Below, piece by piece: positions 1-64,000 of a stretch of DNA of 64,000 nt (positions are counted from its first letter, which is position 1; every line of letters begins with the position of its first letter). The stretch is from Candidatus Poribacteria bacterium. GTDB taxonomy: Bacteria; Poribacteria; WGA-4E; WGA-3G. The stretch is taken from assembly GCA_965215265.1 (NCBI GenBank), contig OZ244048.1, forward strand, positions 3,712,001 to 3,776,000. The letters run 5' to 3'. Position numbers and translations under genes: made by a program. Under the pieces are notes generated by a model. The model worked only from the letters and a program-made list of their open reading frames with translations. It ran no database searches and was not told the DNA's origin.

Positions 1-460
1 CGAGTGCATAGGCAGCATAGGTACGAACTTCTTCGAAAGGGTCACGGAGTGCTTGTATAAGCACCGGAAGCGCGTCTATCGCGGGGGTTCCCATACTGCT
101 AAACGCACGTATTGCATATTCGCGAACTTCTTCATCTATATCAGTCAAGGCCTCTGTGAGAGTTGGAATCGCAGGTGTTCCAATCCGGGACAGCGTAGAA
201 CTGATACAGAGCGCATGGTGTCGTTCAGCGGTTTCTAACGTTTCCATGAGCAGTGGAACCGCGGGTTTTCCAATGCTGGCTAAGATATCTGATACCTGGT
301 CCGAAACCTCCCACAAATTCTCTGCAAGTGCATCAATAAGTTCTGGAATTGCGGGTTCTCCAATGGCAGTAATTTCCGCTTTGGCGGCATCGCGAACGTC
401 GTCATCTATATCCGATAATTGCACGATTAAATCACTAACCGTGTAGTTGTCTTTATTCAT
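1..460 (-). CDS. HEAT/PBS-lyase repeat protein (partial, runs off window start)
   Basis: Not in the ORF track. Manual translation from ATG at 460 gives MNKDNYTVSDLIVQLSDIDDDVRDAAKAEITAIGEPAIPELIDAL...AIPTLTEALTDIDEEVREYAIRAF...ALPVLIQALRDPFEEVRTYAAYAL, with repeated 'AIP.L..AL.D....VR..A..AL' HEAT units. Confidence 0.85.
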   Translation of the reverse strand, partial: MNKDNYTVSDLIVQLSDIDDDVRDAAKAEITAIGEPAIPELIDALAENLWEVSDQVSDILASIGKPAVPLLMETLETAERHHALCISSTLSRIGTPAIPTLTEALTDIDEEVREYAIRAFSSMGTPAIDALPVLIQALRDPFEEVRTYAAYAL

Positions 461-490
461 TTTTCTTCGAAGATGGAAATGTTGCTGACG

Positions 491-1786
491 TTAATTATCT
501 ATACCTCTCTCTTTGTACTGTGTCAGGATTTCGGTGAGAGATTCCGTTTGTTCTCTACGGAGTCGCTGGTAGACGCGTTCCGAGATCTGTTCTTTCCCAT
601 GCATTTCATCAAGATGAGAGATGCACTCAAGCCTTGCGGTCCGGGCATGCTCCAAATCGGCATCGCTGAGTTTTCGGAGCCAGCCGATGTCAGACTTTAA
701 AACATCGGGTTGCGTTTCTGACTTGCCAGTGGTGCGGTTTGCATAGCGGAGTTTGAAAATCGCCGCAACCAAAAAACCACCACTCAATGCAGCAGCCACC
801 GCAATCAAGACCATTTGAGCCAAATTGGAACCCAAATTGGATGCACCTCCTATGGCGTCTATTTTCAATTTTAAGTTCCCCCGTTCTCCCGCTGAAAAAC
901 CTTCTCCCGGCTGAGTTTTGTAAATGTTATAAATCACATTGTGAATCGCTTCGCGTCGTTCAAGTCTAAATTGCTTTGCGATTGGACTTAAATTTAATCC
1001 CTCCGGGACAAAAATGTAGACGAGCTCTGTGTCAAAATGGAAGGCACGAGATAAATCAAGTCCAGATTCATCAACATGCAAAACGTAGGAGTAGCCAAAT
1101 TCTGTTATACCCGACGGTAATGGCTCGCTAAGCGTGAGCTGCTGCGTAGTCGTGTTCAACAACAGTTCATGCCCTGTGCGAGCCTCGAAGCCTTCATGCT
1201 GATTCGGGAGTCCAAGATGTAAACCAACAGACTGGTTGTCATGCCGGATTTGAAACGACAAATCGCTTCTGTTTTCAATTTGGAGTACCTCCATGAGGGA
1301 GACTGCTCCATCCGGCGCGTGTCCTTCAGGCGCAGGACCAATCACAAGGGTATGCACCTTAATCCGAATTTTTGTCCTATCATCAGTAACAGCACCGATG
1401 GAAATGTCGATTGAGAGATTTGGTACCCAACTGGACAAAACCAGGTCTTTTTCTGTATAGTCGCTACCTTCGTAGGTTGTCGCGACAGTGTAATGGACGG
1501 TCGGATCCAGAGCTAAGTTATCAAACCGGTAGTTTCCATTTTCATCTGTTGCGGTTTCTTGCTCTTCAACGCCATCGGTTTTATGAACGCGGAGGGTTAC
1601 GGGATGTGCTGCCAGGGGTTTGTCCTGTTTTTTGTCTGTCAACTGTCCATGAATTGAACCAACTTCTGCTTCAACAGAGGTGGTACTCCCCAAACAGATT
1701 AGAATCGTGAGTATCGTTACCCAGCAATGCCATTTAGCGAAAAAATTAGGGCTTTGTGTTCGGATTAAATCTAAGGTATTAAACAT
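491..1786 (-). CDS. Exported, membrane-anchored protein with N-terminal carboxypeptidase-regulatory-like (Ig/transthyretin-like) domain; accessory gene of the ccm operon
   Basis: 431-aa ORF with a hydrophobic N-terminal segment, 'GSIHGQLTDK...TATDENGNYRFDNL' motif and a C-terminal TM helix (MVLIAVAAALSGGFLVAAIF). Co-oriented directly downstream of the ccm genes. Confidence 0.7.
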   Translation of the reverse strand: MFNTLDLIRTQSPNFFAKWHCWVTILTILICLGSTTSVEAEVGSIHGQLTDKKQDKPLAAHPVTLRVHKTDGVEEQETATDENGNYRFDNLALDPTVHYTVATTYEGSDYTEKDLVLSSWVPNLSIDISIGAVTDDRTKIRIKVHTLVIGPAPEGHAPDGAVSLMEVLQIENRSDLSFQIRHDNQSVGLHLGLPNQHEGFEARTGHELLLNTTTQQLTLSEPLPSGITEFGYSYVLHVDESGLDLSRAFHFDTELVYIFVPEGLNLSPIAKQFRLERREAIHNVIYNIYKTQPGEGFSAGERGNLKLKIDAIGGASNLGSNLAQMVLIAVAAALSGGFLVAAIFKLRYANRTTGKSETQPDVLKSDIGWLRKLSDADLEHARTARLECISHLDEMHGKEQISERVYQRLRREQTESLTEILTQYKERGIDN

Positions 1787-1806
1787 ATTTATTGTTATTA
1801 ATAGGC

Positions 1807-2142
1807 TTACGAACGTTTTTCTTCTTTATATCTCTCAATTTCTGCTTCCACATCCGTTATAGCACTGTTTTCAAGTCGCTGGATGATCTGCGCTGTTTCT
1901 TGAAAAAGCGCGGTACGTAGTTCGTTGTAATCCGCTTTCGAGAGTTTCCCTGTTTCATAATCTTCATCGAGTTCTTCCAAGGCGGTGTCCAAGGCGGCGT
2001 AAATGTGCTGGCGTTCTTGATGAAGCACTGCCTTATCCGGATGGGTTTCAACGAAGTCTGTTGGCATTTTCGCGAAAATAGGATAGGCAAGATAGACGAG
2101 TAACGCAATGCCAAGAATTATCACCCATAAAAGAACCAACAT
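1807..2142 (-). CDS. CcmI/CycH N-terminal-like cytochrome c biogenesis accessory protein
   Basis: N-terminal TM helix followed by 'LEELDEDYETGKLSKADYNELR', the helical motif typical of CcmI N-termini. Lies directly after ccmH. Confidence 0.65.
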   Translation of the reverse strand: MLVLLWVIILGIALLVYLAYPIFAKMPTDFVETHPDKAVLHQERQHIYAALDTALEELDEDYETGKLSKADYNELRTALFQETAQIIQRLENSAITDVEAEIERYKEEKRS

Positions 2143-2209
2143 ACAAATTTCCTCTTAATCTAATAAACTTGACAGACCTGTTTTTTCCCCCAAGATAATC
2201 ACTAAAAAA

Positions 2210-2704
2210 CTAACGTTGCCTCTTGTATTTTTCCAATTCTGATTCAATCTGTTTAATAGTTTCATGAGATGGGGTGGAATCCGCTGTGTCCCCTTGATCA
2301 GCCGGTCGAGAATGTGTTGTTAGCTTTCGTAGAACGGCGAGGAAAATGCCGCCAATCAGAATAAGAATAACTGCCGGCATGATGTACGCGATTAGATTGA
2401 TGCCTTCTGCAGGCATCAGAGCATAATATTGGGGTCCGTGTTCATCAAGGTAATCTTCAATAATCTGTTCAACAGTCTCGCCTCCGCTCAATCGTTGTCG
2501 GAATTCATTTTCGATTGCTTGTCCCGTCCCACAGTCACAGATCTGGATTGTCATTTTTTCACATCCACAGTAACAATAAACACTTGTCTTCAATTCCTCG
2601 AGCTGGGCATCAAACTGTTTTTCAGCATCCTGTGTAGGCAGCTCGGCGACACCAGTGACGCTGAGCAGTAGGAAGAGAGAGATAACAGAAAATCGCGTTG
2701 TCAT
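2210..2704 (-). CDS. ccmH: Cytochrome c biogenesis protein CcmH-like
   Basis: Signal peptide, Cys cluster CYCGC...CDCG, 'GETVEQIIEDYLDEHG' (CcmH 'G.s.eeI..yf...YG' pattern) and a C-terminal TM helix. Lies downstream of ccmF. Confidence 0.75.
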   Translation of the reverse strand: MTTRFSVISLFLLLSVTGVAELPTQDAEKQFDAQLEELKTSVYCYCGCEKMTIQICDCGTGQAIENEFRQRLSGGETVEQIIEDYLDEHGPQYYALMPAEGINLIAYIMPAVILILIGGIFLAVLRKLTTHSRPADQGDTADSTPSHETIKQIESELEKYKRQR

Positions 2705-2765
2705 TTATTAGTCCTCATAACTGTGCATACAAGAAAAGAGCCGTAATTATGATAAGACGAGATTG

Positions 2766-4775
2766 CTACTCCTCTCTCGGTTTCGGTTGATGTTTCTCAG
2801 CAAAAGCGATAATACCGCCTAAAACCATCACAGCAACGCCAATCCAGACAATATTGATGAGTGGATTGTAATAGACTTGAACTGGGACAATACCGCCATT
2901 GCCGATATCCGGGGGCAGATCTCCGAGCGCGATATAGAGATCATTCATACCCAAATGGCGAACTGCGGACTCAATGGTGTCTGTTTCGCCTTGTCCGGTC
3001 TTATGATAGTAGTGGCGCGCCGGTATCATCTCGCCGATCGGTTTGCCGTTTTTTTCGACATCAAAAACAACGCCTGCCCGGGAATAGTTTTCTTGTTCCT
3101 CCTGAAACCAATTTCTCATAGTCAGGTCAAACGAACCGACCTTTAAGGAGTCGCCCATTTGCATGCCCGCGGATTCAAGGAGAAAGTAACCTTTAGAGCC
3201 CATAATTCCTATATAGAGAATAACGATGCCGATGTGGACAATATAGCCACCGTATCGCCGTTTATTTCGTCCAATGAGCAGTCTCAAGCCGCTAAAAAAG
3301 GAGGTCTCTTGTCGTTTAGCACGAAGCTTAGCACCGCGATAAAACTCGCTAAAAACGGCTGCAAGCACAAAAGCCCCGGCAAAACTACAGAGGACAGAGT
3401 AAACCGGCAGTGGGTTACCGCGCCAAGCAAGAAATCCCCATGTTAAACCACCAACTACCAAACCGAAGCCGATTGGGGAGACAAACATCCGCTGAAAATT
3501 AGTCGGAGTGAGTTTTTTCCATGAAATAATGGGACCCGCACCTGTCAAAAAGAGGAGCAGTAGACCGGGGATAATAACAACTTTATTGAAAAAAGCCTCC
3601 GGCACTGATGCTTTTTCGCCATTAATTGCCTCTGAGATGATAGGCCATAAAGTACCCCAGAGGATAATCAACGTCAGCCCGACGAACAGCCAATTGTTAA
3701 GAATAAAACTACTCTCGCGCGAGAGCAGGGATTCCAACTGGTTTGCACTTTTAAGTCTTTTCCAACGGTAGCCGATGAGGCCGATGACAATCGCCGTTGA
3801 GACAATTATGAAAGCGAGGAAGTACCAACCGATGTCCGATTGAGCGAATGCATGCACGGACGAAATAATCCCACTTCGGGTGATAAAGGTTCCCAACAGT
3901 GTAAACTGAAATGCTAACGTAATGAGAAGGATATTCCATAACTTGAGCATACTCCGCTTCTCTTGAATCATCACGGAGTGTAGATACGCCGTGCCGAGGA
4001 GCCACGGCATAAAAGAGGCATTTTCAACCGGATCCCATGCCCAATAGCCACCCCAACCGAGTTCTCTATACGCCCAATTGCCGCCAAGCGTTATTCCGAT
4101 TGTCAAGACAATCCATGAGAACAGCATCCACCTACGGGAACGGAGGATCCAATTGCTGCCGATGCGCCCAGAGGCGAGTGCGCCAACCGCGAACGCGAAC
4201 GGAACTGTCATCCCGATCCAACCGATATACAGAGTTGGCGGATGAAATGCCATGCTCGGTGTTTGGAGCAGTGGGTTCATGCCTTGCCCGTCTGGAGCTA
4301 CCTGCCCGCCCGGAAATCTTGCCAGCGGATTATACACACCCTCAATCAGGCCACTGACGAGAATGATGAAAAAAAGTTGGACAATTGCAACGGGAACAAG
4401 CGCGTAATCCGAGAGGTTGTCAGTGGCTTTCCGATTTTGCCAGACAACGATTGCTCCCGCAGCAGTGAGCAGCCAGAGCCAAAATAACAGTGAGCCAGAC
4501 ATTCTGCCCCACAGTGCAGTTACCTTATAGAGGAGTGGTTGGGCCCCACTTGAAACCTCAACCACATACTTCATTGAGAAATCGTCAGTCACAAATCCGT
4601 AGATGAGCGCGCCTGTCGCTGTACTAATAAGAATAAACGTCGCCACGATGGCATTGCGCCCGCTCCGGATGGCGTTGGCATTTCTCTCCGCTAATCCCAC
4701 GCAGAGTAAACCAATTGCCCATAGCCCAGAGAGAATGGAAAGATATATAGCCGCTTGTCCGATTTCGGCTGTCAT
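2766..4775 (-). CDS. ccmF: Heme lyase CcmF/NrfE
   Basis: WWD motif 'WAYRELGWGGYWAWDPVENASFMPW', 'GMNPLLQ...FHPP', 'GTFITRSG..SSVHAF' and many TM helices. Start placed at ATG 4775; the ORF track starts at TTG 4799. Confidence 0.97.
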   Translation of the reverse strand: MTAEIGQAAIYLSILSGLWAIGLLCVGLAERNANAIRSGRNAIVATFILISTATGALIYGFVTDDFSMKYVVEVSSGAQPLLYKVTALWGRMSGSLLFWLWLLTAAGAIVVWQNRKATDNLSDYALVPVAIVQLFFIILVSGLIEGVYNPLARFPGGQVAPDGQGMNPLLQTPSMAFHPPTLYIGWIGMTVPFAFAVGALASGRIGSNWILRSRRWMLFSWIVLTIGITLGGNWAYRELGWGGYWAWDPVENASFMPWLLGTAYLHSVMIQEKRSMLKLWNILLITLAFQFTLLGTFITRSGIISSVHAFAQSDIGWYFLAFIIVSTAIVIGLIGYRWKRLKSANQLESLLSRESSFILNNWLFVGLTLIILWGTLWPIISEAINGEKASVPEAFFNKVVIIPGLLLLFLTGAGPIISWKKLTPTNFQRMFVSPIGFGLVVGGLTWGFLAWRGNPLPVYSVLCSFAGAFVLAAVFSEFYRGAKLRAKRQETSFFSGLRLLIGRNKRRYGGYIVHIGIVILYIGIMGSKGYFLLESAGMQMGDSLKVGSFDLTMRNWFQEEQENYSRAGVVFDVEKNGKPIGEMIPARHYYHKTGQGETDTIESAVRHLGMNDLYIALGDLPPDIGNGGIVPVQVYYNPLINIVWIGVAVMVLGGIIAFAEKHQPKPREE

Positions 4776-4895
4776 AGGATAAGTTTTATGCCTCCTCAAT
4801 TTATCGTGGACGTTTTTTATTAGGTGCTACCTTCTCACAAGTACCGCAGGTTTAAAGGAATGGATTTTACCTAACAGTCAAGTGTTCTGGACGTT

Positions 4896-5336
4896 CTAGT
4901 CAGCTTTATAAGAAACGTCTGTATTTGTGTTACCCTCGGCTCCTTCGTATTTAGAAGCACACTTTGTCATCAACTTAGAAGCGACAATCACGTTCTGAGA
5001 AGCGTCGTATCTACCTTCCACAAACACGCTGCCGCCATCGGTAAAATTATCCGGTTTGAGCCGGTCTTTGTAAATGACGTTGACTGTGTCATCACTTTCC
5101 CGGTCACGTACGGCAAAGGTGAGTTCAAAATTGGCAGCATCCCATTTCGTACTCCCCTCTGAAATGAGACCGTCGACCTGAACCCGTTGATTGTTGAGTT
5201 TGTCGGCCTCGGCAACAAGTCCGGCGGGCGTAAAATGGCGCAGACTCGTGTGCCTAATGCCAGCAATGACTAAAAATACCATCGCCAAAAATAGCAGCAC
5301 ACTCGCTACACTAACCTTAATTCTTTGCTGTTTCAC
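4896..5336 (-). CDS. ccmE: Heme chaperone CcmE, CxxxY variant
   Basis: N-terminal TM, OB-fold pattern 'RVQVDG...KPDNF.DG..VFVEG' and 'KCASKY' in place of the HxxxY motif. GTG start at 5336 preceded by GAGGAGG. Confidence 0.92.
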   Translation of the reverse strand: MKQQRIKVSVASVLLFLAMVFLVIAGIRHTSLRHFTPAGLVAEADKLNNQRVQVDGLISEGSTKWDAANFELTFAVRDRESDDTVNVIYKDRLKPDNFTDGGSVFVEGRYDASQNVIVASKLMTKCASKYEGAEGNTNTDVSYKAD

Positions 5337-5584
5337 GTAAGCCTCCTCGATATCACAAGAATTTAGCACTGCAATTAATTATATCATTTATCTATAAAGA
5401 GATGCAAATTTTTTTTATCTCATTGTAGTAGCACGAGAAATTTTTGACGAAATTTACATAAGCTTTATCGCAGCATCAGGGCAGGGAGGATCCAAAACTA
5501 CAAAAAGTCGATTATCCTTGACTTAAAAGTGAATTTCAGTTTAAAATAAGGTTAAATTGAAAAAAGTCAGGGACTCAGAAAACC

Positions 5585-6526
5585 ATGAACCTAAATTGGC
5601 GGAAGCATCCATGGGCAGGCGTGTTTCCTGCAACGTTATGCCCTTTTCATGAAGACGAATCAATTGACGAAGACGGTTTGCGCAACTATATGCAGGAACT
5701 TGCCAACGTCGACGGGATAAAAGGCGTTGTATGTAATGGACATACCGGCGAAATTATGTCACTCCGCCCACACGAACGGCAGCAGGTCACACAAGTTACC
5801 GCTGAAGCCGTCGGGGACAAAGTGAAGGTGGTTTCAGGGGTGAGTGCCGAGGGGAGCCTTCCGGCGATCGACGATGCACTCGCAGCCAAAGAAGCCGGCG
5901 CGGATGCGATCTTGCTCATGCCCGCTCACCATTGGCTCCGTTTCGGACGAACATCTGAAACCGCTGTCGGCTTTTTTGCAGATGTCGCCGACGGGGCAGA
6001 CCTGCCGATCATTGTGCATCAATACCCAGCATGGACAAAAGCAGGCTATACTCTTGAAGAGATGTTAGAAATCGTCAAAATTCCGCAAGTTGTATGCATT
6101 AAGATGGGCACGCGGGACATGGCACGCTGGCGATGGGATTATGAACAATTAAAAATTGCCGCACCGCACATCCCTATCCTTACCTGTCATGATGAATATC
6201 TACTCGCTTCGTTGTTGGAAGGCAGTGACGGTGCCCTGATCGGGTTTGCAGGATTTGTTCCTGAACTGATGGTTGCCGTTGTGCATGCCGCGCTCAACGA
6301 CGATTTGCTCGGGGCACGTAAAGCACGCAAGGAGGTAGACGCTCTGGCACGAATCGTCTACAACTTCGGTGAACCTAGCAGCGACGCGCACCAACGTATG
6401 AAATGCGCGCGGTGGTTAATGGGTAGGTTTCCGTCTATGACGATGCGCCGCCCACTCCGTCAATTGTCTGTAGCAGAAGTTCAGAAGATTAGAACCGAAC
6501 TTGCCGCAATCGGTTATCTGAATTGA
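5585..6526 (+). CDS. Dihydrodipicolinate synthase/N-acetylneuraminate lyase family class I aldolase (probably not DapA)
   Basis: 'GVFPATLCPF...ID', 'NGHTGE' (canonical GTTGE), 'GADAILLMP', Schiff-base Lys in 'IKMG'. The substrate-binding motif deviates from DapA. Confidence 0.88.
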   Translation: MNLNWRKHPWAGVFPATLCPFHEDESIDEDGLRNYMQELANVDGIKGVVCNGHTGEIMSLRPHERQQVTQVTAEAVGDKVKVVSGVSAEGSLPAIDDALAAKEAGADAILLMPAHHWLRFGRTSETAVGFFADVADGADLPIIVHQYPAWTKAGYTLEEMLEIVKIPQVVCIKMGTRDMARWRWDYEQLKIAAPHIPILTCHDEYLLASLLEGSDGALIGFAGFVPELMVAVVHAALNDDLLGARKARKEVDALARIVYNFGEPSSDAHQRMKCARWLMGRFPSMTMRRPLRQLSVAEVQKIRTELAAIGYLN

Positions 6527-6644
6527 AGAATCACTGTAATTGCACTGATTAGTTATCGTATCAGTAATTCTAAAATCTACAATAATATATCGTAGACTTG
6601 ACAAGGAAATGCATCTAAATATTTTTTCTTCGTAGGAGAGAATC

Positions 6645-7580
6645 ATGAACAAAGAAGTTGTGGATGTTTGGGATGCTTTTCTGAATACGCTTAAAAACCG
6701 TGGACTAGCCGAGCTCAATTGGAAGATTGGTGCCGATGTTCGGGCACAATTAATCGGCTATTTCAAAGAGAAAATAGATGCTGGTGCTTCACTGCCGAAT
6801 CTATTGGATTACATCTATCGTTTTCCTAAAAAAAATGCAGTGGGAACTGCGTGAGTACGCCCAAAATAGACTAAAAACTAATCCGAACAACGGTGCAGCA
6901 GCAAAGTTTTTGGCGATAGATATGGCAGAAACCTATTCACCGGCCCCGGATGAAATGTGGCCGCTTTTAGAGACAGCAATGCGGTTCCTACCAAATGATA
7001 TTGATATCTGCTTTCTGGCGTTTGAAAAATCAGGTTTCGATTTCTTAAAAGAAAAAGCGGTCATTTCGCTTGAAAGGTTATTCGAGCGGCTTAACGGCAT
7101 GGCACACAAGCTCGCTATTGATTGGGTGTGGATGTGCTGTTATGATTATTTTCATGTCACGGCGAGACCTTGCGATTTTCATAAGCACTTTGAGAGCACT
7201 GACCCACTTTTGCCCCGGTGGGAGGCAGTGATGCGTAATATTCAAGTGGTTTTGGAAAAACAGTTGGAATCGACACCGCACGATTGGAATACTATAAGTA
7301 TGCTGCTTGAGCACCACGAGACATTAGGCAATTCTCAAGCGGGGCAATCTGTTTTGGAAAACGCGCAGATTGTTTTTGAGAAACGGTTGGAACGAGACGC
7401 AAACGATTGGGACGGTTTACACGGCTTAGCCAAAGTACATGAAAAATGGTGAAGAGTATTCCGGCACCCTTCTTGCTGGATCGCAATGGCAAGGTTATCT
7501 CCGTGAAAGCGAGAGGGCTTGAGTTTGAGGAATTAGTGGCGGCGGAATTTGATGCCAAAACCGAGTCCATTTCTTTGTAG
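6645..7580 (+). pseudogene. Disrupted TPR-like plus TlpA/redoxin protein
   Basis: ORFs 6645-6854 and 6778-7452 join if one A is removed from the A8 run at 6828-6835. After the TPR-like helices a second frame reads VKSIPAPFLLDRNGKVISVKARG...LVAAE (stop at 7580), which resembles the end of a TlpA thioredoxin fold. The CxxC-bearing part is missing. Confidence 0.7.
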
Positions 7581-7599
7581 TATCGATTCGGAGCAAGTT

Positions 7600-8808
7600 A
7601 TGTTGAAATATGCGTTAATCGGGCATGGACGGCGAGGGGCCGCGCATCTCGCAACGGCGGCAGCGTTAAAGGAGACCTTTGAAGTGGTTGCTGTGTGCGA
7701 TGCACACCGCGAATCCGCGGAATTGGGTGCCGCTAAACTCAATGTAAAAGCCTATACCGATGTACGGAGGCTCGTTGACGAAGCAGCACCGGATATCTGC
7801 GATGTCGTCGTGCCGGCACCGCTTCACCATATTGTCTCCTGCTATCTCTCTCGGTGTGGTATTTCCCATAACGTTGAGACACCGCTTGCTCCGACACTCG
7901 GTTTGATGGATATAATGATAGCAGAGGCCTCACAAAACAGCGTCATACTGCAAACATCGGAGAACTTTCCGTTTGTGCCTATTGAACAGTTTGTGTTGAA
8001 ACTCATTTGTGAGGGCATCATTGGGAAAGTCCACAAGTGTTACCGTCTTTTTTCAACAACCGGCTATCACGGCCTCGCAGCGATACGGTGCCGGATGGCG
8101 GCGGATCCTGTCGCTGTCAGCAGCATTGCGCATACGATGCCGGTAACCCCCTACGTCGATCGGGCAAAGCGCGACTTTCAGTCGGAAAATCTTGAGTTTT
8201 ATGCTGTTGATTTTGACAACGGTGGGCTCGGCATCGCCATGGTAGGCAATAAGAACGGGTGCCTCGGGCGCAATCATCTCGTCGGTTTTGAAACCTGCGG
8301 CGAGCGTGGCACAATTATCACCAATGGCAATCAGGGCACCTCTGGCGGTGAAACTGTCAACGTTTGTACGGATGAAGATATCGTGATGCATGCCGCGAGA
8401 GCGCAAACCTACGAATTTCAGAGAGAATATAGTGAAACGGGGGCGTTGCGGCGTATTTTTGTTGAACTGCCGACATCTTTAGGTGGAACCATCGAATGGC
8501 TGAATCCTTATAGGAATACAAATATAACGGAAGGCGGTGTCTCATTGGCGACGATGCTTGATGGCATCGCACACGCGGTACGCGAAAAAACGGCACCGCT
8601 TTGGACCGGCGAAATGGGTAGGGCTGATCAGGAGATGGTCATCGCTGCACACCGTTCGCGCCGGAACAATCGCCAACCGGTTCAACTCCCCCTTGAACCT
8701 GAACTCGTCGAAGAAGAAGCATTTGACAAGGATTTTGAAATGCGATTCGGTATTCACCCGCGCACAGATATTGAAAAGGCATTACAGGTTAATTTTAAGG
8801 CGCGCTAA
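7600..8808 (+). CDS. Gfo/Idh/MocA family oxidoreductase
   Basis: 'KYALIGHGRRG' Rossmann start, 'VVAVCD' and 'VETPLA' (EKP variant). ATG 7600 follows GGAG. Confidence 0.88.
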   Translation: MLKYALIGHGRRGAAHLATAAALKETFEVVAVCDAHRESAELGAAKLNVKAYTDVRRLVDEAAPDICDVVVPAPLHHIVSCYLSRCGISHNVETPLAPTLGLMDIMIAEASQNSVILQTSENFPFVPIEQFVLKLICEGIIGKVHKCYRLFSTTGYHGLAAIRCRMAADPVAVSSIAHTMPVTPYVDRAKRDFQSENLEFYAVDFDNGGLGIAMVGNKNGCLGRNHLVGFETCGERGTIITNGNQGTSGGETVNVCTDEDIVMHAARAQTYEFQREYSETGALRRIFVELPTSLGGTIEWLNPYRNTNITEGGVSLATMLDGIAHAVREKTAPLWTGEMGRADQEMVIAAHRSRRNNRQPVQLPLEPELVEEEAFDKDFEMRFGIHPRTDIEKALQVNFKAR

Positions 8809-8861
8809 AACGATAAACAAGGGTGCCACAACTAGGAAATCCGTTTCGTATAGGAGGTAGG

Positions 8862-9839
8862 ATGAAAGAAGTTAAAATTGCATTTATCGGGTGTGGCGGC
8901 AATGCGAACGGCCACATGAATCAGTTAGCAGGTATAGAAGGTGCACGCATCGTTGCCGTATGCGATGTGCAGCCCGAACGCGCGCACGCCGCTGCGGACA
9001 AACATAACGCGCACCCGTACACAGAACATCGCAAACTCCTTGAACGCGACGACTTGGATGCTGTCTACTTGAGTCTGCCTGTGTTCGCACACGGACAACC
9101 AGAATTGGATGTCATCGCACGCGAATTACCGTTCTTCGTTGAGAAACCCGTGGCCATTAACATGGAAATTGCACGTGAGGTTGAAGCCGCAGTCACAGAA
9201 GCGGGTATTATTACGTGTGTGGGTTATCAGCTCCGCTACCTCGCTTCAACACAGATAGTCCGTCAAATCATCGCAAATACACCTATTAACATGCTGGTCG
9301 GTAAGTATTGGTGCGGTACCGGACGGGGAGACCCCGGCACGTGGCTCCGCCAGATGAACCGATCCGGTGGCCAACTGGTTGAACAAGCAACTCACACAAT
9401 TGATATGATGCGCTATATGGCAGGCGAAGTGGAAACTGTATCCGCGATGCAAGCTACCCGCGTTTTGACTGACACGGATTGTCCCGATGTCAACAGTGTG
9501 ACGCTCCAATTTGCTAGCGGTGCCATCGGCTCATTGACGGCGACGTGGGCATACGATCCGGGCGACTGGTCGAATGCAAATATTCTTGATATTTTCTATG
9601 AAGCGAAGATGCTCCACTGGAGCCCGGCTGCTGCGACAGTGAAAGAAAATGGAGAATGGGTAGATAAAACAGAACCGAGTCCGACAATTGACTCAGTCTT
9701 CGTTGACGCAGTCAGGCGTGGTGATGGTTCAGCAATCCGCAGCCCTTATCGTGACGCTGTCAAAAGCCTTGCGATATCGCTTGGTGCGAACCGATCTGCG
9801 CAGGAAAAACGTCCGGTTTCCATAGCAGAAATTAGCTAA
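8862..9839 (+). CDS. Gfo/Idh/MocA family oxidoreductase
   Basis: 'KIAFIGCGG', 'FVEKPVA', 'VGYQLRY', 'SGGQLVEQATHTID'. ATG 8862 follows AGGAGGT. Confidence 0.93.
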   Translation: MKEVKIAFIGCGGNANGHMNQLAGIEGARIVAVCDVQPERAHAAADKHNAHPYTEHRKLLERDDLDAVYLSLPVFAHGQPELDVIARELPFFVEKPVAINMEIAREVEAAVTEAGIITCVGYQLRYLASTQIVRQIIANTPINMLVGKYWCGTGRGDPGTWLRQMNRSGGQLVEQATHTIDMMRYMAGEVETVSAMQATRVLTDTDCPDVNSVTLQFASGAIGSLTATWAYDPGDWSNANILDIFYEAKMLHWSPAAATVKENGEWVDKTEPSPTIDSVFVDAVRRGDGSAIRSPYRDAVKSLAISLGANRSAQEKRPVSIAEIS

Positions 9840-9849
9840 AAGGAGCATT

Positions 9850-10839
9850 ATGGCTAAAAAATACCGCGTCGCTATCGTGGGATGTGGCGGCATTTCATAC
9901 GCACACGGAAACGCTTGGAAACAGGTTCCTGAAATTGAAATCGTGGGTGCCTGTGACGAGAAATTTGAGGCGCTCTCCCGGTTTGCCGCAGAATATAACG
10001 TCCAGAATACATACAAAGAACTCCGGCAGATGTTAGAAAAACAGCAACCTGATGTTCTGGTAATTGCAACGTGGCCGTCAAGCCATCTCAAAAATTTACT
10101 TGAGGCGGTTCGGGTTGGGGTGAAGGGAATCCTCGTTGAAAAACCGATTGCTGTTAATACCTCACAACTTGAGCAGATGATCCAAGTGACAAACCGGGCT
10201 AAGATCCGGTTAATGGAAGCGTTTATGTATCGGCACCATCCGTTGACATTGGCGGTGAAACAGAAGATTGAGGACGGGGCTGTCGGCGCAGTACGCTACG
10301 TGCGCTCCACATTTTCAACCGGATTAACAGATCAACGGAATTGGCGACTCCGCGGAGAACTCGGCGGCGGGGCTGTGATGGATTTGGGCTGCTACTGTAT
10401 CAACATCATGCGCTATCTTATGGGGCAAGAACCGCAGGCTGTATGGGCAACCGGGAATTTTGAACCGATTAACAACGTCTGGGAAACCTTGATTGGTACA
10501 TTAGACTTTGGCAACGGCATTACTGGCCAATTAGATTGTAGTTTCGGTTGGACATGGCGCGAATCTTATGAGGTTGCAGGTACAGAGGGAACCCTCTTTG
10601 TTCAAAGTGCCTGGGGAAACAGCGAAGGTAATTCTCATTTCATCGTGAATGGCGACACCGTTGAGGTTACCGGGGTCAATCCGTATGCAGCTGAGATTCT
10701 AAACCTATGCCGTGCTATAGACACAGGGGAGCCGCTACTTCTGCCTATTGAAGATGCACTGGGGAATATGCGCGTTATTGATGCATTGCATCAGTCCGCA
10801 CACACCGGACAGCGTGTTCAAGTTACAGAGCAAGGCTAA
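9850..10839 (+). CDS. Gfo/Idh/MocA family oxidoreductase (D-xylose dehydrogenase-like subgroup)
   Basis: 'VAIVGCGGI', 'LVEKPIA', 'LMEAFMYRHHP', 'GGGAVMDLGCYCI'. AGGAG RBS. Confidence 0.93.
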   Translation: MAKKYRVAIVGCGGISYAHGNAWKQVPEIEIVGACDEKFEALSRFAAEYNVQNTYKELRQMLEKQQPDVLVIATWPSSHLKNLLEAVRVGVKGILVEKPIAVNTSQLEQMIQVTNRAKIRLMEAFMYRHHPLTLAVKQKIEDGAVGAVRYVRSTFSTGLTDQRNWRLRGELGGGAVMDLGCYCINIMRYLMGQEPQAVWATGNFEPINNVWETLIGTLDFGNGITGQLDCSFGWTWRESYEVAGTEGTLFVQSAWGNSEGNSHFIVNGDTVEVTGVNPYAAEILNLCRAIDTGEPLLLPIEDALGNMRVIDALHQSAHTGQRVQVTEQG

Positions 10840-11046
10840 ATCTCTATTAACATGTCGTTCCGAATCAATACTATGAATGCCTTGAATCAAAATTAACGCT
10901 ACTTGTGCCCCAATGGCACTAAGCGAGGCGCGAGGCGAGAGTGCATACATGACGACAGCACGCCTACACACCGTGCTTCTCCCACAATATGTGTGAAAAA
11001 GTAAGAGACTATCTCGCTTTAATCGACAAAAGAGGAAAAATGCATC

Positions 11047-13428
11047 ATGTTTGAAACAATTATGAAGTACCCGATCGATGTTTTTAGGGAGGGGGATTTC
11101 TCTTTTGGTGTCCCATTGCCCGGGCTCCTCATTTTTCTGCTACTCGGAGTACTCGTAGCGGTTACAATTTGGGGATATCGCAGCACGAGAGGCAGGACGG
11201 GGCGTTGGTTTCGCGGATTTCTTATTTTTCTTCGCGCAATTGTCCTCTGTTTTATTGCTTTCTGCCTGCTCAAGCCGTTTCTAACAATTTACCAGACTAA
11301 CCCGGATGACTCCTATCTGTTAGTGATGGTTGACCGGTCCAAGAGTATGCAGATTGCCGATACTGTAGATGGAGAGACACGACTGCATCACGCTAACAAG
11401 GTGCTGTTTGGAAATGGCAGTCAAGATAGTGACGCACTCCTACACAAACTCAATGCAAAATTTAAAACTCGGCTTTTCGCTTTTGATACCCAGGCAAAAC
11501 GGATTCCGAGTGTGACAGTGACGAACGCGGATGGAGAAAGTACCGATATTCCCACAGCATTCAACGAAGCATTAGACGATTTGCAGGGGGTTCCGTTGTC
11601 TGGAGTAGTGCTGTTAACGGATGGTGCCGACCGGAGTGGCACGGACATCGCAAAACTGGCATTGCAAAGTCGAGAACGTAAACTCCCCATCCATACTGTT
11701 GGAATTGGCTCAGAAGAAGACACAGCAGATTTTGAACTCGTTAAAGTTGATGTCCCTCGTCATGCAGAAGAAGATTTTCCGGTTGAACTGTCGGCCACAG
11801 TCAAACGGGTAGGTTACAAGGGAAAAGAGGTTAATGTTCAATTAAAGAAAAGTGGGCGGATCCTCAGAGAAGTCACTGTTGACATGGACAAAGGTAAACC
11901 TGAGAAAACAGAAAAAGATACTAAAACTGTCCGGGTACCTATTAAGTGGACACCGCTCCAACCCGGAACGCAGAGGTACGAAGTTCACGTTCTGCCACCG
12001 GAGGGTGAAACCGTTCCCCAAAACAATACAAAAACGTTTCTTCTGAAGGTGGCACCAAGCAATAAAGTCAAAATCTTATTCGTTGAAGGGAGTCCGAGGT
12101 ATGAATTCGGATTCATCAAACGGGCACTTAGGAACGACCCGAATATACAACTCACTGATCGGTTTCTAACGAGCGGCGACTATTATGGCGGTACGCAGAC
12201 CGATACAACGCAAGCCTTTCAATTCTATCCGGATACGAAAGAAACGCTCTTTGAATTTGACGCTATTATCTTTGGCAACGTAGATGCGACACATTTTACG
12301 CAGGTGCAGCTAGAAAATACGGTAGAGTTTATTCGCACGCGCGGCGGTGGATTCCTGATGTTAGGAGGCAGCGACTCCCTAGGCAACCCTGAGTTTTCCG
12401 CCTCCTATATTAATACACCCATTGCGCAACTTCTCCCTGTAGAATTGGAACTCGGTTCACCACCACCGTTGGCACCGAGACGGGGGCGCACCCAGGTATC
12501 CAGTTCTCAACTTGACAAGGATGCCAATTACAAATTGCAATTGACACCGGAAGGGAAAGTTGAGATGTTAATGGCAATGGCGGATACGCCGACAGAGAAT
12601 CTCGAACGGTGGCAGAACCTTTCCATCATGCAGGGATATAGTAAAGTTAAGCGTGCCAAAGCCGGGGCACTTGTTTTAGCTGTGCATCCGACATCGCGAA
12701 ATCAATTCGGCAAGCGCATCCTTATCGCAACCCATAACTACAACGCCGGGCGCGTTATGGTATTTACGCCGCACACTTCATGGCGATGGAAAATGGTCGA
12801 CCCGGAACCGCCGTTTCAGTATCAAAAGGGATTCCACGAACGATTTTGGCGACAGGTCGCGAAATGGTTGACAACAGCACCGAAAGAACACCTTAAACTT
12901 AATATTGCGAAGACTGCTTATACCTTGAAAGAACCCGTGGTCATTGAGGTTACAGCTACCGATAAGCAGTTTGAGTTGACGAATAAAGCGAAGTTGCGCA
13001 CCGTTATTGTTGACGAAACCGGAAAGCGCAACGAACTCCCGCTTGAACAGGTACTCGGCAGAGATGGCTACTACACAGGCCGGTTTATCCCAATCCGTTA
13101 CGGCGAGTATACCGTCACTGCAACCGGTACGCTTGATGGAGAAAGACTCGGAGAGCAACAAGGGCTTTTTGACGTGAAAACCTCCTACGCCGAGTTTAGC
13201 AACGCGGCACTCAATGTTCCGCTGCTGAAAACCCTTGCTGAAGGTAGCGGTGGAAAATACTACTCTATTGAGGAGGTATCCCAACTCGTCAATCAGATAC
13301 CGCTGGTTGAGAGCGCAACCTCAACGATTAAGGATGTGGATATCTGGGATATGCCGCTGATTTTTGGATTGCTTATTGCGATGCTCGGATTTGAATGGTT
13401 CTTGCGGAAACGCGGCGGTTTAGTCTAA
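11047..13428 (+). CDS. Membrane protein with vWA domain, Ig-like domain and class I glutamine amidotransferase-like domain
   Basis: Two N-terminal TM helices, MIDAS 'DRSKSM...T...LLTDG', 'KILFVEGSPRYEF', 'GGGFLMLGG' and a C-terminal TM ending 'EWFLRKRGGL'. Confidence 0.85.
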   Translation: MFETIMKYPIDVFREGDFSFGVPLPGLLIFLLLGVLVAVTIWGYRSTRGRTGRWFRGFLIFLRAIVLCFIAFCLLKPFLTIYQTNPDDSYLLVMVDRSKSMQIADTVDGETRLHHANKVLFGNGSQDSDALLHKLNAKFKTRLFAFDTQAKRIPSVTVTNADGESTDIPTAFNEALDDLQGVPLSGVVLLTDGADRSGTDIAKLALQSRERKLPIHTVGIGSEEDTADFELVKVDVPRHAEEDFPVELSATVKRVGYKGKEVNVQLKKSGRILREVTVDMDKGKPEKTEKDTKTVRVPIKWTPLQPGTQRYEVHVLPPEGETVPQNNTKTFLLKVAPSNKVKILFVEGSPRYEFGFIKRALRNDPNIQLTDRFLTSGDYYGGTQTDTTQAFQFYPDTKETLFEFDAIIFGNVDATHFTQVQLENTVEFIRTRGGGFLMLGGSDSLGNPEFSASYINTPIAQLLPVELELGSPPPLAPRRGRTQVSSSQLDKDANYKLQLTPEGKVEMLMAMADTPTENLERWQNLSIMQGYSKVKRAKAGALVLAVHPTSRNQFGKRILIATHNYNAGRVMVFTPHTSWRWKMVDPEPPFQYQKGFHERFWRQVAKWLTTAPKEHLKLNIAKTAYTLKEPVVIEVTATDKQFELTNKAKLRTVIVDETGKRNELPLEQVLGRDGYYTGRFIPIRYGEYTVTATGTLDGERLGEQQGLFDVKTSYAEFSNAALNVPLLKTLAEGSGGKYYSIEEVSQLVNQIPLVESATSTIKDVDIWDMPLIFGLLIAMLGFEWFLRKRGGLV

Positions 13429-13621
13429 CTTGTTAAAATCCAGCTCCGCATAAATCATGTGGATTTCTTGTCTGATATTTGGGCGGTGTCACTTTTTTTA
13501 TCACAAACTGTTCAAAAAATGGGCAATTCTATTCGCATAGAGTTTTGCACGCTCTGGCAGCGTATGGCTGTCATCTCCCTAACTATACGACATAACCGAT
13601 GCAGCGTTGAATCGATAACAA

Positions 13622-13638
13622 TTGGCATGTAAATTGCA
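13622..13638 (+). promoter_or_regulatory. Sigma54 (-24/-12) promoter
   Basis: TTGGCATGTAAATTGCA with GG at 13624-25 and GC at 13636-37, exactly 12 bp apart. A dyad-like site TGTTCAAAAAATGGGCA lies about 100 bp upstream (13509-13525). Confidence 0.75.
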
Positions 13639-13648
13639 CATATTTGGA

Positions 13649-13720
13649 TAAGCCTCCTTGGGTTAGCCGGAGCCACAACCTCGGTTGGTTAACGTGAGTG
13701 TTGTGGCTCGGGTTAAAAAT
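13649..13720 (+). ncRNA. Candidate sigma54-dependent small RNA
   Basis: Starts at the predicted TSS of the sigma54 promoter. CCTCCTT (13653-13659) is followed by a long stem, GAGCCACAAC/GTTGTGGCTC (13670-13709), extendable by TTAGCC/GGTTAA. No credible CDS lies downstream on this strand. Confidence 0.45.
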
Positions 13721-14031
13721 TTAGAAAGCGTCCCCGGGCAAATCTCTGATTTGCTAAAAGGTGCGTAGATTTAGAGAAGGTTTCTTCTCTCGATACTTAT
13801 ACGTCATCCACGCAGCAGCGATATTCACCAAAAAATTTATTATATTCCTTCCGATGACACTCGTGTACCAGATGGCACTCACAGCAACTCGCCCTCCCCC
13901 AAGCTACCCGCCACATTAAGTGTCATTACATTTTTGAAGGGCTGATGAGAAAATCGCGTGCAGTTATTGCTTTGTCAGCTGTCATTAAACGGCTCCATGC
14001 CTGCAATCGATGCTACAGTGTCTCGCTTTTT

Positions 14032-15237
14032 TTACGTTCGGTAGTCTGCGTTAATGCGGATGTAATCGTAAGAATAATCACATGTCCACATCGTTATCTC
14101 AGCATCGCCAGCGTGCAAATCAATGGTAAGTTTCACAGGATCTTGTGCGAACAAGGCAGTTGCTTTTTCTTCATGAAAACCGGCATCCATTCCATCCTTG
14201 ACGAGTTGATAGTCCTGAAGCCATACGTTGGTTTGATCCGGGTTGAATTCTGCCTCCGATTTCCCGATTGCCATCATGATGCGGCCCCAGTTTGCATCAT
14301 TAGCGAATATTGCTGTCTTGACAAGCGGAGACTCCGCGACAGCGCGGGCAGCTTTTTCTGCATCATTCCGGTTTTTCGCATTTTTGACAACTACCTCAAC
14401 CAGTTTCGTGGCACCTTCGCCATCGCGAGCGAGCATCTTAGTCAATTCGGTACACACGAATTGGAGTCCCTCAAAGAATTCTCCGTAATTCTTGCCTTCT
14501 GCATCAACAATTTCAGCGTTACCAGCACTGCCCGTCGCGAGGATCAGCACCGTGTCATTTGTGCTACGATCGGTGTCGACAGTTAGCAGGTTATATGTAT
14601 TATTGACGACTGTGGTTAGTGCAGTATGGAGCGCTTCTGCAGTGATACATGCATCTGTTGTCAGGAAGGAAAGCATCGTCGCCATGTTTGGCGCTATCAT
14701 CCCCGAACCTTTGGCAATGCCACCGATTCTTACCGGTGTACCATCAATTTCTACCTCAACGGCAACAGATTTAGGGTGTGTGTCCGTAGTCATGATTGCC
14801 TCTGCAGCATCATCTCCGCCTTCCGTGCTAAGTCTTGTTGCTGCCTGACTAATCCCGTTTCCAATAGTGTCCATCGGCAGCTGTTGCCCAATCACGCCGG
14901 TTGAGGAGACGAGAACGAGGTTTTCAGCAATGCCGAGCTGTTCACCTGTCAACCTTGCCATTTTTTCTGCATTCGCCATACCAAGTTCGCCAGTACATGC
15001 ATTCGCATTCCCGCTGTTAACAATAACGGCTTGTGCTGTGGCATCAGTGAGGTGCTGGCGGCAAACCCACACCGGCGCGGCAGTGACGCTATTCTTGGTA
15101 AAAACACCCGCGGCAACAGCCGGGGACGCTGTCACAATTAAAGCCACGTCTTTCTGATTGTCTTTTTTAATTCCAGCGTGTACACCTGCTGCCTGTACAC
15201 CCCGTGCAGCGGTGATTCCGCCATCTATCTGTTTCAT
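14032..15237 (-). CDS. argJ: Bifunctional glutamate N-acetyltransferase/amino-acid acetyltransferase ArgJ
   Basis: 'NSGNANACTG', 'SSTGVIG', 'IMTTDT', autoproteolysis site 'KGSGMIAPNMATML', 'STNDT', 'DGEGATK', 'DANWGRI', C-terminal 'YIRINADYRT'. Confidence 0.98.
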   Translation of the reverse strand: MKQIDGGITAARGVQAAGVHAGIKKDNQKDVALIVTASPAVAAGVFTKNSVTAAPVWVCRQHLTDATAQAVIVNSGNANACTGELGMANAEKMARLTGEQLGIAENLVLVSSTGVIGQQLPMDTIGNGISQAATRLSTEGGDDAAEAIMTTDTHPKSVAVEVEIDGTPVRIGGIAKGSGMIAPNMATMLSFLTTDACITAEALHTALTTVVNNTYNLLTVDTDRSTNDTVLILATGSAGNAEIVDAEGKNYGEFFEGLQFVCTELTKMLARDGEGATKLVEVVVKNAKNRNDAEKAARAVAESPLVKTAIFANDANWGRIMMAIGKSEAEFNPDQTNVWLQDYQLVKDGMDAGFHEEKATALFAQDPVKLTIDLHAGDAEITMWTCDYSYDYIRINADYRT

Positions 15238-15353
15238 TGTTCTTGCTGGAAACGTTAAGGGCTTTCTGCCGTGAGGGGCCTTGTGCCTATCTCGTCAGAG
15301 CCTTTTTAGGCATTCCCCTTAAAAATACTCCTATTAAAACTACTTGTAGGCGA

Positions 15354-15383
15354 ATTATAACATACTCTGAGTGAAACTGTCAA
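15354..15383 (-). promoter_or_regulatory. Sigma70-type promoter for argJ
   Basis: Minus strand reads TTGACA-18 nt-TATAAT, with an extended -10 (TGT-TATAAT). Confidence 0.75.
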
Positions 15384-15438
15384 GCGCTTTCATTTCTGCA
15401 CCAAAGGATTTCGTTAGCAAGGTCTTGCAATTTACAAC

Positions 15439-15466
15439 TTGACATCCCGTTAACGGTGCATATAAT
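15439..15466 (+). promoter_or_regulatory. Sigma70-type promoter with palindromic operator
   Basis: TTGACA-16 nt-TATAAT. The spacer holds the perfect palindrome CCGTTAACGG. Lies upstream of the Gfo/Idh/MocA gene at 15598. Confidence 0.6.
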
Positions 15467-15597
15467 AGTATTATGAGACTTCATTTTTAGGTCTATCATA
15501 CACGGCCCGTTTTCTCTGACGTGAACCCTCGAAACTTTTCTCGTTAGAGACTTTGGGGCCATTATCTACAAAGTATATGAATATAGGAGGATGAGAT

Positions 15598-16599
15598 ATG
15601 GCGAAAATACGGATGGCACAATACGGAACAAAACACGGGCATGCACGCGGCAAATTGCAAGCGATGCTTGTCAATCCAGATGTAGAAGTAGTAGGTGTTT
15701 TTGAACCCGATAAACAACAACGAGCACGCCTACAAAATTCAGATGGCGCGTTTGCAGATGTCCACTGGTTTCCAGATTCAGCCCAAATGTTAAGTGATGC
15801 ATCAATTGTCGCAATTGCCTCAGAGGGCAGCAACAGCGAAAGCCTGAACCAGACAGAAGAGATTGTCAATGCCGGTAAGCATGTCTGGTACGATAAACCC
15901 GCAGGTGAAAACTGGGAGCAATGGCAGCACGTCATCAGTACCGCACAAGAAAAATCCGTTTTGGTACAGATGGGGTATATGTTGCGCTACCATTCTGCTT
16001 TCAGACAGATTGCAGACTGGGTGAAATCAGGATTTTTGGGAGACATCTTTTCTATCCGGGCGCACATGTCAACAAACATCTCGCGTGAGGCACGCACGCG
16101 TATCAGCCAACATATCGGCGGCATCTTTTTCGACCTCGGCGGACATGTGCTGGACCAGGTACTATGGCTGTTGGGCAGACCGGAGAAGGTTACTGCCTTT
16201 CTACGAAACGATGGTGGTTCCGTGGAGCCTTTCAAAGATAATACTCTCACCGTGTATGAATTTGAAAACGCAATGGCGTTTATTTCTATCTCAGCTTTGG
16301 AACCCAGGCCGGTTGCCCGCCGATTCGAAGTTTATGGGACAGAAGGGAGTGCTATCATCGTTGAACCGTTCGAGCCGGGGCTCAACATTCGGCTCTGTTT
16401 GGAAGAAGCTAGAGGGAACTATTCTAAAGGAGAACAGATAGTAGAAATAGCAGGTGAAAGCCGCCAACGACTTTATGAATTGGAATTGGACGCATTTTTA
16501 GCAACCATCGCTGGAACCCAACCGCCTGACCGGCCCGCATCTCACGAATTGCTGGTACAGGAAACGCTTCTACGGGCAACCGGAGTTATCACAGATTGA
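15598..16599 (+). CDS. Gfo/Idh/MocA family oxidoreductase
   Basis: 'GKHVWYDKPAG', 'VQMGYMLRY', 'GGIFFDLGGHVLD', 'FEVYGTEG'. AGGAGG RBS. Confidence 0.92.
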   Translation: MAKIRMAQYGTKHGHARGKLQAMLVNPDVEVVGVFEPDKQQRARLQNSDGAFADVHWFPDSAQMLSDASIVAIASEGSNSESLNQTEEIVNAGKHVWYDKPAGENWEQWQHVISTAQEKSVLVQMGYMLRYHSAFRQIADWVKSGFLGDIFSIRAHMSTNISREARTRISQHIGGIFFDLGGHVLDQVLWLLGRPEKVTAFLRNDGGSVEPFKDNTLTVYEFENAMAFISISALEPRPVARRFEVYGTEGSAIIVEPFEPGLNIRLCLEEARGNYSKGEQIVEIAGESRQRLYELELDAFLATIAGTQPPDRPASHELLVQETLLRATGVITD

Positions 16600-16617
16600 G
16601 AATATTACTGCTTTATG

Positions 16618-16643
16618 ACGGGCGGATATCAGGATCCGCCCGT
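16618..16643. repeat. REP-like palindrome / possible bidirectional terminator
   Basis: ACGGGCGGAT-atcagg-ATCCGCCCGT between convergent genes. A related palindrome lies at 60384-60410. Confidence 0.55.
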
Positions 16644-16660
16644 CCGATACGGAGTGGCTC

Positions 16661-17326
16661 TTAGTCTTCAAGACCCGCCGCCCACTTGATGCACCCGGTA
16701 ATGTGCTCGTGAAACCACCCTTCACGCCAGAGTGCATCTGGATGGCCGAGCGCGGTATACATGACGCGCCCCTTGCCGTAACTATGGCACCAACCTAAGG
16801 CATAGTCCTGGTCATCGCGATTTCCACGCGAGACATCAATAGAGGCGTTGTCTAAGCGCATGAGCACACGCGTTTTGCTACGAGCCCAATTCTTGAATGT
16901 ATAGATTTCATCAACGACTTTAAAGCTGCTACCGAGCATTCGCGTCGCAGGGTGCTCAGTATCCTCAACAATAACGTTGACTTCTTGGTGCCACGGATGC
17001 CCAGCGAAATAGCCACCCAGCATTTCACCATATTCTGGCCAATCGTAGCAGGTATCCGTGGCGTTATGGATACCGAAAAATGCTTTGCCGTCGCGAACGA
17101 AGCCAAGTAGTGCTTCTTTCTGGACGTTATCAAAAGGTAAATTGCCCGTTGTTGCAAATGCGACGAGGTCCTGTTTTTGGAGGTTCTCGGCGTTAATCTG
17201 CTCACACCGGTGGGTTGTCCCAACGTTCCAACCATTTTTTGCACCGATCTGCTTGAGTGCCACTTCAGCATCCGGTAGGTAACTGTGCTCAAAACCAGCG
17301 GAATGACGTAACATGAGAATGTTCAT
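16661..17326 (-). CDS. ThuA (trehalose utilization)-like domain protein
   Basis: 'SAGFEHS', 'GKAFFGIHNATDT', 'GGYFAGHPW', 'DEIY', 'YGKGRVMYTALGH'. ATG at 17326. Confidence 0.92.
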   Translation of the reverse strand: MNILMLRHSAGFEHSYLPDAEVALKQIGAKNGWNVGTTHRCEQINAENLQKQDLVAFATTGNLPFDNVQKEALLGFVRDGKAFFGIHNATDTCYDWPEYGEMLGGYFAGHPWHQEVNVIVEDTEHPATRMLGSSFKVVDEIYTFKNWARSKTRVLMRLDNASIDVSRGNRDDQDYALGWCHSYGKGRVMYTALGHPDALWREGWFHEHITGCIKWAAGLED

Positions 17327-17500
17327 AAAACGATCCTTTCCCAAGGAATACAAGAATTGTGAAACAATTTTTTCGTGTTATTATACAAAAATTCCAAAAA
17401 AAGTGGTAACATATTCGCACCGCCTCTCAAAAAAGGTTGCCATACCGTCGCGTTTTGTGGCATTATTATCATAAACAGATATAAGGAGAATACCTGTCTC

Positions 17501-18451
17501 ATGAAATTTTTTAAAAAAGGTAAAGAAAAAAAAACGGCACCTAAATCGGATGATGCAACGAAATCGCATCCTGAGTTGAAGGTTATCAGCGGGACACAGA
17601 TTTCAGGAAAGCCATCGCAAGAGCAGCGCCCACTGCAACAACCACAGCAGCAGAACATTACGCTGCCAAATGTACAGTATAAGATTGCCGTGGCAAGTGG
17701 AAAGGGCGGAGTTGGCAAATCAACTGTCGCTACAAATCTGGCAATCTCCTTGGCCAAGGCGGGGGCAAAAGTCGGTTTGATGGACGCAGATGCTTACGGG
17801 CCCAGTATTCCAACAATGATGGGGATCCAAGAACGCCCACAAACAAGTCCGGCACGGAAACTTGTCCCGCTTGTTCGACATGATATTAAACTCATGTCAA
17901 TCGGTTTTATGGTGCCCGAAGAACAAGCGATGATTTGGCGAGGCCCGATGTTACACAGTGCCATCCGTCAATTTCTGAGCGATGTCGACTGGGGTGCACT
18001 CGATTACCTCATCATCGACCTGCCGCCGGGGACAGGCGATGTCGCACTTTCATTAACCCAGGCGATGCCGCTCACCGGCGCTGTCATTGTTACCACACCT
18101 CAGGATGTCGCCTTGGCGGATGTCCGACGCGGTGTCGCAATGTTCGAAAGATTAGGCGTACCGATCTTGGGCATCATTGAAAACATGAGCTATTTTATAT
18201 GTCCACACTGCGACGAAAAAACTGAAATTTTCAGAGCCGATGGCGGGAAAAATATGAGTGAGCGGTTCAGCGTTGCTTTGTTAGGACAGATCCCACTTGA
18301 CGCTGAAGTCTGCACAGCAGGCGACCTCGGGGTGCCTATTGTGGCAGGGCATCCGGATTCTCCACAGTCTGAAGCATTTGGCACAGCGGCGATGGAATTG
18401 CAGACGGTGTTAAAGGAAAGCGGGGAAGAAGAGGAATTGAAGATTCTCTAA
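17501..18451 (+). CDS. apbC: Mrp/NBP35 (ApbC) Fe-S cluster carrier ATPase
   Basis: Deviant Walker A 'SGKGGVGKST', 'DADAYGPS', 'WRGPM', 'DLPPGTGD', 'VTTPQ', 'ENMS..CPHC'. ATG 17501 follows AAGGAG. Confidence 0.95.
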   Translation: MKFFKKGKEKKTAPKSDDATKSHPELKVISGTQISGKPSQEQRPLQQPQQQNITLPNVQYKIAVASGKGGVGKSTVATNLAISLAKAGAKVGLMDADAYGPSIPTMMGIQERPQTSPARKLVPLVRHDIKLMSIGFMVPEEQAMIWRGPMLHSAIRQFLSDVDWGALDYLIIDLPPGTGDVALSLTQAMPLTGAVIVTTPQDVALADVRRGVAMFERLGVPILGIIENMSYFICPHCDEKTEIFRADGGKNMSERFSVALLGQIPLDAEVCTAGDLGVPIVAGHPDSPQSEAFGTAAMELQTVLKESGEEEELKIL

Positions 18452-18539
18452 AGCAGGAATACAGAAACCCCTAAAATCGCTTGAAGCTACCTCTTCTCAA
18501 AGACGGCATCGATATCAGCGGTGCTTCAACCCACCGCTG

Positions 18540-18810
18540 GTATCTGCTGTTAATACTTCGGGAGTTGAGCACTAAGGCGTTTCTGTCTCTGTTGAGAACC
18601 TTGAGTCGGTATTCAGAAGGATATCCATGAAGGCTCCGTCCGCCTCAGAATGTTCCTGCTGGGACGAAACCTCTCGCTGAATGGGTGGAATGTAGGGCTC
18701 TCCGGATTCAATGGCACGGCGATGCACCTGTGCAACAATGTCTCTCTCTCAGGCCTTGCTTTTATAAGTTCTAACGCTTTGTCGTAATCCCCGACCCCTT
18801 TAGTATGCAA
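18540..18810 (-). pseudogene. Degenerate remnant of a TPR-like protein gene
   Basis: 'GVGDYDKALELIKA' in one frame continues as 'RRAIESGEPYIPPIQRE...' in another frame. No intact start was found. Confidence 0.3.
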
Positions 18811-18893
18811 AAGTTAAATAGGCATTAACGTTGGGAAAAACAGGGGCATCTGCTGCAGCGGAAAAAACGGAGTTGATCGCATAAAGATTCAAT

Positions 18894-18976
18894 AAAGAGG
18901 TGTGATAGCATTCGGCACACGGCCTACTCACCATCACACCTCTGCTTTTATCTTTCGCTGCGCATAAAACGAGCCG
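18894..18976. repeat. 83-bp direct repeat, copy 1 (downstream of rpn gene)
   Basis: Matches 20262-20344 at 82 of 83 positions. Contains the inverted repeat AGAGGTGTGAT...ATCACACCTCT. Weaker similarity continues to about 19005. Confidence 0.95.
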
Positions 18977-19072
18977 GACAAGATACGGGTTGGCCCAGCA
19001 CAAAACCGAGAAACACTTTTATGAAAACGGAACCCTCCGCTCACTCGACCAGGGCGTTCGGTGCGTGCGGTC

Positions 19073-19318
19073 CTATAGTTCTAACGCCTGTAGGAATGCT
19101 TGAAAACTGTCGGTTTTGACGGCTGTCAGCAGCAATTGCTCGAGGTGTTCGAGGTTAGAAAGCGTTTCGAGTTGCTGTGTCGCCGTCTCTATGTCACAGC
19201 CTGGGAATCGTGCGTTGAGGACGGCGGTTATATTTTTGATAGCATTTTGGCACGCCCCTTGTTCTATGCCTTGTGCTATGCCTCGTTCGAAGAGGAATTC
19301 GGCCATTGTCTCTGCCAT
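19073..19318 (-). CDS. Putative in-frame internal small protein (RpnS-type antitoxin), 81 aa
   Basis: Minus strand GGAGGT (19331-19326), a 7-nt spacer, then ATG at 19318 in frame with the rpn gene. Protein begins MAETMAEFLFERGIAQG. Confidence 0.65.
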   Translation of the reverse strand: MAETMAEFLFERGIAQGIEQGACQNAIKNITAVLNARFPGCDIETATQQLETLSNLEHLEQLLLTAVKTDSFQAFLQALEL

Positions 19319-20137
19319 AGGTGCTACCTCCATGTCACGCGTATGCCGGGCTACCAGCTCTATCAACTCTTCTTGTTCTTCCTTTGAACGCCGATGCACA
19401 ATCAGCGATACCAGATACATTATCGCTTCCCTACGCTGCCCTGAATCTGCCGCATCAAGTGTCTCCAACTGCGTCAAAGTCTCCACTAAGGCACGGCTTA
19501 TAGACGCTTTGTCCGAATCTTTTTGTTGAAGCACTCTCATCAGCCACCCGAACGGATGCGCCGCCTCTGTCAGCGTCGCCTTGTCTGTGCCTTTCAGATT
19601 CAGAAATAGGATGTCAAATCTCGGAACGAATCGAGAGAGCGCCGCAGGCAGATTCATCAGCGCCTCAAGTGTCAGTGGCTTTTCCCACCGCCGCTCCCCC
19701 GTGTAAAACACCACGGGCAGAATCGGCGGCAATACACGCTCTCCTCTCGGCACCTTCTCTGCCGCCCACCGCCGCCGCTCTGCGTCCCAAATCAGCATCA
19801 TGTAGAAAAGCACACGAAACCCCATCGTCGCATCTACCGTTGATTGGTGTTCAATCAGCAGATAGATAAGCAGCTCTGCCGCACCCTCATCACCATTACT
19901 TTTGAAGGGCACCCGATATACAATGTCTGCCTCTTGTTCTCGGAGCGTCGCAGGCAGCAGGCTCCTATTGATTGGAACCAGATGCTCAAAGTCAATCAGT
20001 TCGGCGAGTTCTGCCGCAACGATTTCTAACAAGCCCCGGACGTTTTCCCTGTTTTCTAATAAGCGGCGTATGCTCCGATCGGAAAAGTTCGAAACAGACA
20101 TCTCGGACAAAAAGTCGTGGATGTCCCTCTTCTGCAT
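19073..20137 (-). CDS. Rpn/YhgA-like recombination-promoting nuclease (PD-(D/E)XK)
   Basis: 'EQEADIVYRV...IYLLIEHQS', 'LPPILPVVFYTGE..W' and a C-terminal 'ERGIAQGIEQG' coiled repeat. AGGAG RBS. Confidence 0.92.
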   Translation of the reverse strand: MQKRDIHDFLSEMSVSNFSDRSIRRLLENRENVRGLLEIVAAELAELIDFEHLVPINRSLLPATLREQEADIVYRVPFKSNGDEGAAELLIYLLIEHQSTVDATMGFRVLFYMMLIWDAERRRWAAEKVPRGERVLPPILPVVFYTGERRWEKPLTLEALMNLPAALSRFVPRFDILFLNLKGTDKATLTEAAHPFGWLMRVLQQKDSDKASISRALVETLTQLETLDAADSGQRREAIMYLVSLIVHRRSKEEQEELIELVARHTRDMEVAPMAETMAEFLFERGIAQGIEQGACQNAIKNITAVLNARFPGCDIETATQQLETLSNLEHLEQLLLTAVKTDSFQAFLQALEL

Positions 20138-20198
20138 ATTAGACTCCTAAAACGCCACAGGGGGCAAGTGCTTTCCTTCTTAAAACGGCTACGTCTTT

Positions 20199-20227
20199 AT
20201 AATAACACATCAGGGAATCATTGTCAA
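20199..20227 (-). promoter_or_regulatory. Sigma70-type promoter for rpn gene
   Basis: Minus strand reads TTGACA-17 nt-TATTAT. Confidence 0.7.
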
Positions 20228-20261
20228 GCAAAGAGAGACAAATCAGGCGGAGAAAAAAGAG

Positions 20262-20344
20262 AAAGAGGTGTGATAGCATTCGGCACACGGCCTACTCACC
20301 ATCACACCTCTGCTTTTATCTTTCGCTGCACATAAAACGAGCCG
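20262..20344. repeat. 83-bp direct repeat, copy 2 (upstream of rpn promoter)
   Basis: Near-identical to 18894-18976. On the minus strand the hairpin is followed by a T-rich tract (TTTCTCTTTTTT). Confidence 0.95.
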
Positions 20345-20415
20345 CACAAAATGCGGTTTGACTTGATACAAAAACGCACCGGTTACAGCAAGAACCAACC
20401 AAAAAATGAGCACAT

Positions 20416-20475
20416 TATTAACATATAGTTAATATTTTACCCTATTTCTAACACTTTTTTAACTTATAGTTAATA
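20416..20475. promoter_or_regulatory. Tandem dyad protein-binding sites TTAAC-N5-GTTAA
   Basis: TTAACATATAGTTAA at 20418-20432 and TTAACTTATAGTTAA at 20459-20473, 41 bp apart. Confidence 0.55.
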
Positions 20476-20528
20476 AATTATGGCGACACGATATGCACGC
20501 AGATCGGAAGGGGTAAAGGAGTAAAGAT

Positions 20529-21572
20529 TTAAGGAGTAACAGCCCTCACACACCGGAACCCGGCGCCGTAGCTGCCCGCGGCCGTTGGTATACCCCCGAA
20601 GCGATTAGCGGCGCGCAGGAGCCGCGTATTACCGAACCAGGTACTGCCGCGCAACACGCGATATGACCAAACATCTGTATAGTTATCTACAATCTCATCC
20701 ACATTCGCTATCGTTCCGCCACTCACCCCACTCAACGGATTCCGAGATGGAGAATTAGCATAGAAATTCGCATCCCACTCATCAAGACACCACTCCGACA
20801 CGTTGCCTGCCATGTCATATAGCCCATACCCGTTCGCAGCATAACTCCCCACAGCCGTTGTATCGTTTACATTCCTATCGTAGTTCGCGTTCGCAGGGGA
20901 TATCGTATTTCCCCACGGATACTTCCGTCCTGCCTCCCCACCGCGGGCCGCTTTCTCCCACTCCGCCTCCGTTGGAAGACGCTTCCCTGCCCACGCAGCA
21001 TACGCCATCGCACCATACCACGACACACGTGTCACGGGATGGTCCCCCTTACCCACTGGATAGTTATTACCTTCCCAATGCCATAGGTAACTACCTATGT
21101 GGAAGGCATCCGGAATCCGCGTCTTCTGCCACTCGGGATTCGCCAGCACAAAACTTTTATACTCGGCGTTCGTCACTTCGTGCGTGTCCATATAGAACGC
21201 GTCCACATGCACTGTATGCACAGGTTGTTCGTTATCCCACGCATCAGCATCCTCACTGCCCATCTGGAACTCGCCCGCGGGGATGAGCACCATCCCTGCA
21301 GGTGGCGGCACGGCTTTGCCCAGGTGCCCCGCTACCAAGATTAGATCGAGGATATTCACAATACCATCACCGTTTACATCAGGAGTCGGCCCCTCAGCGG
21401 TAACCGCAACCTCCCCAAAATGAGACGCAACCCCAGCCAAATCAAGCACATTTATGACTCCATCGCCATTGAAATCGAAAGCCTTTAGCGTCTCAAAATC
21501 CGAGGCTTTGATAGAAACACACAACACCGCGACAAGCAACAAGCTCAGAATCGGTACACCTTTTTTATTCAT
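20529..21572 (-). CDS. Secreted dockerin-like plus FGE-sulfatase (SUMF1/CLec-fold) domain protein; candidate DGR target
   Basis: Signal peptide and two 'D.NGDG..N.LDL' EF-hand repeats. FGE motifs 'MVLIPAGEFQMG', 'HEVTNAEY', 'RLPTEAEWEKAARG', 'YGLYDMAGNVSEW', 'GFRC'. ATG 21572 follows AAGGAG. Confidence 0.9.
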   Translation of the reverse strand: MNKKGVPILSLLLVAVLCVSIKASDFETLKAFDFNGDGVINVLDLAGVASHFGEVAVTAEGPTPDVNGDGIVNILDLILVAGHLGKAVPPPAGMVLIPAGEFQMGSEDADAWDNEQPVHTVHVDAFYMDTHEVTNAEYKSFVLANPEWQKTRIPDAFHIGSYLWHWEGNNYPVGKGDHPVTRVSWYGAMAYAAWAGKRLPTEAEWEKAARGGEAGRKYPWGNTISPANANYDRNVNDTTAVGSYAANGYGLYDMAGNVSEWCLDEWDANFYANSPSRNPLSGVSGGTIANVDEIVDNYTDVWSYRVLRGSTWFGNTRLLRAANRFGGIPTAAGSYGAGFRCVRAVTP

Positions 21573-21662
21573 TGTAAAGAACTCCTTATTTTTCAAGTGA
21601 ATCTATTTGTTCGTTTTTTGACGTGCCGGGGAGCGGGGCACGCTGCACCGCCCTTTCCGGCC

Positions 21663-22271
21663 TTACTTCCTAATCAACATCTTCTGCGTGGCGGAGAAGT
21701 CGCCCGCGCGCAGCGTATAGAAATAGATACCACTCGCAACACGCTCACCAGAGGCGTTGCGCCCATCCCAATACGCGGCGCGTGCCTTGCTCTCGTAGCG
21801 GCCCGCCGCTTGAGGCCCTAACGCTAACGTCCTAACCAAATGCCCGTCCAACGCATAGATGGACACCTCCACATCCGCTGACACTGCCAACTGATAAGGT
21901 ATCCACGTCTCTGGGTTGAACGGATTCGGATAGTTCGCTAACAGCCGTGGCCGCGCCACGGGCTGCATCTCGGTTAGCACCTGCTCAAGGTTCGCTATCC
22001 CCTTTGCAAAAACCGCGGAGCCGTCATTGTTGGCACGTAACAGCGACAACCACTCTGCAACCGTTTCGTGAGAAACCGAGTCAGCGGACACGGCAGGCAA
22101 GCTACGGTCTATGCCTGCCTGCCCGTTAACCGGCGGGGCGATGTGCCGCGTCTCTGAGTGAACCGGCATCAAGCCGCGTTGCGCTCTTACCAGCCCGTAG
22201 CAGGCAAACACTAACACCAGCCCCCCTAACAAAACCACGATGCCTTTTTTCGGGTTCATCCAATCTTTCAT
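21663..22271 (-). CDS. Secreted protein made almost entirely of the FlgD-Ig/T9SS-type-A-like C-terminal domain
   Basis: Signal peptide, then 'TVAEWL...GIANLEQVL...LLANYPNPFNPETWIPYQL...YWDGRN..GE.VASGIYFYTL.AGDFSATQKMLIRK'. Homologous to the C-terminus of 57905-60361. Confidence 0.85.
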   Translation of the reverse strand: MKDWMNPKKGIVVLLGGLVLVFACYGLVRAQRGLMPVHSETRHIAPPVNGQAGIDRSLPAVSADSVSHETVAEWLSLLRANNDGSAVFAKGIANLEQVLTEMQPVARPRLLANYPNPFNPETWIPYQLAVSADVEVSIYALDGHLVRTLALGPQAAGRYESKARAAYWDGRNASGERVASGIYFYTLRAGDFSATQKMLIRK

Positions 22272-22506
22272 TTCAAAAATCCTTTCGGACGATGACGTAC
22301 AGTATCTATGCCATTATGGCAACGGTCAAGTTTATCAGAAAACAACGTTTTTTGTCTGACTCAAAGGTTAGTTGGCATTATTGCACAATGAACGTTTTTT
22401 GGCAACTCTTTTTTCCGAATTAAAAAAGAGACGAATACATTCTAGCAGAAAACAATACTTTTTGTCAAACTTTTTTCTCACATCCGGATTATCATCAAAA
22501 AACCTT

Positions 22507-24498
22507 TTAGAATTTGCCAAAAACCCGCACGAAGAGCTCCATGAAATTCTGATCATTCACTTCACCTATTGCACGCTGATCGATGTATCGGGCACCGATG
22601 TGCAGAAAGAGTTGCTTGCGGTATGCGACAAAACTCTTTTCCATCTCCGCCAATAGGGCCTGCCGTACAAAATCGTTATCGTCATGAATCATGTCGTTAA
22701 AGAGCAGAATCTGTCCGCCGCCGGTAAGTTTGATGGTTTTTGTGAATTGATAGACGACTTTGAGGATGAGTGCGGGTGTCATATCGCGTACATCCGCCTG
22801 TTCGATTTTGCGGAGTCGTAGGCGGCGGGTAAGGAGCATCCCCTCGATTTCCTCTTTCAAGACGAGGTCTTCAAGCCGGTCCTCAGCCATCCGGAATCCA
22901 TTTCGGACGGTGTATTTGAACATAGGACTGATTTCGAGTGATTTGGAAGGTCTCAGTCGATAGAGCATTTTGAAAATTCCGACTTCGTAATGTTGATTGT
23001 GATTGTCGAAATCGATATTATATTGAAGTTTCGCACGGGCGGTTGTAACGAGCCGGTCGATGCCTAGGTATTCCCAGGTAATTTTCGCGGTGTTAATGAG
23101 GTCGTTCTGCATGAGAAGCGGGTCTCTGCGTCGTCTTTCTACTTCAGTTCCTCCGTCAACGTTGAAGAACTGCAAATCGCCGTTTGCCTCTAATTCGGTG
23201 ACTTCTGGCTGTGCACGATAGAGTCGCTCCTCTGCTTTGCTTAGGAATCCTGCATAATACCATGTTTCATCAGGGATTCGGTCTTTTACGAGTTTGAGTT
23301 CGTTTTCAAAGACGAGTGAAGAGGCGCGTGCGAGTTGTCTCTGGTAAATGAGATTGGCGAAGGCTTTGGTTGAAGAGGGTGTATTTCTGAGTCTGAGGTT
23401 TTTTTCGAGTTGCAGTCCGAGGTCCCAATCAACGATGCTTCCTTGAAGTTTCTGTTTACGGTTCATGAAGAGGCGTATGCCTTGGAGTCCGACATTGAAT
23501 TCGTAATTAGGTTCTTTATCGTTTTCTTCCTCGTCGCGGATTCCGTTGTTGTTGGGGTCGCTTTCATCAAGGAAGTCTTCATCGACATCAAAAAGCAGAA
23601 TATCGTCCTCATAATCAAAGGTTCCATTGTTGTTCTTATCCAGATCGCCTGGGATGATGAGTGAAGGCGGGTCAAGTGGGGTGTTGTCGGTGTACCGGTC
23701 TTGGTCATCATTATCGCCAACCGATCGAGATGCATCAAACCGGGGTCCGACGCGAAAGGCTTCTGCCTGAAAGATCGTGTCTCCGACGGTTTGAAACGCT
23801 TTAAGTACGGTTGTCGTTGCGTCGAAGCGGGAACGGAGTTTTTTTTGTAAGGCGGTTTTGGGTGTGATAGCGACCTCGGCTTTTATGCCGTAGTTTGTGA
23901 AGTTGGTTTCCATATCCACTGCCCAGACGGGTATTTCGCGGAAGTACCAGGAGAGCCCGAGCTGCGATTTGCCAAATTTAGTGACTTCCCGCAGTCCGAT
24001 GCCAGAGCCTTCTGTAGTCTGCTCTTGGCCGTTCAGTCTATTGAGTAGTCCGGGCACCATTAAGATCGTCCAATCCGTGTGTTCGGAGCGGACTTCCCAT
24101 CGCACACCGGAGAGGTCTATCTGATCGAAGGTGAATTTGGTGAAAGTTGTGGGGACTTCCCCGAGGCTCAGGATGTTCTTGACACTGCCTGCGGTCTCCT
24201 CGATCACCATAACGCTGTGGAAGCCGCGCCGGAAGAGCCTATCGAAATCGAAGCTGTCCTGTCGGACCTGTTCTTCTTCAGTATCAGCGAGGAAGTTTCG
24301 CCTATTTGTGAAATCGTATTCAACACGTCCCGACAAAAATAATTTCCCAAATAAGCTGTAGACATCCTCGGCTTCAGCACGGAGAGCAGAGGAAATTAGG
24401 TAAAGAATGATGAGGTAAGCTATGAGTTTTCGGACATTTGCAGGCTGGAGTAGCGCTTTTATGCAGGCAAAGTCCCAGTTTCTATAAGAAACTTTCAA
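22507..24498 (-). CDS. Hypothetical outer-membrane beta-barrel-like protein with Asp-rich Ca-binding-like loops
   Basis: Hydrophobic signal-like N-terminus, 'DLDKNNNGTFD' and 'DPNNNGIRD' loops, amphipathic strands, and C-terminal 'FVRVFGKF' ending in Phe. The TTG start overlaps the upstream stop; the start is uncertain. Confidence 0.7.
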   Translation of the reverse strand: MKVSYRNWDFACIKALLQPANVRKLIAYLIILYLISSALRAEAEDVYSLFGKLFLSGRVEYDFTNRRNFLADTEEEQVRQDSFDFDRLFRRGFHSVMVIEETAGSVKNILSLGEVPTTFTKFTFDQIDLSGVRWEVRSEHTDWTILMVPGLLNRLNGQEQTTEGSGIGLREVTKFGKSQLGLSWYFREIPVWAVDMETNFTNYGIKAEVAITPKTALQKKLRSRFDATTTVLKAFQTVGDTIFQAEAFRVGPRFDASRSVGDNDDQDRYTDNTPLDPPSLIIPGDLDKNNNGTFDYEDDILLFDVDEDFLDESDPNNNGIRDEEENDKEPNYEFNVGLQGIRLFMNRKQKLQGSIVDWDLGLQLEKNLRLRNTPSSTKAFANLIYQRQLARASSLVFENELKLVKDRIPDETWYYAGFLSKAEERLYRAQPEVTELEANGDLQFFNVDGGTEVERRRRDPLLMQNDLINTAKITWEYLGIDRLVTTARAKLQYNIDFDNHNQHYEVGIFKMLYRLRPSKSLEISPMFKYTVRNGFRMAEDRLEDLVLKEEIEGMLLTRRLRLRKIEQADVRDMTPALILKVVYQFTKTIKLTGGGQILLFNDMIHDDNDFVRQALLAEMEKSFVAYRKQLFLHIGARYIDQRAIGEVNDQNFMELFVRVFGKF

Positions 24499-27400
24499 AA
24501 AATATCCTCCGATCCGTAGGATTCAGTGAAGGTGGTCCAGAGTTCTGTACGTTTATCAAGCCTGCTGAGGCCCCGATAGGTGCCGAACCAGACGTAAGTT
24601 CTGCCAATAGCCATAGAAAGGATCCCGTTATGGGTTAAGCCATCTTTTCGGGTGTAAGTTGTCCAACGATTTGTGAGTCGATCGAACCGGCTGATTCCTG
24701 CATTGTATGTCCCGATCCATACGTTTGTGCCATCGACACCGATAGTGGTGACTTTATTGCTAGCGAGGCCATCTTCATCGGTGTAAGATGTCCAATTGTC
24801 GATTTTTTCATTGTATACAGTAACGCCTCGGTCGCTGCCAAACCAGACGCGATTCCCGTCGATAGCGATACAAGTGACCTCGTTGCTTGCCAACCCATCT
24901 GCTGCAGTAATTGTGCGCCAGGTATCTCGTCCAATATCGTAACGACTGACTCCTCGGCGGGTGCCGATCCATACATGTTTTTTGCTTGTAGCAATGCACC
25001 AAATTTCGTCTGTAACCAATGACTCTGCGAATTCCTTTGAGACGGCGGATGGCTGGATTTCGGTGCCGGAGGTATAAGCAATCCAAGCGTTGAGGTCATC
25101 AGCTGTCCGCGGGTATTTGCCGATGCCGGAGGTAGTTCCTACCCAGATGTTATGACCGTCGTTGCTGACAGCCGTCACATTGTTTGCAGGTAATCCGTGT
25201 TCGGTTTTGTACTGATCCCAACGCAGCGCGAGTTTATCAAAGCGATTTGCACCGTCGCGGGTGCCGATCCAGACGTATTGTTCATCAACGACAATGGAGC
25301 TGATAGCGTTATCGGAGAGTGTATCACGAGATTTAGGACGGTGGCGGTGCCAATGCCCCCCGTGCGTCTCTATTGCTTCCGACCCGCCCTTTTGCTGGTA
25401 ATTCTTCCATGTTCCGAGGGATTTATCATAGCGAGACATGCCATTATCTGTACCGACCCATACAAACCGTTCGTCTGTATCTACCGTCCGGATTGTATTA
25501 TCAGCAAGGGTTGGCAAGGCGGTGTAAGCAGCCCATGATTCCTTCTGTTTATCATAACGTGAGAGCCCGCGTAACGTTCCGACCCAGACGTAGTCCTTAT
25601 CGACAGCGAGTCCGTATTCATTGGCGTGGTTATGGAGTAAGCCGTTGCGATCACGAAACGATGTCCAGGTGCCTGATGCGAAATGGAATCTACGCAAACC
25701 TTCATTAGGCGTAGCCAACCAGAGGTAATCTTCATCTGTAGCGAGTTCGGTAGTGCCGTTGCCAGACTTAATCGTGGTCCACTCCTGTGTGCGCTTATCG
25801 TATCGGGTGACTCCTGCATTATCCCAGGGTCTGTAGAGTATCCAAATTGCCTCCTTTGTAGAGATGATTTGTCTGACGGTAGCGGCGGCCAGGACATCAT
25901 TGGTTGAAAATGTGGTCCATTTTTTTGTTTTTTTGTTGTAGCGTGATAGTGGTCGATTGCTATCTCTATCCCATTCAGAGCGTGCGACCCAGATAAAATC
26001 GTCATCGACAGTAATCCATTCTGCGCCTCTTCCGGCCAACCCGTCGCGTGGTGTGAAAAGTCCCCATTCGCCTGTGGTTTCATTGTAACGGTGAAGTCCG
26101 CGCCCTGAACCGAACCATACTTCTGGGCCGTCAACCCCAAGCGCATTCACCCGTTCAATTTCCTCTCTCTTTTCTTGTACGATGACCTTCCATGTGCCGT
26201 CCGCTTTATTGTAACGGTTCAATTCCATTCCTATTATTGGAATGACCCAGACGCTGTGTTTGCTGACAGCAATCTTATCGACATCGTTGGTAGAGAGTCC
26301 ATCTTCGCGCGTAAAATGTTCCCAGGTATCCGCTGCTTTATCGTAACGAAGTACCCCCAAGTCCGTGGTGAACCAGACAGCGTCGGTATCTATATAAATC
26401 CAACGAATTAAAGTCATCGTTTTTTTCTGCGTTGACTTAAGAATATCCATTCGGGTAAAACGCTGCCAGGTTTCGGTCGGACGGTGGAACCGTAAAATAC
26501 ATCCATTGGGGGAAGAGTGCCAGTTATTGAACCAAACGTAGTCTCCGTCAAATTTAATATTAGAGAGTGTGATTTCACGAAGCGGTGTCCGTTCGGGCCG
26601 TGATTGATGCAGCACCGGTTCGCTATTGGGAGTACGATACTCAACAAGTCCGGCAGATGTTGCTAACCAAAGGGTGCGGTCTGTATCGATCAAGATGTCC
26701 CGGATGTTGAAAGAGATGTTTGGGAGAGCTTTCCAAGAGCTGGAAGTAAGCGAGTAGCTGCCAAGTCCACGTGGTGTGCCTATCCAGAGGATATCTTCTT
26801 GGCTGTTAGCAGGATCCGCTGGCTGAAAAGCGAGGGCAGTGACATTGGTGAAGGGTAATTGTTTATTAAACGCCATCGGTTCCCAGCGCTGTTGTGTGTT
26901 GTCATATCGTGCGACACCGTTGCGCGTTCCTGCCCACAACGTGGTACCAGTAGAAAGGAGGACATTCACATACGGATGGGGCAGTCCCTCGGATGCGTTC
27001 TTTAATTTCTTCTCGGCGATGGTGTAATGCAAAATACCTGTCGCGCCGCCGAACCAGACACTTCCGTCGCAGGAAAGCACGGTGGAGATAAATGGAGCTG
27101 TAGAGGTATTCTTCGCTTGCGTTTTAGCACGGAGTGAGATGCATTTTTGAGAGGCCGGGTCATACTTAGCGGGGCCTGAATTCGTCCCGAGCCAGATGAC
27201 ATCAGCATCCTCATCGGTATCGAGTGCTGTCACAAAGGCATCTCTTTGTGCGAGTGTTGACTGGGGTGCATAAAAGGTCCAGTCGCCGCCTGAATATGCA
27301 CGTGAGCCAAGTCCTCGGTCCGTAGCGATCCAGATCTGCGGCTCCTTCATCTGACTCGCTTGACTCGTTGATTTTTTTTGGGTTGATTCGGTTGCTTTCG

Positions 27401-28697
27401 TCTGAACGTCTATGGACATAATGTATGATGTGGGGAGCCCGTCTTCTTTGGAGATGACTTCCCACTTTTGGGTTTGTGGTGTGTAGATAGAGACACCGGA
27501 TGCGGTAGCGATCCAAAGGTTTCCATCTGCGTCGCGTGAGATGTGACGGACATCGTTATCTGCGAGAAAATCGGCTTGTTTGTACTGCGTCCACTCGCCA
27601 CTCACTTTATCAAACCGGCTGACACCGTCTTCTTTGCTGCCGAACCAGACATCATTGCCTTGTGTAGTAATCCAAGAGACATGATTACTTGACAGTCCAT
27701 CAGTTTTCGTATAGTGAACCCAAGTATTGACAGGCTTAATAAAACGGTGAACGCCTGCGTTCGCCGTGCCGAACCAGACCTGGAATCCGTCTGCGTGAAT
27801 AGATGTGATGATATTACTTTTGAGTAGATCGGTTTTGGTGAAGGTTTTGATAAAGGTTTGGTCGACTTGATTATATTGACTGACACCCTCCTTTTTAGTG
27901 CCGAACCAAACGCTATCTTCGTCAACGGCAATGGTGGCAATTTGTGTGTCTATGAGTCCATCTGATTTAGTATAGTTATTCCATGAATCGGTATCGCGAT
28001 GGTAGCGACTCACACCGCCTTTGCTAAATCTGGGGTCTTCGTCCCAGCCATACGGATCCGGATTTATTTCTTTATCGGTTCCGACCCATACGTACTCTGG
28101 TTCGACAGCAATTGTCGTAATGACTTTACTGACTAACCCATCTTTCCGGGTTCGGACTGCCCAACTGTCAATTGTTTTGTCATAACGGTTGAGTCCGTTA
28201 GACGTTCCGAACCAGACGTAGTTTCCGTCTACAGCGATTGAGGAGACCATGTCACTTGCAAGTCCATCAATACTACGGAAAGTGGCAAAGGTGCTGTTCT
28301 GCATATCATAGCGGCTTACGCCTTCATCTGTAGCGAACCAAATCCAATCTCCGTCGATTGCGACAGCATTCACAGCATCGTTCGCGAGTCCATCTTCCAT
28401 AGTGTAGTGCGTCCACTGATCTAGTTCACGCTGCCAGCGCGAAACGCCGGCTTCAGTAGCAAACCAGACATTATAGGAGTCGGCAGCAATACAGTTGACT
28501 TCGTTACTGACGAGGGTCTGCTCAACCTTCCATGTTTTTTCTGCACGAGAATCTGAGGGAAAATCCTGCAGCGAGATATCAGACGGGATGTCGGGTGTCA
28601 ATGTCGTACAACCCGCCATCATAAAGAGTAACGGCACTAGTAAAAGTTTGCCAACCAACATTGGAACGAAGTCGGTTATCCTTGCCTGTTTGTCCAT
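24495..28697 (-). CDS. Giant beta-propeller repeat lipoprotein (two-component-regulator-propeller-like repeats, no kinase domain)
   Basis: Lipobox 'MMAGC'. About 30 repeats of the form 'W..YT..DGL..N.V..IAVDG..VWFGT..GVSRYD'. ATG 28697 follows AGGAGAGGT. Confidence 0.85.
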   Translation of the reverse strand: MDKQARITDFVPMLVGKLLLVPLLFMMAGCTTLTPDIPSDISLQDFPSDSRAEKTWKVEQTLVSNEVNCIAADSYNVWFATEAGVSRWQRELDQWTHYTMEDGLANDAVNAVAIDGDWIWFATDEGVSRYDMQNSTFATFRSIDGLASDMVSSIAVDGNYVWFGTSNGLNRYDKTIDSWAVRTRKDGLVSKVITTIAVEPEYVWVGTDKEINPDPYGWDEDPRFSKGGVSRYHRDTDSWNNYTKSDGLIDTQIATIAVDEDSVWFGTKKEGVSQYNQVDQTFIKTFTKTDLLKSNIITSIHADGFQVWFGTANAGVHRFIKPVNTWVHYTKTDGLSSNHVSWITTQGNDVWFGSKEDGVSRFDKVSGEWTQYKQADFLADNDVRHISRDADGNLWIATASGVSIYTPQTQKWEVISKEDGLPTSYIMSIDVQTKATESTQKKSTSQASQMKEPQIWIATDRGLGSRAYSGGDWTFYAPQSTLAQRDAFVTALDTDEDADVIWLGTNSGPAKYDPASQKCISLRAKTQAKNTSTAPFISTVLSCDGSVWFGGATGILHYTIAEKKLKNASEGLPHPYVNVLLSTGTTLWAGTRNGVARYDNTQQRWEPMAFNKQLPFTNVTALAFQPADPANSQEDILWIGTPRGLGSYSLTSSSWKALPNISFNIRDILIDTDRTLWLATSAGLVEYRTPNSEPVLHQSRPERTPLREITLSNIKFDGDYVWFNNWHSSPNGCILRFHRPTETWQRFTRMDILKSTQKKTMTLIRWIYIDTDAVWFTTDLGVLRYDKAADTWEHFTREDGLSTNDVDKIAVSKHSVWVIPIIGMELNRYNKADGTWKVIVQEKREEIERVNALGVDGPEVWFGSGRGLHRYNETTGEWGLFTPRDGLAGRGAEWITVDDDFIWVARSEWDRDSNRPLSRYNKKTKKWTTFSTNDVLAAATVRQIISTKEAIWILYRPWDNAGVTRYDKRTQEWTTIKSGNGTTELATDEDYLWLATPNEGLRRFHFASGTWTSFRDRNGLLHNHANEYGLAVDKDYVWVGTLRGLSRYDKQKESWAAYTALPTLADNTIRTVDTDERFVWVGTDNGMSRYDKSLGTWKNYQQKGGSEAIETHGGHWHRHRPKSRDTLSDNAISSIVVDEQYVWIGTRDGANRFDKLALRWDQYKTEHGLPANNVTAVSNDGHNIWVGTTSGIGKYPRTADDLNAWIAYTSGTEIQPSAVSKEFAESLVTDEIWCIATSKKHVWIGTRRGVSRYDIGRDTWRTITAADGLASNEVTCIAIDGNRVWFGSDRGVTVYNEKIDNWTSYTDEDGLASNKVTTIGVDGTNVWIGTYNAGISRFDRLTNRWTTYTRKDGLTHNGILSMAIGRTYVWFGTYRGLSRLDKRTELWTTFTESYGSEDIF

Positions 28698-29178
28698 TTC
28701 TACCTCTCCTTTTTGCAACCTATGTTACTTTGGCGGCTTCAAGTTTGTGACGAAATTTCTCCCACTCAAAGAGCCACGACGTATCCAATCGTATCAAATC
28801 ATCGCTCACCTGTCTGAAGCAGAAATTCTCCTAAGCAGAATCAACTGCACCCGTGCACTATGCTATGTATTGGTTGATCTGCTAGTTTTCCTCCTATTTA
28901 CTTCAAAATCAGGATTCGCGCGCTATTTCAAAAATATGTTTAAGAATGCTACTACATTTTACATCAAATATCAATGCTTTTTTCAAAAAAACGTTTCGGT
29001 TTTCTCATCAGTGTGTATGAAAATACAAAAGAAGTGCGACTGATGTTTCCTGACTATACTCAGATTTTTTCTATCTTGTGAACATTAATGTCTAAAAAAT
29101 GAACTGTAAGAAAGCAGACCGTTAGACAAGCTCGGTGAGAAATCCTATTTTGGCCGGGGTTTCGCCCTTGAACGGTAT

Positions 29179-29195
29179 TTGGCATAAAAATTGCA
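29179..29195 (+). promoter_or_regulatory. Sigma54 promoter (distal)
   Basis: TTGGCATAAAAATTGCA with GG at 29181-82 and GC at 29193-94. An upstream TGTCTAAAAAATGAAC near 29089 resembles the site at 13509. Confidence 0.65.
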
Positions 29196-29469
29196 CTTTT
29201 ATCTAGATAATATCATAAAGACGAAGCAGAGAATGAGGAAGGTAGTGCTTCTGGGAAACGCAGAATAGTGGTACAGAAGCTCGCCTGAACAAGATGCAAT
29301 TCACAGAGCGCTCTTCTGATAAGAGAAAAAAAAGCCGCTAGTCGCCATAATAGGGGAATAGGTCAAGCCTCGCTACAGACAATGCCCGCCCCAGACAGGT
29401 TTCGCTATGCCCACAAAGGAAACAGCCAAAAATTGCATGCCAAATAGGTTTTCTTCGGCATCACGCCGC

Positions 29470-29516
29470 TGCCCTATTTTGTGCAATTAGATTTAAGGTA
29501 TGCCCTATTTTGTGCA
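29470..29516 (+). promoter_or_regulatory. Tandem enhancer-binding-protein sites
   Basis: The identical 16-mer TGCCCTATTTTGTGCA (TGC-N10-GCA dyad) occurs at 29470-29485 and 29501-29516, 31 bp apart (about 3 helical turns), just upstream of a sigma54 promoter. Confidence 0.7.
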
Positions 29517-29567
29517 GCGCTTTTTGACCATTTAGCTAAGAATCGCACCCGCGTCGCATTGTTCGGA

Positions 29568-29584
29568 TTGGCACGTAATTTGCT
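29568..29584 (+). promoter_or_regulatory. Sigma54 promoter (proximal) for the 1117-aa gene
   Basis: TTGGCACGTAATTTGCT, a near-perfect TGGCAC-N5-TTGC match. Confidence 0.85.
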
Positions 29585-29721
29585 CATTTCTACGATAACC
29601 GAATCTATGTTAGATAATGGTTGCTGCTACGCTTGTCTAGAAGGAGATTAGCAATTCTATTCAGAGATTGTACAAACTTGAACAGCTTCAGTTAATTCAT
29701 CCGTAAGGAGGATACAAACGA

Positions 29722-32700
29722 ATGAATAAGTTAAAACAATCGATTAATTTTCTGCTTGTAGTGGCTTGCGTTCTGAGTGTCCCTGTTTTCTATGGTTGTG
29801 GTGCGGAAAGTCTTGGGCCGTATGAACCGCTTTTGCCTGCCATTGAGGGTGAAACTAAGTTTTCAGCCAGATACCAATTAGAAGAGGAACCGGAATTCTT
29901 CTATGATCTGTATGGTAAAAAAATCGTGGAAGGCAGCGAACTCAATACATACGTTAATCAGAAAGAATTTGATAAGAACGGTAAATTAATTGCTGGCTGG
30001 TCGGGTCAGCTTGATAGTCTTAGATTCACTGCTCAGCTGGATCGGACTATCTTGACTGAAGAAACCTTTCTAGGCAGACATACAGAATTTATTATTGGAG
30101 ATCATCTACGATTCAAACCTGCTTCGCTGTTTCCGAACCGATATATTATATTCAAAAGTGAGTTTGATGGGCTTCGGTGGGATATCTCTTTTGCACAGGA
30201 GCATCATCTTTTTACGTTCATCCACTCACATATTTCCAATTCTATTAGAATAACAGATGATCCACAACAACAAAGACTCGGACAGGATCTTGGGCGGCGA
30301 AACGGTTTGAACGCGTTGTCAGGTGTCAGGAACATTGAAAACGCACGTCTCGTTGGTTTTCGGGGCCAGGGGCTTTTAGGTGAATTTTTGCGGGTTGGAT
30401 TTACTTATCTAAATTTGTATAAAGAACATCCGGAACGTCTAATAAACTCCTTCATGGGGAGCGTTGCCAATACTCCGCCTGAAAGAATATCGGTTGTTTT
30501 TCGTGATGACTCGCCTGAGGATAATCACACGAGTGCATTCACAGATTTTGATTCTTATGAGCCCGGCTTACATAGCGATAATATACAAGATGGTGTGGGT
30601 GCAGCTTTCAAAAGCATGAAGATTACAATTGTTACACAAGAACTTGAAGAATTAACCCGTGCGGATATAGAGGGCGGGCTTGAACCCGACCTCCTGCCTA
30701 AAATGACTCACCAATTCTATGTTTTCGCTGCAGATCTTGTTCCGGTGGATCATGCCGGCGGCTCTTCCGAGGTACGTGATTCCGTTGATGGGAAGTGGAA
30801 GATCGTCACCGGTTTTAATAAAATGAAATATGATCTGATTCTGGCTGATGGGAAGATTAACATTGACCCGCGCACCGTCAAATCGGTTACATTTGAGATG
30901 GTTGTTGCGGGCGATTATAATATCGCGGTTATCGGCTTTAGTGAAGCAAATAAAGCCGAGGTAAATCCTGAGCTACAAGAGTGGATTAAAACTAAAGATG
31001 GGCGCATTCAGATGCCGTATCGCGACATAATTGAGGCACCGGGGAATTATGGGCAATCTCCGGATTACATCAAAAATAGGAAAAAACTGGTAGACAATCC
31101 CACGCAATGGACAGGTGAAGGGAGGCCTCGCAAAATCCGGTACCGCTATGGTGCTGCACGTGCTGCGACTCTCTACGGACTTGACCTTGAAGGGCGCGTG
31201 GGCAATGTTTTCATCAGGACACACTACTCTATTAACGGTAAATACAAACAGTATCCGACGGTCCCGAAAGATAAAGTAGGATTTAGTCGAACCAAAACCA
31301 CTATTCAGACTCGCGACGGTGAGGAACCAACAGGTGTCTCTATTGATATTAGGAGCGGCCTGCCAGTAGATGCAAATGGTGTCCCCACATATTCGGAAAC
31401 CGAGGGCGAACGTTTTGAGGCATTTTTAGGCGGTGATGGGACAGATGAAGATGGCAACGGAAAGCTCGGTAGAGAAACAGCCTGGTTCGTCCAACTTAAG
31501 TCTCGATTTAGCAAACTTCACTTAGAAGGAGTCTTGTATCATATCGACCCGGGCTACACAACCAACTACCTGGATTTTGGGGCGCATCCGAACCGCGGTC
31601 AAATTTACACGGCCGGACGGGGCCGCCCAGGTCGGCCTTTGGAAGAACAAATTGCAGAGGAATTGATTCCATGGGACGTAACTAATTATACATTGATTGA
31701 AGATGACGATGATGGCGACGACTGGCCGGATGGCATTGACTTTGATGGAGTAATTCCACTTGCTGATGACCGGGACCGGAATGGGATATTAGACTTCCAA
31801 GAAGATTTTCTTATTTTTGAAGCGGATCCGCCTGTATTTACTAACATTATCGATCTGAATAACAACGGTATTATTGATACGATTGAGGATGACTTTGAAC
31901 CAGAATACGAATACGGTATAGACCGTCAGGGTTATCACCTCAAAGCGAGATATGACGTGTTTGATAACCTTGCTGCTCAAGTCGGTTGGTTAAACGAAAG
32001 CGAAATTTCAAGCCGGCGGAAAAATAATTCTAAATACATACATGTCACCTATAAACGCAATATCCCGAATTTTGGCAGTTTTCAGTTCCAAAATAGATTT
32101 GTCCGAGTGCAGGATGATATTCCGGATTACGCACATGCCTTGCCTGTTGGAGAATTGGAGCCGATTCACATTAATGACGAACTTGATTTTTACAATGCCC
32201 GGTTGAATATAACAATTCTCCAATGCCTCTATACTGCAGTGCCCAACTTGACACTTGAAGCCAAATCCTCAGTTCTCATGCAAAAGCAGTTTGAACAGGA
32301 CGAAGGCAGGGCACTTTTCACGGATGTTGAATACGACGCCCTATCAAAGAATTTTGAATCCGATGAACGCGTTGACTTTATGGTACCAATTGAACAGGTC
32401 CGGATTTACGAAGGGAGACGTGTGTACCCGTTTTATCCAGATCATGGCATTCATGCACTTGATCCAACTGACACCGGTTTAATCTATGACGATGCGAATT
32501 GGAAAAAACGCCGTTACCCTGAACGGAACATCCGTCATCAGTTAACTATTCTGAAGGCGAAATACGAGATTCCACTTGGAGAGCTCCCAATTGTTAACAA
32601 AATCGTTGAAGATTTAACGGTAACCCCTATGGCTAAGTACGTCTGGGACCGCGCTTTTGACCGGAGTGCCGATGAAACCCCAAAAACACTGACACCAGAC

Positions 32701-33075
32701 CTGTTCCTCCCAACCGACGATCAGCCGGTTGAATATTTACGATTCAATCGTCGAAGTCGAGAGGATATCCTCGGTGTCCGTCTTGATTATCAATTTACAC
32801 AGAGATTAAATATACTTGGCGGCTTCCAATACCGGAAGTTTTCTAACCGGGATAAAAACTTCAAGAACTACCTACGAAGTTTCTCAACTAACATTAGCGT
32901 TCCAAACCTATACCGCCCTGACGTTCGAACTCGTATTTTTGAAATCCAAGCCATCAACAAAGGCGAATGGGTCGGCTTCTATATAGTCGTCCTTGCAGGT
33001 TACCGTAGAACCACGAATCTGTTTCAAAATAAGACGAGTCATACAACGTTTGTTCGAGCAATGGTGGGTTTCTAA
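29722..33075 (+). CDS. Large hypothetical outer-membrane barrel-like (lipo)protein with Asp-rich loops; paralog of 22507-24498
   Basis: AAGGAGG RBS and possible lipobox 'FYGC'. 'DDDDGDDWPD', 'DRDRNGILD' and 'DLNNNGIID' loops. C-terminal 'TFVRAMVGF' ends in Phe. Confidence 0.8.
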   Translation: MNKLKQSINFLLVVACVLSVPVFYGCGAESLGPYEPLLPAIEGETKFSARYQLEEEPEFFYDLYGKKIVEGSELNTYVNQKEFDKNGKLIAGWSGQLDSLRFTAQLDRTILTEETFLGRHTEFIIGDHLRFKPASLFPNRYIIFKSEFDGLRWDISFAQEHHLFTFIHSHISNSIRITDDPQQQRLGQDLGRRNGLNALSGVRNIENARLVGFRGQGLLGEFLRVGFTYLNLYKEHPERLINSFMGSVANTPPERISVVFRDDSPEDNHTSAFTDFDSYEPGLHSDNIQDGVGAAFKSMKITIVTQELEELTRADIEGGLEPDLLPKMTHQFYVFAADLVPVDHAGGSSEVRDSVDGKWKIVTGFNKMKYDLILADGKINIDPRTVKSVTFEMVVAGDYNIAVIGFSEANKAEVNPELQEWIKTKDGRIQMPYRDIIEAPGNYGQSPDYIKNRKKLVDNPTQWTGEGRPRKIRYRYGAARAATLYGLDLEGRVGNVFIRTHYSINGKYKQYPTVPKDKVGFSRTKTTIQTRDGEEPTGVSIDIRSGLPVDANGVPTYSETEGERFEAFLGGDGTDEDGNGKLGRETAWFVQLKSRFSKLHLEGVLYHIDPGYTTNYLDFGAHPNRGQIYTAGRGRPGRPLEEQIAEELIPWDVTNYTLIEDDDDGDDWPDGIDFDGVIPLADDRDRNGILDFQEDFLIFEADPPVFTNIIDLNNNGIIDTIEDDFEPEYEYGIDRQGYHLKARYDVFDNLAAQVGWLNESEISSRRKNNSKYIHVTYKRNIPNFGSFQFQNRFVRVQDDIPDYAHALPVGELEPIHINDELDFYNARLNITILQCLYTAVPNLTLEAKSSVLMQKQFEQDEGRALFTDVEYDALSKNFESDERVDFMVPIEQVRIYEGRRVYPFYPDHGIHALDPTDTGLIYDDANWKKRRYPERNIRHQLTILKAKYEIPLGELPIVNKIVEDLTVTPMAKYVWDRAFDRSADETPKTLTPDLFLPTDDQPVEYLRFNRRSREDILGVRLDYQFTQRLNILGGFQYRKFSNRDKNFKNYLRSFSTNISVPNLYRPDVRTRIFEIQAINKGEWVGFYIVVLAGYRRTTNLFQNKTSHTTFVRAMVGF

Positions 33076-33400
33076 ATATTCAAGTGTGGCCCGGAGATAA
33101 CTGAGCGAGAGGTATAGCAACTCAGCGAGTTGACGACTATTAGACCGCCATGTTAGACTGGTGAACCCATTGCTTCGGGAGCATAGCACCGGCGTGACGA
33201 TCGCGTTGAGATCTAAAAATATACTGAACTCTCCAATAGGACTTCCTTCCCCTTTTATAATGCGTCTTGCACATTTTCCATCTGCTCTCACAAAAGTATT
33301 GGATAATCTCGTTATGACTTTTATAGATACCGTCCCGAATTTGCCCATCGCTATAGATGAACCAGAACACAGGCATCGCAAGGCAAAGGCGTTTGAAGGA

Positions 33401-33464
33401 AGTGGCAGGATACCTATCCTGCCACTCTCCTGAAAGGACAGAGAAAGAAAACCTATCCTGCCAC
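33401..33464. repeat. Dispersed MITE/REP-like element, copy
   Basis: GTGGCAGGATA-CC-TATCCTGCCAC, CTCCTGAAAGGA and CCTATCCTGCCAC. The modules are shared with 37485, 46020 and 50855. Confidence 0.75.
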
Positions 33465-33612
33465 ATCAGCCGCTGATGGACTGAAATATACGAGAACACA
33501 AATCTCGTCGGAGCCTCCTTAGGTATAGCCTAAGGAATCTCTGATGAGATTTACACAGTAACTGACAAAACATAACCCTTGATAGGGCTGAAATAGACGA
33601 ATATACAAACAC

Positions 33613-33642
33613 TTGACTTTTTTCAACGTATTCGGGTATAAT
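33613..33642 (+). promoter_or_regulatory. Sigma70-type promoter, leaderless configuration
   Basis: TTGACT-18 nt-TATAAT ends 6 nt before ATG 33649. No SD sequence. Confidence 0.7.
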
Positions 33643-33648
33643 AACTTT

Positions 33649-34572
33649 ATGGCACAGGACTATGATAATATGGCAAAAGAGTTGTTGACGGAGCATGCCC
33701 ACGACATCTCACGGTTTATACTCGGGGTGGACAATGTTCAGGTGCTTGAAAACCTTGACACCGAACAACAGGTGGTTATCGGGCAGCGTGCGGATAGCAC
33801 CAAGCGTATCCGTATTGATAACGAAGAGGCTATCCTACACATAGAGTTACAGGTGCGAGATAGCACACCCAAACCGATGTGGGCGCGAAACGCAGCGTAT
33901 CACGGCTATCTGATTGGGGAATACCAGCTGCCGGTGTATTCGAATGTGCTGTACTTTCATCCGTCAGCGGGGCGAAGGGATGGGGGTGTGTATGAATATA
34001 GTATGTGTGGCTATGCCTATCGGTTGCGGTATAAGGTTATCCGTCTGATAGAAGTAGCAGGTGAATCTATTTTGGCGTTGGCTTTGCCTGGGCTGTTGCC
34101 GTTCACGCCGTTGATGAAACCGCCCGGGGGTTTGGACTCGGCGGCTTGGATTCAAAGATGTATAACCGCGACGACAGGTACGGATTTGGATGAGGGGGCG
34201 CAAGGGGATTTACTGTGTGCGCTGTCGGTTTTCGGGGGTGTTGTGCATGACGCGTCACTTTTCAAACGTCTGATACCGGAGGGACTAATGCGAGAATCGA
34301 AGTATTTCCAACTGTTACGCGATGAATTTATCGCACAAGGTATAGAACAAAGTATAGAACAAGGTATGGAACGAGGCATGGAACGAGGTGCGAAAGAGAC
34401 TACCATCAAAAATACATTGGCCGTGCTGAGCGCTAAGTTTTCACCAGATACTGTCAACGCCTTAGCTCCCGCCTTGCAACGCATTACCGATTTACAACAC
34501 CTTGAGCTGCTGCTGCTCACCGCCATTCAAGCGGAGAGCCTTGATACCTTCACGCAAAGTCTAAACCGATAG
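33649..34572 (+). CDS. Rpn-like PD-(D/E)XK nuclease / putative transposase family protein
   Basis: 'DYDNMAKELL', 'RADS...ILHIELQ', 'LPVYSNVLY', 'GLLPFTPLM' and C-terminal 'QGIEQSIEQGMERGMERG' repeats. Start placed at ATG 33649. Confidence 0.9.
   Translation: MAQDYDNMAKELLTEHAHDISRFILGVDNVQVLENLDTEQQVVIGQRADSTKRIRIDNEEAILHIELQVRDSTPKPMWARNAAYHGYLIGEYQLPVYSNVLYFHPSAGRRDGGVYEYSMCGYAYRLRYKVIRLIEVAGESILALALPGLLPFTPLMKPPGGLDSAAWIQRCITATTGTDLDEGAQGDLLCALSVFGGVVHDASLFKRLIPEGLMRESKYFQLLRDEFIAQGIEQSIEQGMERGMERGAKETTIKNTLAVLSAKFSPDTVNALAPALQRITDLQHLELLLLTAIQAESLDTFTQSLNR
34288..34572 (+). CDS. Putative in-frame internal small protein (RpnS-type antitoxin), 94 aa
   Basis: GGAGG at 34278-34282, a 5-nt spacer, then in-frame ATG 34288 (MRESKYFQLLRDEFIAQG). 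Confidence 0.6.
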   Translation: MRESKYFQLLRDEFIAQGIEQSIEQGMERGMERGAKETTIKNTLAVLSAKFSPDTVNALAPALQRITDLQHLELLLLTAIQAESLDTFTQSLNR

Positions 34573-34773
34573 GAACTTCACCTTGGTAAACACAAGGCAG
34601 ATATATGGCAAGGCTTAATAGCGAAATCATTATGCCAGCTTACCGCAAAACACGGGTTGAGGTCAATATCCTGCTGCCAATTATCAACGCGGCATCTGCA
34701 GCCGTCCGCGTGAATCCGTTCTTTTCAGGCAAATCCTGATGCTGACACGCTATAAAAAATGGGGGTAAGTAAG

Positions 34774-34947
34774 GGTAACTTTTTTGTTGAAGAGCGAGCT
34801 CGCTTCTGTTATGATAGTCGCAAACGGGTAAATTTCTTAGGAGATAAGCATGAAAATCTATCGTATTGCGATTATTGGCTTAGGCGGTATGGGAATGGAA
34901 CATGCCAGGGCAGTAGAATTGGACGCAGACTGTGAATTGGTTGCCGG
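34774..34947 (+). repeat. 174-bp direct repeat, copy 1 (promoter plus first 33 codons of the Gfo/Idh/MocA gene)
   Basis: Matches 37887-38060 with 2 substitutions. Contains TTGAAG-17-TATGAT, the palindrome AGCGAGCTCGCT, an RBS and an ATG. Confidence 0.97.
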
Positions 34948-34966
34948 AAAGGGAGCCATTGCATGA
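34850..34966 (+). pseudogene. Truncated duplicate of the 5' end of the 37963 oxidoreductase gene (38 codons)
   Basis: Reads MKIYRIAIIGLGGMGMEHARAVELDADCELVAG, then KGAIA and a stop. Confidence 0.9.
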
Positions 34967-35001
34967 TTTTTCGCTCATTCTAAGTAAGGAGGAGATTCGT
35001 T

Positions 35002-35640
35002 ATGTTTTTTAGGTTGAAGTGGCTTTGGATCTGTGCATTGTTTTGTGTTTGTGCGTTGATATTCTTAGGGGTTTTGCTTCACCCCTCAAATAGATCTCCA
35101 AAAGTGATAAAGGTGTATAAAGCAACGGTTGCTCCCCCGGTTGCTGTGCCGAAGTCCCCAGATGTTTCTTCTATGCAGGCGGAGTCTGTAGATGAGGCTG
35201 AACCTATGCCCGTGATGAGAGACTCGGGTGAGTGGGTAGATTTTACGGATGTAGATACGACAGCGGTGCAGCCCGCCGAGGTAGTGGTGCATTCCGATGA
35301 AAGCCCCGAGGGGGCTGTTACTGAAGTTGAAAGCGATCTAGTCGTAGGAGAGGAACGTTTTTTCGGTTTGACAGTTTCAGAGATTGAGGCGATGCTTCCT
35401 GTGCTTGAGTCAGAAATCCGCACGAATCTGACCCAAGCAGTGGGGCTCTATGCAGACCTGAGAGAAACGGATGGATTGGCGAGGACATCGCCTGAGATAG
35501 CCGCGTGGCGCGACGAGACGTGGAAAGAGATAAAGCAGCTCTTCTACGAAGCATCTCGTGAAAAAATACCGCGTTATGTCTCCTATTTGCTGGCGACAGG
35601 CGGAGAGAATCCGCTACGCGCGGGGGGGATGGCTTTCTGA
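35002..35640 (+). CDS. Hypothetical N-terminally anchored protein, possibly frameshifted near the 3' end
   Basis: AAGGAGGAG RBS, N-terminal TM helix, acidic low-complexity linker and helical C-terminus. A G7 run at 35622-35628 lies just before the stop. Confidence 0.7.
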   Translation: MFFRLKWLWICALFCVCALIFLGVLLHPSNRSPKVIKVYKATVAPPVAVPKSPDVSSMQAESVDEAEPMPVMRDSGEWVDFTDVDTTAVQPAEVVVHSDESPEGAVTEVESDLVVGEERFFGLTVSEIEAMLPVLESEIRTNLTQAVGLYADLRETDGLARTSPEIAAWRDETWKEIKQLFYEASREKIPRYVSYLLATGGENPLRAGGMAF

Positions 35641-35927
35641 ATTGATGGAACCGCTACCGATGCGAGTTACCTATGGCGGAACATCCCGATAAACTCCCTG
35701 AAAGGAGGTGATGCGCGGAACAACAAATTTATCGCTGGCAGTGTAGCATTGGGGTTGCAATTGCCGCTGATACAACAGCCGAAAGGTTGATTTATAACCA
35801 ATTGAAGACTACTTTTGTTGAAAAAGCATCGATTTTTTCAATATTGAAGATCGTACTGGAACCTAGTGCCACCGGCCCAGTTCATTAGGTATAAGGCGGC
35901 ACTTTATGTAAATACGAGAACTGTCTA

Positions 35928-36869
35928 ATGTTCCTCGCTGGCCGAAGAAATATTCATTTATTAATTTTGTTCTGGGTGAGCACCGTTTTTCTGCTAACTT
36001 TCTCATCTGTTGCCTTTTCACAAGACTATGCAATAGATTTAGAAATGATTTTAGCCGGTATCAAACATTATGATTCCCTCGTCAAAACTGGCGAAGGAGT
36101 AGTCCTTTACAAACGGGTGCAAATGCCAGGACTTACTGATGATGGACACCGCAAAGTCGTCGAGTACTATCTCACTTTTACACAACATCAAACCCGGCTG
36201 GATATTCCGGAATACCACGTTGGCAAAGTTCATAACCCTAAACTCACTGTCATTCAAACGAAAAGTGAGGGAGAATTGCACGTGCCCGACAGCAATGCAC
36301 GCCGGAATCGCTTTGCTTATTTTAGTGCCCCTACAAAAAATTTTTTTGATTGGCACCCCAAAAGGATAATGACAGATTGGGAGGAAGGGAGTCTTTATCA
36401 GCATTTAAAGGAAAAAAAGTTTGAGATTAAGCAGAAGGAAAAACTTAACCGGGGTACTTGTTATGTGCTAGAAAATATGGAAGGTGAGAAAATTTGGATT
36501 TCTCCCGAACAAGGATTCAATTTTTTGAAATACGAATATAGATTTGCCCTCAAAACAACTCTTCCAAGTCGTGGTCTGAACCGGGGAACCCCGCTTGTCG
36601 AACGCAGGCGTGCCTTTTACCAAAAATATGAAGATGTCTGGTTTCCGAAACAGACTTTCATTGAAAGTTATTTTATTGACAAAAATGGACAAGAACAACT
36701 TCTCACAAAAACGGAGATTGAGACGAAAAATTTTCGGGTGAATCACGACATTCCGGAATCAACATTTGGCGTTGAAGTTCCGGATACTGTCCCAATTTGG
36801 GTGGATGATTTACGAAAGAATTTATCCAAAAAGGAATTCTTAGATGTTTTTTTGATCTGGAGTGGGTGA
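35928..36869 (+). CDS. Exported hypothetical protein, LolA-like/lipoprotein-sorting-type fold suspected
   Basis: Signal peptide ending 'AFS'. The pattern 'EKLNRGTCYVLE...KIWISPEQGF...VWFPK...NFRVNHDIPESTF' resembles LolA-like folds (inference). Confidence 0.65.
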   Translation: MFLAGRRNIHLLILFWVSTVFLLTFSSVAFSQDYAIDLEMILAGIKHYDSLVKTGEGVVLYKRVQMPGLTDDGHRKVVEYYLTFTQHQTRLDIPEYHVGKVHNPKLTVIQTKSEGELHVPDSNARRNRFAYFSAPTKNFFDWHPKRIMTDWEEGSLYQHLKEKKFEIKQKEKLNRGTCYVLENMEGEKIWISPEQGFNFLKYEYRFALKTTLPSRGLNRGTPLVERRRAFYQKYEDVWFPKQTFIESYFIDKNGQEQLLTKTEIETKNFRVNHDIPESTFGVEVPDTVPIWVDDLRKNLSKKEFLDVFLIWSG

Positions 36870-36902
36870 AGTAGCCCGACATCGTAATGAAAGGAGCCTT
36901 CC

Positions 36903-37135
36903 ATGATGATTTACAAAGTTATTGTCCCCCTTGTGTTGCCCGGCAATATAGAGAAAGCGGTGGAGAAATAGATAATCTTATAGGCACCCAAGCGATAGGT
37001 TACAGGCAATGTAGTGTGCGCTGATGTAGAATCTTAAGGTAGCAGGCCCCCGATTTGGATTTCGCCTGATCTCGGTTTTCGCTATTTGAAATATGATAAA
37101 GAATCTTTTCCATCGCCCATTGGAGGTTTTAGAGG
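36903..37135 (+). pseudogene. Fragmented paralog of the 35928-36869 gene
   Basis: AAAGGAG followed by ATG at 36903. The segment from 37053 reads IWISPDLGFRYLKYD, matching IWISPEQGFNFLKYE of the neighbour. Multiple stops. Confidence 0.55.
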
Positions 37136-37201
37136 TGGTTCTCTTGTGCACCTATGAGAAGGTTGCGGTGCGGGAAAAGACGATTCCGCCCGGTGGACAA
37201 A

Positions 37202-37474
37202 CCCAATAAAGCAACCTCGAAAAAGCTCATCCACCGCTTAGAAAAGTGGAAGATGAAGTGCTATTACACCGATGATTGACAGGGCTACGCCTCGGTGATC
37301 CCGGAAGAAAAGTGGGTTCAGCGCAAAGCAGAGACACGTGGAATTGAACGAAACACTTGTCGCATGCGGCATCGGTTCGGACGGTTTAAGCGAAATTCGA
37401 TTATCGGCTCCAAAAGTATTGAAATGGTAAACTTAACAGTTGGCTTATTCGCGAGATTTCGTGTCAAACGATAA
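37202..37474 (+). mobile_element. IS1-family (InsB-like) transposase remnant
   Basis: Manual translation: KKLIHRLEKWKMKCYYTDD*QGYASVIPEEKWVQRKAETRGIERNTCRMRHRFGRFKRNSIIGSKSIEMVNLTVGLF. IS1 'TD.W..Y' and 'T..IER.N...RH...R..R....SKS' motifs are present, with TGA (37277) at the Trp position. The N-terminal half is missing. Confidence 0.8.
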
Positions 37475-37484
37475 TCACCATCGT

Positions 37485-37545
37485 CCCAGTGGGTGGCGAG
37501 TAAAAGGTAATCTTGCCATGAGACAAAGAATACCTATCTCGCCAC
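37485..37545. repeat. Dispersed MITE/REP-like element, copy
   Basis: CCCAGTGGGTGGCGAGTAAAAGGTAATCTT...GAGACAAAGAATACCTATCTCGCCAC. Confidence 0.75.
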
Positions 37546-37886
37546 TCGCATCTCACGCGTCGCATTCTTTTTTGCTTTCTTCGCGGCTTTCCATTAACGG
37601 CATCGCCGGTGTCTATCCCGGCCACTTTAATTTGGGGGATATCGAGCAGGAGGAATTCATCCGCAAATCCTTAAAAGCGGTTTATTCGGATGGACGCAAT
37701 AAGATGGGACACTTATGAGTAGCAGCATCTATCTCTATACGCTAAGCGCGGGTGATTTTTCGGGACGGGAAGGGAAGTTCTCTCCGCAAGCGGGGAGGAA
37801 TCTCCTTCCCGAAAAATGCTCATCCGGAAATAAATTCAATCTCCCAGCACATAGCTCCTTCTTTTAACATTCAGCGAAGATAAAGT

Positions 37887-38060
37887 GGTAACTTTTTTGT
37901 TGAAGAGCGAGCTCGCTTCTGTTATGATAGTCGCAAACGGGCAAATTTCTTAGGAGATAAGCATGAAAATCTATCGTATTGCGATTATTGGCTTAGGTGG
38001 TATGGGAATGGAACATGCCAGGGCAGTAGAATTGGACGCAGACTGTGAATTGGTTGCCGG
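37887..38060 (+). repeat. 174-bp direct repeat, copy 2
   Basis: Near-identical to 34774-34947. Forms the promoter and 5' end of the intact gene. Confidence 0.97.
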
Positions 38061-39084
38061 TGCAGAAATTAACCCCGAGCGTGCGGCAGCATGGGGCAAC
38101 CGATTCGGCGTTGAAGCCATCTATGACGACTATGAAAAGATGTTGGATGAACAACAGCCTGACATTGTTATTGTCCCGACGCAGGCACCGATGCACTACC
38201 GGCCAACGATTGCCGCGGCAAAGCGCGGCATCCACGTCTTCTGTGAAAAGCCGATCGCCCTCAACCTGATTCAAGCCGACGACATGGTTGAAACCTGTGA
38301 CAGGCACAACGTCAAATTTGCGATTAACCACATCAAACGTGCCAGCCCGTACAATCGGCACGTCCTTTCGTTAATAGACAAAGGGGACATCGGTGAGGTC
38401 GTGCTACTGAAAGCGACTGATAAAGGTGGACGTAAGGCAGGTAACTCGCTGATGGAGATGGGCACGCATCTTTACGATTGGCTCCGTCTTTTCGGTGGTG
38501 ATGTGGAGTGGGTGCATGCGCATCTGGTTCAGTTGGATGGAGGCGAGTCAACCGTTGATGACATTAAGCATACACAAGAGGTTCACTCGTACGACCGCGA
38601 TGCGGGACTAGTACTTGGAGAACGGGGGCACGCTGCCTTCCGCTTCAAAAACGGCATCCACGCCGATGTGCAGTTCCTTGCACAGCCGCAGACTAACGAT
38701 AACGGCTACGGCATTGATATTATCGGCACCGAAGGACGTATCGCTGTGCGAGAAAGCGTCGGCACTACTATGTTTATCCATAAGGGCCAACATAAGACTC
38801 CGGCAGACGTGTGGGAACAGGTCCATCTCCGAGAGGAAGAACTTGACGAGCAAGGAAATCCACGGGATAAAGGCTCTGTGCGATTGCTATTGCAACGTCT
38901 TATGCTACGCGATCTTATTGAGGCGATTCAGATTGACCGGGAGGCGTTCGCAAGCGGAAGGGATGGACGGGATTGCCTAGAGATGATTCATGCGACGTGG
39001 GAATCTCATCGGCAGAGAGCGCGCGTATATCTACCGCTAACCCCGCGTGAACACCCGCTTGAACGGTGGCAGAAAGAAATTTAA
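37963..39084 (+). CDS. Gfo/Idh/MocA family oxidoreductase
   Basis: 'IAIIGLGGMG', 'HVFCEKPIA', 'MEMGTHLYD', 'IIGTEG'. Confidence 0.94.
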   Translation: MKIYRIAIIGLGGMGMEHARAVELDADCELVAGAEINPERAAAWGNRFGVEAIYDDYEKMLDEQQPDIVIVPTQAPMHYRPTIAAAKRGIHVFCEKPIALNLIQADDMVETCDRHNVKFAINHIKRASPYNRHVLSLIDKGDIGEVVLLKATDKGGRKAGNSLMEMGTHLYDWLRLFGGDVEWVHAHLVQLDGGESTVDDIKHTQEVHSYDRDAGLVLGERGHAAFRFKNGIHADVQFLAQPQTNDNGYGIDIIGTEGRIAVRESVGTTMFIHKGQHKTPADVWEQVHLREEELDEQGNPRDKGSVRLLLQRLMLRDLIEAIQIDREAFASGRDGRDCLEMIHATWESHRQRARVYLPLTPREHPLERWQKEI

Positions 39085-39194
39085 TCACAACATGTTAAGT
39101 AAAGATAGAGAACGAAGTTGGAGGGCAATCCTAACGAAGGTACTTGGCTATTCTCCCGTACACCATGTCCAGACTTTAAACTCTGAACATTCTT

Positions 39195-39420
39195 AAGTCT
39201 GAATTGGAGAAAGAGGGTTTAATTTAGAGTCAATACATCAGAACCCTCCGACGAGATTTTCACAGTCATTGACAATACATCAGGCGTTATCGGGCTTAAA
39301 TATACAAAAGTCTGAATTGGAGAAGGAGGGTTTAATTTAGAGTCAATACATCAGAACCCTCCGACGAGATTTTCACAGTCATTGACAATACATCAGGCGT
39401 TATCGAGCTTAAATATACAA
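39195..39420. repeat. Tandem duplication of a 113-bp unit (2 copies) inside a decayed ORF
   Basis: 39195-39307 and 39308-39420 differ at 2 positions. Confidence 0.93.
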
Positions 39421-39570
39421 AAAGACGAGATTTACACAGGAGTTATGATTACCTAGACGTTGATGGTACGGAGATATACGAAAACCTCAAAACCCGCCAC
39501 TTCGGCGGCACATAATAGAATGAGTTACGAATTTTGGTGTCTTGTATCGGATCACTACTAGGAGGAATTT

Positions 39571-40251
39571 ATGCAACGTTTGGATATTCTACATACATCA
39601 ATTAACGAGTATCTACTTGACATTATTCCGAAACGCGACGAAGTCCTGACAGAAATGGAGGCTCGTGCCCGGGAGCACCGCTTCCCGATTGTCGGTCCTC
39701 TCGTAGGACGTGTGTTGCATCAATTGGTGCTGCTTACGAATCCTACACGGATTTTTGAGATGGGCTCAGGGTTTGGGTATTCGGCGTATTGGATGGCAAA
39801 GGCCTTGCGGCATCCGGAAGCATGTATCATCTGTACTGACGGTTCGCAAGAGAACGCAGACCGAGCGGCCGGTTATTTCGCACGCGGTGGTATCGCCGAA
39901 TGCATCGATTACCGTGTCGGGAATGCCCTAGAAATCATTGATGAGACCGAAGGTGAATTTGACATCATCTACAATGACATAGACAAAGATGGGTACCCTG
40001 AAGCGTTTCGCAAAGCCATTCCACGTCTCCGGAGCGGTGGGCTCTTTATCACCGATAATATGCTATGGGGCGGGCGCGTCATCGCCCCGGACTTCGAGCT
40101 TAGCACACAAAGTGGTGATGAACGAGAACAGTGGCTGAACAAAGCAACCGCTGGAGTCAAAGAAGTGACGCAGCTGCTATACAACTCATCGGATGTGTTC
40201 ACCACGATAATCCCGCTTCGCGATGGCGTTTCAGTCTCCGTAAAACGGTAG
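39571..40251 (+). CDS. Class I SAM-dependent O-methyltransferase (COMT/YrrM-like)
   Basis: 'IFEMGSGFGYS', 'FDIIYNDIDKDGY', 'LRSGGLFITDNMLW.G', 'PLRDGV'. AGGAGG RBS. Confidence 0.93.
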   Translation: MQRLDILHTSINEYLLDIIPKRDEVLTEMEARAREHRFPIVGPLVGRVLHQLVLLTNPTRIFEMGSGFGYSAYWMAKALRHPEACIICTDGSQENADRAAGYFARGGIAECIDYRVGNALEIIDETEGEFDIIYNDIDKDGYPEAFRKAIPRLRSGGLFITDNMLWGGRVIAPDFELSTQSGDEREQWLNKATAGVKEVTQLLYNSSDVFTTIIPLRDGVSVSVKR

Positions 40252-40344
40252 AAGAATTCTCGGTTCAGGACGGTTTTTGAAGGAATAATCGATTTTATGT
40301 TACACTTCCGGATTGATACGCAATTTCAAAAACGGGGGCTGTGG

Positions 40345-42537
40345 ATGAAAATTTTGACCGGATTGTGGGTGTGTATTCTATTTATTCCTATTGCTGTCGA
40401 TGCACAGAGTGGGCGGGCATTACCGCGTATGTCAGCACATCGCACTTCTGAGGAAATCAAAATTGATGGGGTACTTGACGAATCTGCTTGGCAAACCGTA
40501 GAGCCAATCCGTCAGTTATACCAAATCCAACCTAACCAAGGTGAGCCTGCGACACAACCCTCTGAAGTACGAATCCTTTATGATACCAAAAAACTCTACT
40601 TCGGGTTCATCTTTTTCGATTCGGAGATTGACAAACTGGTAGCGAACGACATGCGCCGGGATTCCCCGGGCCTACGTTCCAACGACTACGGTTTTTTGCT
40701 GTTGGATACGTACAACGACCGGCGAAATGCCGTTTTCTTCCGGTTCACGCCCGTGGGGGGCGTGGAAGATACAGCAGTCTCAAACAGTGGTGGGAGTCTT
40801 AACGGGAGCTGGGACATTGTTTGGGAGTGCCGCTGCAAAATTAACCCAGAAAACTGGACAGCGGAGATCGCAGTACCGTTTAGTCAACTCCGATTTGAAC
40901 AGAGCGACGTGATGACGTGGGGGCTAAATTTCGGACGTGAAATTGCACGAAACCGAGAAATTGCAGCGTGGAATGAGGCACCAAAAACTTATGGTGGGCT
41001 AGCAAAGTATCGCACTGCGTATTTCGGTACACTTGAGGGGTTAAAGGGTATCCGTCCATCAAGGCATCTGGAATTGCTGCCTTATGTGTCGCCCGGTGCA
41101 AGTTTCACATCAACGACAGATGAGAGTGACGGCGTATTTGAAGCCGGTTTAGATCTCAAATACGGCGTAACCCCGAATTTAACTGCTGATTTAACCTTCA
41201 ACACGGATTTTGCGCAAGTTGAAGCGGACCAGGAGCAGGTCAACCTCACCCGCTTTGACCTCTTTTTTCCGGAGCAGCGTCCGTTCTTCTTGGAAGGTGC
41301 GAGCATTTTCGATGTAGGCATCCCGCGTCCGAGTTTCCGCAGGCCACCGCCCTTACTACTGTTTTATAGCCGCCGCGTCGGACTTGCCAAAGATCGGGCG
41401 ATCCCTATCCTCGGTGGCGGTAAAATTACCGGAAAAATAGGTCCTTACGGTATTGGCATCCTGAACGTCTTGACGGACAAATCCCGAGAGGAAAAGACAG
41501 GAACTTCCGAGGATGACATATTCGACGAACCGCGCACAAATTACTCGGTTGTACGGGTGAACCGTGACATCTTAAAGCGCTCAACTGTAGGGGCAATTTT
41601 TGTCAATAAGCAAGATGCTGACACATACAATCGCACAACGGGGCTCGATTTCTCGTACCGGCCGACAAGAGAGATTGATATCCGCGGCTTGTGGTCGCGT
41701 ACTTTTGACGAAGGCATCTCTGGAAACAGCAATGCTCTCTTTTTTGGTGGGGATTGGCGAACGAATCTATTTCGACTCAACGGTTCATATACAGACATCG
41801 GCGAAGACTTTAGGCCGGAAGTCGGTTTTGTGCAACGCCGGGGGATCCGCCGCTTTCGAGGCGATGCTAGCTACACCCCCTGGCCCGGCAAATTTGGCAT
41901 TCGTGGGATTCAGATTGGACCTGAAATAGATCTCGTCCTGACACAAGAGAATGAACTAGAAACGCAAGAGATTACTTTCGACACGCAATTTGAATTTGAA
42001 ACGGGTGACGACATCGGGTTTCAAGTCAAGAATGCAACAGAAAATCTTGAGGAAGATTTTCTCATTCAAGAGGTTAGTATCCCGGCAGATGAGTATAATT
42101 TTACTTCCTTTCAGACATCCGTCCAATCGAGTAGCAGCCGGATGATTTCCGGGAGCCTCGAAGTGGAGCTCGGTGAATTCTATCACGGCACCAGGCGTGG
42201 TTTCTCAATCGACACAAGCATCAGACCCACTGCACAACTCAGTATTGAGTCGTTGATTGAATTTAACAGGATTACGCTATCTGAGACGGCTTTCAATGCT
42301 AACGTCTTTGGAGGCAGAATTGGCTATTCCTTCTCCACGACACTTTTTACTAAGTTGTTTGCCCAATGGAGCACCGATAGAGATATAATCTCTACGAACT
42401 TTTTGCTCAACTATATTTACCGGCCTGGCAGTGATTTCTACCTGGTCTTCAATCAAAATTATAATACAGCAGATGGAGGCATAGAACTCGGTGACTGGAC
42501 GGTTGTGGGTAAATTGACGTATTGGTGGAATCCTTAA
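40345..42537 (+). CDS. CBM9-like sugar-binding plus DUF5916 outer-membrane protein
   Basis: 'IKIDGVLDE.AW', 'WTAEIAVPFSQLRF', 'TFNTDFAQVEAD..QVNLTRF.LFFPE.RPFFLEG', 'FYSRRVG'. Start placed at ATG 40345. Confidence 0.88.
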   Translation: MKILTGLWVCILFIPIAVDAQSGRALPRMSAHRTSEEIKIDGVLDESAWQTVEPIRQLYQIQPNQGEPATQPSEVRILYDTKKLYFGFIFFDSEIDKLVANDMRRDSPGLRSNDYGFLLLDTYNDRRNAVFFRFTPVGGVEDTAVSNSGGSLNGSWDIVWECRCKINPENWTAEIAVPFSQLRFEQSDVMTWGLNFGREIARNREIAAWNEAPKTYGGLAKYRTAYFGTLEGLKGIRPSRHLELLPYVSPGASFTSTTDESDGVFEAGLDLKYGVTPNLTADLTFNTDFAQVEADQEQVNLTRFDLFFPEQRPFFLEGASIFDVGIPRPSFRRPPPLLLFYSRRVGLAKDRAIPILGGGKITGKIGPYGIGILNVLTDKSREEKTGTSEDDIFDEPRTNYSVVRVNRDILKRSTVGAIFVNKQDADTYNRTTGLDFSYRPTREIDIRGLWSRTFDEGISGNSNALFFGGDWRTNLFRLNGSYTDIGEDFRPEVGFVQRRGIRRFRGDASYTPWPGKFGIRGIQIGPEIDLVLTQENELETQEITFDTQFEFETGDDIGFQVKNATENLEEDFLIQEVSIPADEYNFTSFQTSVQSSSSRMISGSLEVELGEFYHGTRRGFSIDTSIRPTAQLSIESLIEFNRITLSETAFNANVFGGRIGYSFSTTLFTKLFAQWSTDRDIISTNFLLNYIYRPGSDFYLVFNQNYNTADGGIELGDWTVVGKLTYWWNP

Positions 42538-42573
42538 GGGCCAACCCAACTTTGGAGTGGATAGGCGGTTCCA

Positions 42574-43272
42574 CTAACCGCCGCCCTCCAGCCACTGTTT
42601 TATTGTCCAAAACTGGTACCCTTCGCGTTTAAGAGCTGTGATGATTCTGTCTGTCGCTTCAACTGTACCTGAACGATCGGCGTGTTCATTTTCAGCTTTG
42701 CCGTCATGGAGGACGATAATCGACCCTGGTTTTGTTTTTTTTAGTACCGTTTGAGTGATTCGCCGGGGGTTCTGTGTTGTCCAATCCCAACTCCAGACAT
42801 TACAACTAATGTGCGTCCGGTCTGCTTTTGAAAGGACCCAGGCAACTGGCAGAAACCTTGTTAACATCGGTGCTCGAAACACGATTTCATCTCCAATATC
42901 CAACTCACGAAGAAGGCGGTCAGTTCGTTCAATTTCTCGCTGGATATAAGTAGAGGTCCGGAGTCCTAGCACCGGATGGCTATAGGAATGATTGCCAACC
43001 TGATGTCCTTTACGCCTAATCATACGGACCGTTTCGGGATGTTTTTCAATCCGCTGACCAACCAGAAAGAATGTAGCTTTAATGTTATGCAGGTCAAGTA
43101 CTTCAAGTAGCTGCTCGGTGTAGGGCGGATTAGGTCCATCATCGAAGGTGAGCGCGACTATCTTTTGCTCTGTGTGCATCTGAACAATATTCTTTCCGAA
43201 GGGTGGTTTAAAGAAAAATCGAGACAACAGTGTAGCCGTTACCAATGCTATGACAGCAATAATTGGGTTCAT
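42574..43272 (-). CDS. Polysaccharide deacetylase (NodB/CE4), N-terminally anchored; last gene of the carotenoid operon
   Basis: 'ALTFDDGP', 'KATFFLVG', 'GNHSYSH', 'FRAP', 'GSIIVLHDG'. Starts 14 bp after the crtW stop. Confidence 0.92.
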   Translation of the reverse strand: MNPIIAVIALVTATLLSRFFFKPPFGKNIVQMHTEQKIVALTFDDGPNPPYTEQLLEVLDLHNIKATFFLVGQRIEKHPETVRMIRRKGHQVGNHSYSHPVLGLRTSTYIQREIERTDRLLRELDIGDEIVFRAPMLTRFLPVAWVLSKADRTHISCNVWSWDWTTQNPRRITQTVLKKTKPGSIIVLHDGKAENEHADRSGTVEATDRIITALKREGYQFWTIKQWLEGGG

Positions 43273-43286
43273 TTTTTAGTATTCCG

Positions 43287-44087
43287 TTAGGTTGGTGCGT
43301 TCTTGTACGGGAGTGAATTTTTGTCTTCCTGCAACTGAATTTTGCGTATTTTTGGCAGTTCCCACCAAGGGACGTAAGGATACTCGTGATGTTCCCAATG
43401 GTACCCGAAGTGGTAACAGGTGATAAAAGACCAGAATCTGGAATAGACGTTGCTCTGCGCGCGATGGCGGTTGTCATAGCCGCCTTCTGGAAGGCGGTGC
43501 GGCAGATATGTGCCGAAATAAAATAATTGTAATGTGCTCAGCCAGGAAGGCAGAACCCAGAACAGTAAAAGGTTGACAGTCGGAATTCCCAAAACGTATT
43601 CCATGATTTGAAATACGAGTGCCATCCCAACTATCTGTTTCCAACCGAGATATGTTTTCATAAAATGAAAGTACCACGCCAAGAAGCCGCTATGTGTGCC
43701 ATCATGAAAATCCGGATCCGTCCCGCTTGCGGGTGTTTTATGGTGTGCCCAATGCTTAACTAATAAGTTACGATACTCAAAAAGTGCGTATAACCTAACA
43801 GCGACGGTTCCAATTATGTTATTGAGTCGTGGGCGAGCCGGACATACCGTACCGTGCATCGCGTCATGTGCTGTAATGAACAGACCTGTATAGAGAAACA
43901 TCTGGCAAAGTATGCACACAGGTATGATGCCAATCTGGATTTGAGCCACATCACGTGTCAGTAATGTCGTAAGGCTCAAGATCCATAACCCGATAATCGT
44001 TAATGCAATAGATAAGCCCTTATGTATCGGTTTCATATTTTTAATTAAATTGTGGTTGGTGTTACGTCGATCGTCTGATGCTAGCAT
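43287..44087 (-). CDS. crtW: Beta-carotene ketolase CrtW
   Basis: His boxes 'LYTGLFITAHDAMHG', 'KHWAHH', 'DPDF', 'QLFYFGTYLPH', 'TCYHFGYHWEHHEYP.VPWW.LP'. The start may be ATG 44036. Confidence 0.93.
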   Translation of the reverse strand: MLASDDRRNTNHNLIKNMKPIHKGLSIALTIIGLWILSLTTLLTRDVAQIQIGIIPVCILCQMFLYTGLFITAHDAMHGTVCPARPRLNNIIGTVAVRLYALFEYRNLLVKHWAHHKTPASGTDPDFHDGTHSGFLAWYFHFMKTYLGWKQIVGMALVFQIMEYVLGIPTVNLLLFWVLPSWLSTLQLFYFGTYLPHRLPEGGYDNRHRAQSNVYSRFWSFITCYHFGYHWEHHEYPYVPWWELPKIRKIQLQEDKNSLPYKNAPT

Positions 44088-44090
44088 GTT

Positions 44091-44726
44091 TTAGGTTTTC
44101 AAGTTCACGAGTCCGAAATAGGTGAGTTGTGCGAAATAGAAGTGAAGCGCGATACGTGGCAACGGGCGGCGAAATAAGCCGATGTGCGAGCCGATTGTAG
44201 AGAAGATGAAACTTAATCCAAACCACGCTAGGTAGTTCTGAAAAGGAATGCGGTTGTTAGTCCATTTCCAATAATCCAATTTGATTGCGGCTGGCTCCAT
44301 AAGCATATCGAAGCCGACCATTAGCAACGCCACCAAACACGGTAACTTGAATAGACTTTTCGTTATGGATTCGGGACAGACGGTTTGGACGACAGCCGTT
44401 GAGGCGATAAGCATCACGAACCATGCACATCCAATAGAAATTGGCACACTATCAAGCGATGGACGTAATGTCTGCCCATACTGATATGAACCGAAAATCA
44501 GACCTGTGCGTACGCCGAACCATTCTATGCCAAAACTACCGATAATAATCGCTATGCTCCAGCAGGAAATTTTCTGTTTCTCATCCTGTGGAGAGGCGCA
44601 CCAGCATTCCGAGAACAGCCATGCGCCTAAACCGAGCATAATTGGCGAAGCGAGGATTCGCATGGGTTGTTGAAAAACATCCAGTAGATGCCATAGTCCG
44701 CCGGCACCTAAAATTAGATAGAGCAC
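44091..44726 (-). CDS. cruF: Carotenoid 1,2-hydratase CruF-like membrane protein
   Basis: 'IEWFGVRTGLIFGSYQYG..L', 'VP..I..AW', 'D.LMEP.A..LDYW.W', 'IP.QNYLAWF'. The reading frame extends upstream to an ATA at 44771. Confidence 0.85.
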   Translation of the reverse strand: MLYLILGAGGLWHLLDVFQQPMRILASPIMLGLGAWLFSECWCASPQDEKQKISCWSIAIIIGSFGIEWFGVRTGLIFGSYQYGQTLRPSLDSVPISIGCAWFVMLIASTAVVQTVCPESITKSLFKLPCLVALLMVGFDMLMEPAAIKLDYWKWTNNRIPFQNYLAWFGLSFIFSTIGSHIGLFRRPLPRIALHFYFAQLTYFGLVNLKT

Positions 44727-44870
44727 GCCTATTTTGAACTTATTTAGACTGATACTGTTTTTCTTACCTATTCTGGGTCTCCTTACAAATAGAAGTTTAA
44801 GTACTTATTATCGGACTGTCAATTTCAATTCGATGAGTCGTATTAGCCCAAAGGGCGGTTTTGCCCTGGT

Positions 44871-45992
44871 TTAGTCGTTTATCTGCAAATTGATTTCACG
44901 TCCCTTCCACTGTACGCGTCCCGTCCTGACTTGGTATACAGAATGAATGCCAATTAGCAGCGTCAGCAAAACCCCAAACGGATGCAAAATCACGCTTGTA
45001 AAGCATGGATGTTTATATTTGAGTACCAGTGCTATCCGCATAGCAACGTTCATAGCGATGGCAACGAGTGCCAGTGTTCTCAATTGTGCAAACCAGACAG
45101 CGATATAGGGCAAAATAGACATCGTGAACAGTCCCAGGGTTAAAATAAAAAACGGTATGATGCGGTAGCGGACCAGCCCAAAGAGGTTTTTAGAAAATCC
45201 GTGCCATACCTCGTTGAATGAATGATACATTCGGCAAGCTACAACGCCAGTGCCGGCTGATGTTAAGATTCTGATACCGTTCTTTTTTGCCAAACGACTC
45301 AACTCAACGTCTTCAACCAGTTGATTTGATACGGCTTGATGGCCCCCAATCTGTTTATATGCTTCCCGCGTGAAGGCAATCCACAGCCCGCTTGCGGCGG
45401 CAAGTGCAGGCGAACGACTGAAATATGTCAGCCATAATGGAAGCCCTGCGTAAACGAACATGTCGACCACTGGGACCACCAGTTTCTCCGCCAATGTCAC
45501 CGTCACTTTTTCTGGAAACGCTGACAATAACCCAAGTTCTAGTTTCTGCATATAGGCTACGGTATTCGCGATCGCCTCAGGGGCAGGGCGGTTATCCGCG
45601 TCAGTGAAAATGAGTATTTCACCGTTTGCAGATTGACTTAACTGATGGCATGCCCAATTCTTCCCGGTCCAACCCGGGGGCAATGATTCGCCACAAATCG
45701 CTTGAACTTGAGGGTGCTGCTCGCTGAATTGTTGGATGATGGCTAGCGTGCGATCTGTGGATTGGTCGTCGAGTACGTGTATTTCAAAGTTATCGTAAGT
45801 TTGAGAGAGTAATCCGTCAACACAATTCTGGATGTTGGATTCCTCGTTACGAGCGGGGATCAGCACTGAAACGCGCGGACGGTGCCGGTGGCTGCCAGTT
45901 TTTTTCAGCATAGGTGCCGTTACGACATTAAACAGCGTTACTGTTAAGCTAATCGCCAGCAGTCCAATGGAAATCAACATTAATGTAAACAA
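44871..45992 (-). CDS. GT2 glycosyltransferase, CruC/CrtQ-like carotenoid glycosyltransferase
   Basis: 'VSVLIPARNEE', 'LDDQSTD', 'LPPGWTGKNWAC.QL', 'FTDAD', 'VEDV.L', 'CRMY', 'GFSKN', C-terminal 'WKGR'. Lies within the crt operon. Confidence 0.88.
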   Translation of the reverse strand: MFTLMLISIGLLAISLTVTLFNVVTAPMLKKTGSHRHRPRVSVLIPARNEESNIQNCVDGLLSQTYDNFEIHVLDDQSTDRTLAIIQQFSEQHPQVQAICGESLPPGWTGKNWACHQLSQSANGEILIFTDADNRPAPEAIANTVAYMQKLELGLLSAFPEKVTVTLAEKLVVPVVDMFVYAGLPLWLTYFSRSPALAAASGLWIAFTREAYKQIGGHQAVSNQLVEDVELSRLAKKNGIRILTSAGTGVVACRMYHSFNEVWHGFSKNLFGLVRYRIIPFFILTLGLFTMSILPYIAVWFAQLRTLALVAIAMNVAMRIALVLKYKHPCFTSVILHPFGVLLTLLIGIHSVYQVRTGRVQWKGREINLQIND

Positions 45993-46019
45993 TATTGTAA
46001 GTCCGTTTGAAGTAATTTT

Positions 46020-46155
46020 GTGGCAGGATAGGTATTCTTTGTCTCTCCTGAAAGGAGAGACAAGTGGCGAGATAGGTATCTTTATCTGTCCATGAGAGAA
46101 GATAACCTTTTACTCGCCACCCATTGGGATAACCTTTTACCTGCCACCCACTGGG
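46020..46155. repeat. Dispersed MITE/REP-like element, compound copy (inverse orientation)
   Basis: GTGGCAGGATAGGTATTCTTTGTCTCTCCTGAAAGGAGAGAC, a second GTGGCGAGATAGGTATC, and two tandem GATAACCTTTTAC(TC/CT)GCCACCCA(T/C)TGGG modules. Confidence 0.8.
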
Positions 46156-46162
46156 CTGGGCT

Positions 46163-46819
46163 TTAAAGCAGATTTTTCCCGTTTTCTTGGCAAAGTATCC
46201 GCGAAGCCAAGTTATCCAATAGTGCGGTTTCAGTTTTTTGAAGCCAATCCATTCCGTGGAATGTTTCCGTGTTGAACGAATGAACATCCCCTAAGAGAAA
46301 AAACACTTTAGCACGTTTTTCACCTAAAAACTCTGTGCGAATTGCTAGCGGTAGCACAGCGATCGGCTTTTGGTATTTTTGTATAATCCAGTGAACGCCG
46401 CGTTTGTAGTCAAGGGGGCGCGTATGCCACGGCAGCAGTTCCCCCTGGGGGAAGACACAGACAAGAGATCGCTTTTGATTAAGAAGTTTGACAGTATATT
46501 CTAGCGATTCAATAATACCGTGCCGACTTTCCGGTTCTATTGAATACGCCCCGATCTTCGCAAAGAATCTATATTGAGATAACTGTTTCTCAAGCATCAT
46601 AAGATAGGCGGTCCGGTGAAAAATCCGTTTGTTGAGCAGATAAACAAAGAATCCATCCCACCAGGTACTATGATTCGGGAGCAACAGCAACGGGAGTTCA
46701 TCAGGTATTTTAGGCTGTGTACCGAGAAGGTGCATCCCATGGAAATGCCGCTTTAATAGCCACTTCAGATACGGCTGGAAGATGATATCTGCCCAAAGGC
46801 AGTGCTGTGCAATAATCAT
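46163..46819 (-). CDS. Lysophospholipid acyltransferase family, CruD-like carotenoid glycoside acyltransferase
   Basis: 'PNHSTWWDGF' (HX4D) and 'VFPQG'. ATG 46819 overlaps the crtB stop (ATGA). Confidence 0.88.
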   Translation of the reverse strand: MIIAQHCLWADIIFQPYLKWLLKRHFHGMHLLGTQPKIPDELPLLLLPNHSTWWDGFFVYLLNKRIFHRTAYLMMLEKQLSQYRFFAKIGAYSIEPESRHGIIESLEYTVKLLNQKRSLVCVFPQGELLPWHTRPLDYKRGVHWIIQKYQKPIAVLPLAIRTEFLGEKRAKVFFLLGDVHSFNTETFHGMDWLQKTETALLDNLASRILCQENGKNLL

Positions 46820-47745
46820 TTGCTTATAATACGGGTGTGCCGGGGGCAAAGTTTTTCTTGCACCGATAGGACTTTCGTCCGAATCCGTTCTTGTACCAGA
46901 ATTCCGATTTTCTCAGTAACTGAGACAAAAACTCGGCTTACAAACGGGTTGTAATCGCGCTCCTCGAGCTTCCTTAAGATACCCCGGTAGATTTTAACCG
47001 CCGAATAAATCGCGTACTGGGATTCCGGTTTAAGGAGAGAAATGCCGGGTGTAGCTTGAGCATAGTAGCGATCTGCCCGTTCGATTTGGAATTTCATAAA
47101 TGCTTTTAATTGAGGTGTCATCTTCTCCTCTAAGATGTCCTCTTCGCGGACAGCGAATCGAGCTAATTCAGTTTGTGGGAGGTAAATTCGCCCGAGCTCC
47201 TTATCTTCTCGGATGTCTCGTAGAATATTGGTTAGCTGCATCGCAAAACCGAGTTGCTTAGCGTAGTTAAAGACACGTTTGTCTTGATAACCAAGGACAT
47301 GTGTCATCATTAAGCCAACAACGGATGCGACGCGATAGCAGAAAACAGAGAGTTCGTTGAAGGTTTTGTAGCGCTGTTGTTGGATGTCCATCGCGACACC
47401 TTTGAGTAGCTCGAGCGGGTACTCAATAGGAATCTGATACGGATTGGCAACCAAGATGAAGGCCCGAATCACCGGGTGTTCGGACTCTCCGGTGTCGTAA
47501 GCTAACCTCAACTCTTCTCTCAAGAATTGGAGTTCTCTCAGGATTTCATCTGCAGTTCGCTGCCGCGGTGTATCAATCAGATTGTCGCAGTGTCTACAAA
47601 AGCCGTAAATTGCGTACGTTGCCCAGCGCTGTTGACGTGGCAGCATTCTTGCTGAGTAGTAAAAACTCTTTGAGTGGTAAGCGGTTATGCTGCGAGCGTA
47701 CTCAAAGGCAGCTCGATTCCCGTCTACTGCTTTCCACAATTTCAT
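46816..47745 (-). CDS. crtB: Phytoene synthase
   Basis: 'HSKSFY', 'YGFCRHCDNLID', 'FCYRVASVVG', 'LGFAMQLTNILRDIRED..LGRIYLP'. Confidence 0.95.
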   Translation of the reverse strand: MKLWKAVDGNRAAFEYARSITAYHSKSFYYSARMLPRQQRWATYAIYGFCRHCDNLIDTPRQRTADEILRELQFLREELRLAYDTGESEHPVIRAFILVANPYQIPIEYPLELLKGVAMDIQQQRYKTFNELSVFCYRVASVVGLMMTHVLGYQDKRVFNYAKQLGFAMQLTNILRDIREDKELGRIYLPQTELARFAVREEDILEEKMTPQLKAFMKFQIERADRYYAQATPGISLLKPESQYAIYSAVKIYRGILRKLEERDYNPFVSRVFVSVTEKIGILVQERIRTKVLSVQEKLCPRHTRIISK

Positions 47746-49256
47746 AATATCCTCCTCCCAATCAGATCTTTGACAATCAGCTTAACTGTTGTTTCTGCCG
47801 TCAGCAATACTCCGGGAACCCCGGCACCAGGATGCGTGTTTGCTCCAACAAAATAGAGTTTTTGTATATCTTCACTTCGATTATGCGGTCGAAAATATGC
47901 TGTCTGTGTCAATTTAGGCTCAATACCCCAAGCACTACCCAGATAGTTGTTCCGTTGCATCTTAAAATCTAACGGTGTGAACGTTTCAAGTACCTCAATT
48001 GAGTCTCTTAAATCTGTGAGTCCGAAGTTCTTCTCCAAGAAAGTCAGCACCTTATTTGCATATTTCTCCTTCATCTGTTCCCACTTGATCTCACTCTCTA
48101 AATTCGGTACCGGTATTAAGGCGTACAAGCTCTCACAGCCCTCAGGTGCCATCGCCGGGTCGGTTTGCGAAGGCGTGTGCAGATAGATTGAGAAATCGTC
48201 TACTAGCGTTTTGTTATCAAAAATGTCATCTATCAACCCCTTATACCTCTCAGAAAGAATAAGCGTATGATGCTTGAGTTGCGGATATTTTTTTCGGACA
48301 CCGAGGTATAGGAGGAATGCGCTCATAGAGTATTGGGTTTTGCGGAGTTTTTTGTCAGACCATTTCCTACGATGTTCAGGCTGAATAAGTTGTCCGTAAG
48401 TGTGTGCTAAATCGGCGTTTGAAACGATGGCATCCGCTTCGTAAAGCTGACCTTTCGCAAGCACCGCCTTTGCCTCCCGATTTTCTACCAGGATTTGTTC
48501 CACTTCTGCATCGGTTTCGACGATACCCCCGAGTGCTTTGAATGCACTCTCCAACGCCTGAACCAAACCGTACATACCGCCTTTGCAGAACCAGACACCG
48601 CCTGCTTTTTCAAGATAAGGAATCATCAGGTAAATCGCTGGTGCACGGAAGGGATTGCCCCCTATGAACAACGGATGAAACGAGAAGGTGAAACGGTGGT
48701 GCGGATGCCTGAAATATTTCTTAACGAAGTCGTAAGCCGGTATTAATGCGCGAAGCCGTAAGGCACGGGGCAGAAAATTGAGCATTGTCGGTAAATCAAA
48801 TGGAGTTGCCCCCAGGCCGTCTGTGATGATAGCGTCATACAGTCGACGGGTATCCGCCATGAAACGGTCGTAGTTTCCGGCATCTGCCTTACTAAAACAC
48901 GTCATCTGTGCTTTCATGCATCCCCCATCGTCCGTATAGTCGAGAGATGAACCGTCATGAAAGTAGATTCGATAAAATGGATTGAGTTTTACTAAGTCGA
49001 GGTAATCTTCCATGCGCTTGTCAGCACATTCAAACAGGCGTTGAATCAGCTCGGGTGCCGTGATAATTGATGGGCCCATGTCGAAGGTGTACCCGTTCTT
49101 AATCAGTTGAGACGCGTGTCCCCCAACTTCGGCATTCTTTTCGAGAAGCGTGACCTGCATACCTTTCGCTTGCAGGCGAATCGCTGTCGCGAGCCCACCA
49201 AAACCTGAACCGATGATCACAATCTTTAGTTTCATAGCTTTAGGGTGTTCCTCCAA
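47742..49256 (-). CDS. crtI: Phytoene desaturase
   Basis: 'IIGSGFGGLA.AIRLQA.G', 'FDMGPSIIT', 'IGGNPF', 'D..MAPEG', 'LYFVGANTHPGAGVPGVL'. Confidence 0.92.
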   Translation of the reverse strand: MEEHPKAMKLKIVIIGSGFGGLATAIRLQAKGMQVTLLEKNAEVGGHASQLIKNGYTFDMGPSIITAPELIQRLFECADKRMEDYLDLVKLNPFYRIYFHDGSSLDYTDDGGCMKAQMTCFSKADAGNYDRFMADTRRLYDAIITDGLGATPFDLPTMLNFLPRALRLRALIPAYDFVKKYFRHPHHRFTFSFHPLFIGGNPFRAPAIYLMIPYLEKAGGVWFCKGGMYGLVQALESAFKALGGIVETDAEVEQILVENREAKAVLAKGQLYEADAIVSNADLAHTYGQLIQPEHRRKWSDKKLRKTQYSMSAFLLYLGVRKKYPQLKHHTLILSERYKGLIDDIFDNKTLVDDFSIYLHTPSQTDPAMAPEGCESLYALIPVPNLESEIKWEQMKEKYANKVLTFLEKNFGLTDLRDSIEVLETFTPLDFKMQRNNYLGSAWGIEPKLTQTAYFRPHNRSEDIQKLYFVGANTHPGAGVPGVLLTAETTVKLIVKDLIGRRIL

Positions 49257-49328
49257 TTACCTCGTTGGGCCTTGCAATTTTGAAGCAGCCCTTCGGTTTA
49301 ACTCACGGCAATTCGGTTTTTGCACATC

Positions 49329-50843
49329 TCATCTGTTGCACATCCCATCTGAGCGAACGCCGGCATCCTCTGCGATTAAGGTTGCTGCCATTTTGCCAGA
49401 CAAGATGACTAAGGGAATGCCGCCGCCCGGGTGTACCGAACCACCTGCGAAGTAGAGTCCCTTAACCAGACGACTCCGATTCGGTAAACGTTTGAACGCT
49501 GTCGTTTTGCTGTTGGATGAAACGCCATAGATACTGCCTTGATTGCTTGCATAAAGTTGAGAGAAATCTGCCGGTGTGTAAGTCTGCTCTACCTCAATTC
49601 CATCTACAATATCCAGTCCTATCTGCTTTAATCTGTCGAGAACAGTGTTCCGCATTCGAACTTTTTCCTTTGCCCATATCTGTCCTGGTTGGAGGTAGGG
49701 CATGTTCAAAAGCACGAACCAATTCTCGCCATCAGCGGGAGCATGTTGCGCATCTACTTTACTGGTTATAGCAATATAGATAGTCGGTTCATCAGGTGCT
49801 TGTCGCTGTTTGAAGATTTGCGTGAATTCTGCGTCATAATCGCTGGAAAAGATAATATTGTGGTGTGCTAAGGCTGTATGTTTTCCGCTAACGCCCCAAA
49901 GGAATACCATTCCGGACAAAGACGGTTCCAATTGATTGAGTCTTTTGCGTTGATGCGGATGTCTATCAAGTAATTCGTTATGTGCTATCACTGCATCCGT
50001 GCCACACAAGACATAATCTGCGTAGACTTTCTCTTTTCCATTGATTTGGACCCCATTGACGCGTTCGCCCACTTGACAGATTTTTTCAACTTTTGTTGAT
50101 GTATGAATATGGACACCTTGCTGACGTGCGATGGTTTCCAAGGCCTCGACTAACCGATACATGCCATCTTTGATGTAGAACCCACCGAATCCGTATTCAA
50201 TGTAGGGAATTATATTGAGGGTTGCCGGGGCTTGGAACGGATTTGAACCGATGTATGTAGCATAACGGTCGAAGAGTTGGATGAGCCGCGGATCTGAGAA
50301 AAAACGAGACACACTCTGGTGGACGGTCCGAAACGGATCTATTTGATGGAGCCTGAACAGTGTCCGGAGGTACCGCGGCCGCATGATTTTCTTGAATTCA
50401 TGAATGGGTGTAAATATAAAGATTTCCGATGTTAATCTGTGAATCCGTTCTGCATATTTCAAGAAACGTTCATATCCTTCAGTATCCTGAGGCGATAGTT
50501 TTTTTATGGCTGCTTTCATCTCTGTTTTGGCAGCCCTGGCATCCATCACCGTCCCGTCAGGAAAAAAGTATCGGCATATCGGATCGATTGCCACAAAGTC
50601 AAGGTAATCGGAGCGTTTGAAACCAGCAAAATCAAACAATTCATCGATAACAAACGGCATTGTCAACAGCGATGCCCCGGTATCAAATCGGTATCCGTCC
50701 AAAACGATTTCGTTGACCTTCCCTCCAATTTTCGGATTCTTCTCGAACAATTGCACAGAGAAGCCCAAACGTGCGAGACGAATCGCGCCGCTTAACGCAC
50801 CGAGTCCCCCACCAATGACTACGACGCTCTTATTTTTTATCAT
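49329..50843 (-). CDS. CrtI-family desaturase, probably 1-hydroxycarotenoid 3,4-desaturase (CrtD-like)
   Basis: 'FDTGASLLTMP', 'FDRYATYIGS.P..AP', 'GSIYG.SSN', 'LYFAGGSVHPGGGIPL'. This is the second desaturase in an operon that also carries a hydratase. Confidence 0.82.
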   Translation of the reverse strand: MIKNKSVVVIGGGLGALSGAIRLARLGFSVQLFEKNPKIGGKVNEIVLDGYRFDTGASLLTMPFVIDELFDFAGFKRSDYLDFVAIDPICRYFFPDGTVMDARAAKTEMKAAIKKLSPQDTEGYERFLKYAERIHRLTSEIFIFTPIHEFKKIMRPRYLRTLFRLHQIDPFRTVHQSVSRFFSDPRLIQLFDRYATYIGSNPFQAPATLNIIPYIEYGFGGFYIKDGMYRLVEALETIARQQGVHIHTSTKVEKICQVGERVNGVQINGKEKVYADYVLCGTDAVIAHNELLDRHPHQRKRLNQLEPSLSGMVFLWGVSGKHTALAHHNIIFSSDYDAEFTQIFKQRQAPDEPTIYIAITSKVDAQHAPADGENWFVLLNMPYLQPGQIWAKEKVRMRNTVLDRLKQIGLDIVDGIEVEQTYTPADFSQLYASNQGSIYGVSSNSKTTAFKRLPNRSRLVKGLYFAGGSVHPGGGIPLVILSGKMAATLIAEDAGVRSDGMCNR

Positions 50844-51582
50844 GAATTCCTCCTCCCAGCGGGTGGTAGGTAAAAGGTAATCTTTTCTCTCCTGAAAGGA
50901 GAGACAAAGAATACCTATCCTGCCACAATTTTTCGTAGAGCATTGCGTTAAAAAGCATCAGTGTAAAGGCATATCCGAAATCCTCAATCGGAATTGTCAA
51001 AATTCGGTAATCGAGCTGATACGACTCACCGTACAGAACAACAGGACGTGCTGTGAGATACCCATTGAACACCAACGTCAAACCAGCAACAATTGCGAGG
51101 TAAAGATAAGTCCTGAGTTTCAGGAGCAGGTCAACTTTTAACAACCTATCCGCCACTCCAACGAGTCCGAAGCAAAACAGCACTAATCCTGTGTACTGTT
51201 TCCCTATGCTAAGCAACCATATACCCGCCAACGGTGCAGCGTATAAAACTGTTCTGATAGGTTGAAGCGATTTCAATTTCGTTGAGGAGTCGCGTTGCGG
51301 CAGCGTTTCCCAGACTAACAAACACCCAAATGGAACCGTAAGAAAAAAAAGCCACTCTTCAATAGGCAACCCCAGCAAGCGAAATTCAAGCGTGTATTGT
51401 TCGTTAAACCACCAGTGTGAACCTGCGACGAGCATATCCCAGATGACGTAAGGAATCATAACAATTCCACATGTCAGTAATTTTACTCGCCAACGCGAGA
51501 GGTGCTTAATAGGCTGGATAAATTCTGAGGCGAGCGGTCCCCCAATAACAACCAGATTAAACAGCAGGTATTCAAATTTCAT
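50830..51582 (-). CDS. Lycopene cyclase domain protein (fused CrtYc/CrtYd type)
   Basis: Two repeated membrane halves with 'WD...W.FN...LPIEEWLFF' and 'FNGYLT..P.V.Y...IPIEDFGY'. The C-terminal ~30 aa are encoded largely by a repeat element. Confidence 0.88.
   Translation of the reverse strand: MKFEYLLFNLVVIGGPLASEFIQPIKHLSRWRVKLLTCGIVMIPYVIWDMLVAGSHWWFNEQYTLEFRLLGLPIEEWLFFLTVPFGCLLVWETLPQRDSSTKLKSLQPIRTVLYAAPLAGIWLLSIGKQYTGLVLFCFGLVGVADRLLKVDLLLKLRTYLYLAIVAGLTLVFNGYLTARPVVLYGESYQLDYRILTIPIEDFGYAFTLMLFNAMLYEKLWQDRYSLSLLSGEKRLPFTYHPLGGGIHDKK
50855..50926. repeat. Dispersed MITE/REP-like element inside the 3' end of the cyclase CDS
   Basis: CCCAGCGGGTGGTAGGTAAAAGGTAATCTTTTCTCTCCTGAAAGGAGAGACAAAGAATACCTATCCTGCCAC. 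Confidence 0.8.
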
Positions 51583-51599
51583 TGATGAGCGACTCGTTG

Positions 51600-52193
51600 C
51601 TACGGGCGCAATTTCGATTTGACGCTTTGGAGATATATTTTTTCTTTAGTTGTGAGTTTTGCATGTTCCAGCAAGAAGGCGACTACATTTCTGATTAGTT
51701 TCGGCGAATAGGCATGCCTCTCAAGCGGCATCTGTTTGATAATTTCTTTGAAATTCCGCTGGGCATCGTCAGAACGTCTGAAGAAGAACGGAAGATAATA
51801 GCACGTCATACCGTGGATGAACAACGCCTCAATGTTATTTGGGTTTTTCTTCAAGCCGCTATCCATAATGGAGAGCCCTCGCTTTACCCACTTGAGTTTG
51901 GTGTGAGGGAAAAAGGCGTGCTTTCCCTTAAGCGCAACAAGCGCGCCGATGTAAACCTGACTGGTGCCACTGTGCTTCGGTTCCAAAAAGGCAATTCGTT
52001 CAAATAGTTTAATTGTCGGTTCAATCTGCTTTTCGTCTTTAACTGCAGCGTAAAATTGCTCGCGCCCTTTTTTTAGTATCTCTTGTACTGGCGTGTCCGC
52101 CGCAATCGCATTAACGGAAAAGAGAAAAAGCAGTATTACGGTGCAATTTATGTTAACAAATTGATTAAGTGTCCGTCTAAAAAAACGATTCAT
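51600..52193 (-). CDS. Exported TPR-like helical hypothetical protein, first gene of the crt operon
   Basis: Signal peptide ending 'AIA'. TPR-like segment 'GLSIMDSGLKKNPNNIEALF...YYLPFFF.R...A'. Confidence 0.7.
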   Translation of the reverse strand: MNRFFRRTLNQFVNINCTVILLFLFSVNAIAADTPVQEILKKGREQFYAAVKDEKQIEPTIKLFERIAFLEPKHSGTSQVYIGALVALKGKHAFFPHTKLKWVKRGLSIMDSGLKKNPNNIEALFIHGMTCYYLPFFFRRSDDAQRNFKEIIKQMPLERHAYSPKLIRNVVAFLLEHAKLTTKEKIYLQSVKSKLRP

Positions 52194-52267
52194 TGGCAGC
52201 AGAGTAGACCATCGCGACGCGTGTCTCTTTTTTCGTTTTCGATTTTTTCTTACCGTTCAATAAAGCT

Positions 52268-52297
52268 ATTATACGTCCTAACAAAGTGTTTTGTCAA
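52268..52297 (-). promoter_or_regulatory. Sigma70-type promoter of the carotenoid operon
   Basis: Minus strand reads TTGACA-18 nt-TATAAT. Confidence 0.7.
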
Positions 52298-52375
52298 GTC
52301 AATGTGGTGACAATGGGCTTGCGATGGATGAAAATGACATTCAGGCAGCACTCGATAATTGAACGCAATTCGCTA

Positions 52376-55300
52376 TCATGCTAGCGGCGGCAGCTGCCCC
52401 ACAAGCTTCACTGTCTCTAGACTCACCGACACAACCCGTCCGATTAATTCCACAATATATTTCGGCACATCCGCACGATTCGGATCGTTCACAATGCCAC
52501 TCCGTTTGTCTACCTTCACACGATACCCATCCACTACCCACTCCAACGCACTACGCGTTCCTAAACGATACGCAAACGCCTCATCCGGAATACCGGCTAT
52601 CGTCAGGAAGTCGTTGTAGTGTAGCTGCGTCTTCTCTTTCGAGAATCTCATCTTCTCTACACGCCAATCCCGCTGGACATCCGGTGTCTCAATAAACTGC
52701 AAGCCTGCAGATTCGGGCTGCGTTTCATAGTTGACGTGAAGTTCTGCTAACCGCGCGCCAATGTTCATGAACGCCCAGAAATCTGGTGCAAATGGGATGT
52801 GAGGTAAATCGTGCTTCAGGTTCATCTGATAAGTTTCGCGATAGTCCGGCTGATGCAAGAGTGCATAGGTATAGTGAAAGATGTCCCACTTGCTGATGGT
52901 GCCCTCGCCGTAGTGAGTTCTGAACGCTGCCAATGCCCACTCCGTGATGTTTTCACGGCGGTTGCTGCCGTCTTCGGCGTAGATATAGAAAGGGAAACAT
53001 TGCGCCGGAGATCCAAAACCGCCTGTCATGCCGAGCTCGGGAATGCGATTAACCATTAGAGAAGTAAAAGGTTTTTCTTTTGTTATATTGACACAAATCA
53101 CCCGATTCTCTTTTTCCGTCTCAGGAGTCGGAAAGATGAAACGAAAGAGCCCGGGCCGGTCTACTAGCATCCGATCAAAGTAGAGCGCCCGCTTCGTGAA
53201 AGGGCGGTAGAGGCATCGCCGCAGTTTTGAGTCTTCAAATTCAGCGAAATGTCCGCTATTCAGATGCCGTTTTAACGTGGAACTCCATTTAATTTTCGTG
53301 GCATCAGCATCCACAAAATCATCAACGTTGGTGCCTCGAGCCCGCTGATGCTGCCACTTGAAAACCTGCGTGTTGTAGTTCTCAATCATCCGCTGCATAT
53401 TTTGAGAGAGCGCTTGGGCGTTGAAGTTGATAGTCCATGCATCACGATTGGTTTTCACACCATTGCTAAATTGATGAAAAATCACACCGGCTGCTGCTTC
53501 TTTTTTCGCCTTTGCTTTCTGGCTGCCGATCGGGATAAACGTTTCAAAATCTTCACGCAGCCCGCTAGTAAGCCAAATCTGTTTGGCATTAGGCGTTATT
53601 TCTTCCCAGCTCATCCCTCCGACATCTGCATGTAGATTCAGAAAACCAAACGTCCGCTTTTGATCCCACTCCACAGATTCACCGTTGTACAGGAGACGGG
53701 GCCGCTCCGGACGCTTCTGCTTCGTTTTCACGAGGATATTGATGCTAACGCCAACCTGAATGCCGAATACATTGGAATTTCCCGGATGCCCCTTCCGAAC
53801 GTTCCCGCCTAAATCTAACAAATAGAGGCTGTCAAAATCAGCCGCGAGATGTTTCCGCATTCCATCGAAAGAGATGCCATCAAGAAAACTATGGTTCGTT
53901 ACGAACGCAACGATGCCTTGTTCACCTATTCGATCCGATGCCCAACGGAACGCTTTCACGTATGGATCATATAACTTATTTCTTAACCGTGCCATGGAAT
54001 CTGACGCGTACGTTTCCGCGATGCGTTTATCTATCGCTGGATACTTCCGATTTTTGTTGTTATCGTTCTCATTCACCTGGCCAGCGTTGTAGGGCGGATT
54101 CCCCAGAACTACAAACATCTCCGACGCTTTCTGACGTTCAACGCGGGCCGTGTTTTCACGCGTGAAGAGTTGTGCCTGCTGCGGTTCAAGCAACTCAAAC
54201 GTATCAACAAGGCAGATGCCCTCAAACGGCAGGTATTCACCCGTCCGGCGGAAATATTCATGCTCTATGTTCAAACTGGAAATGTAATAAGGCAAAAGCA
54301 TCAGCTCATTGCAGTGGAGCTCCGTGCGGTATTTCTCCTCCAACATTGTGCCTTCAATATCTTGCATCAGGCGCACGATGAAGTTGCCGGTACCAACAAA
54401 GGGGTCGATGATATGAACGCCGCTATCCGACAGCGACCGGTCGAACTCATGCCTCAAGATGTATCCAACGCTTTTCACCATGAAATCGACTATCGGTTGC
54501 GGCGTGTAGACGATACCGTGTGTGTCTGCCACATCCGCAGAGAATCCTTGAAAAAACTTCTCATAAAACGTATTGAGGAAGTGCTGTTTTTGGGCAAATT
54601 CTCTACAGAGCGTGGCTGCCTGCTCAATAGCAATGTGGAATCTATCTAGTGGTTTGAGAAACACATCGCGACTCACAGCGTAGCGCATAAGTGCCGCACT
54701 GACTTTTTCAATTTCACTTGCAATGATATTTCGGCTTGTAAAATCCGATCTTTCAAAAACGTTGCGGAAGATGCGTTCCGTGAGGATATGCTGGATGAGC
54801 ATCTCCTCGACGGCATCCTGTGAGAGCTGGGGGTTAATCGAGGTACGGCAGGTTTGATAGAAATCGGCGAACGCCTCTTGAAAGTGCAGATCTGTTTCGT
54901 GGCGCTGACCAATCAGTTCTTTGAGTTTGTTTGCGAGGTCTGGCACATGTTCTCTGAAATCAGAGACTGCAGCCTGCCAGTTATCAAGCGCGGGCGGGAC
55001 ATAAGAGAACAGATGTTGGAGTGCAGCGATCAAGCGTGCCGGTTCGGTAATGTCCAGGTCTAATGCTATCTCTCCGTTCTGATATAAGAGGGCACGCTGT
55101 GGGGTTTGAAAGAGGGTGTTATCAAGAGGGTAGCCTGTGTCGCGTTTCTCCTGCACCGCTTTTTCGAGGTTGTCGTGCATATCCTTGGCTTCCCAATAGG
55201 CTAAGGGCAGTCCATACTCGTCGAGTATCGCGCCATCAATGACGATGCGGTTTCCTTTGGCGGTGTGCATCGCATATTGCGGAATGAGGGTGGCACCAAC

Positions 55301-55444
55301 CTGTTTTGCACAAATATCCAATAGAAAGGCGAACGGATTGCTGACTGCGCCTTCGTGCACAGCATCGTGCAGGTCGTATTGTTGCAAAGTCGCGTAGTAG
55401 TCTCGGACCGGTTTATGAGTAGGTTTGAGATTGAGTTGTGGCAT
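52376..55444 (-). CDS. Single-polypeptide restriction-modification enzyme: PD-(D/E)XK nuclease, N6-adenine methyltransferase and Type ISP-like C-terminal specificity domain
   Basis: 'IDG...YWEAKD' nuclease motif, 'GIVYTPQPIVDF', 'IDPFVGTGNF', 'GNPPY', 'GVKTNRD', 'YRPF', 'IFHY.YALLH..YR..Y'. No helicase motifs seen. Confidence 0.9.
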   Translation of the reverse strand: MPQLNLKPTHKPVRDYYATLQQYDLHDAVHEGAVSNPFAFLLDICAKQVGATLIPQYAMHTAKGNRIVIDGAILDEYGLPLAYWEAKDMHDNLEKAVQEKRDTGYPLDNTLFQTPQRALLYQNGEIALDLDITEPARLIAALQHLFSYVPPALDNWQAAVSDFREHVPDLANKLKELIGQRHETDLHFQEAFADFYQTCRTSINPQLSQDAVEEMLIQHILTERIFRNVFERSDFTSRNIIASEIEKVSAALMRYAVSRDVFLKPLDRFHIAIEQAATLCREFAQKQHFLNTFYEKFFQGFSADVADTHGIVYTPQPIVDFMVKSVGYILRHEFDRSLSDSGVHIIDPFVGTGNFIVRLMQDIEGTMLEEKYRTELHCNELMLLPYYISSLNIEHEYFRRTGEYLPFEGICLVDTFELLEPQQAQLFTRENTARVERQKASEMFVVLGNPPYNAGQVNENDNNKNRKYPAIDKRIAETYASDSMARLRNKLYDPYVKAFRWASDRIGEQGIVAFVTNHSFLDGISFDGMRKHLAADFDSLYLLDLGGNVRKGHPGNSNVFGIQVGVSINILVKTKQKRPERPRLLYNGESVEWDQKRTFGFLNLHADVGGMSWEEITPNAKQIWLTSGLREDFETFIPIGSQKAKAKKEAAAGVIFHQFSNGVKTNRDAWTINFNAQALSQNMQRMIENYNTQVFKWQHQRARGTNVDDFVDADATKIKWSSTLKRHLNSGHFAEFEDSKLRRCLYRPFTKRALYFDRMLVDRPGLFRFIFPTPETEKENRVICVNITKEKPFTSLMVNRIPELGMTGGFGSPAQCFPFYIYAEDGSNRRENITEWALAAFRTHYGEGTISKWDIFHYTYALLHQPDYRETYQMNLKHDLPHIPFAPDFWAFMNIGARLAELHVNYETQPESAGLQFIETPDVQRDWRVEKMRFSKEKTQLHYNDFLTIAGIPDEAFAYRLGTRSALEWVVDGYRVKVDKRSGIVNDPNRADVPKYIVELIGRVVSVSLETVKLVGQLPPLA

Positions 55445-55450
55445 AAGTCT

Positions 55451-55479
55451 ATAATAGCAGGTTTGGCGTTAAAAGGCAA
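55451..55479 (-). promoter_or_regulatory. Sigma70-type promoter, leaderless configuration
   Basis: Minus strand TTGCCT-17 nt-TATTAT ends 6 nt before ATG 55444. No SD sequence. Confidence 0.65.
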
Positions 55480-55704
55480 GAGAAATTAGGTTTCGGACAG
55501 AGCCCAGGATCGCGTTTATAGTAGGGCGATTTATCGTACCTCCGGCGCGCTGTGTTTATTTATGGCAGCGTGCTAATTGTCTAAATCAGGATTGACATGA
55601 TTTTAGGATGGTCAGGATTAGAGAATGTCTGGGCTTTGTTATCTTCTTGTAAGTGCATTTTCTAACCGTGCTCAATTAAATATTCCTAACTATCAACCCA
55701 AAAT

Positions 55705-55733
55705 TTGACATCTCTCCGAAAATCTGCTACACT
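55705..55733 (+). promoter_or_regulatory. Sigma70-type promoter for the SDR gene
   Basis: TTGACA-17 nt-TACACT. Confidence 0.6.
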
Positions 55734-55817
55734 CTGCACCATTCAATAGATACCACGAATCAAACCTTTACGGGCATGTCTATAAGAGATAGCGCAATGC
55801 AAAGGAGTTATATCTGA

Positions 55818-56654
55818 ATGTACAACTTAAACGGAAAAGTCGCTTTAGTCACAGGCGCAGGTGGCAAAAACGGCATCGGCCGCGCCATTGCCACCCGCTT
55901 GGCAAAAGAAGGAGCCGACATAGCAGTCAACGACATCACGATGCATCCTTATGCAGCCGATGAAACCGAGTGGAAAGGACTGCCAGAGCTCGTCAGCGAA
56001 ATTGAAAAAATCGGACAACGCGCACTTAGCATCATCGCAGACGTTTCCAATGCAGCACAAGTGCAACAGATGATAGACAACGCCGTCTCGCACTTCGGAA
56101 AAATAGACATTCTTGTCAACAATGCAGGCACAATTGCTGGCAAAGACCGGGTACCTATCGTCGAACTCGCTGAAACAGATTGGGATCGGGTCCAACGTGT
56201 TAACGTGAAAGGCGTGTTCCTCTGCTGTCAAGCCGTCGCACGCCATCTCATCCTACAAAAAACCAAGGGCAAGATTATCAATATCTCCTCTGTTACCGGG
56301 AAACAGGGTTCAGCCCGCTATGCAGCATATAGTGCATCAAAATTTGCTGTCATCGGGCTCACACAATCCCTCGCATACGAGCTCGCCCCTTATCAAGTCA
56401 ACGTCAACGCCATCTGTCCCAGCCTTGTAGATACAGAACGCGTCGGCCACCTCGCATCTGTTCTCATGCCTGCTCAACTCTCACCGGAAGAACAGCGGGC
56501 GGCCTTTGCAACACAGGCTAAGGCATCGGTCCCCTTAGGGCGGCTCGCCGAAGGCGCAGATGTGGCTAACATGGCTGCGTTCCTCGCCTCTGACCAGGCT
56601 GAATATCTCACTGGACTCTCTATCTGTGTAGCCGGCGGTTCCGTCATGGACTAA
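55818..56654 (+). CDS. Short-chain dehydrogenase/reductase (SDR)
   Basis: 'VTGAGGKNGIG', 'LVNNAG', 'NISS' and catalytic 'YSASK'. Confidence 0.95.
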   Translation: MYNLNGKVALVTGAGGKNGIGRAIATRLAKEGADIAVNDITMHPYAADETEWKGLPELVSEIEKIGQRALSIIADVSNAAQVQQMIDNAVSHFGKIDILVNNAGTIAGKDRVPIVELAETDWDRVQRVNVKGVFLCCQAVARHLILQKTKGKIINISSVTGKQGSARYAAYSASKFAVIGLTQSLAYELAPYQVNVNAICPSLVDTERVGHLASVLMPAQLSPEEQRAAFATQAKASVPLGRLAEGADVANMAAFLASDQAEYLTGLSICVAGGSVMD

Positions 56655-56708
56655 AGGGCATCGACAACTTTGTAGCTGCCCGTTTACGATTGAGCCCAGG
56701 GGCAAAAC

Positions 56709-57557
56709 CTACCGGAGAATGCGCTGGTCGCTCAAATCCTTACCACCAACCGTCTTGACTATCGATGCACCGCGCCATTCCCTGACTTCAAGCGCATGGA
56801 ACGCATTGACAATGTTATACTGTGTCGGCAGATCTTCCCAGCGCGCTTTATGAAACTTGACCGTCCCTTCACCGCGCCAATGCTCCTTAACCACGCGATT
56901 CGGAGTACGCGCAGGCGTTAGCACCGCATAAGCCGCATCCGCTGTCCCCCACTCACCCGTCCTTGGCATATACTTATAGTGCAGCGTACCTGTAAGCGGA
57001 GACTCGTTGACAGGCTCCTGGGGCACGGCAGGCGAATTTCCAAGAGACACCTGTTCTGTTGGACGTACATGCATATCCATAAACTTAAAACCGAGCCAAC
57101 TCGCAGCACAGTGTGTCTCCCCTCGAAAAACGTGCGGTTCCGGGAGCGCACAGTAAATTTTACTGAACCCTAATTCCTCACGTCCCGTGAGAATCGGATC
57201 TGTTAGATTTTCCCACAGCACCGTTAAAAAGGAGCCTGTCGCATCATTTACCTTTCCCTTGAAAACCACCGGAAAACTCACACCAAGCATGTTATAGCCA
57301 CGCCCCGCCAGCCATTCTATTTCCTTCATGTAGCTTGCAGACACAGACACAACCGGCTCACCATGAAGCCAAAAGCCTTCCGGCAAAAATGCTTCCAACT
57401 GCTCGCTATTCGTTAAAAAACTCACTGAAATTGATGTTGACTTCGGATTATCTTGGCACTCAAATTTTCTACCATCCGGACCTGACCTGGGCCCCGTCCT
57501 CGGCCCAAAGTGCGTCGGCATCCGGTACATTGCCTCCGGATCTAAAGTATATGCCAT
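56709..57557 (-). CDS. Acetoacetate decarboxylase-like family protein
   Basis: 'MYRMP..FG', 'LEAFLPEGF' and 'PILTGREELGFSK', which retains the Schiff-base Lys. GGAGG RBS. Confidence 0.85.
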   Translation of the reverse strand: MAYTLDPEAMYRMPTHFGPRTGPRSGPDGRKFECQDNPKSTSISVSFLTNSEQLEAFLPEGFWLHGEPVVSVSASYMKEIEWLAGRGYNMLGVSFPVVFKGKVNDATGSFLTVLWENLTDPILTGREELGFSKIYCALPEPHVFRGETHCAASWLGFKFMDMHVRPTEQVSLGNSPAVPQEPVNESPLTGTLHYKYMPRTGEWGTADAAYAVLTPARTPNRVVKEHWRGEGTVKFHKARWEDLPTQYNIVNAFHALEVREWRGASIVKTVGGKDLSDQRILR

Positions 57558-57904
57558 CTCGTTTCCTCCCTACACAACACTTGCTTGGATAATATACTTC
57601 TATTATACGGATATAGCGTCGAATGTCAACTAATTCAGACAATTCAAGTTACTCTAACGGATAATGTAGGAGCGAGCACCTGACTGTCTATCAGCTCTCA
57701 TAACACAGTTTCGCACCAGCGGCACAGTATCTGTATAACACGTGAGAGCAATTTCCCAATTCTTTCTTTCTTTTATAACAAAATCTCGGATCCTATTTTG
57801 CTTGTAAAATAAAAAACTTGACAATAGATACATTTTACGATATATATACTTTCAAAATCATTAGCTAAAATCATCACTTTTTACAAAAAGGGATCCTTTG
57901 CATT

Positions 57905-60361
57905 ATGAAAATAAGATTACAATTCAAACACGTATTTCTTACGTTAACCATCATGCTCGGTTTTTCGCTCTATAGTTTTGCGCAGGAACCGACTATTCTA
58001 AGGCATAGTGGTCGAGTCAACACGGTAGCATTTTCCCCTATGAATTCGTCACTCCTAGCGAGCGGTACTGAACACAACATCATCAAGTTGTGGAATTTGC
58101 GCGAAGAGACTGTCACGACACTCAGAGGGCATACCGGAACAGTTAATTCAGTTGCTTTCTCCCCGGATGGTCAATTGCTCGCTAGTGGCAGTGATGATTG
58201 GACTTTCAAATTGTGGGATGTTAATCAACCCCGAAATATCGCAACCCTTGGGCACATTACAGACCGTACCCGGTCCCAAATCAAGGCAGTCGCTTTCTCG
58301 CCCGATGGACGCCTCTTGGCGACTGCCGGCTGGAACGTAAAATTATGGGATGTCAGCAAGCAGACAGAGATAGCCAACCTTCGAAATGACACATGGGTCT
58401 GGACAGTTGCTTTTTCACACGATGGACAGTACCTCGCTGCTGGAGATGGATCTGGCACCGTCAATATCTGGCATGTTCAGAACAGACAAGTCATCGCCAG
58501 ATTAACCGGCGATACAAATTCTGTCTATTCTGTCAAGTTTTCACCTGATAACCGCCTCTTGGCAAGTTCTGGTTACGAAGGGCATATCAAGTTGTGGGAC
58601 GTAGCAAATTGGGAACTCATCGGCACGCTTTCCAGCACAGGCACAGTCCATGAAATTGATTTTTCCATAGATGGAAAAATGCTTGCCAGTACCGGGCATG
58701 AATCTGTAACCCTCTGGAATGTGGAAAGTGGCGCAAAGATAGCTACACTGACAGAGCATACTGGTTGGGTTACTGGTGTCACTTTTTCACACGACGGAAC
58801 CACACTTGCCAGCGCAGGCGAAGATCAGACAGTGAGAATCCGAAATATTGAAACCTTTTCGCAGATACTACAACAACGAGAGATGATCCGACTGATCTAT
58901 TTTATACCAATCAACCGCCGTCCCCAGAGAGATATAGACACAAAGATAGACACGTTGGTAAAAGACGTGCAGCGATTTTATGCACAACAGATGCAAAGCC
59001 ACGGATTCGGCAGAAAAACCTTTACCTTTGAAACTGATGCAACCGGGAACGCTGTAGTTCATCAGATTAGCGGAAAATTTACTGATCTATATTATCAGCA
59101 GGGAACCTTTGACAAAGTTGTGGAAGAAATTGAGACACGGTTTGATATGTCAAAAAATATATATCTCATTGCAATCGAAGTCAGTAACGAAGCTATTGAC
59201 ATCGAATGGTGCGGTACAGGCGGTGCCAGAGGGGCTAGTGCCGGAATCGCACTCATACCCGCCTCCGGCGCATGTTTTGACCAGATTAGGACAGCAGCAC
59301 ACGAACTCGGACATGCTTTTGGATTGGAACACGATTTCCGGAACGATGCCTATCTCATGTCATACGGCGGCATGAAAGCCCGGCTCTCTTACTGTGCAGC
59401 AGAATGGTTGGATGTTCACCGACTCTTCAACACCTCACACACCTCTTTTAACGAACCTGCAATGATTCAGATGCTGCCACCGGTGGCATATCCAGACAAT
59501 GCGATTCACTTCCGTTTTGAGATTAACGATTCTGATGGGCTCCATCAAGCACAGTTGTTCATCCCCACAACGGCTAGAGATCCTGCGGATGGCATTAAGT
59601 TACACAAGTGTCAGTCCATAACCGGCCAAAGCATCACCGCTGCATTTACCACTACCCAACTCAACGTGAAAGCCGGGACTGAAGTTATACTTAAGGTTAT
59701 TGATGTGCATGGAGGCTTCACACAAGGAACGTATCCAATCTCTGTAAATAAGATGGCACATGTAGATATCAATAGCGATGGAACCGTTGATGTTGCAGAT
59801 CTGATTCTTGTCGCCTCCCATTTCGGCAGCTCGGCAGTCCGCACCGCAAATCCGAATCCGGATATTAACGGGGATGGAGTCATAGATCTGCAAGACCTGC
59901 TATTGGTTGTAGTCGCACTAGAATCCCTGGAAAGTGCTGCTGCGCCCGCTTTAACCGTAGATACTCTACAGAAGTGGCTAATTGAAGCAAAGCAACACAA
60001 TATTGGCGATGAAACATTCCAAAAAGGTATTGCATTGCTTGAACAACTCCTCGCACCGTCAATATCCACAGAGACTGCACTCCTGCATAACTACCCCAAT
60101 CCGTTCAACCCAGAGACGTGGATACCTTATCAACTCGCAAAGGATGCAGATGTCACATTGACCATCTATGCAGCTGATGGTACAGTGGTACGCACTCTGG
60201 CATTAGGGCATCAATCTGCAGGTATCTATCACGGCAAAAGTCGTGCTATGTATTGGGATGGCACGAATGAAATCGGCGAACAGGTCTCCAGCGGGTTCTA
60301 TTTCTATACCCTCACGGCAGGCGATTTCACCGCAACACGGAAAATGCTCATTCTGAAGTAG
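57905..60361 (+). CDS. Secreted WD40-repeat, zincin metallopeptidase-like, dockerin-like and FlgD-Ig/T9SS-like CTD protein
   Basis: Signal peptide, about 7 WD40 repeats (GH...V..VAFSPDG..LASG...IKLWD), 'AHELGHAFGLEH' with Met-turn 'YLMSY', two 'DIN.DG..D..DL' EF-hands and 'NYPNPFNPETWIPY...KMLILK'. Confidence 0.9.
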   Translation: MKIRLQFKHVFLTLTIMLGFSLYSFAQEPTILRHSGRVNTVAFSPMNSSLLASGTEHNIIKLWNLREETVTTLRGHTGTVNSVAFSPDGQLLASGSDDWTFKLWDVNQPRNIATLGHITDRTRSQIKAVAFSPDGRLLATAGWNVKLWDVSKQTEIANLRNDTWVWTVAFSHDGQYLAAGDGSGTVNIWHVQNRQVIARLTGDTNSVYSVKFSPDNRLLASSGYEGHIKLWDVANWELIGTLSSTGTVHEIDFSIDGKMLASTGHESVTLWNVESGAKIATLTEHTGWVTGVTFSHDGTTLASAGEDQTVRIRNIETFSQILQQREMIRLIYFIPINRRPQRDIDTKIDTLVKDVQRFYAQQMQSHGFGRKTFTFETDATGNAVVHQISGKFTDLYYQQGTFDKVVEEIETRFDMSKNIYLIAIEVSNEAIDIEWCGTGGARGASAGIALIPASGACFDQIRTAAHELGHAFGLEHDFRNDAYLMSYGGMKARLSYCAAEWLDVHRLFNTSHTSFNEPAMIQMLPPVAYPDNAIHFRFEINDSDGLHQAQLFIPTTARDPADGIKLHKCQSITGQSITAAFTTTQLNVKAGTEVILKVIDVHGGFTQGTYPISVNKMAHVDINSDGTVDVADLILVASHFGSSAVRTANPNPDINGDGVIDLQDLLLVVVALESLESAAAPALTVDTLQKWLIEAKQHNIGDETFQKGIALLEQLLAPSISTETALLHNYPNPFNPETWIPYQLAKDADVTLTIYAADGTVVRTLALGHQSAGIYHGKSRAMYWDGTNEIGEQVSSGFYFYTLTAGDFTATRKMLILK

Positions 60362-60383
60362 GTTGTTTCTAATTCACCGAATA

Positions 60384-60410
60384 ACGGGCGGATAGCAAAC
60401 ATATCCGCCC
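60384..60410 (+). repeat. REP-like palindrome / possible terminator
   Basis: GGGCGGATA-gcaaaca-TATCCGCCC. Related to 16618-16643. Confidence 0.5.
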
Positions 60411-60665
60411 TTACGATTCCAAACAGACAAAACCAGATCTTGCCTACCGGAGCAGCGAAAAACTCTACCACTACGCAAACGCTCTCATCCTATGAATCTT
60501 GTAATCCGATAATATCAAATCAGTTTCACTAAAGCTGGCTTGTTAAATCGCACAGATGGCTGAATCTGCTCTGTTTGCTCTACCGCGTTATGATGCAGGT
60601 AAACCGCTTGACAAAAAAACGGAACCGCCTTAAAATTCATGAAAAACCTGAATTGGAGCACACGA

Positions 60666-61475
60666 ATGAAATTAGCGATATGCAACGAAATGTTTGAGAA
60701 TTGGAAAATTGAGGACGTTTTCACCTACACCGCCGAACTCGGCTACGATGCTGTCGAAATTGCCCCCTTTACGTTGGCAGACTCCGTGTTAGACATTAGC
60801 CAAGCCGAACGTACACGCATCCGAAAAGCCGCCGACACCGCGAAGATAGAAATTGCAGGACTCCACTGGCTGCTTGTCTCTCCTCCCGGCCTCTATATTA
60901 ACCATCCAGATGCAGAAATCCGCAACGAAACACGGGACTATTTCCTCGCACTGATTGAGCTGTGTGCCGACCTCGGCGGGCGTGTCATGGTCATCGGCTC
61001 ACCGCAGCAGCGAAATGTCATCAACCCCCTGACCTTTGAAGAAGCATGGGATTATGCACACGATACCTTCACAGCAAGTGCGCAACTCGCCGCCGATAAA
61101 AACGTGATGCTCTGTCTCGAACCTTTATCCAGCGATCAGACCAACTTTATCACAAACCCCGATAAAGCCGTCGAAATGGTGAACGCCGTCAATCATCCTA
61201 ATTTTCAGATGATCCTGGATGTTTGCAGCACCGCAAAAGAGGGGTTGGACATGCCAGTACAGATTCATAACTGCGCCCAACACATCGCGCACTTCCACTC
61301 CAATGATGACAACGGCTATCTCCCGGGCTCCGGCAATGTAGACTACCCACCTATTATTGAAGCATTAAAGGCCATCCATTACAAAGGCTATGTCTCAACT
61401 GAAGTTTTTGACTTCAAACCTGATCCGCAGACCATCGCGAAACGGAGTTTTGAATTCCTCAATGCCCTCATTTAG
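60666..61475 (+). CDS. Sugar phosphate isomerase/epimerase (D-tagatose/psicose 3-epimerase-like TIM barrel)
   Basis: 'GYDAVEIAPF', 'LEPL', 'ILD', 'HFHSND', 'PGSG.VDY', 'STEVF'. ATG 60666 follows GGAG. Confidence 0.9.
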   Translation: MKLAICNEMFENWKIEDVFTYTAELGYDAVEIAPFTLADSVLDISQAERTRIRKAADTAKIEIAGLHWLLVSPPGLYINHPDAEIRNETRDYFLALIELCADLGGRVMVIGSPQQRNVINPLTFEEAWDYAHDTFTASAQLAADKNVMLCLEPLSSDQTNFITNPDKAVEMVNAVNHPNFQMILDVCSTAKEGLDMPVQIHNCAQHIAHFHSNDDNGYLPGSGNVDYPPIIEALKAIHYKGYVSTEVFDFKPDPQTIAKRSFEFLNALI

Positions 61476-61505
61476 CAAAAAAGGAAAGAAGGAAAGAAGG
61501 AAAGT

Positions 61506-63083
61506 ATGAATAGCGATATCCACCAATGCTACAACGCCTACACTGCACTCAGGACAGAAATGGGCCGTTGGCTCAAACAGAGCATGCTCCTCGATCCGCC
61601 CGGACCCAATCAGGGTGGCGAAGACGAAGCAAACTATGCGCTCGCCTGGTTCCCACACTATCTCATCACCGGCGATGAAACCGTCAGTCAACACTTTAAA
61701 GCCCTCAAAGCCGCACTCTACGGCTGGGTGCAACGCAGTTGTGTACATGGATATGAACCCAAAGCAGAGGCGCATCATGGCCCAGAACCGTTTCTGCTCT
61801 TTCTCCCGCGCTATATCGGCATAAAACCAGAAGATACCGAAGCCGTTGCAATGTTAACAGATGCCGCCGAGCACTGCGGAAACTGGGTACCCGAAATCCC
61901 ACCATGGTACGATTATACACGTGATACCTTTATCGGATACAACATCGGAACCCGATTTGTAGAAAACGACTCAAGTAACGCCTATGAATTAGCAGAACAC
62001 TTCCGATTTATTCACATTGCCCTCGCTGCATACCGCGTTACTGGCCAAGAAAGATACTTAGAATGGGCATTGCGCTACGGTAAGAAACGCGCCGAACGCA
62101 TCAGCGAAGCACCAGAACCGATGCCACTCCTATGGCAACTGAATGGGCAACCCATCAGCGAAGCGCAAGTCAACGCAAAAAATTTACATCGATTGGTTGC
62201 AAGCACACACCATATACCAGGAGATCCACTCGCAGGTATTGAGAACCTACTCGCCTCCGGTGCCATTTACGTCTTTGGAGATCTCTACCGATTATCTGCA
62301 GAGTCCATCTTCCAAACCGCTGCAAAACGCATCGTTGAACCCCTTGTCGATTCCCTACAAGATCCGTACAACGAGCCCGCCGCAGCCGCCCTCAGTTACT
62401 ACCGTTGGACATTCAATGATACGACCTATGATTCTGCCATTCATACTGCCGTTCAAGAACTTCCGACATCACCACCTGAACTGCTCGCCCTCATCATTCC
62501 GCAAGAAATCCGACGGCGCGAACCAGGTGTCGGCAAACGTGCCGATATGGCATATTGGGGCGAATGGTCCGATGACGGCTCAGTCAAACCCATTCAGGAA
62601 CCCTCAACCGCAACGTTGACACTTGCCTATCAGGTAACAGGGGACTTGTCATTTGCAGTGCGTGCATTACGAAACGCAGCAGCACGGCTTACTATTGCAA
62701 GACGCGTCTTGCGTGGAGGCAGAGAACATGCAGATATGGGCAGCGCGGTCTGCTCCGTCGCCGCCGGCCACGGACGAAATTGGGGACAAGGCTCGGTTAC
62801 AACTTGCTATGGACCCCTCTTGCTCGGTACACGCGAAATCTTGAGTGAAGTAACGCCCCTCTTAAGCATCAAACAGCAGAACGGAAAACCTTATCTGCCA
62901 ACCACACTCCTTTCACTCGTACGCCCTATTCTCGGTAAAGAAGACGGCGCTTCTGTACTATTCTACAACAGTGGAAAATTACCTCTCACATTCCGGTGGT
63001 TGCTGCAAATTAGTGAAGATAAGGAGTGGTCTGAACTGACCGTCGAACCCGGGCAGATTCAACATAAAATAGTCACAAGGTAA
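61506..63083 (+). CDS. Hypothetical protein, probable alpha/alpha-toroid (glycosidase/epimerase-like)
   Basis: 525-aa ORF with recurring 'AY..TGD..Y/F' helical-hairpin motifs. Function unknown. Confidence 0.65.
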   Translation: MNSDIHQCYNAYTALRTEMGRWLKQSMLLDPPGPNQGGEDEANYALAWFPHYLITGDETVSQHFKALKAALYGWVQRSCVHGYEPKAEAHHGPEPFLLFLPRYIGIKPEDTEAVAMLTDAAEHCGNWVPEIPPWYDYTRDTFIGYNIGTRFVENDSSNAYELAEHFRFIHIALAAYRVTGQERYLEWALRYGKKRAERISEAPEPMPLLWQLNGQPISEAQVNAKNLHRLVASTHHIPGDPLAGIENLLASGAIYVFGDLYRLSAESIFQTAAKRIVEPLVDSLQDPYNEPAAAALSYYRWTFNDTTYDSAIHTAVQELPTSPPELLALIIPQEIRRREPGVGKRADMAYWGEWSDDGSVKPIQEPSTATLTLAYQVTGDLSFAVRALRNAAARLTIARRVLRGGREHADMGSAVCSVAAGHGRNWGQGSVTTCYGPLLLGTREILSEVTPLLSIKQQNGKPYLPTTLLSLVRPILGKEDGASVLFYNSGKLPLTFRWLLQISEDKEWSELTVEPGQIQHKIVTR

Positions 63084-63318
63084 AAATTTCATTTAACCGC
63101 TGCTCATAGCCTGCTGACTCTTAGCCATAAGTTAACGCAGCACTATAAGGAGACTGCTCCGACAACTCGGCTGTCTGAATCTTGGTTTATCTGATAGTCT
63201 GCTATTTTCGGAGAACGGCTCGCGAAACTCTGTCTCAATCGCGGATTTTCACCGGTGACACCGATGGTACGGCTTTTACAAATTTTTGCACTGCACCGCT
63301 TTTCACATCAATATCAGG

Positions 63319-64000
63319 CTATCCACCTATATACTGCACGATTAATTGCAAATCCTGAATGTTCACAATTCCATCGTTGTTCACATCTGCCTCCGGATCT
63401 TCCGTCCCTATACGCACAGACACAAACGTCAGATCCAATATATTGACAACGCCATCACCTGTTACGTCATAAAGCAGGTTGGAACTTACCAATTCAAATA
63501 CAATATCCTGATCTGTCTGAAATTTAACGGGTCCTACATCCGGTGCTAACCACTGATAGAAGGTTGAACGGCTTATTATAAAAGCAGAAACCGTTCTTGA
63601 GCGCAACCGAATTTTGAAGCAGTCTTTGAAGGTCCCCGTTGGTGTCACCACGTCCTCCAACGCGACAACTTCAGCAACGGTGGTTAACTTTACCGGCCCT
63701 AACAGATTCACTTCTGTTGACGCTGCAATCTCCCATGTGTCGCCGAGTCTGAGTGGAAACGGAAAAAACACCGCAGGCGGTGAAAACGCTACACTCGCTT
63801 CGCCGAACACTGAGTCGGGCTCGACAACCAGTTTATGGAGTTTAACGCCCTCGCTATCGCGTTCTACAAAGGATAGCGTGGTAGTCGATGCGTCCACCCC
63901 AAGGGTTTCCGAGGTCATTTTAAGCTTCCTCACCTCTGGATTTCCGGGAAAATCGTCGCCTGCCTCTTCAAGCGTGTAAGTGACCCGCTGCGTACCATCC
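63319..64000 (-). CDS. Dockerin-like domain protein (partial, N-terminus beyond window end)
   Basis: The frame stays open to the window edge. 'EDVVTPTGTFKDC...WLAPDVGPVK' beta domain followed by two 'DV..DG.VNI.DL' EF-hand repeats. Confidence 0.82.
   Translation of the reverse strand, partial: DGTQRVTYTLEEAGDDFPGNPEVRKLKMTSETLGVDASTTTLSFVERDSEGVKLHKLVVEPDSVFGEASVAFSPPAVFFPFPLRLGDTWEIAASTEVNLLGPVKLTTVAEVVALEDVVTPTGTFKDCFKIRLRSRTVSAFIISRSTFYQWLAPDVGPVKFQTDQDIVFELVSSNLLYDVTGDGVVNILDLTFVSVRIGTEDPEADVNNDGIVNIQDLQLIVQYIGG

Follow-up and report, generated by a model that had tools for sequence, protein, structure and literature searches.

A conserved gene pair for a predicted large acidic-loop outer-membrane barrel and a propeller lipoprotein in Poribacteria

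Poribacteria and other sponge symbionts are believed to feed on glycans of the host matrix, and very little is known about the outer membranes of uncultured phyla. Several described systems offer points of comparison. Reg_prop propeller domains are known from hybrid two-component sensors, where they are periplasmic. According to one report, the Bacteroides sensor BT4663 binds disaccharides at the entry faces of both its propellers, and PorZ has the same architecture (PMC5121618); PorZ is a surface protein that hands anionic LPS to PorU, as described in another (PMC8545088). In the Deinococcus barrel SlpA, the pore inserts are held by Asp-coordinated metal sites, as stated in the structural report (PMC9388160).

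We analysed a window of 64,000 nucleotides from a sponge-associated Poribacteria genome (contig OZ244048.1). As stated in the preliminary description, it contains three open reading frames of 663, 1407 and 1117 aa, namely, on the minus strand, the genes for a short acidic-loop protein predicted to be an outer-membrane beta-barrel (22507..24498) and for a propeller lipoprotein (24495..28718), and, on the plus strand, the gene for a long paralogous barrel (29722..33075). The short gene had been said to overlap the stop of the lipoprotein gene, and indeed its TTG start overlaps the TGA by 4 nt; no alternative start codon is available ahead of its signal peptide, and a homolog 89% identical to the short barrel begins at the same position.

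The two barrel proteins are colinear paralogs, as was proposed. BLASTP aligns them with E 1e-13 (52/172 identical residues, in the acidic region and the strands after it), and hhalign, run on profiles built from Poribacteria alone (23 vs 16 sequences), yields a probability of 98.1% and E 8.8e-14, with 329 columns aligned (251-594 of the query to 677-1061 of the template). The eight motif pairs listed earlier all align in the multiple alignment; the two N-terminal ones are weak on their own (for YSLFGK/YDLYGK, BLAST E is 0.36), and neither lies within the hhalign match.

The short barrel has a Sec signal peptide (..SSALRA/EAEDVYSLFGK), and its AlphaFold2 model, built from a 61-sequence alignment, is nearly all beta (pLDDT 85.3, pTM 0.80). 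The DSSP string of this model, the sole source both for the strand count and for the side of the acidic insert, contains about 27 strand elements, which would correspond to 26-28 strands. The long barrel, modelled with lower scores (pLDDT 68.7, pTM 0.68), has the same top structural matches; it is a predicted lipoprotein (..VFYGCGA, with G25-C26-G27-A28 invariant in 16 Poribacteria sequences), and additional beta domains interrupt it at about residues 255-620. In Foldseek searches against the PDB (E up to 0.001) we obtained 162 matches for the short and 145 for the long barrel, and among the matches listed with E up to 1e-4 all were outer-membrane barrels for both proteins. The best was SlpA (8ae1; E 1e-8 for the short and 5.7e-10 for the long barrel), followed by MtrB and LptD. 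The TM-scores are low (at most 0.34), hence neither barrel has a close solved relative. Pfam and NCBIfam scans at E up to 0.1 assigned no family to either protein, in line with the reported absence of a TonB plug, POTRA or autotransporter domain; both acidic-loop proteins are predicted barrels belonging to no characterised family.

The signal peptide is conserved, and so is the beta-signal-like terminal Phe noted in both window proteins: each of the 24 short-barrel rows of the Poribacteria type (P0001 to P0244) ends in Phe, as do the 17 long-barrel rows save for Y in P0210, and in the wider family the last residue is F or W in 35 of the 61 rows. Both proteins combine an N-terminal signal, a predicted all-beta barrel (its closure being judged from the Foldseek matches) and a C-terminal aromatic residue, and we predict that the short one, with about 26-28 strands, is an outer-membrane protein of the BAM type.

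The hallmark of the short barrel is an acidic insert of 87 residues (251-337; 23488..23748, minus strand). It holds a DNDDxD motif and two DxNxNGxxDxx[ED] loops, EF-hand-like and putative Ca2+ sites. In the 61 family sequences, little or no variation is seen in D262-N-D-D-x-D267, D287-x-N-x-N-G-x-x-D295 and D314-x-N-N-N-G-x-x-D322-x-x-E325, and the corresponding loops of the long paralog (residues 655-735; 31684..31926, plus strand) align to this insert; DxDxNG-type loops had been noted in both proteins. The Pfam profile EF-hand_1 matches the acidic segment of the long paralog with E 0.013 and 15.5 bits, below the cut-off of 25.4, and does not match that of the short barrel; a PDB sequence search with the insert returned nothing meaningful. 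In the model the insert is non-strand, with a pLDDT of about 74-93 over the block. Since it follows an even-numbered strand, like the other long loops, it would be on the extracellular side.

Judged by sequence, the barrels belong to an undescribed multi-paralog family. Poribacteria have two long-type subfamilies and one short type, several paralogs occur per genome (e.g. three on contig 5907301), and distant relatives, all annotated as hypothetical, are found in Latescibacterota, Zixibacteria, Gemmatimonadota and Myxococcota. Some of these distant members show local matches to SlpA_C (PF21620): 4/61, 6/43 and 9/12 in three scans, with precomputed PF21620 on 12 of 120 clusters among the matches listed. 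The matches cover profile positions of about 219-329 of 656 with 22-36 bits, the cut-off of 35 bits being reached by one of 12 rescanned relatives, and the two window barrels have none.

These matches, and the leading position of SlpA among the structural matches of both barrels, would agree with a structural scaffold: an abundant, metal-stabilised and largely plugged SlpA-like barrel with a propeller coat and no transport. The SlpA authors take metal-bound pore inserts as the sign of a scaffold rather than a pore (PMC9388160). We nevertheless find this arrangement unlikely, as neither Pfam nor the models reveal an SLH domain or coiled coil for peptidoglycan tethering, the SlpA_C matches are partial and mostly below the cut-off, and many paralogs per genome, typical of uptake channels, suit specialised channels better than one scaffold.

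The 1407-aa protein was described as a lipoprotein of about 30 blades with no kinase output, and this description holds. It has a lipobox (..LLFMMAGC, Cys37; the consensus of its relatives is GCG) and is a predicted lipoprotein, and we counted 25 strict [VIL]W[FVILA][GAT][TSG] motifs and about 4 degenerate ones, i.e. about 29 Reg_prop blades or about four propellers. In Pfam it matches Reg_prop (E 6.8e-34) and PorZ_N_b_propeller (E 5.6e-11), and among PDB sequences the sensor domains of Bacteroides hybrid two-component systems (4a2l, which is BT4663, with E 8.4e-31; 3v9f; 3va6). A hybrid sensor kinase it is not: among the five Pfam families found at E up to 0.1 there is no kinase, receiver, Y_Y_Y, HisKA/HATPase or AraC domain, so the output domains are absent. 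Likewise, we rejected the identity with the type IX secretion protein PorZ, since the NCBIfam model T9SS_PorZ matches with E 5.1e-25 yet scores 88 bits vs a cut-off of 260, and no CTD or Por_Secre_tail was found by Pfam. The most variable part of the lipoprotein is its second propeller (residues 400-700), as expected of a specificity region.

Because the Reg_prop domains of the hybrid sensors are periplasmic, the lipoprotein could face the periplasm as well. It would then be held in the inner leaflet and bind oligosaccharides entering through the barrel as a specific porin, or the two proteins would be merely co-expressed. The closest characterised Reg_prop domains are indeed those of periplasmic sensors (PMC5121618), and no Bacteroidota-type surface-export signal is recognisable behind the lipobox. 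On the other hand, the long loops and the acidic insert all lie on one side of the modelled barrel, so that a conserved partner would find little surface to contact in the periplasm, and PorZ illustrates that the module works on the cell surface too (PMC5121618). A periplasmic location thus seems improbable to us.

If the barrel and the lipoprotein act together, as suggested earlier, their genes should be co-located in related genomes. This is what we observed: in 72 of the 77 testable Poribacteria loci (those with at least 1500 nt upstream) the propeller gene is directly upstream of the short barrel gene on the same strand, and in two more (L040, L062) only a DUF559 or IS605 OrfB gene, an inserted mobile gene, separates them. 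In three loci (L010, L045, L060) the barrel is present and the 10 kb upstream of it contain no propeller gene, hence the barrel also occurs where no partner is encoded beside it. The gene downstream of the short barrel varies, and no other neighbour is common to more than 29 of the 80 loci. Thus, the conserved unit consists of two genes, that for the propeller lipoprotein coming first and that for the short barrel second.

We also predicted the complex of barrel residues 42-663 with the N-terminal 376 residues of the lipoprotein (37-412). The median ipSAE was 0.58 (runs 0.61, 0.58 and 0.53), against 0.00 for the best of three controls; at least 51% of contacts are common to the runs, and the pLDDT of the partner is at least 72. 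Of 157 solved complexes 116 reach the pass mark, as do 2 of 215 mismatched pairs; among these passes, only 18 of the 157 solved complexes, but both mismatches, score 0.60 or under, and in the score band of 0.58 passes are wrong more often than right unless the pairing is likely a priori. The model gives weak support to physical binding. Together, the short barrel and the propeller lipoprotein probably form a surface complex.

Such a complex could serve display rather than uptake, the barrel exporting the propeller lipoprotein and/or holding it on the surface, by analogy with PorQ-PorZ of the type IX attachment complex, Slam with its surface lipoproteins, and MtrB-MtrC; the propeller array would then serve for adhesion, for the handling of LPS or glycans, or for contact with the host. 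The tight gene pairing with translational overlap, the weak support for binding, the propeller matches to both PorZ profiles and the delivery of anionic LPS to PorU at the surface by PorZ (PMC8545088) would fit this arrangement. So would the neighbourhood: a T9SS-type CTD protein is encoded directly downstream in this window, and a C25 peptidase with a CTD (2093 aa) within 10 kb in 10/80 loci. These C25/CTD neighbours are, however, clade-specific and located on the opposite strand, and the propeller protein itself stays far below the T9SS_PorZ cut-off and is devoid of a CTD. The PorQ and Slam barrels are small, whereas the short barrel is predicted to have about 26-28 strands. In addition, the paralog has no such partner, nor, it seems, have many other members of the family, whose basic role therefore needs no separate client. 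We consider display rather unlikely.

Glycan-related neighbours recur as well, without being universal: an FGE-sulfatase with a dockerin in this window, and fucosidase-like and Laminin_G_3 genes near the pair in other loci. No conserved CAZyme or PUL-like context was found around the pair among the loci compared.

The long barrel gene is a separate gene, probably regulated independently, and not a conserved neighbour of the pair. A sigma-54 promoter is characterised by GG at -24 and GC at -12 with the canonical spacing. A -24/-12 element of this type, TGGCACGTAATTTGCT (29569..29584, plus strand), is situated upstream of the long paralog, 138 nt from its ATG, and a pattern search revealed a second one, TGGCATAAAAATTGCA (29180..29195, plus strand), with no gene directly behind it. 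The pattern TGGCAY-N5-TTGCW occurs three times in the window vs 0.24 expected, none of 100 shuffles reaching three, and two of the three matches are these plus-strand ones upstream of the 1117-aa gene, which agrees with the earlier statement that this gene is divergently transcribed under sigma-54 signals. The homolog of the long barrel in locus L004 also has an exact match to the pattern upstream (2676-2661, minus strand). The only intergenic part matching L004 is a stretch of 38 nt around TGGCATAAAAATTGCA, and its counterpart there precedes a Laminin_G_3 gene that is absent in the window. Between 53 and 99 nt upstream of the TGGCACGTAATTTGCT element, a repeat search identified two identical direct repeats of 16 nt, TGCCCTATTTTGTGCA, spaced by 31 nt (starting at 29470 and 29501; 29470..29516, plus strand), which are candidate sites of an enhancer-binding protein. 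No Sigma54_activat domain was found among the scanned window ORFs of 150 aa or more; the activator may be encoded in another part of the genome.

The preliminary description treated all three genes as one system, which our comparison does not bear out. A machine of two barrels and one lid could be imagined from the adjacent divergent arrangement in the window and from the proximity of the genes in L004, and the locus tags OXD54_06200 and OXD54_06220, on one contig, suggest a third case. Yet, of 80 related loci, just one (L004) has a genuine long-barrel homolog at a distance of up to 10 kb from the pair, the remaining matches being cross-matches to the short barrel itself; the long barrel gene has a sigma-54-type promoter of its own; and the juxtaposition observed here is flanked by two YhgA/Rpn-like genes, one on each side. 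A three-gene machine is largely refuted by synteny and seems very improbable.

The reading we tentatively put first is that the barrel and a glycan-binding lipoprotein form a surface complex for capture or uptake, a TonB-independent analogue of SusCD, even though we would not call it probable. The EF-hand-like loops of the acidic insert would bind Ca2+ and stiffen a loop capping or partly filling the wide pore, similarly to the metal-stabilised pore inserts of SlpA. About four seven-bladed Reg_prop propellers in a row make up the lipoprotein, which would be held on the barrel via its conserved N-terminal, lipid-proximal propeller, the propellers acting as an arm that captures host or environmental glycans, with the barrel serving as partner in the membrane and as conduit. 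The 1117-aa paralog would work alone, with its own lipid anchor and inserted beta domains, under sigma-54 control. What our analysis shows is the paralogy, the predicted barrel fold, the propeller homology and the gene linkage; Ca2+ binding, surface exposure, the glycan ligand and transport, and with them the SusCD-like uptake function of the pair, are inferred. To call it a novel machine, as was done initially, is too strong, as the nearest fold is that of the SlpA barrel and complexes of a barrel with a lipoprotein are already known.

A more general proposal, and a doubtful one, is that acidic-loop barrels, found in Poribacteria, Latescibacterota, Zixibacteria, Gemmatimonadota and relatives, are widespread large TonB-independent channels whose gating or shape depends on a Ca2+-bound insert, one member in Poribacteria having recruited a four-propeller lectin-like lipoprotein for glycan capture and import. 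If true, phyla without SusCD would have a functional equivalent of it. The pair, which has no family model, is a candidate for capture or uptake of large substrates without SusCD, and the family adds very large barrels with conserved metal-type loops to those described; if the pairing is real, it would be tractable for heterologous expression and cryo-EM.

Finally, we compared the pair with the known systems. LptD-LptE and MtrB-MtrA/C, both with 26-strand barrels, resemble it in barrel size, as the next-best structural matches and in working with a partner lipoprotein, but the propeller partner is probably far too large for the barrel interior, and no haem protein was found near the pair in this window. 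LptD, MtrB and Slam are recognised by the signatures LptD/OstA, MtrB_PioB and DUF560, respectively; no Pfam or NCBIfam match was found at E up to 0.1, and the structural likeness is generic (TM at most 0.34), so these identities were rejected. With the Bacteroides hybrid sensors and PorZ the lipoprotein shares homologous seven-bladed Reg_prop propellers, known to bind sugars or anionic LPS, whereas it has about four propellers instead of two, a lipid anchor, no output domains and no CTD.

SlpA (SlpA_C, PF21620; Deinococcus-Thermus; 30-stranded, homotrimeric) is likewise a very large single-chain barrel with acidic inserts, which in SlpA sit in the pore and are metal-held (PMC9388160). The window barrels differ in having neither SLH nor a coiled-coil stalk, and in TM-scores of 0.19-0.33, and the short one in probably having 26-28 strands and in being paired with a lipoprotein gene. 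A tether of the SlpA/OmpM type was rejected, as in the models the strands begin right behind the signal peptide or lipobox, and so was full-length PF21620 membership, since the window barrels have no match and their relatives match about 100 of 656 positions.

A TonB-dependent transporter such as SusC was rejected, too, given the empty Pfam and NCBIfam scans and the weak, generic Foldseek matches to TBDT structures. SusD has a helical, TPR-like fold, and the 1407-aa protein consists of Reg_prop repeats throughout, hence it is not a SusD-like lipoprotein. Unlike SusC/SusD of Bacteroidota, the pair has no plug, TonB box or 22-strand TBDT barrel, its lipoprotein is made of all-beta propellers, the lipoprotein gene comes first, and there are no conserved CAZyme neighbours; what the two systems have in common is a barrel gene beside the gene of a ligand-binding lipoprotein, many paralogs and a glycan-binding module.

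The preliminary observation is confirmed, and its interpretation holds in part. The window derives from a member of Candidatus Poribacteria, as the source names of near-identical proteins indicate. All three open reading frames on which the preliminary description was based are real: the short barrel (663 aa; 22507-24498, minus strand), the propeller lipoprotein (1407 aa; 24495-28718, minus strand) and the long paralog (1117 aa; 29722-33075, plus strand). The TTG start of the short barrel gene, which overlaps the TGA of the propeller gene by 4 bases, is the sole start codon preceding the signal peptide, and a homolog with 89% identity starts at the same position. The two barrel proteins were aligned by BLASTP with E 1e-13 (52 of 172 residues identical), and comparison of profiles built from Poribacteria only (23 vs 16 rows) yielded 98.1% probability and E 8.8e-14 over 329 columns, from the acidic region nearly to the C-terminus. 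All eight motif pairs noticed initially fell in the same columns of a 10-sequence alignment, the two N-terminal pairs being not significant alone (BLAST E 0.36). With E up to 0.1 allowed, Pfam and NCBIfam had no match for either protein. Together with the predicted barrel folds, these results support the view that the two barrels are paralogs and that their family is undescribed.

Three genes had been proposed to form one outer-envelope machine. If so, the long paralog should accompany the other two genes elsewhere. Using the 10-sequence barrel alignment as a query, we compared the best 80 of 445 confirmed stretches (78 titled Poribacteria, two "uncultured bacterium"). The propeller gene was immediately 5' of the barrel gene on the same strand in 72 of the 77 loci having at least 1500 nt upstream, and hence the barrel and the lipoprotein form a conserved gene pair. 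The two genes are separated solely by an IS605 OrfB / Cas12f-like TnpB gene in locus L062 (8590-9618, minus strand) and solely by a DUF559 endonuclease-like gene in L040 (8503-8991, plus strand); these are mobile or selfish genes inserted exactly between the pair. No propeller gene was seen within 10 kb upstream of the barrel gene in L010, L045 and L060. A divergent Poribacteria clade (L063-L079) has two tandem propeller lipoprotein genes upstream of the barrel (e.g. 1250-5503 and 5376-9770 in L063), both copies showing approximately 33-37% identity to the protein in the window, with 70-76% for the barrel.

Only one of the 80 loci, L004, has a true homolog of the long paralog (81% identity) in its 10-kb flanks, the other apparent matches being cross-matches to the short barrel. 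Thus, the unit consists of two genes, the long paralog is separate, and the three-gene machine is not upheld. There is no third conserved partner among these loci, the next-commonest neighbour cluster, amidohydrolase, being present in 29 of 80. The gene following the barrel varies widely, and clade-specific neighbours include BlaI/BlaR1-like, DUF1501/PSCyt2, fucosidase-like and Laminin_G_3 genes. For the pair, a SusCD-like uptake role is a plausible inferred function.

In 10 of the 80 loci, in the divergent clade, the 10 kb downstream of the barrel contain a Peptidase_C25 gene on the opposite strand; it encodes a gingipain/PorU-like protein (2093 aa) with a propeptide, FlgD_ig and Por_Secre_tail (e.g. 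15581-21862, minus strand, in L060).

Of three sites in the window that fit the sigma-54 -24/-12 pattern (0.24 expected), two lie upstream of the long paralog. The proximal match is situated 138 nt ahead of its ATG, following two exact 16-nt direct repeats, and the homolog in L004 also has an exact match upstream. The distal site matches the L004 promoter serving a Laminin_G_3 gene, which is missing from the window. The divergent intergenic region (28719-29721) is unusually long, 1 kb; in L004 its counterpart is only a 38-nt stretch around the distal element, the matching space being filled by the Laminin_G_3 gene and a 140-aa ORF. No sigma-54 activator gene was seen among the scanned ORFs of the window, and Rfam gave no matches across 18000-38000. 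In the consensus scan, sigma-70-like sites (30 vs 17.8 expected) and terminator-like elements (13 vs 13.1) were uninformative. The third sigma-54-type match, TGGCATGTAAATTGCA (13623-13638, plus strand), fits the pattern exactly; it is approximately 300 nt upstream of an ORF without a Pfam family (13945-14586, plus strand).

Two YhgA/Rpn-like (Transposase_31) genes (19073-20137, minus strand, and 33613-34572, plus strand), with a common C-terminal domain (41% identity over 69 aa, E 1e-13), bracket a block comprising a sulfatase-maturase-like gene, a CTD protein, the barrel-propeller pair and the long paralog. A rearrangement may have brought the long paralog beside the pair. Directly downstream of the short barrel is a 202-aa FlgD_ig protein with a type IX secretion C-terminal sorting domain (21663-22271, minus strand), followed by an FGE-sulfatase-family protein that carries a dockerin type I domain at its N-terminus (20529-21596, minus strand); this neighbourhood is not kept in other loci. 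A further dockerin-bearing ORF is at 63319-63933 (minus strand). On the other side, 7 kb from the long paralog, a 746-aa DUF5916 protein is encoded (40297-42537, plus strand; E 9.3e-29), an uncharacterised putative envelope protein. The window also has a carotenoid-type gene cluster (43287-51582, minus strand) with phytoene synthase, two amine-oxidase-type desaturases, lycopene cyclase, Caroten_synth, a fatty-acid-desaturase-like gene, GT2 and an acyltransferase; as similar genes follow the barrel in L003-type loci, this is synteny at the clade level. A 1022-aa Type ISP restriction-modification enzyme with coupler, N6_Mtase and C-terminal specificity domains occupies 52376-55444 (minus strand).

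The AlphaFold2 model of the short barrel, based on a 61-sequence alignment (mean pLDDT 85.3, pTM 0.80), has approximately 27 strand elements; a single long insert, residues 251-337, is non-strand. The model of the long paralog (pLDDT 68.7, pTM 0.68) repeats the barrel strands and adds extra beta domains at approximately 255-620, being of low confidence at 619-653 and 864-930. Foldseek retrieved 162 (short) and 145 (long) PDB matches at E up to 0.001, and for both proteins the matches listed with E up to 1e-4 were outer-membrane barrels only. The same three Deinococcus SlpA entries took the first place for both (8ae1, E 1e-8 and 5.7e-10), MtrB came next, and LptD was lower in the list. The TM-scores were only 0.19-0.34; we conclude that both proteins are very large barrels and that no closely related structure has been solved. 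The DSSP string of the short barrel shows an even-numbered strand ahead of every long loop, of the acidic insert and of a hairpin of 31 residues, so that all of these are on one side of the barrel; by the usual rule, applied to this string rather than to coordinates, they would face outside. Just past the signal peptide (residues 44-52 in the numbering of P0001, a family member), a motif [DE]-x-Y-[DS]-x-x-G is conserved superfamily-wide, with Y47 and G51 each kept by 90% or more of the 61 sequences; in the long paralog it lies approximately 35 residues beyond the lipobox. The motif might form a first strand, a latch or a plug.

Within the acidic insert, three segments are invariant or nearly so in the family (n = 61): D262-N-D-D-x-D267, D287-x-N-x-N-G-x-x-D295 and D314-x-N-N-N-G-x-x-D322-x-x-E325-x-D327-x-x-P330-x-Y332. 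Judging from the pattern, the two 12-residue DxNxNGxxDxx[ED] loops are presumably of the EF-hand or dockerin type; the EF-hand_1 profile matched the acidic segment of the long paralog weakly (E 0.013) and that of the short barrel not at all. A PDB sequence search with the insert alone gave one match, judged to be due to chance (E 0.56).

The search of 1.84 billion cluster representatives retrieved 82 proteins (E up to 0.001). Those closely related over their full length are Poribacteria-like, and about 50 distant ones (700-1150 aa) have mainly the acidic core in common. A search seeded with one distant relative yielded 246 proteins, where named "hypothetical protein" throughout, and several paralogs can share one contig. 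The named distant relatives, with taxa taken from source names and Atlas rows only, come from Latescibacterota, Zixibacteria, Gemmatimonadetes and Myxococcota, and Atlas agrees with this picture. No description of the family was found in the literature on Poribacteria envelope, propeller or dockerin proteins, DUF6029 and PF21620. DUF6029, the nearest named family in Atlas (0.90, 0.89), was dropped, as Pfam scans assigned none of the members to it, and the family profile, run against PDB sequences, retrieved nothing but chance matches to nanobodies and saporin (E 0.006-0.12).

A main rival to the uptake role is a SlpA-like scaffold. A precomputed PF21620 (SlpA_C) label was carried by 12 of the 120 clusters listed; on rescanning, the matches covered only profile positions 219-329 approximately, of 656, at 22-36 bits, one of 12 proteins exceeding the 35-bit cut-off, and two further scans matched 4 of 61 and 6 of 43 family members. 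We take these matches to reflect a link to SlpA-type barrels that is remote or local, and not membership. Unlike the SlpA type, the family proteins have neither an SLH domain nor a coiled coil. According to the SlpA study (PMC9388160), the pore inserts of that barrel are stabilised by Asp-coordinated metal sites; these are the nearest structural precedent for the acidic insert.

The propeller lipoprotein has a lipobox (..LLFMMAGC, Cys37), 25 strict and approximately four degenerate blade motifs, and a Reg_prop match (Pfam, E 6.8e-34). Among its orthologs (n = 64), the first propeller (residues 150-400 approximately) is best conserved in the close clade and the last one in the distant clade, residues 400-700 being the most variable. 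Its PDB sequence matches are periplasmic sensor domains of Bacteroides hybrid two-component systems (4a2l, E 8.4e-31; 3v9f, 3va6), and a periplasmic arrangement of the pair is another main rival; domain scans reported no kinase, receiver, Y_Y_Y or CTD domains.

For the complex of barrel residues 42-663 and lipoprotein residues 37-412, which include the lipid-proximal propeller, the median ipSAE was 0.58 (runs 0.61, 0.58 and 0.53; best control 0.00). In the calibration, 116 of the 157 solved complexes and 2 of the 215 mismatched pairs reached the mark; scores of 0.60 or under account for only 18 of these solved complexes and for the two mismatched pairs. Contacts agreed between runs to at least 51%, and the partners had a pLDDT of 72 or more. 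The prediction weakly supports binding of the barrel to the N-terminal part of the lipoprotein; given the strong prior from synteny, the odds of binding rise modestly.

The remaining main rival to SusCD-like uptake is a display or anchoring pair similar to PorQ-PorZ. Each of the two propellers of BT4663 binds disaccharides on its entry face, and PorZ has the same two-propeller architecture (PMC5121618); PorZ delivers anionic LPS to PorU (PMC8545088). With the PorZ equivalog model, the propeller lipoprotein scores 88 bits vs a cut-off of 260.
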